A stretch of 33,624 bases of DNA, taken from assembly GCA_964442255.1 (NCBI GenBank), contig CAYTYC010000013.1, positions 1 through 33,624 of the forward strand, written 5' to 3'. Made by a program: the position numbers and the translations under genes. Below the pieces are notes generated by a model. It was not told the origin of the DNA. It did no database searches and saw only the letters and a list, made by a program, of their open reading frames with translations. This document shows, one piece after another, positions 1 through 33,624 of this stretch; position 1 is the stretch's first letter; the number at the start of each line of letters is the position of its first letter. The stretch is from an uncultured archaeon. Its GTDB lineage: Archaea; Iainarchaeota; Iainarchaeia; Iainarchaeales; 1-14-0-10-31-34.

Positions 1-80
1 TATTGTAGAAAGTGACTGGCAACCATGGTATTGTAGAAAGTGACTGGCAACCATGGTATTGTAGAAAGTGACTGGCAACC
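1..80. repeat. Perfect 28-bp tandem repeat (TATTGTAGAAAGTGACTGGCAACCATGG, about 2.9 copies, truncated by window start)
   Basis: Copies at 1-28, 29-56 and 57-80 with no spacers. Confidence 0.9.
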
Positions 81-138
81 AGTTTCTTTTGGTATTGCCT
101 GATTATTAACTGGTGTTGCGTTATAAATTTTTTGCCCC

Positions 139-411
139 TTGTTTTATCTGGTGCTTGTACGCTGGAGTCTGCACGCAAAGCACAGGTTTGCGGAGAGGGC
201 GGTCAACCTGGGGCTCAACTACTGTGAACTGGAGCTTGCCGTAAAGAAGCAAGAGTTCAGGATTAAGGAGGGAAAAAACAAGTTCAAGGCGGTTTTCAGG
301 ATCAGGGATTCAATTCTGGCTGCGGTGAAGATTGAAACACGGGAGTTTATCAATGTCTTGACGCTTTGGGAGGCAAGCGAAAAGGAGCCTGAAAAATGGA
401 GAAAGAAATAA
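139..411 (+). CDS. Putative type II toxin, RelE-like/DUF4258-type
   Basis: 90 aa basic protein with SLHAKHRFAER and C-terminal INVLTLW; overlaps the downstream Zn-ribbon/AbrB gene; TTG start uncertain. Confidence 0.6.
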   Translation: MFYLVLVRWSLHAKHRFAERAVNLGLNYCELELAVKKQEFRIKEGKNKFKAVFRIRDSILAAVKIETREFINVLTLWEASEKEPEKWRKK

Positions 412-726
412 AGTGCCATTTGTGCAACGGCAAAGCGAAACTGCATTTTGAGGACCTGAGTCTGGACCAGGGACGGATAATCATTAAAGGCTCCCCTCAC
501 TACAAATGTTCCAAATGCAGGGAAGGGTTTGCAACCGGCGGGCAGATGCAGGAATTAAGCGGGCAGATTAACACGAAGTTTGTGTTCCAGAGGCCGATAA
601 TCAATGCCGGCCGAAGCCTTGCCATAACCCTTCCGGCAGACCTTGTCCGGTTTTATGGCCTAAAAAAAGGGGAAAAAAATAAAGATAATCCCTGAAAACA
701 GGCATGCCTTAAAGATAAAGGTGGGC
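396..726 (+). pseudogene. Zn-ribbon (YgiT/MqsA-like) plus AbrB-domain antitoxin, frameshifted near the C-terminus
   Basis: CHLC..CSKC, then GRSLAITLPADLVRFYGLKKGE. The ORF stops at 695, but removing one A from the A7 run at 673-679 gives KIKIIPENRHALKIKV, matching the paralog's EITLIPEKGSIKIV. Confidence 0.7.
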
Positions 727-815
727 TGGAATCCATGGCTTGTTGCTGTTTCGGCAACCCTTAATGGCGAGAAATCATCGCCCTTTAATACTTTTTTCCG
801 TTAAAGTGTTAATGT

Positions 816-1880
816 ATGCTTTCGCTTTCTGAACTGCAGTTTGCAAAGAACTATCCTTTCACGCCTTCCGCAGCCAAGGCTGTAAAGGAATCGGCTTCCT
901 CTTTGGAGGGCTTAAGTTTTGAGGTTTTGCAGAGGGCAAAGTTTTCGTTGAAGAAGGCCGCGGAAGGAAAAGACTATTCCATGGAAAGGCTGGGCTCAAA
1001 CAGGGAACTGCTTTTGAATGAAGTTTTGGCTTTTCCTGCAGCGAAAATCCTTTTATCCATTTACAATGACCCCCGGCTTTACGGAAAATTTGCCTTCATG
1101 CACTCCAAAAACTGCTTTAAGCGCCTTGAATCAAATTCCTTTGAACTGGAGAAGATTGCAGAAGAGCTTTCAGTGAAATTCACCCGTGAAGGGGAAAATT
1201 TTTCCGTTCCCCTTTTGGAATACGTTTCCCTTAATTTCAGGGAGGATTTCATGAAGCTTGTGAACAGGCAGGCGGAAAAAGGAAAAGTTTTTTTGACGAA
1301 AACCGATTTTGCGCGCGTCCTTTCCGCGGCTGCAAGCAAAAAGATTTTTGATTCCCTTCCCGTGCAGACAAAAGGCTTTCCGAAGAATTTCCGGGAGGCG
1401 GCAAAAGAATTAAGGGAAGAGCTGAGGAACGCGGACTCCGCAAAGTCGTTTTCCGCAGTGCACGGAAAGCCGGCTTCCGAGCTTTTCCCCCCTTGCTTTG
1501 ACCGCCTGTACAAAAGCGCTTTGGACGGAAAAAAGCTTTCCCATCTGGAGAGATTCAACCTTGCGACCTTTCTAACTGCGGTTAATTTTTCGCATTCCGC
1601 TTTAATGGATTTGTTCAGGAAAATGCCCAACTACAAGGAAAAAACCGCTTCCTACCACCTTAAAAGAATCCGCGGTTCTGGTGAAAAACAGGCTTATTCC
1701 CCGGCAAGCTGCGCGAAAATGAGGCAGTACAGGCTCTGCTTTCCCGATGAACTGTGCAGGAACGTTAGGCATCCTTTGCAGTATTACAAGGCGAAACGGA
1801 AAACAGGCTCTCCCGAAAAATTTGGCCAAAAAAATGCGAAAACCCCTGTGGGCAAAAAAATAAATAGCCCGGTGCCCTAA
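816..1880 (+). CDS. priL: DNA primase large subunit
   Basis: N-terminal YPF, KLVNR, Fe-S domain FPPC...H.ERF...SC..M...LC...LC..VRHPLQYY. Confidence 0.93.
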   Translation: MLSLSELQFAKNYPFTPSAAKAVKESASSLEGLSFEVLQRAKFSLKKAAEGKDYSMERLGSNRELLLNEVLAFPAAKILLSIYNDPRLYGKFAFMHSKNCFKRLESNSFELEKIAEELSVKFTREGENFSVPLLEYVSLNFREDFMKLVNRQAEKGKVFLTKTDFARVLSAAASKKIFDSLPVQTKGFPKNFREAAKELREELRNADSAKSFSAVHGKPASELFPPCFDRLYKSALDGKKLSHLERFNLATFLTAVNFSHSALMDLFRKMPNYKEKTASYHLKRIRGSGEKQAYSPASCAKMRQYRLCFPDELCRNVRHPLQYYKAKRKTGSPEKFGQKNAKTPVGKKINSPVP

Positions 1881-1896
1881 TTTTTGTGGTGCAATA

Positions 1897-2103
1897 ATGG
1901 CGGACTTTTACGTTTTGTTCATTTTCCTTGTAATCCAGTTTGTAATCTACATTTACCTGTTTAAGTGGAGCGCGCAGTGGGCGTACGGAATCAGGGCAAC
2001 AGCAGGGCAGGCCCTTTTGCAGTGGATTGTTTTTGTGGTTGTGTCCATTGTAATGGGCTTCCTCTTTTTGATGTTCACGGGGCTGCTGGACTATTACATT
2101 TGA
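1897..2103 (+). CDS. Small membrane protein, two predicted TM helices
   Basis: 68 aa, two hydrophobic stretches, GTGGTG upstream. Confidence 0.65.
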   Translation: MADFYVLFIFLVIQFVIYIYLFKWSAQWAYGIRATAGQALLQWIVFVVVSIVMGFLFLMFTGLLDYYI

Positions 2104-2188
2104 TTTTCATGGCTGAAAAAAAAGAAAAGGCCGGGTTTATCCTGCGGTTTTCCGGGCGCAGGGGAAGGGCAGGGGACTAGGGGGTGCT

Positions 2189-2299
2189 GCACGTGTCCAT
2201 CCGTTTGGGAGGGAAGGGTGAAAAATGGCTGAAGGAAAGCTTACTGAAGCTTCAAATGTGAAGCACGTGTCCATCCGTTTGGGAGGGAAGGGTGAAAAA
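2189..2299. repeat. 37-bp perfect direct repeat flanking a unique 37-bp insert
   Basis: GCACGTGTCCATCCGTTTGGGAGGGAAGGGTGAAAAA at 2189-2225 and 2263-2299. Confidence 0.92.
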
Positions 2300-2567
2300 G
2301 GGTAAAGCGAAGTTTTTTTCCGGGATTTCCTTTAACTTANNNNNNNNNNNNNNNNNNNNNNNNNNNNNNNNNNNNNNNNNNNNNNNNNNNNNNNNNNNNN
2401 NNNNNNNNNNNNNNNNNNNNNNNNNNNNNNNNNNNNNNNATCAGCCAGTTTTTCACGTGGAAGGGTGAAAAAGGGTAAAGCGAAGTTTTTTTCCGGGATT
2501 TCCTTTAACTTAATCAGCCAGTTTTTCACGTGGAAGGGTGAAAAAGGGTAAAGCGAAGTTTTTTTCC
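2286..2567. repeat. 36-bp direct repeat plus 37-bp insert (73-bp period), spanning a scaffold gap
   Basis: GGAAGGGTGAAAAAGGGTAAAGCGAAGTTTTTTTCC at 2286-2321, 2459-2494 and 2532-2567; insert at 2495-2531, with the same insert split 18+19 bp around the N gap. Confidence 0.85.
2340..2439. other. Scaffold gap (100 N)
   Basis: N run. Confidence 1.
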
Positions 2568-2994
2568 CTTCAGCCGAAATAGAGGAATACCTTGACTCAG
2601 GCCCCCATAAAAACCGTAAAAGCTGGATAGGGTTTGCGAGTCTGCAAACCCGCCCCAAAAAAAAAGCGCATTGACTTTACGCATTCTTTCCCGGGATTCG
2701 AGCAAATCGGTCTGGGAAGGCGTGGGCTTGCGCGGGTGGCGGATTCTGCGGTTTTTTCAAGGGTGGAAAAGCTTTACCCGGGTTACAGCATACAGCCTGT
2801 TATGTCCTCCGGTGAAATGCGTGAATTGCACAGGGGTCAGGGAATAAGGGACTGTGAATTGATTCCTGTTCAGGAATTTGCGTGCAGGAAAAGGGATTAC
2901 GCAAGGGCAATGTTCAAAAAGCACCCGCCGAAGAGAAAATGATTTTTTTTTTCCCACAAAACCCATAAAAGGCTTTTTCCGGAAAGCTTTTTTC

Positions 2995-4206
2995 ATGCAG
3001 CCCGACTATTTCCTGAAAACGGCTTTCCGCGAGTTTTACCGCCATAATCCCGTGAATTCTGTGCCGGGCATTGGGCAAAGGGAATTCGGCTATGGCATTT
3101 TCGGCCACAAAATCCTTCAGCGCCACCTTGCTTTCAGGGACGCGAAAGAATTCAATGAATTTCTGGTGAAAGAAGCCCCGCTCTATGTTTCGGCAAGCGC
3201 GGCTTACTACGAGTTCCCGGAAAGAAAGCCCATGGAAGCAAAAAACCGGCTTAAGTCGGACATAGTGTATGAGTTTGACTCCGATGATTTGCGCATAGAC
3301 TGCCAAAATGAACATGACTCCTGGGAATGCAGGTGCGGAAAAAAAGGGAAAGGAATCGTGGAAAGATGCAGCGAGTGCGGGGAAAGGGTGGAGGTAAAGG
3401 AATGGCCTTGCGAAAACTGTTTGGAGGAAGTCAAAAAGCAGATGTTTTCATTGATTGAGCTGGTGAAGGGGGATTTCGGTTTGGAGGAGGGATTAAGCGT
3501 AAACTTTTCGGGCTCGAAGGGCTTTCACCTTCACCTCCGCTCAAAGGAAATTCAGTCCTTAACCAATAACGCAAGAATAGAGCTCCTGGATTATCTTACC
3601 TTGAATGAACTGAACACCGAATTCATTGGGTTCGGGAAACAAAAGAGGCTGCTTTCCCCAAAGCAGGGGGAAGTGAAGGGTTGGGGGAAAAGAATTCTGG
3701 AAGAAATGCAGAAAATAGTCGGGAGGGGGGACGCAAAAGAGCTGGTGAAAAAAAGCGCTGTCGGGCACAAAACCGCGGAAGAAATCGTGAAAAAAAGGGA
3801 TGAAATCCTTGAGGCGCTGGAAAAAGGCGAAAGGCTGCAGTCCTTTCCAAAGGCAGAAAAATTTTGGTCATCCCTTCTTGAATCAATTGTGGAGCAGTTG
3901 ATCCTGAAAATTGACCGCCAGACTTCGGTTGACGCGAGCAAAATCCTCCGTGTTCCGGATTCCCTGCACGGGGGCACGGGGTTCAAGGCAAGCTCAATTC
4001 CACTGGACAAGCTGGGGGAATTTAAGGCGTTCAGCGAAGCAATAGCTTTTTCAAACAATCCAGTGAAGGTATTTATCAGGGAGGCCCCCAAAGTCAGGTT
4101 CGGGGGGCAAAGCTTTGGGCCTTTCTTGCAAGAGGAAGCCGAGCTTCCGGAATACGCGGCGGTTTACTTCGCCGCAAAAGGTGCTGCAAATGGAGTTGTC
4201 CTATGA
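2995..4206 (+). CDS. priS: DNA primase small (catalytic) subunit
   Basis: QREFG, YEFDSDD, FSGSKGFHLH, IDRQTSVDASKILRVPDSLHGGTG; ATG at 2995 chosen over the upstream GTG. Confidence 0.95.
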   Translation: MQPDYFLKTAFREFYRHNPVNSVPGIGQREFGYGIFGHKILQRHLAFRDAKEFNEFLVKEAPLYVSASAAYYEFPERKPMEAKNRLKSDIVYEFDSDDLRIDCQNEHDSWECRCGKKGKGIVERCSECGERVEVKEWPCENCLEEVKKQMFSLIELVKGDFGLEEGLSVNFSGSKGFHLHLRSKEIQSLTNNARIELLDYLTLNELNTEFIGFGKQKRLLSPKQGEVKGWGKRILEEMQKIVGRGDAKELVKKSAVGHKTAEEIVKKRDEILEALEKGERLQSFPKAEKFWSSLLESIVEQLILKIDRQTSVDASKILRVPDSLHGGTGFKASSIPLDKLGEFKAFSEAIAFSNNPVKVFIREAPKVRFGGQSFGPFLQEEAELPEYAAVYFAAKGAANGVVL

Positions 4207-4753
4207 TGAAATAAGGCGGATTCACCGCCTGGAGAAGTCTTCACCAAAACTCACGGAGGTAGAAGAAGACTTTATGGATTCATTGGGCGAATTCCTTCAG
4301 GGCGAAAAAAAAACTTACATGGATTCATTGAAGGACATGAGCTTTTCCAAGGCAAAAAGCTACGGCAACATAAAAAAAATGCTTGAAGAAATTTTTTCAA
4401 TGCGCCAGAGAAAAATTTTGAACCTTGCCCTCATTTCCTCCAGCACAGGGGAAGCGGAGTATTCGAACATGACTTTCCAGGAAAAAGAACTGTGCAGGGA
4501 GCTTGTGAAGGTTTTATCCAGGCACAATGATTCCGCGAAAAAAGTTTTTGACGAATCCGCGCAGGCAAAAACTCCGGCGGGGCAGGAAAAAGATTTAAAT
4601 AAGGTTTCCATGCGCATTCTAAGGGAAGTTCCCTCTTTTGTCGGAACGGATATGAAGGAATACGGCCCTTTCAAGGAAAACCAAACCGTTGAACTTCCGC
4701 CCAAAATCGCGAAACTCTTTGTTTCAAGGAACCTTGGAAAAATGCAGGAGTGA
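4190..4753 (+). CDS. GINS15-family replication protein
   Basis: RQRKILNLA, NMTFQEKELC, C-terminal B domain ILREVPSFVGTDMKEYGPF; conserved position after priS. Confidence 0.88.
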   Translation: MELSYDEIRRIHRLEKSSPKLTEVEEDFMDSLGEFLQGEKKTYMDSLKDMSFSKAKSYGNIKKMLEEIFSMRQRKILNLALISSSTGEAEYSNMTFQEKELCRELVKVLSRHNDSAKKVFDESAQAKTPAGQEKDLNKVSMRILREVPSFVGTDMKEYGPFKENQTVELPPKIAKLFVSRNLGKMQE

Positions 4754-4759
4754 AATTTA

Positions 4760-4957
4760 ATGGCAAAGCCCGAAGTACCGCAGCCCAAAACAAAGTTCAT
4801 TAAGGTAAAGTGCGGAAGCTGCGGAAACGAGCAGGCAATTTTTTCTTCGCCCTCCTCAAAACCCAGGTGCCTTGTGTGCGAACAGGTTTTGGCTTTTCCC
4901 AAAGCCTCAAAGCTCGGGCTTGCGGGAAAAACAAAGGTTGTTAAGGAACTCCAGTAG
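4760..4957 (+). CDS. rps27e: 30S ribosomal protein S27e
   Basis: KFIKVKCGSCGNEQAIFS...CLVC. Confidence 0.95.
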   Translation: MAKPEVPQPKTKFIKVKCGSCGNEQAIFSSPSSKPRCLVCEQVLAFPKASKLGLAGKTKVVKELQ

Positions 4958-5740
4958 GTGAAAATTTTTTTGTCTGAAGAACTGCCGGAAACAGGGGAAG
5001 TGGTTGTATGCAGGGTAAATCGCGTGCTGAATTACGGGGTTTTCGTTGACCTGCTGGAGTACGGGGACGCGAAAGGGTTTGTGCACGTTTCCCAGGTTGC
5101 CTCAAGGTGGGTAAAAAACATCAGAAACTATGTGAAGGAAAACCAGCTCCGCGCGGCAAAAGTTTTGTACATTGACTCCCAAAAAAACCAGATTGACCTG
5201 AGTTTGGTCAAGGTTTCCCCAAGGGAACAAAGAAAAAAAATAGAGGAATACAAGCAATTCAAGCGCGCCCAAAAACTGGTTGAAGTGCTGGCGAAAAACG
5301 CCAAAAAGCCTTTTGACTCGGTTTGGGAGGGGATTGCCGAGCCCTTAATCCATGAATTCGGCTCCCTTCACGCAGGCTTCCAGGAAATTGCTTTAAGGAA
5401 AGGGGAGGCAGCAAAAGGAATCAGCCCTGAATGGCAGAAGCCATTGGTTGAGCTTGTCTCCAAAAGCATTTCCGTGCCAAAGAAAACGGTTAAAGGAACC
5501 CTTGTGCTTTCCTCCACCGCCCCGGACGGGGTGGAGGCAATCAAAAAGGCATTGAATGAAGCGAAAAAAGCCGCAAAGGGAAAGGAAACGGAAATATATT
5601 ACGAGGGCTCAAGCAATTATGTTTTAAAGGTTAGCTCGCACGATTTTAAGAGCGCGGAAAAACAGCTGAAAGAGCTCGGGGAAAAGGCGCTGGAAAGCAT
5701 TAAAGCTTCGGGCGGAACAGGGGAATTCAAAACCAAGTAA
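4958..5740 (+). CDS. eif2a: Translation initiation factor aIF-2 alpha
   Basis: S1 domain LPETGEVV...YGVFVDLLEY...HVSQVASRWVKNIR, then IDLSL and PDGVEAIK; true start may be the TTG at about 4970. Confidence 0.95.
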   Translation: MKIFLSEELPETGEVVVCRVNRVLNYGVFVDLLEYGDAKGFVHVSQVASRWVKNIRNYVKENQLRAAKVLYIDSQKNQIDLSLVKVSPREQRKKIEEYKQFKRAQKLVEVLAKNAKKPFDSVWEGIAEPLIHEFGSLHAGFQEIALRKGEAAKGISPEWQKPLVELVSKSISVPKKTVKGTLVLSSTAPDGVEAIKKALNEAKKAAKGKETEIYYEGSSNYVLKVSSHDFKSAEKQLKELGEKALESIKASGGTGEFKTK

Positions 5741-5775
5741 ACTTTTTGGGAAAAGTTTAAGCCGGGGTTGATTAA

Positions 5776-6549
5776 ATGGCGACAAAAATAACTGTTTTAA
5801 AGGATGTTAAGCTCAAGAACGGCGTGATGTTCACCGGCCTCCCCGGAATAGGTTTGGTGGGAAAAATTGCGGTGGACTACCTGCTCAAGCAGTTGAAGGC
5901 GGAAAAGGTTGCCGAAATTTTTTCTGACTCTTTTCCGCCGAGCGTGCACACAAAGGACTCCCTGTTGGAGCTCATAAAGGACGAAATCTATCACGTTAGC
6001 TCAAACGGAAACGACTTCCTGTTTTTGGCCGGCCCTGTCCAGCCCGCATTGGACGTGAGAAGCCCTTCCGCTTTGGAGCACTATGAGTTCGCGGAAAAGA
6101 TTGCGGAAAAAGCCAAGGAACTCGGTGTAAAGGAAATTTACACTCTCGCGGGAATCAACATAGGGGAAAGGAGAATGAACGCGGAACCCAAAATCGTTGT
6201 GGCGGCTTCCTCAAAAAAAACCCTGGAGGAATTCAGGAAACTCGGCGTCAAATTAAGCAAGGACGAGGGCTTAATCAGCGGCGCGGCGGGGCTGATTTTG
6301 GGGGTTGGAAAAGAAAAAGGCATGGGTGGGGCGTGCCTTATGGGCGAAACGAACGCGCGCCTCATTTACGGCGACCACGGCTCCGCGAAAAAGCTGATTG
6401 AATTGCTTGCAAAAAAGTACGGCTTCAAAATCCACATGGGCGAAATTGAAAAGGAGTCCAGGGAAATCGAGAAAGCCTTCACCCAGTTAAGCAAGAGCCT
6501 GGAAGAACAGGAAGACACGGGTGAAGGCGGGTTAAGCTACGTCCGGTAA
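5776..6549 (+). CDS. PAC2-family proteasome assembly chaperone
   Basis: GLPGIGLVGKIAVDYL, ISGAAGLILG, CLMGET, C-terminal SYVR. Confidence 0.9.
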   Translation: MATKITVLKDVKLKNGVMFTGLPGIGLVGKIAVDYLLKQLKAEKVAEIFSDSFPPSVHTKDSLLELIKDEIYHVSSNGNDFLFLAGPVQPALDVRSPSALEHYEFAEKIAEKAKELGVKEIYTLAGINIGERRMNAEPKIVVAASSKKTLEEFRKLGVKLSKDEGLISGAAGLILGVGKEKGMGGACLMGETNARLIYGDHGSAKKLIELLAKKYGFKIHMGEIEKESREIEKAFTQLSKSLEEQEDTGEGGLSYVR

Positions 6550-6551
6550 AC

Positions 6552-6843
6552 ATGCATTCAAAGGCTTTTGTTTTTCTGTTTGCTGTTTTTTTGGGGATTT
6601 TTTATTTTTTGGCTGTGTCCACGGCAGGGGGAAAGCGGAAACAACCCAAAAGCTATGCGGTGAAATAACCTCCGAAAATGTGCAGCAGGTTTCAGCATCG
6701 TTTACATAATAGAAAAAACTGTCGGCGAAGGAAGCAGGCTTGCATACCGCGATTCCCCGGGAAACTTCATTGAAAACGCTGTAAGGGAGGATGTGCCGGT
6801 TTTTGAAACCAAAACAGGAAAAAAAAACTCACTGCATTACTGA
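6552..6843 (+). pseudogene. Frameshifted lipoprotein remnant
   Basis: Signal-like MHSKAFVFLFAVFLGIF; a lipobox FGC appears only after a shift in the T runs (about 6598-6610); further shifted fragments follow. Confidence 0.5.
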
Positions 6844-6913
6844 AAGAGGAAAAGGGTGCCCTGAATACTGAATAGGGCTGTTTGGAAATAGGCTGCTGCA
6901 CTAAAATTGACTG

Positions 6914-8188
6914 CTAAAATTCTTTCAGCGTTTTTTGCCCTGTGCAGGGCTCCCTGCATTCCAGCTGTTTTCCTAACTCAATTTTTTTTCTTTCAAACTC
7001 TTGCTTTGAGTCGCACAAAACCGGCTTTCCGTAGTTTCCCCCCCCGCCGGGAATGAACAAAACCCAGTCATTGCGGAAGGCGGAGATTTTTTCCGCAGTC
7101 CCTTTTTCGACTTCCCTTAACTCTTCAATTGGCGTGTCGGCCAAAACATTTATTTCGTTTCCGAACCTTTCCACAAACCGTTTCCACTGCTCCTGCACCT
7201 TCACCCCGAAAACGTTTTTCGCTCCCAAAGAAAGCTGAATTATTTCCGCCAAGGGAAGAAGGTGAAGGTACTTCGGCCTGAAGCCCGGGTGTTCGCCTTC
7301 ACCCGAATCCGCGAGCTCCAGAATCCTGTCCTTCACCCCTTTTTTAACGCTTCTTCCGCATTCCGGGCACTTCCATTTTCCTGTTTCAGCCTCCTTTAAT
7401 GAAAGCTTTGCGTAGCAGTTGGAGCACGCACTGCAATGGTATTTTCCTTCTCTCGGGTCAAGCCCCGCATTCAGCGTAACCAGCGCATCATTCTTCCTCT
7501 CCAAAGCCTTCTTAAGGGAATTGAAGTCCGGTTTCCGGAGATTTATTCGTGTGAATTCCCTTCCAATCCGGTAAGGCCACGGCGAATGCGCGTCAGAGTT
7601 TGTGAGAAAACTCAGCGAATGGTTTTCCTTCATCAAATCCGCCAAATCCGTGTCCGCACTTAACCCAAGCTCAATGAAGTGGATGTTTTTTGCCTGTGCC
7701 CCGTAGCAGTCCCTTATTGAATTGAAGTGCGCGTAGATTCCAAAGTAAGGGGTGAACGCATGCGCTGCGCCAATCATTCCGCCTGCGTCCAAAACAATTT
7801 CCGCAATTTTCTCCGCATTCAGCCTGATTCTCGGCCTGCCTCCCCCAAAGGAGTCCATGTCATTGGAGTAAGGCTTCAGTTTTTGCTTGGCTTCCTGCAC
7901 TGAATTGAAATCCGGAAAGAAAAGAATGTGGTGAACTGAGTCAATGCACTGCACTTCCGTCTGCAGAATGAAGGGCATGGAATGCTGTTTGGATAGGAAA
8001 ACCCCGTTGCTTTCCTCCAGGGTTTCCTTTGCATGCAAAATCCATTCTTTGTGGAGAATGTCCGCGGTTCCCAGCAAATTCAACCCCTTTAATCTGGATT
8101 GCTCCGCGATTGTGGAAATAAGCATTTTCTTGCTTACCCCCCCGCTGTAAGGGCTGTGGAAATGCAAATCGCAGTTGAATTCCTTCAT
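6914..8188 (-). CDS. PHP-family phosphoesterase with Zn ribbon (TIGR00375/COG1379-like)
   Basis: DLHFHSPYS, GTAD, AHAFTP, ELGLSAD, NSDAHS, GKYH, CxxC..CxxC, PGGGGNYG. Confidence 0.9.
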   Translation of the reverse strand: MKEFNCDLHFHSPYSGGVSKKMLISTIAEQSRLKGLNLLGTADILHKEWILHAKETLEESNGVFLSKQHSMPFILQTEVQCIDSVHHILFFPDFNSVQEAKQKLKPYSNDMDSFGGGRPRIRLNAEKIAEIVLDAGGMIGAAHAFTPYFGIYAHFNSIRDCYGAQAKNIHFIELGLSADTDLADLMKENHSLSFLTNSDAHSPWPYRIGREFTRINLRKPDFNSLKKALERKNDALVTLNAGLDPREGKYHCSACSNCYAKLSLKEAETGKWKCPECGRSVKKGVKDRILELADSGEGEHPGFRPKYLHLLPLAEIIQLSLGAKNVFGVKVQEQWKRFVERFGNEINVLADTPIEELREVEKGTAEKISAFRNDWVLFIPGGGGNYGKPVLCDSKQEFERKKIELGKQLECREPCTGQKTLKEF

Positions 8189-8232
8189 TTTCTCCCCAAG
8201 TATTAATTAAAAAAGATTGCACATTCTTTAAA

Positions 8233-10668
8233 TTGGTTTCCATGGAATCAAAAGCCCCAATTCCAAAGGAAGCGCGCTTTTGGGAAACGAGAAAAGAGGG
8301 CGTTGTGCAGTGCCGCGCGTGCAACCGCAACTGCGTGATTGCGGAAGGCAAAACAGGGCTGTGCAGGGTGAGGAAAAACTTTGAAGGAAAGCTCCGTTCC
8401 CTGGTTTACGGAAAAACACTTACCCTGGATGTTGACCCGGTTGAAAAAAAGCCCTTGTTTCATTTCCGTCCGGGAACGGAGTGCCTGGGAATCAGCACAT
8501 ATGGCTGCAATTTTTTCTGCCAGCATTGCTTTACTCCCGAGACTTTAATCGCAACTGACGCGGGGGTCAAAAAAATTAAAGATTTATACAAAAGCGGAAA
8601 AAATGAAAGAAAGGAACTGAATTTTAATGTTAAGGATTTAAATTATCCAAAAGCCATTACGCATAATGGAACAGATTCTGAAATAATTCATTCATTTGAA
8701 CACCACTATGACGGAGTTTTACTGTCTATTAAGCCACATTACACGCCAGGCTTTAGTTGTACCCCGAATCATGAATTGTTTGTGTGCAGGGCCCGTTCTT
8801 CTAACAAAATTGAAAAAATTAGGGCAGATGAACTTTGCCTTTTCGATTATCTGGTGATTCCAAAGATTAAGATTAACCCTGAAAATAAACAAGTATTGGA
8901 CACAAAGAAAATTCTCAGCGCAATTGAAGTGAAGACTAATAAAGCAAAAAGAAAAGTTATCCCTAACTTCGATAAAATAGTGAGATTGAAAGAGGAAGGT
9001 TGTTCTTCAAGAGAAATAGGGAAAATAATTGGTTTGCATCCCGCCTATGTGGGAACTTTCTTTTCTAAACTGAAAAAGAAGGGAAAAGATCACGTGTTTC
9101 ATGACACTATTTTAATAAAAGAAAAAGGAAACAGGGTTAAATTCAAGAACGAGAAAGGCAAAGGGGTTCCGAAGAAACTTCCCATCAACGGAGATTTTGC
9201 TTCTTTGCTGGGTTATTATTGTTCTGAAGGCTGCATAATAAAACATAAGAAAAGACAAAACAGTTATGGCCTGGTTTTCAGTTTTGGCGCTCATGAGCCG
9301 CATTTGGTCAATAGCGTCAAAAATTTGGGGAAAAAAATCTTTGGACTAGAGCCCAAATGTAAACGCACAAAGTCTAACACAGTTAACATTCATTTTTATA
9401 GCTCTTCTGTGGCCCTGCTTTTTAAGCTTCTTTGCGGGGCGGGGGCCCGCAATAAGGTTGTGCCTGAAATCCTGTTTCGTGCAGACAAAAGGGTTGTCAG
9501 CAGTTTTCTTTACGCTTACGCTGAAGGCGACGGATGGGTTGGGGATGGCAGCCACCCGATAAGCATTAACACAGTTTCAAAAGAGCTTGCCGTTGGAGTT
9601 TATTGCCTTTTTTTGAGGACAGGGTTTATCCCAAGTTTCCATGAATGGAACCCAAAGCCCAAAAAAAGGATTCAAGGGAGAGAAATTAATCAGTCACCGC
9701 TTTTTTATGTGAAACTTTATTCAGAGAGATCCCGGAAAAGGTTTGCTTTGGGAACCAGAAAATCCGGGCACGATATTAAGGGCAAAAGCAGAGTGCTGTA
9801 TATCGAGAAAAAAAACCATTACCTTATCCCGGTCCACAGAATATCAAAACAGGATTACACAGGCCTTGTTTACAATTTGGAGGTTTTAGGTGACCACTCA
9901 TACCTGGCAAATTTTGTTGCGGCGGGAAACTGCCAGAACTTCCATTTAAGCCAGGAATGGGGGGAAGGTGCGCTGGAAAAAGTGCCTTTCCGTTCTCCGG
10001 AGGAGGTGGTGCAGGCGGCGATTTCCGCGGGCGTTCCCGGGATTGCGTACACTTACACCGAACCCACTGTTTTCATTGAATACTGCCTGGACATAATGGA
10101 AGAAGCGAAGGAAAAAGGCCTGTACAACGTGTTTGTAAGCAACGGCTACATGGGAAAAGGGGTTGTAAAAGAGGCATCCAAAACACTGGACGCAATAAAC
10201 ATTGACCTAAAGGGAAACGGCCTCTTCTATAACGAGGTTTGCGGGCAGGCGAAAAAGGAAAAGGTTTTGGAAAACATTAAGGCTTTCCACGAAAGGGGGG
10301 TGCATGTGGAGGTCACAAACCTCATCATCCCCGGCTTCAACGACAATGAAAAGGATTTCAGGGAAACCGCGGAATTCATTGCCTCTTTGGATAAGGAAAT
10401 GCCCCTGCATTTTTCGCGTTTCCACCCCCAATTCAAAATGGATTGCCTTTCCCCCACGCCCGAGGAAAAACTTTTGAAGGCAAAGGAGATTGCGGAGAAA
10501 ACAGGGCTGAAATTCGTTTACCTCGGAAATTTGGGGAAAGACGGGGACACCCGCTGCAAAAAGTGCGGTGCCATTCTGGTTAAAAGAAGCGGGTTTTCAG
10601 CTGAGGTTGAAGGGCTGGGGAAAGGAAAATGCGTTAAATGCGGGGCGGAAAACAATTTTATCGCCTGA
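8233..10668 (+). CDS. amrS: AmmeMemoRadiSam system radical SAM enzyme (PFL-activase-like), intein-containing
   Basis: CRACNRNC, GLCRVR, DPVEKKPLFHFRPG, GCNFFCQH|CQN, IAYTYTEP, NIDLKG, EVTNLIIPG, PLHFSRFHP; start could be 8242. Confidence 0.9.
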   Translation: MVSMESKAPIPKEARFWETRKEGVVQCRACNRNCVIAEGKTGLCRVRKNFEGKLRSLVYGKTLTLDVDPVEKKPLFHFRPGTECLGISTYGCNFFCQHCFTPETLIATDAGVKKIKDLYKSGKNERKELNFNVKDLNYPKAITHNGTDSEIIHSFEHHYDGVLLSIKPHYTPGFSCTPNHELFVCRARSSNKIEKIRADELCLFDYLVIPKIKINPENKQVLDTKKILSAIEVKTNKAKRKVIPNFDKIVRLKEEGCSSREIGKIIGLHPAYVGTFFSKLKKKGKDHVFHDTILIKEKGNRVKFKNEKGKGVPKKLPINGDFASLLGYYCSEGCIIKHKKRQNSYGLVFSFGAHEPHLVNSVKNLGKKIFGLEPKCKRTKSNTVNIHFYSSSVALLFKLLCGAGARNKVVPEILFRADKRVVSSFLYAYAEGDGWVGDGSHPISINTVSKELAVGVYCLFLRTGFIPSFHEWNPKPKKRIQGREINQSPLFYVKLYSERSRKRFALGTRKSGHDIKGKSRVLYIEKKNHYLIPVHRISKQDYTGLVYNLEVLGDHSYLANFVAAGNCQNFHLSQEWGEGALEKVPFRSPEEVVQAAISAGVPGIAYTYTEPTVFIEYCLDIMEEAKEKGLYNVFVSNGYMGKGVVKEASKTLDAINIDLKGNGLFYNEVCGQAKKEKVLENIKAFHERGVHVEVTNLIIPGFNDNEKDFRETAEFIASLDKEMPLHFSRFHPQFKMDCLSPTPEEKLLKAKEIAEKTGLKFVYLGNLGKDGDTRCKKCGAILVKRSGFSAEVEGLGKGKCVKCGAENNFIA
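8527..9930 (+). mobile_element. Intein with LAGLIDADG homing endonuclease (468 aa)
   Basis: Block A CFTPETLI, block B CTPNHELF, endonuclease motifs LLGYYCSEG and FLYAYAEGDG, block F/G VYNLEV..DHSYLAN..AGN followed by Cys+1. Confidence 0.95.
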
Positions 10669-10683
10669 TTTCCGGAAACCGCC

Positions 10684-10794
10684 ACTACAGAAACAAAATC
10701 ACACAAGCCCAAGGAAATGCGTTGTCGGGGTTTTGTTGATTGTTTTTTATTTTATGAACTACAGAAACAAAATCACACAAGCCCAAGGAAATGC
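10684..10794. repeat. 37-bp perfect direct repeat flanking a unique 37-bp insert
   Basis: ACTACAGAAACAAAATCACACAAGCCCAAGGAAATGC at 10684-10720 and 10758-10794. Confidence 0.92.
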
Positions 10795-11066
10795 AGTACA
10801 AGCATTGAGCCAATTCCAGCCAGGCCAAACACCACGGTTACGGCGAGTGTCGGGAGAAGGGGCAAGCTGATTTTGAACACAAAGTAAATTATTGCCAGAA
10901 CCACGAGCCCGGCAATGGTGTTTGCAATTATTTTCTTTAAGAAAAAGAATATTGCAACCGCGCCCACGATAAGCAGTATTCCTATGACCAGCACCGCGGG
11001 CTCTCCCGCAAAGGATGCCGCGGCGCCAAGCCCTTCCTTTAGGGTTTCAGTGCCCGCTTCAGCCAT
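10773..11066 (-). CDS. Small membrane protein, BofA-like
   Basis: Three hydrophobic segments, KIIANTIAGLVVL...FGLAGIG; start codon lies inside the 15-bp tandem repeat, so the start is uncertain. Confidence 0.7.
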   Translation of the reverse strand: MAEAGTETLKEGLGAAASFAGEPAVLVIGILLIVGAVAIFFFLKKIIANTIAGLVVLAIIYFVFKISLPLLPTLAVTVVFGLAGIGSMLVLHFLGLV

Positions 11067-11268
11067 TCCGTTCAAAGCCATTCCGTTCAAAGCCATTCCG
11101 TTCAAAGCCATTCCNNNNNNNNNNNNNNNNNNNNNNNNNNNNNNNNNNNNNNNNNNNNNNNNNNNNNNNNNNNNNNNNNNNNNNNNNNNNNNNNNNNNNN
11201 NNNNNNNNNNNNNNAGCCATTCCGTTCAAAGCCATTCCGTTCAAAGCCATTCCGTTCAAAGCCATTCC
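11061..11268. repeat. Perfect 15-bp tandem repeat AGCCATTCCGTTCAA flanking a scaffold gap
   Basis: About 3.6 copies on each side of the N run at 11115-11214. Confidence 0.9.
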
Positions 11269-11330
11269 TTATTAACTGGAACTGAATCCATTAAAAGGCT
11301 TTTTTAAACCTTTTTTTTCCCACTTTTACT

Positions 11331-11966
11331 ATGCCTTTCACGGAGGAACAGAAAAAGATTTCCGCGGCGCTTGTGCACGGCCCCAGAACCGCGGAAGAAC
11401 TGGCGGAAGAAACAGGGTTCACTGAATCAAGGGTGGCTGAAGAGATAAAAGGGCTTATGAAACTGAAGCTTGTTTCAAGGGAAGGCTTTCCCACCAAATA
11501 CAAGATAGACGAGAAAATCTGGGGGCAGGCCAAGAAAAGAAGGGAGGTAGCGGAAGCAGACAAGTTCCGCCTCCGGATGAACATCATAATTGAGGTGCAG
11601 GGAATTCTGGAGGAATTGGTGGAAAAACAGCTGAAGGACATTGAAAAAAAGCTTAAGGAAGACGAGGACTTCACAGTGTACAGCGCGGAGCACGCGGAAA
11701 CAGCAAAGGAAGGCGAGCATTTCACGGGGTTCATTGAAGTCGGCTTGACTGTAAGGGATTTCCGCGCGCTAATGAAGCTTGTGTTCAGCTTTGGCCCCTC
11801 TTCCATAGAGGTGTTGAGGCCCGAAAAAATCGATCTCACTTTGGATGAACTGCAGGACGGATTGCATTACGCCTCCGAAATGGTCCAATCCTATGTGGCT
11901 TACATCGCGCAAAAGCTTACCCGCGATGAGCTGGAGCGGTTCAACAAGGACCTTTTCGGAAGATAA
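11331..11966 (+). CDS. Hypothetical protein with N-terminal winged HTH
   Basis: GPRTAEELAEETG..ESRVAEEIKGLMKLKLV; C-terminal FGPSSIEVLRP domain. Confidence 0.75.
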   Translation: MPFTEEQKKISAALVHGPRTAEELAEETGFTESRVAEEIKGLMKLKLVSREGFPTKYKIDEKIWGQAKKRREVAEADKFRLRMNIIIEVQGILEELVEKQLKDIEKKLKEDEDFTVYSAEHAETAKEGEHFTGFIEVGLTVRDFRALMKLVFSFGPSSIEVLRPEKIDLTLDELQDGLHYASEMVQSYVAYIAQKLTRDELERFNKDLFGR

Positions 11967-12097
11967 AATTTTTTTGTTATCCCTTATTGACGAAAAAAAC
12001 AACCGAACCCTTACGCTTATTGCCGAAGAGGAGTTCTGCAAAGAGCCGAAGTTTGCCCTTTAAACGGCTAACGGAGGCAAATCCTTTCCCTGCTTAC

Positions 12098-12113
12098 CGA
12101 AACCTATATAAAG
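12098..12113 (+). promoter_or_regulatory. BRE-TATA promoter of the S-layer gene
   Basis: CGAAACC-TATATAAAG about 25 bp upstream of a structured leader. Confidence 0.65.
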
Positions 12114-12133
12114 GCTAATAAGCAACCAATTAT

Positions 12134-12186
12134 AGAGCCTTTTTATGTCTTTAAACTTTCAGATGGTTTTAGGCGTTTAGGGCTCT
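12134..12186 (+). promoter_or_regulatory. Long 5'-UTR stem-loop
   Basis: Nested pairing AGAGCC/GGCTCT, ATGTCT/AGGCGT and AAACT/GGTTT; RBS GAGGTGA at 12204-12210. Confidence 0.6.
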
Positions 12187-12218
12187 GATTATTGTTAGAT
12201 TGTGAGGTGAAACAAAAC

Positions 12219-15077
12219 ATGAGAGGTTTTAATGTAAAAAAACTCGTTGCAATCGGAACAGGTGCCGCATTAATTGGTGCTGCATTGGCTCCGGTTTCAG
12301 CGGACTTAAGGGACGACCTCTATGACAGCGACGGAACTCCTTTGGCAAGCGTTGTCGTTGGTGACAATGCTGCCTTGAGCGACGTTGTGTGGGCAGGCAA
12401 CATTGCAGCGGCAATGGCCTTGAAGGCCTATTCCGAGGTGCCGATTACTTGCGACACCGCGGGAAGCTGCGCAACAGACGCCACCCCGACACTGACAGGA
12501 TTAATGGTTGACTTGTCTGTCGGCGGAACCACCACTGTCACAGGGGGAAAAACATTTTTCGAAGACATGAATTCAATGGCAGGCACATCAGGGAGAGAAA
12601 CAAACTTCTATAACCAGCAGGTAACCTACTCAAGCATTCCGAACCTGTACTACGACAGCGCAAGGTCACAGACATACAACGGCAGCTCCTACACTACAAC
12701 CCTCCAGGAAAAGCTCAACTTTACTTTGAATGCCGAATTTGATGACGTAGTGAAAAAGGCATTGGCCGGAAGAATTGGAATCGGCCAATTGAAGTATGTG
12801 TTGAGCCTGGGAACAGGAGTGAATGCCTGGGAATCAGGCACAGGAACAGTGAAGTACACGGATGACGGAAACGACAATGTAAGGTTTCCGATTTTCGGCG
12901 ACGACTACCTGCTGAAAACAGCCGACTACAACTCAGGATCCCTTGAGCTGGTTAAGTCTGCGGCGGAGAAAACCTACGTTGACGGCGACAAAATTGAGGG
13001 CCTTGAAGGAAAGGACGGAGAAACCTATTACATTGAAGTGGGCGGAGGAGTGACCATCAGCAACGTGACAAACGTTGAGCTGAGGCTTTACAAGGAAGAC
13101 GGCACACTTGTCCAGTCCGACAACTTTCCGGCGGGAGACGTAAGGTTTTACAGCGACGACACGGGGGAAGAGATTCTCCAGACGCTGGTCAACATCAGCG
13201 CAATCGGAACCACAACAACGGCGGACGCGACAGTTTACAAGCCCCAGATTCTGGTGGGCTCAAACAGGCTGTTGATCTACCACGACAAGGGTTTCAGTCT
13301 TGAAAACGGAGGATACGACTCAAGCCTGACAGACAGCGAATACCTGTACAAAGCGAAAATCAACTGGGGCGACGCTGCAACCTCTGCGACAGGAAAAATC
13401 AAGGACATAAACATTGAGAACTGGACCCAGCTCAGCTTCACAGGCCAGGATGCTTTGGGAGTGGGCGATGAAGCCACTTTCCCGGGGGAAATGGGCTCAG
13501 TGAAGTTTTTGGGTTTCCAGCTGCCGGGATTTGAATCCGTAAGCAAGACAGAGAGAACCACCGTGGTAACCTTTGGAAATGAGAAACTGACTTACAAGGA
13601 TTCCACATTTGAATCATCACACGAGCTTCCATTCTACAGGGATTCTCTTTCACTGTCAAATCTGGGCAGTTGGTCAACATCAATTGACGGAAAGAATTTT
13701 TGGGCGATGGTGAATACAGCGGACAAAAATGTTTTGTCATACAATTCGGCGACATCAGCGTACGACGGATCCCACACTTGCATCGGAGACAACAACTACA
13801 TCAACGGCCAGGTGGTAGAAGTTTCAAGCGTTGACGCAACCAATGCCACAATCAACGGAACAGCAACATACGAAGTCGGCGACACAGTGGACATCAACGG
13901 ACAGCATTTCACATACTCCGGGCATGATACCACTGTTGGCTGTGTCTACCTGACAGCGGACGGAAACGTTACCCTTCGAAAGGATTCAGCAACAGGCGAA
14001 TTGGTAATGGATTACTTCTACGCTGATGAAAACGTCGGGACCGGCATGCCCATTGGCTTTGAAGGAACAAGTGATGTGAGCACAGACTACATCGTTATGG
14101 TGGACGAAAGTGCATCTTCCGGGACTTCAGACACTGCAAATATCTGGCTATTCCTTGACGGCCAGAACATAGCCACACAGTACGGCAAACTCATTACAGT
14201 GAAGGGAACAGACACCGCCGAAGACGGATCAGGCACAATGGACGTAAACTACTACGAACCAAATCATCCATCACTTCCGTCATCACTTAACGGAAGCCCA
14301 AATTATACTGCAAACGACCACAAGATAGCCTGGTTTGAACTGGATGAAGACGAGGGCGGAGTAAAAGACTTCAACGTCTTCATTGACACAGTGTACGACT
14401 TCGGAAACCTTGTGAACCCGGACGACACCACACTAAGCAACTACCCCTATGAAGTCCATTACCTGCCTAACGGAACCGACGACAGCGTAACCTGGTCGTT
14501 GAGCGAAAGCCCAACCAAGGGCTACCCGACCGAAGGATACTCCGATTGGGGGACAAAAGTGAGTGTCAGCGACGACATTGCTACCTTCACTTTCCCGGAA
14601 AACAGGCCTCAATTGGAAGTCCTGGTTTCAGGCACAGGAACAAGCACTGAAGTCAGCGGCGGAGAAGACTTTGAAGGCGTGGAATCCGGAGAAATAGTGA
14701 CAACCACAGACGGAACAAAAGTAACGGTGACTGACATCACCTACGTAAGCAATGTGTGCGAAGGAACTGTCGGAGGAGACATTGTCTGCAACACAGACCC
14801 TTCACTGGCGATAACGCCTGTAAGCAGGGTCGGCTACCTGGTCGGCCTGGCTTCAGAGGCGCCGCTTGGAACACGCGTTGTGGTGGGCGGATGGAAAGTC
14901 AACAGCCTGGCAAGCGGAGTCAAATTCGGTGGAGTTGACATCGAATCCGAACTCAAGGCTTCAGGCGACTTTGTTGCAGAGAAAGCCGACAACGGCGACT
15001 ACATCGTTGCGGGCTGGACTGCAAGCGACACCGTCGCAGCAGCGAAAGAATTCATTGACATGCTGGAAGCAATTTGA
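12219..15077 (+). CDS. S-layer protein
   Basis: Signal KKLVAIGTGAALIGA; S-layer N motif VVVGDNAALSDVVWAGNIAA; C motif VVVGG..VN...IVAGWTASDTVAAAKEFI; acidic and Thr-rich with many NxS/T sequons. Confidence 0.9.
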   Translation: MRGFNVKKLVAIGTGAALIGAALAPVSADLRDDLYDSDGTPLASVVVGDNAALSDVVWAGNIAAAMALKAYSEVPITCDTAGSCATDATPTLTGLMVDLSVGGTTTVTGGKTFFEDMNSMAGTSGRETNFYNQQVTYSSIPNLYYDSARSQTYNGSSYTTTLQEKLNFTLNAEFDDVVKKALAGRIGIGQLKYVLSLGTGVNAWESGTGTVKYTDDGNDNVRFPIFGDDYLLKTADYNSGSLELVKSAAEKTYVDGDKIEGLEGKDGETYYIEVGGGVTISNVTNVELRLYKEDGTLVQSDNFPAGDVRFYSDDTGEEILQTLVNISAIGTTTTADATVYKPQILVGSNRLLIYHDKGFSLENGGYDSSLTDSEYLYKAKINWGDAATSATGKIKDINIENWTQLSFTGQDALGVGDEATFPGEMGSVKFLGFQLPGFESVSKTERTTVVTFGNEKLTYKDSTFESSHELPFYRDSLSLSNLGSWSTSIDGKNFWAMVNTADKNVLSYNSATSAYDGSHTCIGDNNYINGQVVEVSSVDATNATINGTATYEVGDTVDINGQHFTYSGHDTTVGCVYLTADGNVTLRKDSATGELVMDYFYADENVGTGMPIGFEGTSDVSTDYIVMVDESASSGTSDTANIWLFLDGQNIATQYGKLITVKGTDTAEDGSGTMDVNYYEPNHPSLPSSLNGSPNYTANDHKIAWFELDEDEGGVKDFNVFIDTVYDFGNLVNPDDTTLSNYPYEVHYLPNGTDDSVTWSLSESPTKGYPTEGYSDWGTKVSVSDDIATFTFPENRPQLEVLVSGTGTSTEVSGGEDFEGVESGEIVTTTDGTKVTVTDITYVSNVCEGTVGGDIVCNTDPSLAITPVSRVGYLVGLASEAPLGTRVVVGGWKVNSLASGVKFGGVDIESELKASGDFVAEKADNGDYIVAGWTASDTVAAAKEFIDMLEAI

Positions 15078-15089
15078 TTCCGGCAAACA

Positions 15090-15130
15090 AAAAAGGTCTT
15101 TTAAAGGCCTTTTCTTCTTCTTTTTTTTTT
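15090..15130 (+). terminator. Hairpin plus T-tract terminator
   Basis: AAAAGGTC...GGCCTTTT followed by a long T run. Confidence 0.6.
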
Positions 15131-15192
15131 AATTTCCTTCCAGCCGGAGGCACGTCCCGGCAGGAATTTTTTGGCGTGAATTCCAGTGCCTC

Positions 15193-15370
15193 AAAAACTA
15201 TTTCGTGGAGCCCCGGCTGTTTTAATGGGCGAATGAATTGTTTCCGTCAGAATTGGACTGTGTTGGACTGGTTTGTGTTGTTAAGCCGGCTGTTTTAATG
15301 GGCGAATGAATTGTTTCCGTCAGGCCGTTTGCGGGAACAAAAATTCAGCGGATTTTTAACCCGCCGTAGT
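15193..15370. repeat. Dispersed ~105-bp intergenic element, copy 1 (carries a duplication+insert)
   Basis: Similar to 22377-22483, including identical CAGGCCGTTTGCGGGAACAAAAATTC. Confidence 0.8.
15213..15323. repeat. 38-bp perfect direct repeat flanking a unique 35-bp insert
   Basis: CCGGCTGTTTTAATGGGCGAATGAATTGTTTCCGTCAG at 15213-15250 and 15286-15323. Confidence 0.92.
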
Positions 15371-15430
15371 CTAAAAAAAAACCTCTGCTTTGGCTCCGCT
15401 TTTTATTGCTTTCCCACCTGAATTCTACAA

Positions 15431-16033
15431 ATGAAATGGAAGGAGATTGTGTTGGCTGTTGCGATAATAATCGCTATTGCCGCCCTGGTTTACGTGAACT
15501 TTCTTCCAAAGGAAAAAGCCTACACCTATTCGGTGCGGGAAGAGGGCGTGCTTTTTGCCTCGGATTTGGCTCCCCCCGGGGAACTGCTCCAGTTCAACGC
15601 CCAGCACAGCACCTTCATTGTTTCGCATGAATTCAGGGAAGGAACCGAAAACTTGGATGACGTGACAAACGCCTTGACCGCATTTCAGGCGGTCCTCACG
15701 GCCGCGGACAAAAAAGTTGTAACCGTTTTAAGGGAAACCGATGCGGAAGGGAACCTTTTGGGCTGCCAGACAAACAAGGGGGACAGGAAAGAAGTGTTCG
15801 AGGTTTCGGCCGAGGAGTGCAGGGAAATCCTGCGGGAAAAAGGCGTTCTGGTAAATATTTTTTCCCCTGACCCCTCACTGAAACAGCCCACGGTTGTTTT
15901 GCACAGGGAAAAAATAGATGTTTTTCCCTCTTCCGAAAACAATTCTTCCCTTTATCTTCTCATCCTTAAATCCATGTTCAGGAACACGCAGGAGGTTCTG
16001 GACGCAATCAACGCAATGGTTGCCGTAAGGTAA
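15431..16033 (+). CDS. Membrane-anchored hypothetical protein
   Basis: N-terminal TM helix followed by a soluble domain with a Cys pair. Confidence 0.75.
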   Translation: MKWKEIVLAVAIIIAIAALVYVNFLPKEKAYTYSVREEGVLFASDLAPPGELLQFNAQHSTFIVSHEFREGTENLDDVTNALTAFQAVLTAADKKVVTVLRETDAEGNLLGCQTNKGDRKEVFEVSAEECREILREKGVLVNIFSPDPSLKQPTVVLHREKIDVFPSSENNSSLYLLILKSMFRNTQEVLDAINAMVAVR

Positions 16034-16038
16034 GCTCA

Positions 16039-17013
16039 ATGAACAGCGCATTGTTTAAGTCAGCTGCCGCGTTCATCCTTTTTTTTGCAGTCCTTGCGGT
16101 TCTTTCCATTCTCACTAACGCCTTTGAGGTTTTAAGGGAATTAAGTGTCCCGCTTTTTGTTCTTGCATCGCTTTTTTTCATGGCAAGCGTTTTGCTTTGG
16201 GTCCTTTCCTGGGCGCACATCATAAAAAGAAAATCACGGGTTCCACTCAAATCTCTTTTGGTAATAGGCTTTTCCTCTTTGTACGGCTCCCTGACCCCCG
16301 TGCAGCTTGGCGCGGAGGCCCTCCGCTCCATGGGCCTGAAAAAAAATTTTGGCGTCCCTTACAGTGAATCCATTTCCGCGAGCGTAATAGTAAAGGGAAC
16401 CAAGTTTTTGATTCTCGCATTCCTTTTCCTTTTGGTTCTGTCCCTTTTTTTGCTTCAGGCGGAGGCAAGCGGGATTTTTTTGTTCGGAATTTTAAGCGGG
16501 TTTGCGGTGGTGGTGCTTGCGGTCCTTGTTTTCCTTTTTCCCCTAAGCAGGCGGCTCGGGGAAAGGCTTTCCCTGTTTTTTGAATGGCTGGCGAAGAGAA
16601 TCAAGCCTTGCGGTCTCCTTTCCGGGTTTTTCAGAAGCTATTCCCTTCACCTCCGTTCAGTTTCCCCGCGCTCTTTTTTATTTGTTCTCGTTTTGTCTGT
16701 TTTTTCCTGGGGGCTGGAATTCCTTGCATTGAATTACAGTTTCCTGTCAGTCGGAATTGGGCTGAACATTCTCCCCGTGCTTGTTTTGTTTGTTTTGGTT
16801 TCCGTCCTTGAAAGGAATCCCGTTCTTCCCCGCGGAATCGGCTTGGTGGAGTTTGTGGGCTTTTATTACCTTTCAATTCCCGCATTTGTTGACTCCGCTT
16901 TGACGGTTTCCCAGATCGGCGCAGTTCTGGTGGTGTTTGATGTTGTGAGGCTGGCTGTTCCCGCCTTACTGAGCATTGCGGTAAGCTTTTTGTTCAGCCC
17001 AAAAAAAGCATGA
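16039..17013 (+). CDS. Lysylphosphatidylglycerol-synthase TM / flippase-like protein (UPF0104)
   Basis: Multi-TM; LTPVQLGAEALR and PRGIGLVE motifs. Confidence 0.8.
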   Translation: MNSALFKSAAAFILFFAVLAVLSILTNAFEVLRELSVPLFVLASLFFMASVLLWVLSWAHIIKRKSRVPLKSLLVIGFSSLYGSLTPVQLGAEALRSMGLKKNFGVPYSESISASVIVKGTKFLILAFLFLLVLSLFLLQAEASGIFLFGILSGFAVVVLAVLVFLFPLSRRLGERLSLFFEWLAKRIKPCGLLSGFFRSYSLHLRSVSPRSFLFVLVLSVFSWGLEFLALNYSFLSVGIGLNILPVLVLFVLVSVLERNPVLPRGIGLVEFVGFYYLSIPAFVDSALTVSQIGAVLVVFDVVRLAVPALLSIAVSFLFSPKKA

Positions 17014-17944
17014 AAACGCTGAACCAAAAGGCGCAGTTCAGGAAAACAACAGCCCAAATAAGTGAAACAATTTTCCATTCCTTCATCGGGCCGAAAACCC
17101 GGATAAGCAGTTTTGCGAAATCATAACCGCTTGCAGAATCAGGCATTCCAATTCTTCCGTCCGAAAGGATTTTGTAGGGCCTTGTTTTGGATTGGGAGGC
17201 GTCCTTTGCATTGGTTAAAAGCTTTAAAGCGAAGAAGTCAACCATGTGCGGAAGAAAGAAAAGGAACACAAGAAAAAAGTGCAGGGGGTTTCCGTTCAAT
17301 ACCGCAAGACCCGCAATCCCTGACCCAAAGAAAAGCGTTCCCGCATCCCCTTCCAAAGCCTTTGCCGGGTAAATGTTCCACGCAAGGAACGCAACAATAA
17401 GCCCGGCCAGTATTACCGCCATTCCGTAAAGAATAGTTCCCTGCATTAACAGCAGGGTGAAGGACGCTATTATCAGCCCGCTTCCCGCCTGCCAGCCGTT
17501 CAGCCCCGCGAAAGTGTTCTGGAAGGAGGCAATTCCAGCCACAAACAATGCCAGGGGAACAACCCAAAGGATTGAGGGGGCGAAAAAAAATGCAAAGCCA
17601 AGCGAAGCCACCGCAATTGGAACCGCCCTCACTTTCCACCCCAAAAAGGGCTTCACAAATTTTGGCTTCATGTCGTCAAGGAATCCGATTACCGAAAAAA
17701 TGCTTGCAAGCAGCCCCCAAGCAATGGGGGCAATGCTTTGGGTGTGAAGGAAAAGAGCCAAAACCGAAAGCCAGAGGGCAGGCAAAAGCGCTATTCCCGT
17801 GCCTTCGCTTATTTCCGGCAGCGAAGGCTTGTTTATGTCCATGCCTATTGCAATCCGCCTGTTTTCGTTCACTTTCCTGTAAAGGAACACAAACAAAAAT
17901 CCGAGAACCGAGGAAAAAATAAGCAAAAAAACAGTGTCAGCCAT
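16994..17944 (-). CDS. Glycosyltransferase family 4 (UDP-GlcNAc:polyprenol-phosphate GlcNAc-1-P transferase-like)
   Basis: GMDINKP, IGFLDD, NTFAGLNG, WNIYPAKALEGDAGT. Confidence 0.85.
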   Translation of the reverse strand: MADTVFLLIFSSVLGFLFVFLYRKVNENRRIAIGMDINKPSLPEISEGTGIALLPALWLSVLALFLHTQSIAPIAWGLLASIFSVIGFLDDMKPKFVKPFLGWKVRAVPIAVASLGFAFFFAPSILWVVPLALFVAGIASFQNTFAGLNGWQAGSGLIIASFTLLLMQGTILYGMAVILAGLIVAFLAWNIYPAKALEGDAGTLFFGSGIAGLAVLNGNPLHFFLVFLFFLPHMVDFFALKLLTNAKDASQSKTRPYKILSDGRIGMPDSASGYDFAKLLIRVFGPMKEWKIVSLIWAVVFLNCAFWFSVFMLFLG

Positions 17945-19202
17945 TTTTCATTAACTCCCGTAAAATTATTGTCGCATAATTTCCTTTCGGAAGGCTGAAA
18001 GCGATTGCCGCAAGGCTTTTTCCCTTGTTTAGCTCATCCGCGCCTGTCGCTATTATTTTGGGCTCTTCTGGTTTTAAAACAATCTGTTTTCTTGAGCCTT
18101 TTGAGGAAACCTCGGGCATTTGCCTTACCCTGAAGTTTTCCAGCGAAATTCCCTCTTCCTCCAGAACCAGTCCCTCTATTTTTCCCGCCTTTCCTTTTGC
18201 GAGAACGCTTTCAAACCCGTAGAGGGCAGCGGTTGGAACCCCGCACTCCAAAATGTCTCCGCCCGTTTTTTCCAGCCCAATTCCTTCTTCAATTCTCTTG
18301 TTTATTATTTTGTTAAACAAATAGGACTGGTATGCGTGCACAAACATATACCTTAAAGAGCGCGGAAGCTTTTGGAACGCCCCGACAAAATCCTTTGGAT
18401 GCCTGCACAGGTGGTGGAGTATTGCGCGCTCGTACCTGTATTTTGCGGGAAAAGAGTTTGACGCCCTGCTGTAGTTTCCGGTTTTCGCAAGCTCAATCCG
18501 CGCGTCCTTCACGTTTTCTTCTTCCTCAGGGGAAACGGACGTCAAGTAAAGCATCACCCCTTTTTCAATTTCTCCCTTCACGAACTCTTTTCCGACCAAG
18601 TGCGTCACTTTTCGTATTCCCCCGAACCTCTGCTCCCCAAAATAATTTATTACCCCTTTTTCCATTTGCCTGAAGCATTCCTCCAGGTTTTTCCTGAGCT
18701 CTTTTTCCCCCAATCCAATCCCGCGGATTGTGACCTCAAACCGGTTTCCCTTCAAGTCCCCCAAATCAACGCGTTCTTTTCCCCATTCCGGGTTCCTTAA
18801 GCGCAGGTACCTGGACTTAAAGCCATCAACTTTTTTTGCTTCGGGATTGAAAAGCGAAATTCTCTGCACTGTTACAGCGCGCTTGTCCTTCATTCCTGCA
18901 AAACCCACGCGCTTTTTGCTGAACCCCATGGAACGGGTTATTCTCCTGACCGCGTCATTCACGTCCAGGTTGAATTTTTCCATTTCAATGACAAGCTGGC
19001 TGAATTCCCTTTCATCTGTCCTTTCCGGAACCTTCAGCCCCGCGTCATCCAAACCCTTTTCAAATGTTGTTTCCAGAACCCTTCCTTCAGGGGTTATCTC
19101 CCGCACAATGAAATCCGTTGGCTTCTGCTTTATTTTTCCCCCTATTCCGGGAGTTGAGGTCGTGAAATGGATTATTCCTGTCAAAAGCAGTTTCACCTTC
19201 AC
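17937..19202 (-). CDS. truD: tRNA pseudouridine(13) synthase
   Basis: DFIVRE, AGMKDKRAVTVQ, GDLKGNRF, NYFGEQRFG, HAYQSYLFN, FSLPKGNYAT; exact start uncertain. Confidence 0.95.
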   Translation of the reverse strand: MKVKLLLTGIIHFTTSTPGIGGKIKQKPTDFIVREITPEGRVLETTFEKGLDDAGLKVPERTDEREFSQLVIEMEKFNLDVNDAVRRITRSMGFSKKRVGFAGMKDKRAVTVQRISLFNPEAKKVDGFKSRYLRLRNPEWGKERVDLGDLKGNRFEVTIRGIGLGEKELRKNLEECFRQMEKGVINYFGEQRFGGIRKVTHLVGKEFVKGEIEKGVMLYLTSVSPEEEENVKDARIELAKTGNYSRASNSFPAKYRYERAILHHLCRHPKDFVGAFQKLPRSLRYMFVHAYQSYLFNKIINKRIEEGIGLEKTGGDILECGVPTAALYGFESVLAKGKAGKIEGLVLEEEGISLENFRVRQMPEVSSKGSRKQIVLKPEEPKIIATGADELNKGKSLAAIAFSLPKGNYATIILRELMKNG

Positions 19203-20431
19203 TTGTACCTGAGCAGGGCGCCTATTCCTCCGAATCCCCTGAAAAACTGTTCGCCTTCATCTGTTTCGGTTGAAATTATTTTGATTTCCGCGCCTGTTTC
19301 CGACGCCTTTTCAAGCATGTAATCCAGATAATCAACTTCTTCCACTATTTCCATTGGTGAACCGCATTTCGGGCAGTTCATTGTTGAAGGCACTTCCCCG
19401 GATTCCTTTATTATTTGCACGTGCTCTTCACCGCATGCATCGCATTTTCCTTTAAGCACGGTCCACTCAATCCCTTCGCTCAGCAAAAGTGTTTTCGCCT
19501 GCCCTATTTTGAGCGCGCCTTCAGCCTCTTTTTGGCCGTAGGCAGCAAGCCCTCCTTTAACTGCCTCCTCCAGGAATTCATTTAAAATGCTTTTTTCTTT
19601 CATGAGGGCGGTGCCCTTCAGTATTTCCCCGGATTTTTGCACCACTTCCCTTATCCCCGATTCATCCGTGTAAGAGGTGTCAACGGTTCCCAGGATTTTT
19701 TCCTTCAGCCTGTGGTCCAATTCCCCCTGCTCCAGGAAATCGTTTTTCGTTATTCCCGGGCCGCCGATAATCATTCCCTTCAGGGTGTTGCCGTATTCCA
19801 GGAAAATCGAGTTAACCTTTTCGGAAACCCGTTTGAAGAATTCCTTTGCTGCCTCCTCCCTCAGCCTTTCAAAACGGTGGGCGCTCTGCCCTCCAGCCCG
19901 CGTCTTTCCCGCAACACCTGAAGTAAAATGCCCGAGGATGTCGTATTTTTTTCCCTTCAAAACCGCGACAGTTGATTCCCTTTTGTCTATTGTAACCAGC
20001 GCGTAAATTTCAGTGGGTTTCGCCATTTCCTCCAATGGCTTCAAATGGAATTCGGAATCGCACCAGTAAAGTTTTACTTTAAGCGTTTGTGGGGGGCGGA
20101 GGGTGAAAAGCCTTATGTCTGTTTTTCCCTCCTGCTCTGAAATGTTTCCACAGAACACAACCAACCCGTTTTTCGGGATTTTGAAGTCAATTTGCTTCAA
20201 GAAATTGTTTATTTTTCTGAGCGCGCCCTGCACGTTTTTCCGGGTCTGCGGGCTTTTGATGTTGGAGCTCTGGCTCATTTCCTCGGTTATCTGCCCCATA
20301 ACCGTGCCCCTGTCGGCATCCTCCGGAATGTAGAGGCTGATTAGCTCTGTGCCCTTTCCCCTGAACCGGGAAAGCTTCCTGAGTTTTTTCCTGAAAACAA
20401 TCCCCAATTCCTGTTCATCCACTTCACGCAT
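19199..20431 (-). CDS. prf1: Peptide chain release factor aRF1
   Basis: GTELISLYIP, NIKS, YWCD, GGQSAHRFER, FGGIGALLRYK; GGTGA RBS before ATG 20431. Confidence 0.96.
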   Translation of the reverse strand: MREVDEQELGIVFRKKLRKLSRFRGKGTELISLYIPEDADRGTVMGQITEEMSQSSNIKSPQTRKNVQGALRKINNFLKQIDFKIPKNGLVVFCGNISEQEGKTDIRLFTLRPPQTLKVKLYWCDSEFHLKPLEEMAKPTEIYALVTIDKRESTVAVLKGKKYDILGHFTSGVAGKTRAGGQSAHRFERLREEAAKEFFKRVSEKVNSIFLEYGNTLKGMIIGGPGITKNDFLEQGELDHRLKEKILGTVDTSYTDESGIREVVQKSGEILKGTALMKEKSILNEFLEEAVKGGLAAYGQKEAEGALKIGQAKTLLLSEGIEWTVLKGKCDACGEEHVQIIKESGEVPSTMNCPKCGSPMEIVEEVDYLDYMLEKASETGAEIKIISTETDEGEQFFRGFGGIGALLRYK

Positions 20432-20497
20432 GCAATCACCTAAATTATTGAACATCAACCTTATTAATCACTTCCAACTAAATCATCCTGATTCCTG

Positions 20498-21286
20498 ATG
20501 TTTGATATGTTTGACATGTTCAACGAGGAAAAGCAGGGCTCCCCGCCCCCTTCCCCTGAACCCGATTACTCCCCTTCTTCTTCAGGAACCCTTTTTGTTG
20601 TTTCCATTGGGGGAAGCGCAATCATAAAGCAAAAGCCGGACTCTTCGCTGATAGCAAAAATAGCGAACTCCGTTAATAACCTTAAAAGGGAAGGCTATAA
20701 ATTCGCTTTGGTTGTGGGGGGAGGAAAGATTGCAAGGGATTATGTCACCGCGGCAAAAACCCTGGGCTCAAACTATTACCTTATGGATGAATTGGCGATA
20801 ACAATCACCCAGGCGAACGCAATGCTTTTAATCAACGCCCTGGAGGACGCCTACCCAAAGGTTTTAACTGATGTGAGGAAATCCAGGGAAGTGATTGACT
20901 CCGGAAAAATTCCCGTGTTTGGGGGGCTTCTCCCGGTTTTTACAACCGATTCCGTTGCCGCGCTTGTTTCAGAGTATTTGAACGCAACCTTCATCAACCT
21001 TTCAAACACGGAAGGCGTTTACACTTCCGACCCCAAAAAATTCAGGGACGCGGAACTGATAAAGGAAATGAGCCATGACCGCCTTCTCCGCATAGCGCTG
21101 AAATCCGATACCGGTGAACCGGGAAAAAATTTAATTCTTGACACAGTCGCGTGCATGATTCTTTCAAGAAGCAAAATTCCTGCCTTTGTTCTCTGCGCGG
21201 AGGACACGGACAACTTTGAGAACGCGGTGCGGGGGCAGGAGTTTGAAGGAACATTAATCAGGGGCGAAGCTTCAGGCTTTCCTTGA
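20498..21286 (+). CDS. pyrH: Uridylate kinase
   Basis: VSIGGS, VVGGGKIARDY, DELAI, TTDSVAA, GVYTSDPKK. Confidence 0.92.
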   Translation: MFDMFDMFNEEKQGSPPPSPEPDYSPSSSGTLFVVSIGGSAIIKQKPDSSLIAKIANSVNNLKREGYKFALVVGGGKIARDYVTAAKTLGSNYYLMDELAITITQANAMLLINALEDAYPKVLTDVRKSREVIDSGKIPVFGGLLPVFTTDSVAALVSEYLNATFINLSNTEGVYTSDPKKFRDAELIKEMSHDRLLRIALKSDTGEPGKNLILDTVACMILSRSKIPAFVLCAEDTDNFENAVRGQEFEGTLIRGEASGFP

Positions 21287-22232
21287 CTTCATCCGGATTA
21301 ACAATCGGTTTCCCATATGCCTTAAAATCATCAACCGCAATCCTCGGGCATGCCGTGTTTACCAGCACTTCAGGTTTCAGCCCAATGAATTTTTCAGGGG
21401 AAACAAAATCCATCTCAAACAATACGGCTTTCTTGCCTTTTTTTTCCAGAAGCCTTTTCAGTTCCAGGGCTTCTTTCAGATTCTTTTGCCCTGTTTTGGT
21501 GGAAACAATTAACCCAAAACTTTTCCCTTTTCCGGCCAACGCGATTCTCGCGCTTTTCTGCCTCAAAAGCATTTCCCTTTCCTTTCTGTAAGAAGAAAAT
21601 TCGTTTTCAAGCGGGTTGAAGGAGTAAACGGGCTTTTCGGTTTCCAGGGAAAGCCCGAGGGGATGAAATTTTCCGTCCCCAACAAAAACAACCGCATCCG
21701 CATCCTTTTCCACTGCCTTCACTGAAGAATAATTGCACCCCAAAATTTGCCCCATTTTTTTCACGCCTTTTCCCCTTCCTGCCAGAACCCTGAAACCAGC
21801 CAACTCCAGTTCCTTTTGAATCCCGCCCAGGGAATCCGAAAACTGTGCCGTTGAGCAGAGCGCAACCGCCTTTGGCTTTGCTTTTTTCCCCAGTGAAAGC
21901 AGGCTTTCCGCCAAAATCTTTCCCTCAGCCTGGGCATTTAAACCGTATTTGAGGGGCCAAAAAATTGTTTTGACGCCGGATTTTGCGGTTTTGGTGTGCC
22001 CGAGATGCACTATTAACTCAGCCTTAAGCCCTTGTGCTGCGCTTTCCCTTAAATCGCATGCCCCGTAGCAGGGGTCAAGGGAAACAAACACCTCTGCTCC
22101 TGAAGCCTTTTCCAGGCTTTCCGCTATTTCTTCAGCCCGTCCCTTCAGCCCTTCGGGAACCTGCAAAAAAACCCTTTTGGGATTCATTTCAGAAACCTTT
22201 TTCCCAAGCCTGCCTAATTCCAGCTCAAGCAT
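21258..22232 (-). CDS. dph2: Diphthamide biosynthesis Fe-S enzyme
   Basis: LQVPEGLK, PCYGACD, GQILGC, GDGKFH, TACPRIAVDD; ATG at 22232. Confidence 0.94.
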   Translation of the reverse strand: MLELELGRLGKKVSEMNPKRVFLQVPEGLKGRAEEIAESLEKASGAEVFVSLDPCYGACDLRESAAQGLKAELIVHLGHTKTAKSGVKTIFWPLKYGLNAQAEGKILAESLLSLGKKAKPKAVALCSTAQFSDSLGGIQKELELAGFRVLAGRGKGVKKMGQILGCNYSSVKAVEKDADAVVFVGDGKFHPLGLSLETEKPVYSFNPLENEFSSYRKEREMLLRQKSARIALAGKGKSFGLIVSTKTGQKNLKEALELKRLLEKKGKKAVLFEMDFVSPEKFIGLKPEVLVNTACPRIAVDDFKAYGKPIVNPDEVKESLKLRP

Positions 22233-22376
22233 GAAGAAATCTGAATGGGAAGAAATTATAAAGGCTTTCCGGAAAAAATTTTTTTCCCTATTTTTCACTC
22301 CACGACAAAAATTTTTTTTTCCCTTTCCGCAGGCGGCGGCCGCCTTTTTCCGGGCGCCTTTAAGATTTTTTTCTTT

Positions 22377-22483
22377 AAAAACCCCTTCCGGGAACCCCGC
22401 CTGTTTCAATGGGCGGATGAATCGGGGTTTTTGCAGGCCGTTTGCGGGAACAAAAATTCGGCGAATTTTTAATCCGCCGTAGT
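22377..22483. repeat. Dispersed ~105-bp intergenic element, copy 2 (uninterrupted)
   Basis: Similar to 15193-15370 minus the 73-bp duplication+insert; hairpin CCGCCTG-TTTCAA-TGGGCGG. Confidence 0.8.
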
Positions 22484-22513
22484 TTAACAGACAACGGATT
22501 TTTTTTTTTTTCC

Positions 22514-24913
22514 TTATTCCTCGCTGTAAAATTTTTTCAGAGCCTGCCTTTTTGCCTCAAGCAACGCAAACCTCTTGATTTTTTCAACGGAGTCAATGTT
22601 TGCGGACACGCTGTCAATCCCGTATTCCACAAGCTTTCCAACCATTTCCGGGTTTGAGGCGGCCTGCCCGCAAATGGATGTTTTCACTCCCGCAGGCTTG
22701 CACTCTTTTATCACTTTTTCGCACTGTTTGAGCACCGCGGGATGCAGTGCGGTGAACCATTTCTGTATCCTGAAATTGTTTCTGTCCAGTCCAAGGGTTA
22801 GCTGCGTTAAGTCGTTTGTGCCGAAGGAAATGAAGTCAATTCCTTCCTTAATGAATTCGCCTATTGCAAGAGCCGAAGCAGGGGTTTCCACCATTATCCC
22901 GAACTCAACGTCAGCCCTTGGTTTTAGTCCAACTGATTCCGCTATCTCTTTTGCCTTCCTTAATTCATCCGGGTGCTGGGCAAAGGGAATCATTACGCCG
23001 ACGTTTTTCAGCCCTTCTTCCGCCAGTTCCTTTATTGCCTTGAATTCCGCCTTTAAAATTTCGGGTTCGTCCAGGCTTCTCCTTATTCCGTGCCACCCAA
23101 GCATGGGGTTGTCTTCCTTTGGCTCTTTTTCCCCTCCCTTAAGCTTGGTGAATTCGTCTGTCCTCGCGTCAAATGTCCTATACCACACAGGCGTTCCCTT
23201 GAATTTTTCCGCAACATTCCTTATTCCCTTTTTTATTGTGTCCACAAGCTCTTCGCTTTTTCCCTGCCTGATGAATTCAGCCGGATGAATTCCGGAGGAG
23301 GTAATCATGTGCTCCGCCCTCAATAACCCGACGCCTTCGGCACCCGTTTTTGCGGCGTTTTCCGCGGCCTCAGGGAGGGCGACATTTACCTTCACTTTCA
23401 CGGAGCGCTTTTCCAGCAGCGCAAGAATTTTTTCCTTTTCGCCTTCCCCGCGGGAAACCTCTTCGCCCTCTTTTTTAAGCCGCTCAACCAGCGGCTCAAC
23501 CTCGTACTTTTCTATTATCTCTATTTCGCTTTCCTTTTTCTCCGGCCTTTCAACCTCTTTTTTCCCCCTGAAAACTTTTCCAGTGAAGCCGTCAACGGTG
23601 AGTGTTTCTCCGCTGCACAATGTTTTTGTTGCATTGCCTGTCCCCACCACGCACGGAATTCCTAATTCCCTGCTTACAATCGCCGCATGGCACGTTACCC
23701 CGCCTTCATCGGTTATTATTGCCCTGCTTTTCCTCATCGCCGGAACCCAGTCAGGGGTGGTCATTGCTGTGACGAGAATGTCGCCTTTCTCCACTTTCCC
23801 GATTTCCTCTACCGAAGGAATCACTTTTGCTTTCCCTGAAACAATTCCCGGCGATGCGCCGAGGCCGGTTATGAGTGATTCTTTTCCCTCCCACGCTTTT
23901 TTCTCTTCCTTTATTTCCTCTGTTTCTTTTTCTTTTCCCAGCTTAAGGGTTGTTATGGGCCGGGACTGCAGGATGTAAACGTTGTTTTTTTCTATTCCCC
24001 ATTCAATGTCCTGCGGATTCCTGTAATGGAGCTCAATTTGTTTCCCTATTTTCGCCAGCTCCAGTATTTGGCTGTCCAGGATTTTTTGCTTCTCCTGCTT
24101 TGCTTTCTGCACTTCAACTTTTTCGCACCCGTTTGGGGTGGGCGAAGTCATCCACTGCTGCTTGTGCACCTTTTTTTCCAGGATCTTCATGCTTCCCTTG
24201 TCCACGTAATAAGTGTCGGGGGTGATTGAGCCGGAAACAATGCTTTCCCCGAGACCGTATCCCCCTTCAATGACAATCTTTTTTTTGTCTCCCTCCGGGG
24301 AGGCGGTGAACATTACTCCGCTGAAGTCGGAGTTAACCATTCTCTGCACCACAACGGCCATCCCCACTTTTTCGGTTGCAAAATTCTGTTTTTTCCTGTA
24401 GTAAACCGCGCGGGAAGTGAAAAGCGACGCCCAGCATTTTTTGATTGCCCCGGAAAGCTGTTTTCTTCCCTTCACGTTCAGGTAGGTTTCCTGTTGCCCC
24501 GCAAAACTCGCCTCAGGCAGATCTTCAGCCGTTGCGCTGCTTCTCACCGCAACAGCCTCCTCCTCCCTTGAAGTAAGCCAGGCAAGCTGTTTTTCCCCGA
24601 GCTTGCTGTAGTATGCGCGGATTTCTTCCTCCAAATCCGGGTCCATTTCCGTTCCAAGAATCAGTTCCCTTATTTTTCCTGCCACGGAATTCAACTGCGC
24701 CGAGTCCTCCACATTGATTGAGTCAATTTCTTTCACAATTGTTTCCTTCAGCCCGCGCTTTTCAATGAAATCAAAATAAGCTTTTGAGGTCACGATGAAT
24801 CCGGGCGGAACGGGAAAGTCCTCGGACACCATTTCGCCGAGCGAGGCGCCCTTGCCCCCGACAAGCCCGACATCCTTTTTTCTCACTTCCCTGAACCAAA
24901 CAATTTGCTTCAT
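22514..24913 (-). CDS. ppsA: Phosphoenolpyruvate synthase
   Basis: VGGKGASLGEM, AVRSSATAED..SFAGQQET, TCHAAIVSRELG, GVGLLRAE, EDNPMLGWHG, SFGTNDLTQ, SICGQA. Confidence 0.96.
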   Translation of the reverse strand: MKQIVWFREVRKKDVGLVGGKGASLGEMVSEDFPVPPGFIVTSKAYFDFIEKRGLKETIVKEIDSINVEDSAQLNSVAGKIRELILGTEMDPDLEEEIRAYYSKLGEKQLAWLTSREEEAVAVRSSATAEDLPEASFAGQQETYLNVKGRKQLSGAIKKCWASLFTSRAVYYRKKQNFATEKVGMAVVVQRMVNSDFSGVMFTASPEGDKKKIVIEGGYGLGESIVSGSITPDTYYVDKGSMKILEKKVHKQQWMTSPTPNGCEKVEVQKAKQEKQKILDSQILELAKIGKQIELHYRNPQDIEWGIEKNNVYILQSRPITTLKLGKEKETEEIKEEKKAWEGKESLITGLGASPGIVSGKAKVIPSVEEIGKVEKGDILVTAMTTPDWVPAMRKSRAIITDEGGVTCHAAIVSRELGIPCVVGTGNATKTLCSGETLTVDGFTGKVFRGKKEVERPEKKESEIEIIEKYEVEPLVERLKKEGEEVSRGEGEKEKILALLEKRSVKVKVNVALPEAAENAAKTGAEGVGLLRAEHMITSSGIHPAEFIRQGKSEELVDTIKKGIRNVAEKFKGTPVWYRTFDARTDEFTKLKGGEKEPKEDNPMLGWHGIRRSLDEPEILKAEFKAIKELAEEGLKNVGVMIPFAQHPDELRKAKEIAESVGLKPRADVEFGIMVETPASALAIGEFIKEGIDFISFGTNDLTQLTLGLDRNNFRIQKWFTALHPAVLKQCEKVIKECKPAGVKTSICGQAASNPEMVGKLVEYGIDSVSANIDSVEKIKRFALLEAKRQALKKFYSEE

Positions 24914-24956
24914 TTTTTTCGCTTAAGAATAGGGGTTTCCTGAAATAAAAGGCTTT

Positions 24957-26132
24957 CTATCTTTTTTCCAGCAAATAAACGTTTCTTTTTATTTTGCTTT
25001 CCTCTTTCAGTTCCACGGGAAAAATTTTTCCAGCACCCTTCAGGGAAACATCCGTGAATCCGTTTTCCCTGAAAACATTTTCCTTAACGCAAAAAAACCC
25101 GCCTTCCCTTAACGGAATGCATGGAAGAATTACCGCGGCCCTTCCCTTTTCCTTCAAAACTTTTTCAAGCGATTCAAAAAATTTTGAGTAAAGAGACTCA
25201 AGCTCTCCGGCAGTTTTTTCTGCGTCTTTTCTTGAAGGGGTTTCTTTTATAAACGGCCCAAGGAAAGGCTCTGTTGCGGCCGCATCCGCTTCCCTGACCA
25301 GCCCATGCACTTTCCCTGCGTCCCCTTCCATTACTTTCCATTCCGCCCTGCACCCAAATTTTTTTTTGAACCACTCCAGATTCTTCTTTGCCTTCCCGAC
25401 TGCCTCCTTGTCCGTGTCAACCCCCGCGGAATTAATTCCCCTCTGCATTGCCTCCTGCAAAATGGTGCCGATTCCGCAGAAAGGGTCCAGAAGGGTTTCC
25501 CCGGGCTTTGCCCCGCTCAAATTCACCAGAATTCCCGCAACCCTGACGGAAAGCGTGTGCAGGGGCCTTTGCTCCGGCTTGCCTAAATCCTTTTCCCGGC
25601 TTTCCTTTGGGTTGGAGCATGAAACAGTTTTTCCCGCAAAAACTTTTTTCCCGGAAAATTCAACCAATAAATCCAGCCCTTTGCGCAGTAGCTTCCATCT
25701 TTCCACCTCAGACGGGTTGACCACAAACTCTTTTTCTTTTCCATGGGGCTTGGGGTGCTTGAGAACCGCCTTAAGCCGTTCATTTTTCGCCTTTCCCTTC
25801 ACAATCCCGGCAATTTCCCGGAACTCTTTTCTTTTTCCTCTGGAAAAATCGTTCAAACAGTAAAAAAATTTTTTTCCTGAAGGAAAGAAGTCTTTTTCCT
25901 TAAGTTCCCGAAAAACACTTTCAGCGTTTCCCTGTGAAAGAATTTCCCCAATTTTCACGGTTCCTGCCAGTTCCCTTTGAAGTTCTTCCGCCTCAAGAAC
26001 GGTTTCCACTAGCGCAGTTCTTTCCCCCAGCCCCCTGAATTTGAAATCCGGTGAATGCTTTTCCAGGAACGCGCAGGCCTCCGCCCTGCATAAAAGCGGG
26101 TCCCTTCCAAAAACAAAAAAATATTTTTTCAT
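24957..26132 (-). CDS. RNA methyltransferase, Trm11/TrmG10-like (UPF0020 family)
   Basis: LLDPFCGIGTILQEA SAM-binding motif; ATEPFLG. Confidence 0.8.
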   Translation of the reverse strand: MKKYFFVFGRDPLLCRAEACAFLEKHSPDFKFRGLGERTALVETVLEAEELQRELAGTVKIGEILSQGNAESVFRELKEKDFFPSGKKFFYCLNDFSRGKRKEFREIAGIVKGKAKNERLKAVLKHPKPHGKEKEFVVNPSEVERWKLLRKGLDLLVEFSGKKVFAGKTVSCSNPKESREKDLGKPEQRPLHTLSVRVAGILVNLSGAKPGETLLDPFCGIGTILQEAMQRGINSAGVDTDKEAVGKAKKNLEWFKKKFGCRAEWKVMEGDAGKVHGLVREADAAATEPFLGPFIKETPSRKDAEKTAGELESLYSKFFESLEKVLKEKGRAAVILPCIPLREGGFFCVKENVFRENGFTDVSLKGAGKIFPVELKEESKIKRNVYLLEKR

Positions 26133-26159
26133 CAAAAGAAATGGCGCCACAATTATTTA

Positions 26160-26873
26160 TTATTTTTTCTTCCCTTCATTTTTTTCCATTTCCTTGGGCT
26201 TTTCTTCCTTTTTTCCGCCTTTTTCCTCTTCCCTGCCTTCCTTTTTCTCCCCTTCCTTCTTTTCTTCCTCTTCTTCCCCTTCTTTTTCCTCTTTCTTTTC
26301 TTCCACTATTTCCCTGACCTTTTTCGGCAGGGTGCCGATGCTTTCAATGTCTGTTCCGGCCCTAACGGAAATCTTTGAGGTAATCCTTGCGGCGGCCTTC
26401 TCCAAAGCCTTTTTGGCCTCTGTCAAGTGCTCTTTCTTTACAAGCACGCTGATTATTTTTTGTCCCCCCTTTACCCTTGCAGCCCTTCCAATGGGCTTTC
26501 CGAACGGGCAGTTTCCCATTCCCTGGCTTACCCTGTCCGCCCCGGCGCCGGTTGCCATCTTGTTTTCCCTCAGTATTTGGTGCGGGTAAATCCTTATCCG
26601 CATAAAAAAATTGTCTTTCCCTATTTTCTTCACAAGCGCCCTGTTAATTGCAAGGCGGGCGGATTCAATGGAGTTGTCCCTTATCTGAACGCTTTCTTCG
26701 GCAAACAAATCCAGGATTGTGTCATATTTTTGAAGGGGGTTTCCCATATTGAATTGCCTTGTCCTCAAGCCGGGAGTTGCGCCGATAAAGTTTTTTCGGT
26801 GCACTTTCAGCGCGACGCGTGTGTAAGCCCTGTCTTTCAGGCTCCTGTAGCATCGCCCTGGCCGCAAACCCAT
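26160..26873 (-). CDS. rpl10e: 50S ribosomal protein L10e (uL16) with a long charged C-terminal tail
   Basis: MGLRPGRCYR, QIRDNSIESAR, YPHQILRENKM, GADRVSQGM, FGKPIGRAARV. Confidence 0.95.
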   Translation of the reverse strand: MGLRPGRCYRSLKDRAYTRVALKVHRKNFIGATPGLRTRQFNMGNPLQKYDTILDLFAEESVQIRDNSIESARLAINRALVKKIGKDNFFMRIRIYPHQILRENKMATGAGADRVSQGMGNCPFGKPIGRAARVKGGQKIISVLVKKEHLTEAKKALEKAAARITSKISVRAGTDIESIGTLPKKVREIVEEKKEEKEGEEEEEKKEGEKKEGREEEKGGKKEEKPKEMEKNEGKKK

Positions 26874-26977
26874 TTTTTTCCCTTCAAAACCATTAAAATC
26901 AGGCAAAAAAAAGCCGTTATTTATAAGAGGATAGCCATTAAAAGGTTTTTAAGCCTTGCTATTAAAAGGGGAAGGCA

Positions 26978-27706
26978 ATGAAACCGCCCTTTGCAATACT
27001 GTTTGTTTCCGCGCTTTTTCTCCTTGGATGCGCCCAGCCGGAGGAAGCGGCGCCGCAGGAAGAAGAGGAAAACGGCGTCCAGCCCTTTTCGGGCATAAAT
27101 GACGTCATTCCATCCGGCCCGGACATTGGGCTTCTTTTGCTTGAATGCGGAAAAAAGGCGAACATTCAGGCAAAAGACGACTGCATTGAATCCCTTGCCC
27201 TGGAGTTCAGGGAAAAAACATTGTGCGAAAAACTTGAAAACCCCCTTCCCGGGAAAACAGTGCAAGACAAGAGGAATGCGTGCAGGGAAAAAATCAATAA
27301 AGCGGACGCGATTGATTCCCTTGATTCATCCAAATGCTTTTCCCTTGAAAACCATGCGAACAGGGAGGAATGCATTTCCGTGGTTGCCTCCAAAACCCTG
27401 CAGCCGGAATTATGCGGGCAGCTTAAAACCGTGAGCGGAAAAATCTACTGTTACACGGGTGTGGCGCTTGCGGCCGGCGACAGGAAAATATGCGAACAGC
27501 TTTCCGCCCAAACAAACGTTGAAACCTGCATCCAAAAGCTTGCGGTAAAGGCACTTGACCCGGCCGCCTGCAATTACTTTGGGGGTCTCTCCAAAAGAAA
27601 CAACTGCATCCGCGCCGTCGCGATTGAGGCTTCTGCCCCTGAATTATGCGACTTTATTTTGGATGAGTTTGACAAAAAAAGCTGCAGAAACGCTGTGCAG
27701 CAGTAA
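26978..27706 (+). CDS. Cys-repeat lipoprotein
   Basis: Lipobox LLGC; tandem ~25-aa C..VA...D...C repeats. Confidence 0.8.
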   Translation: MKPPFAILFVSALFLLGCAQPEEAAPQEEEENGVQPFSGINDVIPSGPDIGLLLLECGKKANIQAKDDCIESLALEFREKTLCEKLENPLPGKTVQDKRNACREKINKADAIDSLDSSKCFSLENHANREECISVVASKTLQPELCGQLKTVSGKIYCYTGVALAAGDRKICEQLSAQTNVETCIQKLAVKALDPAACNYFGGLSKRNNCIRAVAIEASAPELCDFILDEFDKKSCRNAVQQ

Positions 27707-27747
27707 AAAATGCGGCATTAACCAAAAAAATCTTGGAGGCAAGGAAA

Positions 27748-27840
27748 ATGGCTGAAAGAAAGTCAAGGAAGCTCAGGCAGAAAACCTTTGAAAAGTACGT
27801 CGCAAAAAACGTGAAAAGAACTCTGCGGGAATTCAGGTGA
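27748..27840 (+). CDS. Possible 30-aa basic micro-protein
   Basis: GGAGG upstream; MAERKSRKLRQKTFEKYVAKNVKRTLREFR. Confidence 0.35.
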   Translation: MAERKSRKLRQKTFEKYVAKNVKRTLREFR

Positions 27841-27874
27841 CCCCGCCTTAAGCAAGGGCTTGGTTTTAATTGGC

Positions 27875-28171
27875 TTAAGCAACTATTTTAATCGAGCCTT
27901 TTTCCGGAATCAGCGTAATCTCTTCGTTTTGCTTTAAGCCGTATTTTTTGGCCAGCTCTTTTGGAATGCGCATCGCAAGGCTTTCACCCCATTTGCTGAT
28001 TTTGGCGGTGTATTTTTTCATTTCCCTGTACTGTTGGGCAACTTCGTGCAGCTGTTTCATGTCAAGAATTTCTTCCCCGCATTTTCCGCACCTGCTGTAC
28101 GCGTATTTAACCCCCTCCGGAGTTTTGCCTGTTTCTTGAACCATTTTTTTTCCGCATTTAGGGCAATTCAT
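27875..28171 (-). CDS. Zn-ribbon plus AbrB/MazE-domain antitoxin
   Basis: CPKC..CGKCGEE; ISKWGESLAMRIPKELAKKYGLK. Confidence 0.85.
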   Translation of the reverse strand: MNCPKCGKKMVQETGKTPEGVKYAYSRCGKCGEEILDMKQLHEVAQQYREMKKYTAKISKWGESLAMRIPKELAKKYGLKQNEEITLIPEKGSIKIVA

Positions 28172-28173
28172 TT

Positions 28174-28428
28174 TTATCGCCTCTTTTTCCCGATTGTCAA
28201 AATCTTAATGGTGTTTCCAGCCATTTCGTCAACGCAAATTATGGTGAACTGCCTGAAGCGCTTTTAAAACTTCACCCGGTTTTTGCCGAAAATCTTCATT
28301 TTCCCTGACTGCGGCGTGTCTTCAACCAGATCCGGGTGGATTCTCCTTTGCATCGCCCTTTCAAAGGCGTGCCTTTTAATCACGATTTCATGCCTGCCTT
28401 TTTTCAGGCTGCCTGCCAATAGAAACAA
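28174..28428 (-). pseudogene. RelE-like/DUF4258-type toxin with an in-frame nonsense codon
   Basis: IKRHAFERAMQR...RVKF*KRFRQFTIICVDEMAGNTIKILTIGKKRR*; TAA at 28264-28266; start uncertain. Confidence 0.7.
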
Positions 28429-28581
28429 ATGCGGCAAAAGATATATAAACATATCTTGGGATATCTCAAGCGTGTTTGCTGAGCCAAAAGGGGCCATTTG
28501 CACAAAATCAGGGATTGCGTTTTTTTAAGCCTTGTTCCGTGTCAATTGACTTAACCGCTGGCGAATGAAAAAAAGAAAAAA

Positions 28582-28873
28582 AGCTGAGGGAGGGAGTCGA
28601 ACCCTCTTCTCCCGGTTGCCGCTTGCCGGTTTCGTCCGGCAGTAACGATGTCCTGCCTCCTCCGCTTTGCTTCGGAGGTAGAACTGCTCGCGCTTTCACG
28701 CTCGCACACCGTTTTAAGGCGGGCGCACCGATGTCCTGCCTCCTCCGCTTTGCTTCGGAGGCGGACCTGCTCGCTTTCGCTCGCAGGCAGTGTCCCGCCC
28801 GGAAGCCCCCACTTCCCGTCCGGAAAATAAAGGGCATCTGCAGCCGGGTGCATAGCCGTTCTGCCACCCCAGC
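28582..28873 (-). tRNA. tRNA-Cys(GCA) with a 221-nt intron (exons 28873-28838 and 28616-28582)
   Basis: Acceptor GCTGGGG/CCTCAGC with U discriminator; anticodon stem CCCGG/CCGGG; loop CT-GCA-G^A; T arm GAGGG-TTCGACT-CCCTC; BHB with CUGC/GCGG helix and AGA/CAA bulges; T-tract after the 3' end. Confidence 0.9.
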
Positions 28874-28953
28874 GGCTGTCACGGTCAGCCGGCACCCGTC
28901 TCCTGCCTCCTTCACTTTGTTCCGGAGGCAGTTATTGCTCGCTTGCGCTCGCA
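28646..28953. repeat. Three copies of a ~57-61 bp double-hairpin module
   Basis: Copies at 28646-28706, 28729-28785 and 28897-28953: TCCTGCCTCC...GGAGG..TGCTCGC..GCTCGCA. Confidence 0.85.
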
Positions 28954-29025
28954 ACATTTAACCGGCTGGCATTAGAAATTCACGGAAAAAGGGTTTAAAA
29001 GGGGTTACCTAAATTCAATTTTTTT

Positions 29026-29289
29026 ATGGGATTAAAGGAAAGAAGCCGGCTCCTTGGAAAGCAAAAAAGGGCTGTCAGGATTGGGTTGGAAGGGCTGCGG
29101 AAACCGCTTGGCGAAAGCGAGCCTGTCGAGGATTATAGGAGAAGGCAAGATTTGGAGAATAAGCTGGGGGGAACCATGGGGCTTAGGTATGCGGGCATTA
29201 CAATTCAAAAAGGCGTTGTTGATGCCCTTGGGTTTTCAGTTGCAGCAGGGCATGCAATTAAGAGGGCCGTCAGAAGGGGCAGAAGATGA
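29026..29289 (+). CDS. Small basic hypothetical protein
   Basis: TATA-like TTTAAAA about 26 bp upstream; ATGA overlap with the next gene; ends RRGRR. Confidence 0.6.
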   Translation: MGLKERSRLLGKQKRAVRIGLEGLRKPLGESEPVEDYRRRQDLENKLGGTMGLRYAGITIQKGVVDALGFSVAAGHAIKRAVRRGRR

Positions 29290-30161
29290 CTGAAGTTTTG
29301 CTGCTGAAAAACGCCTCCGAGATTCAATTGAAGACGCATTTCGTGAGAAACTATTTCACTAAAACTTTGGCGAAAAATATCCGCATCGCGCTCAAAGAAA
29401 ACAAGGTTACGGTTGCACAGCTTCAGAGAAAAGGCGGAAAAATGGTTCTCGAAACCCCGGAACCCGTGAAGGCAATCAAGGTATTGCAAAAGGTTTTTGG
29501 ATTGCATTCAGTTTCTTTGGCGGAGCGGAGCGCGGGGAAAACCCTTTCAGGAATCACGCAAACATGTTTGGGTTATGTAGAAGATAAGCTGGTGAAGGGC
29601 GACAGTTTTGCGTTGCGGGTGAAAAGAAACGGAAAACATTCCTTCACCTCAAAGCAAATGGCTGAACAAATTGGAAAGGCAATCCAAAAAAAAATTCCCG
29701 GCCTGACAGTCAACCTTTCCAATCCCGGAAAAGAAGCCTTTATTGAGCTGGACGGGGAAGAATTATTTCTTTACACTGAAACATTTTACGGAACAGGCGG
29801 CCTTCCGCTTGGCGTTGAAGGGCGGGTTGGGGTTCTGATGGAGGGGAAAAAGTTTGACGCGTTGTGCGCGTGGCTGATGATGAAGCGCGGCTGCAACATT
29901 ACGGCAGTCATTCCAAAAAAGAACGCTGCAACTTCAATGCACCTCAATTCCCTGAAAAAATGGAACAATTTCCGTCCCCTGAAAACCTCAAAGGAAATTC
30001 CTTCCGAAGGGAGCCTCGTGCTTTGCCTTAAGGAACTCAATAAAAGAACTATCGGGCAGATTAATTCTTACAGGAAAAAGTTTCCGGAGCTTAGCTTCTT
30101 TTACCCGCTGTTATTGTACCCGGAAAAAGAAGTGAAAAACAAGCTGAAGCTGGTGGGGTAA
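29286..30161 (+). CDS. ThiI-like THUMP-domain protein with a degenerate PP-loop
   Basis: EIQLK, KVFGL, SFALRVKRNGKHSFTS, VNLSNP, GTGGLPLGVEG, WLMMKRG; lacks SGGxDS. Confidence 0.8.
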   Translation: MTEVLLLKNASEIQLKTHFVRNYFTKTLAKNIRIALKENKVTVAQLQRKGGKMVLETPEPVKAIKVLQKVFGLHSVSLAERSAGKTLSGITQTCLGYVEDKLVKGDSFALRVKRNGKHSFTSKQMAEQIGKAIQKKIPGLTVNLSNPGKEAFIELDGEELFLYTETFYGTGGLPLGVEGRVGVLMEGKKFDALCAWLMMKRGCNITAVIPKKNAATSMHLNSLKKWNNFRPLKTSKEIPSEGSLVLCLKELNKRTIGQINSYRKKFPELSFFYPLLLYPEKEVKNKLKLVG

Positions 30162-30481
30162 TGGGAAAAGAAGAGGAAATTAAGGCTAAATTGGGGGGGC
30201 TTGAAAATGAAATAAGTTTAACAATACTTAATATCCGTTATTTTGAAGTGTTTCCTGCAGACTACGAGCTTTTCGGGCATCATACTGACCCAATTACAGG
30301 GAAATATTTTCCAGAGGCTTTTAAAGACATGGCTGAGGTCGCCGCGGAGTTTCCCAAAAAGCTTGCCGCCCAAAAAGCCAGGCTTAAAAAACTCTTCAAA
30401 GAGAGAGAGAGGCTGTGCGCGCAGTTAGCCGCGGTTAGAAGGAAAAAGCGCTTAAGAAAACAGGGGAGACCAGGAAAATGA
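30161..30481 (+). CDS. Small hypothetical protein with coiled-coil and basic tail
   Basis: Translationally coupled to both neighbours. Confidence 0.6.
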   Translation: MGKEEEIKAKLGGLENEISLTILNIRYFEVFPADYELFGHHTDPITGKYFPEAFKDMAEVAAEFPKKLAAQKARLKKLFKERERLCAQLAAVRRKKRLRKQGRPGK

Positions 30482-31776
30482 AAATAGCAATCATGTCCGA
30501 CTTTCACTTAGGCTACGGGAAAAACACGGAGCGGAGCGAAGACGCATTCAAGCAGGCAAAGGAAGCAATGCAGAAAGCTGTCCAGGAACCTGTATCCCTA
30601 ATCCTTGTTTCCGGCGACTTCTTTGACTCCTCCACCCCTTCCACGGAAACACTGTTTGAGGCAATCCAGCTCCTCCTCATCCCGAAAAAAGCCCGGAAGG
30701 CGGACGTAAAAATTTCCAAAGAAGGAAACGAGCTTTCCTTTGAGGGAATCCCCGTGATTGCGATTTCCGGAACGCATGAATTCCGCGGAAAGGACTTCAA
30801 AAACATTTTGTCCGTTCTGCAGGAGGCAAACCTCTTGTTTTACCTGCACGGCTCCAGCCTCCCGGTTTCAGGGGATGAGGAAATTGAGGTTTTCGGGTTA
30901 AGCGGGGTTCCCGAAAAAAAAGCCGTGGATGTGTTCAACGAATGGAAGCCAAAACCAGTTAAGGGAAAGAAAAACTTTCTCCTTTTCCACCAGTCCATAA
31001 AGGAATTCCTTCCAACCGACGACCCAATGAGCGTAACCCTCGGCTTGGAGCACCTGCCTGCCGGATTTGACTTGTACATTGACGGCCACCTGCACTGGAG
31101 CAATGTGACGCAGTTTGAAAAAGGCAAGCTCCTTCTCCCCGGCTCAACGGTTATAACCCAAATGAAAAAACTTGAGGCGGAAAAGCCGAAAGGATTTTAC
31201 GCCATGGAAACACAAACCCTTGTGGAAAAATTTGTCGGACTCGAACACCAGAGAAGGCTTTTTTACCACAAAATTGACGTAAGCAGGGAAACGCTTTCAG
31301 AGCTAAAGGAAAAAATCCGTTCCGAAATCAAAAAAGACCTTTCCCTGAATTCCGCCAAACTTTCCCCGTTAATCCGCCTGAAGCTTGCCGGGGAATTAAT
31401 GCGCGGGCTGAGTGTTTCCGATTTTAATGCGGAAGAAATACTGAAAGAATTTGACGGAAAAGCCATTTTCTCTGTTTCAAAGGACTTTTCCTCCGCTTCA
31501 TTTAAGCAGAGGATAAAGGAATTAAGGGAAATGCAGGAATCAAGGGCATCTGTTTCCTCGCTTGGAATGAAATTGCTGGAAAAAAACCTTTCACAAACAT
31601 CCTTTAACAACGCATTTGACGCCGAACAGGTGTTTGAACTGCTTTCCCAGGGCGAACAGGACAAGGCATTGGGGATAATTTTGTCGGGGAATGCTGAAGG
31701 GAAAAAGGGCCGGCCTTTTCCGGAAAGCCAAAAAAAGGAAAACAATTCCTCCACTGCCTTAAGCGACTTCACTTAA
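30478..31776 (+). CDS. mre11: Mre11/SbcD-family DNA repair nuclease
   Basis: SDFHLG, SGDFFD, GTHE, FHQ, GHLH, PGS motifs. Confidence 0.88.
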   Translation: MKIAIMSDFHLGYGKNTERSEDAFKQAKEAMQKAVQEPVSLILVSGDFFDSSTPSTETLFEAIQLLLIPKKARKADVKISKEGNELSFEGIPVIAISGTHEFRGKDFKNILSVLQEANLLFYLHGSSLPVSGDEEIEVFGLSGVPEKKAVDVFNEWKPKPVKGKKNFLLFHQSIKEFLPTDDPMSVTLGLEHLPAGFDLYIDGHLHWSNVTQFEKGKLLLPGSTVITQMKKLEAEKPKGFYAMETQTLVEKFVGLEHQRRLFYHKIDVSRETLSELKEKIRSEIKKDLSLNSAKLSPLIRLKLAGELMRGLSVSDFNAEEILKEFDGKAIFSVSKDFSSASFKQRIKELREMQESRASVSSLGMKLLEKNLSQTSFNNAFDAEQVFELLSQGEQDKALGIILSGNAEGKKGRPFPESQKKENNSSTALSDFT

Positions 31777-33134
31777 CGGTGGTATTCTGTGAGCGCCCTC
31801 AAAGTTTTTGCGGCATCAAACGGGCTGTTGAATGTGTTTACCCCCGCCTTCTCCAACGCGGTCTTGTGCACCTGGCTGTAGTTTCCGCCGACCGAAACCA
31901 CGAGCATGGGCTTTTTTTTCTGCTCCCTTATCCCTTTCACCACGTCAATTATGTCCGAGTCCAGCGTAGGAATCTGGAACAACAGGATTACAATCAGTGA
32001 ATCAATGTTTTTGTCCTTCATTAATTCCTGCAGGGCGGTTTTATACCTCAGATTGTCCGCGTCCCCTGTCAAATCCAGCGGATTCCTTATTACCGCATAG
32101 CTCGGGCAGGCTTTCTTGATTTTGTTTCTTGTTTCAGGCCCCATTTCCGCTAGCCTCAGCCCTTCATGCATTATGGCGTCGGCAGCCAAAACCCCGTACC
32201 CGCCTCCGTCGGTTATTATTTGCACGCGGTTTCCCTTTGGCTTTGGTTCGCGCTCAAAAACCCTTGCGTAATCAAAAACCTCTTCCATGCTGTTTGCCGT
32301 AATCATTCCGCTTTGCTTTGCCATTGCCCTGTAAACATCCACGCTTCCCGCCAATGAACCCGTATGGCTCTGGGTTGCCTTTGCCCCTGCATCCGTAACC
32401 CCTCCCTTGATGAAAATCACCGGCTTTTTTTTGGAAACCTTTTTCGCGGTTTCATAAAATTTTCTTCCGTGCCGCACCCCCTCCACATAGATTGCGATGA
32501 CCTTTGTTTCCCTGTCTTCACCCAAATACTGCAATAAATCCGCTTCGTCTACGTCATACGCGTTTCCGTATGAGGCAAACTTGCTTATCCCGTATTCCTG
32601 CATTGAAGCCCAGTCAAGGATTGCCGATCCGAGCGCCCCGCTCTGGGAAATGAATGAAACAACCCCTGTTTCAGGCCTTTCCAGCCGGTAGTTTGGGAGA
32701 AAAACGGTGTCAACCCCTTTTTTCATGTTCATTACCCCCAAACAGTTCGGCCCGATTACCCGCATTTTCGGAAACTTTTTCATTGTTTCCCTGAGTTTTT
32801 TGGTGAGCTGCGAATTTCCCACTTCACTGAATCCCGCGCTTATAACCACGACTGCCTTCACCTTCTTTTTCCCGCATTCTTTCAGTACAGCAGGAACAAA
32901 TTTTGCCGGCACGGTCACAACAGCCAAATCAATTTTTCCCGGAATTTTCAGGACAGAACTGAACGCCTTCCGGTTCACTATTTTTCCGCCCTTCGGGTTC
33001 ACGGGAAAAATTTTTCCTTTGAAGCACGGGTTCAGGAAGTTCTGCATCACAACGTGCCCAATCTTTCCCGGATTGTGCGAGGCGCCAATAATTGCGACAG
33101 TTTTCGGGTTAAAAAAGTAATCCAGTCCCTTCAT
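31773..33134 (-). CDS. acdA: Acetate-CoA ligase (ADP-forming) alpha subunit
   Basis: VAIIGAS, ISAGFSE, GPNCLG, SQSGALG, SHTGSLAG, NPLDLTGD. Confidence 0.92.
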   Translation of the reverse strand: MKGLDYFFNPKTVAIIGASHNPGKIGHVVMQNFLNPCFKGKIFPVNPKGGKIVNRKAFSSVLKIPGKIDLAVVTVPAKFVPAVLKECGKKKVKAVVVISAGFSEVGNSQLTKKLRETMKKFPKMRVIGPNCLGVMNMKKGVDTVFLPNYRLERPETGVVSFISQSGALGSAILDWASMQEYGISKFASYGNAYDVDEADLLQYLGEDRETKVIAIYVEGVRHGRKFYETAKKVSKKKPVIFIKGGVTDAGAKATQSHTGSLAGSVDVYRAMAKQSGMITANSMEEVFDYARVFEREPKPKGNRVQIITDGGGYGVLAADAIMHEGLRLAEMGPETRNKIKKACPSYAVIRNPLDLTGDADNLRYKTALQELMKDKNIDSLIVILLFQIPTLDSDIIDVVKGIREQKKKPMLVVSVGGNYSQVHKTALEKAGVNTFNSPFDAAKTLRALTEYHR

Positions 33135-33448
33135 TCTTCCACCTCTCCACTCACCCAATGCAGGTAATCCTTATTTCCCCCGACAATCGGCATAAAGGTA
33201 ATGCATGGAACATCATAAGAATGCATTTTTTTCACTTCCCCGACTATGCGCTCCGCCTTTTTCTTTTCCGTTTTTCCGAAAATCAAAACCTCTTTGTCTT
33301 TCTGAATTTTTCCCTTCCACCAGTAAACCGACTCAATTTCCGGAACAATGTTTGCGCACGCAACCAGCCTTTTTTTCAACAGCATTTGCGCAACTTTTTC
33401 CGCCTCCGCCTTATCCGCGCAGATAACATACATGGTTGCATGCCTCAT
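33131..33448 (-). CDS. cutA: Divalent-cation tolerance protein
   Basis: LVACANI, SVYWWKGKI, HSYDVPCI. Confidence 0.93.
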   Translation of the reverse strand: MRHATMYVICADKAEAEKVAQMLLKKRLVACANIVPEIESVYWWKGKIQKDKEVLIFGKTEKKKAERIVGEVKKMHSYDVPCITFMPIVGGNKDYLHWVSGEVEE

Positions 33449-33476
33449 TTTTTTTTCCTTCCCATTTTACCCGATT

Positions 33477-33624
33477 TTTTTTTCTTCCTTTTAATATTCA
33501 TTAACTGTCCAGAATTCCCCTGTCAAGTATTTTTTCCATTCCTCGTTAACCTGTTTCTGTATTTCCGCGTTTTTTTCTTCCTTTTAATATTCATTAACTG
33601 TCCAGAATTCCCCTGTCAAGTATT
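33477..33624. repeat. 93-bp-period tandem duplication of a minus-strand gene's 3' end (truncated by window end)
   Basis: TTCTTCCTTTTAATATTCATTAACTGTCCAGAATTCCCCTGTCAAGTATT occurs twice, 93 bp apart; the unit encodes NAEIQKQVNEEWKKYLTGEFWTVNEY*. Confidence 0.8.

Follow-up and report, generated by a model that had tools for sequence, protein, structure and literature searches.

How do short stretches of ordinary DNA come to be duplicated around unrelated inserts of nearly constant length, at several places on one archaeal scaffold? The window considered here (the whole stretch of DNA analyzed, 33,624 nt) is one complete scaffold (33.6 kb) from an archaeal genome bin of 1.28 Mb, which comprises 51 scaffolds and is 93.8% complete. 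A preliminary description of the sequence reported four loci in which a stretch of local DNA, which we refer to as the arm, occurs on both sides of an insert, with the spacing of a CRISPR array carrying a single spacer.

Four units in the window and their presence in sequencing runs

All four units are present where they were first reported, but one of them is more complex than a single arm-insert-arm. Unit 1 has a 37-nt arm at 2189-2225 (3'-most letters GTGAAAAA) that is repeated exactly at 2263-2299, with a period of 74 nt, and encloses a 37-nt insert (2226-2262) for which a search of its own genome gave no match elsewhere. The second arm copy overlaps the unit 2 arm, its last 14 nt being the start of that arm. 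Unit 2 is an array with at least three repeats and identical inserts, interrupted by a 100-N scaffold gap. Its 36-nt arm, repeated with a period of 73 nt, lies at 2286-2321, 2459-2494, and 2532-2567; the first insert copy (2322-2458) is represented by 2322-2339 and 2440-2458 around the gap at 2340-2439, and the same insert is complete at 2495-2531 (37 nt), such that it is present at least twice. The segment 2286-2339 recurs at +173 and +246, and the identity of the inserts extends the exact duplication to 55 nt.

Unit 3 has an exactly repeated 37-nt arm at 10684-10720 and 10758-10794 (period 74 nt) around a 37-nt, G+T-rich insert at 10721-10757, and unit 4 has a 38-nt arm at 15213-15250 and 15286-15323 (period 73 nt) around a 35-nt insert at 15251-15285 that is also G+T-rich; neither insert has a match in its own genome. 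The unit 4 arm lies inside a multicopy intergenic element of this genome, and a genome search found arm positions 5-38 in near-identical form about 15 times on other scaffolds. Units 1, 2, and 4 are intergenic, and unit 3 starts 15 nt past the stop codon of an open reading frame at 8233-10668, with its second arm copy containing the stop codon (10773-10775) of a minus-strand frame at 10773-11111. As noted in the preliminary description, the duplicated sequences are unlike one another, and this is the case both in the window and throughout the genome. There are no Rfam matches within the window.

The bin was assembled from short reads into scaffolds that contain 33 N-gaps, and 55-nt exact repeats border many of these gaps and scaffold ends, including both ends of the window's scaffold. 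We draw on contigs of individual sequencing runs, assembled by Logan at k=31, of which the probable source run (X1) provides an assembly independent of the bin's own assembler. One X1 contig spans positions 2196-2292, comprising 30 nt of arm, the unit 1 insert, and 30 nt of arm, at a depth of 6.3, compared with 6.1 in the left flank. The insert is thus joined to its arm on both sides at flank depth, which is evidence that the units are real DNA rather than assembly chimeras. X1 depth is even, at about 8 to 9.5, over most of the 14 kb compared, and in the unit 2 region the summed contig depth is 17.4 (bin 2371-2841), compared with 8.2 adjoining it. A second run (X2), from a different sample of the same study, differs at two bases in 14 kb, and among its listed contigs there is one (depth 4.61) that joins position 10683 straight to 10758, which is the unit 3 site in its empty form. 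On this one contig, unit 3 is a presence/absence polymorphism between the two samples. Next to none of the window is present in a third run (X3).

Genome-wide census, arm-end motif, and gene context

The preliminary description predicted that many more such units would be found genome-wide, with a spike in a histogram of repeat periods, and both expectations are borne out. We found 25 loci of this class rather than four, with arms of 34 to 42 nt (mostly 35 to 39), inserts of 32 to 40 nt (mostly 35 to 38), and periods of 71 to 79 nt; the period is between 71 and 76 nt at 24 of the 25, and every locus has its own arm sequence. When exact repeats of at least 30 nt separated by an insert of at least 15 nt are sorted by period in this genome, there are 19 at 70-74 nt and 10 at 75-79 nt (the latter bin takes in protein-type tandem repeats with a period of 78 nt), compared with zero to three in each of five neighboring 5-nt bins (55-69 and 80-89 nt). 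The spike at 71-76 nt is sharp, and is also seen with mismatches allowed. Exact duplicates of 35 nt or more at such density cannot be chance. The arms are identical at 19 loci and have one or two mismatches at six, and the units are of a range of ages. Two relatives provide empirical controls: no units were found in the 800 kb scanned of an 840-kb closed genome of the same order, or in about 560 kb scanned of a same-family bin, outside of its canonical CRISPR array.

The commonest form is one and a half copies, arm-insert-arm, and the same insert is present two or more times at eight of the 25 loci. Scaffold gaps interrupt four of these eight; of the remaining four, three are of 2.5 copies, and the last has four arms and carries one insert twice together with a second, different insert. 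In the array on scaffold C11, 28 of 35 nt are all that the outermost arm has in common with the others. Inserts acquired as spacers one after another would differ, and the identical inserts count against such a history; spacer acquisition alone does not explain these eight loci.

Five other candidates were dropped from the class: C21 15121, with a period of 74 nt but a periodic run that stops 3 nt before a whole copy; C17 16805, which has an arm of just 13 nt and adjoins a tRNA gene; C17 27770, which lies at a scaffold end and has a 47-nt arm and a 25-nt insert; C6 45337, which proved to be an insert-free 37-nt tandem; and C23 22602, an 18-nt coding tandem. This genome is rich in other tandem repeats with widely varying periods, some of them spacer-less and of 35 to 37 nt.

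Two features of the sites stand out. First, six of the 19 units with perfect arms have the motif TGAAA, in either orientation, among the final 9 nt of the arm (null mean, 0.67), and the family-wise probability of any 5-mer reaching six is 0.0072 (5000 random sets). The canonical CRISPR repeat of a same-order genome has the end ATTGAAAT, and although this is a relative's repeat that may not be this organism's, the TGAAA arm end appears by sequence to resemble the CRISPR repeat end of that same-order relative. Second, the units avoid long open frames: with each unit collapsed, eight of 21 loci fall within open frames of 150 aa or more, compared with 85% of 1500 random positions (binomial P = 1.3e-6). 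This avoidance may reflect selection or targeting. The preliminary description held that no gene is disrupted, which is correct for the window, where no long open reading frame is broken, but does not extend to the rest of the genome, where at least two units split long open frames. Two other units lie in-frame within frames of this kind. One of these frames has a Pfam match (GT4), and 24 in-frame codons are added to a glycosyltransferase. For a split gene on scaffold C22, a search of eight same-family genomes gave no close orthologue.

Sources of the inserts and the search for an integrase

A record of captured DNA was one of the roles proposed from the outset for the units, and for a subset of inserts the donor can be identified. 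For five of the 26 distinct inserts, the genome holds a single perfect (100%) match of 35 to 38 nt at another location, on scaffold C3 in three cases and on C27 and C4 in one case each. Because these are exact copies of distant stretches, the five are captured DNA; for the other 21, no source was found in the bin. The source match ends at the insert boundary in three of the five, and in the other two it continues into the arm, for 2 or 5 nt. One of these is unit 2, in which the first 35 nt of the insert are copied exactly from C4 64396-64435 (minus strand), with the last 2 nt being untemplated there; the match to this source continues over 5 nt of the arm end. Of the three C3 sources, one of which is at 55055-55092, the other two were inspected and fall in ordinary chromosomal genes. 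Five protospacers are too few for a PAM; the bases upstream are T-rich in the four inspected, although their orientation is uncertain. Three of the window inserts have no exact matches in viral_contigs, and the unit 3 insert has none in genome_contigs. The unit 4 insert has no exact match in metagenome_contigs, and the unit 3 left flank was not found in it; this collection may omit records near the window's genome.

We found no gene in the bin for the enzyme that the geometry brings to mind. Searches of the 93.8%-complete bin gave no matches to Cas1 (PF01867) or Cas2 (PF09827), with positive controls being matched, and none to the Cas6 C-terminal domain (PF01881) or RAMP (PF03787). A weak match to Cas4 is the NucS endonuclease. 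The preliminary description pointed to type V-F (Cas12f/Cas14) systems, and this suggestion gains no support, as the sole Cas12f-like match (PF07282) belongs to an IS200/IS605 element, being a TnpB of 384 aa encoded immediately downstream of the IS200-type TnpA, with no array and no cas genes nearby. The 51 scaffolds show no canonical CRISPR array: no repeat is common to three or more units with different spacers, as the arms are locus-specific and the multi-arm loci mostly repeat the same insert.

Relatives do carry CRISPR arrays. Contigs of same-order bins have arrays with 37-nt repeats and 35- to 44-nt spacers, or with a 30-nt repeat and 35- to 39-nt spacers. The only CRISPR-Cas found within the family is that of a relative with a Cas1 contig (encoding Cas6, reverse transcriptase, and Cas1) and an array contig, both at 50 to 51% GC, in a bin with main contigs of 36 to 38% GC; these CRISPR-Cas contigs are probably misbinned, and the system is a weak guide to the cognate repeat. 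For the bin studied here, a cas1/cas2 module could be carried by a plasmid or virus, or by other DNA that was not binned.

Probable off-target integration and its alternatives

We consider it probable that the units arose through off-target, full-site integration by a Cas1-Cas2-type ruler integrase, as a natural 'neo-CRISPR' scatter. The promiscuous ruler integrase put forward in the preliminary description, Cas1-Cas2-like or unknown, gains support from the period spike, the approximately 25 loci, the insert junctions in the X1 assembly, the captured inserts, the TGAAA arm ends, and the empty site in X2. At an ordinary genomic site, the enzyme would make one cut in each strand, with about 37 nt separating the two, and would join a fragment processed to about 35 to 37 nt between the cuts; gap repair would then duplicate the 37-nt target to give arm-insert-arm, with an arm sequence specific to each site. 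The fragments would be captured DNA, partly from the cell's own chromosome, and preferred sites would end like a CRISPR repeat (...TGAAA[G/A]), with selection removing insertions in essential coding sequence. The resulting 37-nt direct repeats would then permit unequal recombination or slippage, which may expand a unit to arm-insert-arm-insert-arm or delete it back to an empty site. We infer both the enzyme, which is encoded nowhere in the bin, and this route to the multicopy units. A further-reaching version, which we regard as possible and put forward tentatively, is that the cell has no CRISPR-Cas of its own, that the integrase comes from outside the chromosome (for example from a plasmid, a virus, or an attached partner cell) or is an undescribed ruler integrase, and that the genome records the birth of proto-CRISPR arrays. 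If so, single units then grow by duplication, with one locus having two different inserts, and the genome would offer a living snapshot of array origin.

The alternative that survives best, although we think it unlikely, is a process unrelated to Cas proteins, either a new integrase or break-repair capture, in which staggered breaks about 37 nt apart are filled with a fragment of about 36 nt. The absence of cas1, cas2, cas6, and RAMP matches from the bin favors such a process, as do the identical inserts at eight of 25 loci, which are unlike CRISPR adaptation, and the absence of units from the two relatives scanned. Against it, the arm and insert rulers are both within CRISPR ranges, and the arm-end TGAAA resembles, as far as a relative's repeat can indicate, a CRISPR repeat end. 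Break-repair capture by microhomology could be hinted at by the one source match that overlaps the arm by 5 nt, but in the two cases compared by eye (cases 1 and 3) there is no homology at the return junctions, and we rejected microhomology-mediated template switching on these grounds. Transposition also offers a likeness, as a staggered cut and fill-in duplicates the target of casposons and transposons. The known duplications of these elements are of 2 to 15 bp (14 to 15 bp for casposases), and they surround a kilobase-sized element with terminal repeats rather than a random fragment of 36 nt. We know of no other enzyme class that generates target duplications about 37 nt long.

It is quite improbable that library preparation, amplification, or assembly created the units and that cells lack them. 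The short-read scaffolds, with their 33 N-gaps and with 55-nt exact repeats beside many gaps and ends, give grounds for concern, the units are absent from the two relatives scanned, and the run evidence itself consists of contigs. But the k=31 assembly contains an insert with arm on both sides at flank depth, and the junctions must therefore be in most reads; coverage is even, unlike that of amplified DNA; and a k=55 assembler would presumably need supporting 55-mers to make an arm-insert-arm path. Random chimeras would moreover lack two tight rulers, avoidance of open frames (P = 1.3e-6), and a common arm-end motif, and six of the units have diverged arms.

Ordinary minisatellites, formed by slippage as tandem duplications with a period that is near 73 nt by coincidence, are already disfavored, and we regard them as very improbable. 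They would account for the eight loci with 2.5 or more copies and identical inserts, in a genome that has many other tandem repeats, some of them spacer-less and of 35 to 37 nt. Slippage yields whole copies of local sequence, whereas the commonest form here is one and a half copies, five inserts are copied exactly from distant loci, and all but one of the 25 unrelated loci have a period within 71-76 nt. Furthermore, an empty minisatellite site should hold the insert once, whereas the X2 site at 10684 is without it. Least credible of all is that the units are working mini-CRISPR arrays, orphans served in trans by an effector encoded elsewhere: they have CRISPR geometry, and one locus has two different inserts, but five inserts target the organism's own chromosome, no effector genes were found in the bin, and with an arm that differs at every locus no single repeat-binding nuclease or effector could process all of the units.

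Off-target integration by a Cas1-Cas2-type enzyme has precedents. Overproduced Cas1-Cas2 in Escherichia coli is reported to integrate at off-target genomic sites and to seed new arrays (Nivala, Shipman and Church 2018, Nat Microbiol 3:310), and in that account a spacer-length insert at a non-CRISPR site duplicates a repeat-length target to give single-spacer proto-arrays, as here; the E. coli neo-CRISPR sites resemble the true integration site, to which the archaeal units with TGAAA may be likened. The E. coli events, as described there, are rare events in culture under overexpression, whereas the archaeon has about 25 natural loci in 1.28 Mb, at consensus frequency; it also differs in having arms of about 37 nt, some self-derived inserts, a bin without cas genes, and a third of loci expanded with identical inserts. 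For the Cas1-Cas2 of Pyrococcus furiosus in vitro, off-target sites are described as having sequence features in common with the repeat (PMC6698737). It is likewise an archaeal case, with integration at non-CRISPR sites and a spacing set by the repeat, although on plasmid DNA in vitro, whereas we describe genomic scars from a presumed enzyme. Canonical arrays of same-order bins have similar dimensions (repeats of about 30 to 37 nt, spacers of about 35 to 44 nt, and periods of about 65 to 81 nt) and repeats that end in the ...TTGAAAT type. In a canonical array, many units have one repeat in common, each spacer is unique, there is a leader, and cas genes are usually found nearby, whereas each archaeal locus has its own local sequence as its 'repeat' and usually a single insert.

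In the portions of this literature available to us, off-target spacer integration has so far been shown by overexpression and in vitro, and natural traces are described as circumstantial and, according to a preprint citing Nivala et al. 2018, as confined to two species. A wild genome with about 25 scars would offer a natural catalogue both of the site preference of the integrase and of its two rulers, and would be direct evidence of mutagenic adaptation machinery in nature, with genes split and self DNA captured. It would also be a test case for the birth and expansion of new CRISPR arrays, and because the bin lacks cas genes, where the enzyme comes from is a sharp, testable question. In practical terms, short-read assemblies can be broken by such scattered repeat-spacer-repeat units, which array finders can mistake for CRISPR arrays.

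Arm-insert-arm units in the window and across the genome

The window is one complete scaffold (C13, 33,624 nt) of a bin of 1,277,402 nt in 51 scaffolds; the source organism is an archaeon, and the window genes code for both primase subunits, GINS, eIF2-alpha, a PAC2 protein, and an S-layer-like protein. All four units that the preliminary description placed in the window, each a target of about 37 nt duplicated as two arms around an insert of about 36 nt, are present. Unit 1 has arms at 2189-2225 and 2263-2299 around an insert at 2226-2262 (period 74), unit 3 has arms at 10684-10720 and 10758-10794 around an insert at 10721-10757 (period 74), and unit 4 has arms at 15213-15250 and 15286-15323 around an insert at 15251-15285 (period 73). 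Unit 2 lies where described but is not a simple unit: its 36-nt arm occurs three times (2286-2321, 2459-2494, and 2532-2567), its copies separated by an identical 37-nt insert (period 73), and a scaffold gap of 100 N (2340-2439) falls within the first insert. The arms of units 1 and 2 have 14 nt in common, so that two events struck almost the same position.

Further units had been predicted genome-wide, together with a spike in their period, and both are found. We searched the genome for exact direct repeats whose copies reach 30 nt or more around an insert no shorter than 15 nt, and a histogram in 5-nt period bins gave 19 repeats at 70-74 and 10 at 75-79 (a bin that includes period-78 protein-type tandem repeats), vs 0-3 in each of the five neighbouring bins either side (55-69 and 80-89); harmonics also appear at about 146, and copies displaced by gaps at about 173 and 246. 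A mismatch-tolerant scan returned the same spike at 71-76 nt, plus six units with arms differing at one or two positions. After inspection and removal of look-alikes we count 25 loci, as against four in the window, with arms of 34-42 nt (mostly 35-39), inserts of 32-40 nt, and periods of 71-76 nt except for one of 79. These are 11 single units with identical arms, six single units with slightly diverged arms, three 2.5-copy loci (C7 46340, C24 9020, and C30 9338), one four-arm locus (C11 3653-3902) in which one insert occurs twice and another once, and four gap-broken loci whose two sides carry an identical insert (C1 81885, C13 2286, C14 24347, and C33 6907). The spike did not recur in the two relatives scanned; the same scan found no such unit in 800 of the 840 kb of a closed genome of the same order, and, in a bin of the same family, none outside one canonical CRISPR array in 420 kb of the largest contig and about 140 kb of other contigs.

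Sources of the inserts and choice of sites

A genome-wide comparison of all 26 distinct inserts revealed a source for five, each matching one distant stretch with 100% identity over 35-38 nt: those at C1 17573 (source C3 8668-8702), C22 23378 (C3 62838-62872), C27 6124 (C3 55055-55092), C15 14606 (C27 4706-4742), and window unit 2 (C4 64396-64435). The match ends exactly at the insert boundaries in three of the five and extends 2 or 5 nt into the arm in two; the last 2 nt of the unit 2 insert are without template at its C4 source. Two of the sources were examined, and C3 8668-8702 and 62838-62872 lie within ordinary chromosomal genes, for a carbonic anhydrase and a tyrosine recombinase. Such distant, exact sources indicate that the inserts are short DNA pieces captured from elsewhere, neither local sequence nor junk. 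Scaffold C3 (71 kb, 5.6% of the genome) holds three of the five sources, a small count that hints at a hot spot of capture; one of these C3 sources has another unit, C3 55942, 850 nt away. Five protospacers are too few for a PAM call. Nothing in the bin matches the other 21 inserts. The viral collection likewise contains no exact match to the three unsourced window inserts, and nothing was found for one window insert compared with the genome collection and another compared with the metagenome collection. Short direct repeats of 6-9 nt occur within several of the unsourced inserts, and two of the window inserts have a strong G+T bias; the inserts noted for these features are window 2226-2262 and 15251-15285 and C4 1747-1784.

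Placement was evaluated at 21 loci collapsed in silico to the empty site, leaving out the four gap-broken loci, and at 1500 random genome positions. Open frames of at least 150 aa are present at 8/21 collapsed loci vs 85% of random positions (binomial P = 1.3e-6), and the median longest frame is 132 aa vs 340 aa. The preliminary description held that no intact gene is disrupted, which is correct for the window, where the units are intergenic or at the 3' end of a gene, but not elsewhere in the genome: a unit on C4 splits a CARDB-domain surface protein (332 + 169 aa in the assembly; collapsing the unit gives 431 aa), and one on C22 splits a hypothetical protein of 331 aa. In-frame 72-nt units lie within a GT4 glycosyltransferase on C16 and, on C1, within an open frame of 179 aa. 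Arm ends also have a feature in common; TGAAA occurs in the last 9 nt, in either orientation, in six of the 19 units with identical arms vs a null mean of 0.67, and the probability of any 5-mer reaching six is 0.0072 (5000 random sets of genomic 37-mers). Typical arm ends are GTGAAAG, GTGAAAAA, and CTGAAAG. The arms of unit 4 and C14 24347 lie in neighbouring parts of one multi-copy intergenic element, each in its own copy; the unit 4 arm and following sequence (window 15286-15360) have about 15 near-identical copies on other scaffolds. The element may be a small RNA, a MITE, or a regulatory site.

A proposed CRISPR adaptation reaction and the missing enzyme

Four features, namely the fixed target duplication of ~37 nt, the fixed captured fragment of ~36 nt, the many unrelated sites, and the weak preference for repeat-like ends, are together most simply given by a CRISPR adaptation reaction at non-CRISPR sites. 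At an ordinary genomic site, two strand transfers would occur at a distance of roughly one repeat, and gap repair would then duplicate the target around the captured fragment; the 37-nt arms could later recombine unequally or slip, which would repeat the same insert, or delete it precisely back to the empty site. This kind of event is already known from experiments. Off-target integration by Escherichia coli Cas1-Cas2 is established in vivo (Nivala et al. 2018), and P. furiosus Cas1-Cas2 integrates off target in vitro at sites sharing features with the repeat (PMC6698737). Full-text searches of the literature yielded no natural genome with dozens of scars; Nivala et al. 2018 or its supplements may contain natural examples, and a preprint that cites that paper describes evidence from nature as circumstantial. 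The present case is natural and archaeal, in a bin without cas genes; its roughly 25 loci are often expanded, and some of their inserts derive from the genome itself.

Identical arms at 19 loci, exact insert-source identity, and a difference between two sequencing runs (see below) indicate that the activity is recent or ongoing, and the six diverged units suggest some time depth. Among the points that do not fit are the repetition of the same insert at 8/25 loci, and the C11 locus, where the arm nearest the gene shares only 28/35 nt with the other arms. Tandem repeats without inserts, whose 35-37-nt unit is as long as the arms described above, are present at C6 45297-45640, C16 25775-25870, C45 1713-1795, and C3 3999-4068 (two of the four broken by scaffold gaps), and may be spacer-less duplications by the same process.

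The cas1, cas2, cas4, and cas12f genes that the preliminary description proposed to look for were not recovered. Profile searches of the bin, which is 93.8% complete with 0.23% contamination, gave no match to Cas1, Cas2, the Cas6 C-terminal domain, or RAMP, and the same searches were positive in control genomes. A Cas4-like hit is NucS and was rejected, as was a Cas12f-like hit, which is an IS200/IS605 TnpB adjoining TnpA. One complete-looking IS200/IS605 element (a 139-aa Y1 transposase, then a 384-aa TnpB) occupies 4189-5759 of L117, a stretch of C21, and lies about 1.1 kb from the diverged unit C21 3005. With no cas genes in the bin, the enzyme would have to be encoded on unbinned DNA, on a mobile element, or in another cell, or have been recently lost. 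Their absence also keeps alive a ruler process of a non-Cas, undescribed kind, which we consider unlikely.

Contigs in bins of the same order carry arrays with 37-nt repeats and 35-44-nt spacers, and also a 30-nt repeat ending ATTGAAAT; the GC content of at least two of these contigs is far from that of their bins or of this genome, and they may have been placed in the wrong bin. A module of Cas6, reverse transcriptase, and Cas1 and a 37-nt-repeat array in the same-family bin are on contigs (L007 and L074) of 50-51% GC, the main contigs of that bin are at 36-38%, and both contigs are probably misbinned. Telomere-like 7-nt repeats stand at the L007/L074 contig starts, and the array has a duplicated spacer and an N-gap.

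Sequencing runs, repeat alternatives, and other window features

A library or assembly artefact is a quite improbable explanation. Gaps (100 or 10 N) and many scaffold ends have exact 55-mers beside them, so that the scaffolds resemble the product of short-read de Bruijn assembly in which k reached 55 at most, and this raises the question of an artefact. Repeats at the window ends, a 28-nt unit three times in tandem (1-84) and an exact 55-nt stretch repeated 93 nt apart (33477-33624; the second copy is the last 55 bases), were rejected as members of this class and resemble assembly-graph loops at k=55. A second 100-N gap is flanked by a 15-nt tandem repeat, 3.6 copies each side (11046-11283), inside a minus-strand ORF (10773-11111) that runs into the gap.

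Read evidence comes from assembled contigs of the runs, with 17 contig pieces listed. The bin probably derives from run X1, whose Logan contigs, an independent k=31 assembly, are thus independent for the assembler only, not for the presence of units. A 97-nt X1 contig of depth 6.3 (left flank 6.1) spans 2196-2292, comprising 30 nt of arm, the entire unit 1 insert, and 30 nt of arm. X1 depth over 14 kb is even (~8-9.5) outside three bins at units 2-4 (12.7-35.7), and is thus unlike amplified DNA; summed contig depth at the multi-copy element is up to 122, at 15338. Run X2, from another sample of the same study, differs at only two bases over these 14 kb, and one contig (depth 4.61) joins 10683 straight to 10758, with 37 nt fitting either side; on this one contig, the join is the empty site of unit 3, and there is no such joint among the X1 contig pieces listed. 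The X1 contig, the X2 empty site, and the non-random placement argue against an artefact, as do the even depth and the arm-end motif. Ordinary minisatellites are likewise quite improbable in view of the 1.5-copy form, the distant origin of inserts, and the insert-free site in X2, and working orphan mini-arrays are very improbable, as the 'repeat' differs at each locus and five inserts match the cell's own chromosome.

Rfam gave no match to the window. Pfam identifies, at 8233-10668, an 811-aa radical SAM protein whose sequence is broken by an intein bearing a LAGLIDADG homing-endonuclease domain. Two adjacent 81-nt copies at 28626-28789 (77% identity, period 83) have a common GC-rich hairpin-like core, and a similar-looking sequence is present at the end of scaffold C17.

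Follow-up and report, generated by a model that had tools for sequence, protein, structure and literature searches.

Spacer-sized inserts within repeat-length duplications in the genome of a DPANN archaeon, possibly produced by off-target integration of the Cas1-Cas2 type

Analysis of the window, which comprises the entire contig C13 (33,624 bp) of an archaeal (DPANN) bin of 1,277,402 bp in 51 contigs (93.8% complete, 0.23% contamination), revealed a 37-bp duplication enclosing a 37-nt insert. By analogy with its sister units, this structure (Unit A) is very probably a genuine insertion with target duplication. Units of this type were found at a total of about 27 loci in 1.28 Mb, which corresponds to approximately one scar per 50 kb. 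Off-target integration by a Cas1-Cas2-type spacer integrase ('neo-CRISPR') is regarded as the best explanation for these units and is favoured here with modest confidence.

Both the sequence itself and a repeat search showed that the 37-mer GCACGTGTCCATCCGTTTGGGAGGGAAGGGTGAAAAA is present in two identical copies at 2189-2225 and 2263-2299, with the 37-nt insert I_A, TGGCTGAAGGAAAGCTTACTGAAGCTTCAAATGTGAA, located between them at 2226-2262. A whole-genome pattern search allowing up to 3 mismatches returned the 37-mer at two genomic places only (2189 and 2263) and I_A at a single place. The 37-bp duplication and 37-bp insert of the original prediction were thus exact in coordinates and lengths. 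An exact 37-mer recurring 74 nt apart within 33.6 kb cannot have originated by chance. The proposal that the structure arose by insertion with target duplication gains support by analogy with the sister units, for which an empty-site allele, a paralogous empty site and five inserts copied from the same genome could be found. A search of the insert against viral and host contigs had also been suggested; within the bin it located I_A at its own place only, and in viral contigs it gave no match. Neither the complete 37-mer of I_A nor its 25-nt core had an exact match in the metagenome or viral contig collections, blastn against phage and plasmid collections returned no match, and I_A was not found in 195 other genomes of the order (up to 3 mismatches). 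The core sequences of the inserts in Units B and C likewise had no match in viral contigs. The coordinates of all features are listed in Table 1.

Table 1. Coordinates of the units and neighbouring genes in the window
Feature	Position	Strand	Evidence or remark
priL, DNA primase large subunit	816-1880	+	PF04104, 4.6e-22
Conserved 68-aa membrane-protein ORF, upstream of Unit A	1897-2103	+	tblastx to L007 (3e-11) and L005 (1.6e-7)
Unit A, copy 1 of the duplicated 37-bp target (R_A), ends ...GTGAAAAA	2189-2225		X1 and X2 contigs both stop at 2218, base 30 of the copy
Unit A, insert I_A, 37 nt	2226-2262		Unique in the genome
Unit A, copy 2 of R_A	2263-2299		Identical to copy 1
Unit A2, first copy of the 36-bp duplicated target R2	2286-2321		Shares its initial 14 nt with the end of R_A copy 2
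Start of A2 insert S, 18 nt, up to the scaffold gap	2322-2339		18/18 identical to 2495-2512
100-N scaffold gap within the A2 tandem array	2340-2439		Edges combined give exactly one S
Final 19 nt of an S copy	2440-2458		Sequence
R2 copy	2459-2494		Sequence and repeat search
A2 insert S, 37 nt	2495-2531		Identical over its first 35 nt to C4:64430-64396 (minus), in a T2SSE-type ATPase gene
Last R2 copy	2532-2567		X1 contig restarts at 2538, 30 nt before the copy end
priS, DNA primase small subunit	2995-4206	+	PF01896, 6e-12
Unit B, 37-bp duplication, 37-nt insert, 37 bp	10684-10794		Empty-site allele in run X2
Unit C, 38-bp duplication, 35-nt insert, 38 bp, within a multi-copy element	15213-15323		Local-repeat listing
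Paralogue of the Unit C locus without insertion	22397-22495		73-nt alignment gap; aligned region 22335-22510

Unit A is intergenic, with the 68-aa ORF on one side and priS on the other. When the units were removed in silico, the small ORF alone within the 678-nt spacer region showed tblastx matches (loci of 11 relatives). The frame reopened by the removal of Unit A extends over 52 codons from stop to stop, contains no ATG or TTG and one late GTG, and has no homologue; for these reasons no decayed gene is recognized at this position. Two further parts of the original prediction, the location of the unit inside a decayed gene and the rejoining of a host reading frame upon its removal, could therefore not be supported: the small ORF is the only conserved frame, and the period, at 74, is not divisible by 3. 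Relatives (loci L005-L013) keep priL, the small membrane-protein ORF and priS in this order, with PriL tblastn matches in 8 of 11 loci. From the small ORF to priS, the spacer inferred from coordinates is about 890 nt here versus about 110 nt in the relative G003, and the spacer preceding priS is several-fold longer in the present genome than in relatives. A search for loci related via PriS returned no relative. PriS is present in 30 of the 30 relatives searched at an amino acid identity of 51% or less (nearest about 50%), which makes an empty-site comparison of Unit A at the nucleotide level impossible. Searches of the window for tRNAs and Rfam families gave no match.

A second unit, A2 (2286-2567), overlaps the second copy of Unit A by 14 nt. 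From this overlap of R_A and R2 it follows that two events struck overlapping targets. In A2, R2 occurs in at least three copies (at 2286, 2459 and 2532) and S at least two times, with the same insert each time. Given at least three R2 copies but one insert sequence, A2 is not a CRISPR array with different spacers. Unit A consists of two repeat copies and one insert, where a CRISPR array has at least three copies of the same repeat with different spacers. For Unit B, a contig of run X2 joins 10683 to 10758 and skips 74 nt, and thus represents the empty site (depth 4.61, side 82, both 37); the unit is polymorphic between samples. The multi-copy element carrying Unit C is about 100 nt long and was found at 15321-15382, at 22434-22495 and also at C14:~24300. 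Its copies in the window are 89% identical, it contains CCGCCTGTTTCAATGGGCGG-like hairpins, and its summed contig depth is 3-4 times that of its neighbours in X1 and X2. Copies of the element were struck twice by units with a 73-nt period (C13:15213 and C14:24347).

Local repeats in the whole bin were listed by two scripts, one for exact matches and one with mismatches allowed. Among the 104 rows of at least 24 nt, periods of 72, 73 and 74 accounted for 8, 10 and 10 rows, respectively. All other periods had at most 4 rows, except period 78 with 6 rows, 5 of which came from two tandem arrays (C23:3936-4376 and C3:~13,500). Eighteen single repeat-insert-repeat units were obtained from the 1.28-Mb bin, with duplications of 33-39 bp, inserts of 33-39 nt and periods of 71-76; three of them are located in the window (2189, 10684 and 15213). 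The two copies are exact in 12 units and differ by 1-2 mismatches in the other 6, which are considered older events on account of these differences, so that the set covers a range of ages. An apparent trade-off between short duplications and long inserts vanished once mismatches were allowed. Nine further loci with periods of 72-74, including A2, are multi-copy or situated at gap edges, and we infer that they are expanded units. The duplicated sequences are mutually unrelated, and the units therefore represent neither one mobile element nor one CRISPR array. Each locus has a different repeat and 1-3 inserts, and six loci carry the same insert two or more times in tandem. Periods divisible by 3 were found in 6 of the 18 single units, which is the chance level and shows no in-frame bias. 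The locus C11:3646-3902, within a T2SSF-type gene, contains four repeat copies with one insert present twice and another once, its second target being shifted by 7 nt; it is regarded as a nascent array.

Comparison of 22 inserts revealed no common sequence and no shared ends, and their GC fraction ranged from 0.28 to 0.66. Five of them are exact 35-38-nt copies of other loci in the same genome, namely of genes for carbonic anhydrase, adenylosuccinate synthetase (PurA), a tyrosine recombinase, the T2SSE ATPase and a Yip1-like protein. The remaining 17, including I_A, had no match in the bin. A hairpin was considered as a general feature of the inserts and rejected, with fold z values from -2.5 to +1.2 and mostly near 0; that of I_A is weak (dG -4.4, z -2.5). 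No common adjacent motif was found beside the five self protospacers, five being a small number. Adaptation without Cas4 may lack a protospacer-adjacent motif. Three of the five self sources (8668-8702, 55055-55092 and 62838-62872) are located on the 71-kb contig C3, which makes up 5.6% of the genome, and another unit is present at C3:55940, about 850 nt from one of these sources. This contig may be a hot spot for fragment capture.

Target-site preference was analyzed by an orientation-free EM motif search over the 22 targets. The resulting motif had a total of 9.93 bits, versus 7.19 +/- 0.53 (maximum 8.63) in 100 random-site control sets. It reads GCC|CTTnC at one border (...GAAAG|GGC on the other strand), with G at -3 in 15, C at -2 in 14, C at -1 in 12, C at +1 in 11, T at +3 in 14 and G or C at +7 in 20 of the targets. 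Duplications ending in T[GT]AAA(N0-2) were found in 6 of 22 cases, Unit A included, against 0.74 expected in a post hoc test. Judged by its letters, the target border ...GAAAG|GGC seems to resemble the 3' end of many CRISPR repeats; in this comparison, made post hoc, 6 of the 22 targets end like ...TGAAAG.

According to the favoured explanation, a spacer-sized fragment of 37 nt would be joined into non-CRISPR DNA by attacks on the two strands about 37 bp apart, after which gap repair would duplicate the 37 bp lying between the attack points. The same process would have struck about 27 genomic places, preferably targets with GCC|CTTnC at one border, and would have been supplied with fragments of the cell's own genes and of as yet unassigned, probably foreign, DNA. 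The new direct repeats could then expand to a repeat-insert-repeat-insert-repeat structure, as may have occurred at A2, or collapse to the empty site, and units that were struck again would give nested hot spots such as A with A2. Since integration alone gives no tandem identical inserts, a further event has to be assumed, in which the new repeats underwent slippage or unequal exchange. The insertion of arbitrary fragments of about 36 nt at preferred sites, with a duplication fixed at about 37 bp, is the signature of a Cas1-Cas2 integrase. A duplication of CRISPR-repeat length around one spacer-length insert was found in Unit A (37/37/37) and throughout the 18 units, and the captured inserts are heterogeneous as in neo-CRISPR loci (22 unrelated sequences, of which five are self copies).

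The enzyme itself is only deduced, because its genes are absent from the bin, which is the chief weakness of this explanation; the genes may be unbinned, lost or supplied in trans. Searches of the 93.8%-complete bin for Cas1 (PF01867) and Cas2 (PF09827) gave no hit, the Cas1 protein of G002, a genome of the same family, had no match in the bin at E <= 1, and no RAMP protein, Cas6 or canonical CRISPR array was found there. The only match to 'Cas4' in the bin was a stand-alone 258-aa ORF at C6:8556-9332 (L023:1363-2139, minus), which scored 24.5 bits, just above the Pfam cut-off, and which appears to encode a NucS-like nuclease. Among the 150 other genomes of the order, Cas1 is encoded by 11, one of which belongs to the 8 of the family. 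CRISPR arrays with 37-nt repeats, 35-44-nt spacers and periods of 73-81 were found in G002 of the same family and in G026 and G075 of the same order, and the array of G034 has 30-nt repeats; the unit lengths were compared with these arrays of relatives only, that is with repeats of 37 nt (G002, G026, G075) or 30 nt (G034). In G002, no array is present within 15 kb of Cas1 on the same contig, the array being located on another contig, and 6 of the 9 loci of relatives that were scanned contained no array. No ectopic units were found in the sampled parts of G002 (369,314 nt), G026 and G023 (400,000 nt each), versus 18 in 1.28 Mb here. As the sampled stretches of the two Cas1-positive relatives (369 kb and 400 kb) are without units, carrying Cas1 alone does not give the pattern, which in this comparison is specific to the present genome.

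Independently built contigs from the runs X1 (possibly the source) and X2 (another sample) of one study were placed on positions 1-16000; run X3 contained next to none of this stretch. The X1 and X2 contigs stop 30 nt into the first copies (2218, 10713 and 15242) and restart 30 nt short of where the last copies end (2538 and 10765). Breaks at 30 nt are presumably the behaviour of a graph of 31-letter words at a duplicated segment; the run index likewise uses 31-letter words. No joints skipping 74 nt were present at Unit A or Unit C among the joints listed for X1 and X2. Most of the 100-N gaps in the bin are located in or beside short tandem repeats, and at least five of them have exact 55-nt overlaps on either side (period 155); the real length of such gaps may be zero. 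The gap at 11115-11214 lies in the 15-nt tandem repeat AGCCATTCCGTTCAA, within a minus-strand membrane-protein frame. Both window ends are tandem-repetitive (1-84, 28 nt in three copies; 33477-33624, a 93-nt period plus a 55-nt exact repeat), and it is probably there that the assembly broke. A GC-rich 81-nt unit with internal hairpins is repeated in tandem at 28626-28789 with 77% identity.

That the duplication and insert are an assembly or library artefact absent from cells is considered very improbable. The bin was indeed scaffolded from short reads and contains 100-N gaps, exact 55-nt overlaps beside them and tandem repeats at contig ends, and an assembly gap leaves the copy number of A2 ambiguous. 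However, the exact length of the gap-flanking overlaps indicates that the assembly word was probably 55, and the 37-nt repeat, being shorter than this word, must have been spanned by reads; a repeat of word length, as expected for an artefact, was seen only at the gaps. The second, independent contig set breaks at the exact unit borders in two samples. Together with the empty allele of Unit B in X2, the paralogue of Unit C and the six units with 1-2 mismatches between copies, these contig breaks rule out a plain assembly artefact. The motif shared by the targets and the lack of units in the sampled stretches of three relatives also argue against an artefact.

Three biological alternatives to integration by Cas1-Cas2 were weighed. 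An undescribed ruler-type integrase other than Cas1-Cas2, encoded by the archaeon or by a mobile element, might insert fragments of about 36 nt at a staggered cut of 37 bp; this is considered unlikely, although the 93.8%-complete bin lacks cas genes and CRISPR arrays and the self protospacers have no adjacent motif in common, which would agree with it. Besides Cas1-Cas2, no enzyme is known to insert arbitrary stretches of about 36 nt with a long duplication of fixed length. Moreover, the ruler of 37 bp is as long as the CRISPR repeat in the array of the family itself (G002), and the apparent likeness of the target border to a CRISPR repeat end points in the same direction. Exact copies of distant loci, as found for the five self inserts, could also be generated by templated insertion during replication or break repair, in which a strand switches template, copies about 36 nt, returns upstream and copies 37 nt again. 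Two of the sources share a short identity between source flank and target (5 nt at A2, an offset TTATTT at C15:14606), but such microhomology is missing at three of the five known sources. No ruler is expected from this process, yet all 18 single units stay within 33-39 bp for the duplication and 33-39 nt for the insert, and a specific target motif is present; templated insertion is accordingly judged improbable. A degenerate true CRISPR array, or a MITE-like element whose target-site duplication is long, would account for the insert-plus-duplication build, the CRISPR-like spacing and the weak hairpin of I_A. Both appear scarcely credible, since the inserts have no terminal repeats or common sequence, I_A occurs once in the genome and belongs to no multi-copy element of the MITE or transposon kind, and an array is contradicted by repeats that differ at each locus, by only 1-3 inserts per locus and by the lack of cas genes.

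Returning to integration of the Cas1-Cas2 type, the units are similar to the arrays of G002, G026 and G075 in repeat length, spacer length and period. The relatives' arrays, in contrast, consist of one repeat with many spacers and have cas1 nearby or in the same genome, whereas here a different local sequence is duplicated each time around 1-3 inserts. Insertion with direct target duplication is shared with transposons, MITEs and casposons, the last of which use a Cas1-family transposase. Such elements, however, are of defined sequence with terminal repeats and leave short duplications, unlike the unrelated 33-39-nt fragments and 37-bp duplication seen here. The target duplication of casposons is 14-15 bp. 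In E. coli, the creation of new arrays by off-target integration is attributed to Nivala, Shipman & Church 2018 (Nat Microbiol 3:310), as cited in two sources (10.1101/148544, PMC7054753). According to one of them, off-target spacer integration was seen mainly in E. coli over-expressing Cas1-Cas2, and the natural evidence is circumstantial and comes from two other species (10.1101/148544). With the E. coli neo-CRISPR loci as cited there, the present units share a spacer-length insert in a repeat-length duplication, self DNA used as spacer and repeated strikes leading to nascent arrays. They differ in being natural and free of over-expression, in a ruler of 37 instead of 28 bp, in their number (about 27 loci in 1.28 Mb), in a bin without cas1/cas2 or parental array and in identical inserts in tandem. 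For Cas1-Cas2 of P. furiosus, an in vitro study reports integration at non-CRISPR sites by paired attacks one repeat length apart, with repeat-like sequence, G/C borders and a C-rich flank (PMC6698737). Opposite-strand attacks one repeat length apart are thus common to both systems in that account, with borders CCCT|GTTA there and GCC|CTTnC here. The spacing is 30 bp there versus about 37 bp here, and the substrates there were plasmids in vitro (PMC6698737), whereas here a natural population carries the products, either fixed or polymorphic, and the enzyme is only deduced.

Several units interrupt genes. In silico removal of the unit at C4:1709 restores a frame of 431 versus 332 codons; the 332-codon piece carries a CARDB domain, and the split gene looks like one for a CARDB-domain protein. 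At C22:23378, removal restores 331 versus 225 codons. Removal also restores a long frame on C11, where a T2SSF-type pilus platform gene, which has two T2SSF domains, is split. In-frame units of 72 and 75 nt add 24-25 residues to a GT4 glycosyltransferase and a cysteinyl-tRNA synthetase. In the latter (C27:6074-7549), the 75-nt unit consists of a 37-bp duplication with one mismatch and a 38-nt copy of purA, it directly precedes the conserved ...MYTCGPTVY..., and the frame remains open over 491 aa. When draft genomes are annotated, units of this kind account for otherwise puzzling frameshifts and for short tandem arrays with 72-74-bp periods.

A natural population thus carries about one scar per 50 kb, some of them recent and polymorphic between samples. 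It is conceivable, although unlikely, that this is a CRISPR-Cas-less DPANN archaeon peppered with spacer-type insertions by an integrase that acts in trans (from a host cell, plasmid or virus) or is not Cas1, and that the nested hot spots (A with A2; C11:3646-3902) are CRISPR-like arrays at birth. If the integrase is Cas1-Cas2, the pattern measures the mutational cost of adaptation and provides both raw material for new CRISPR arrays and a natural target-site logo of an integrase with a 37-bp ruler. If the organism has no Cas1-Cas2 of its own, the footprint would point to an unknown integrase or to adaptation proteins acting in trans in a symbiont.
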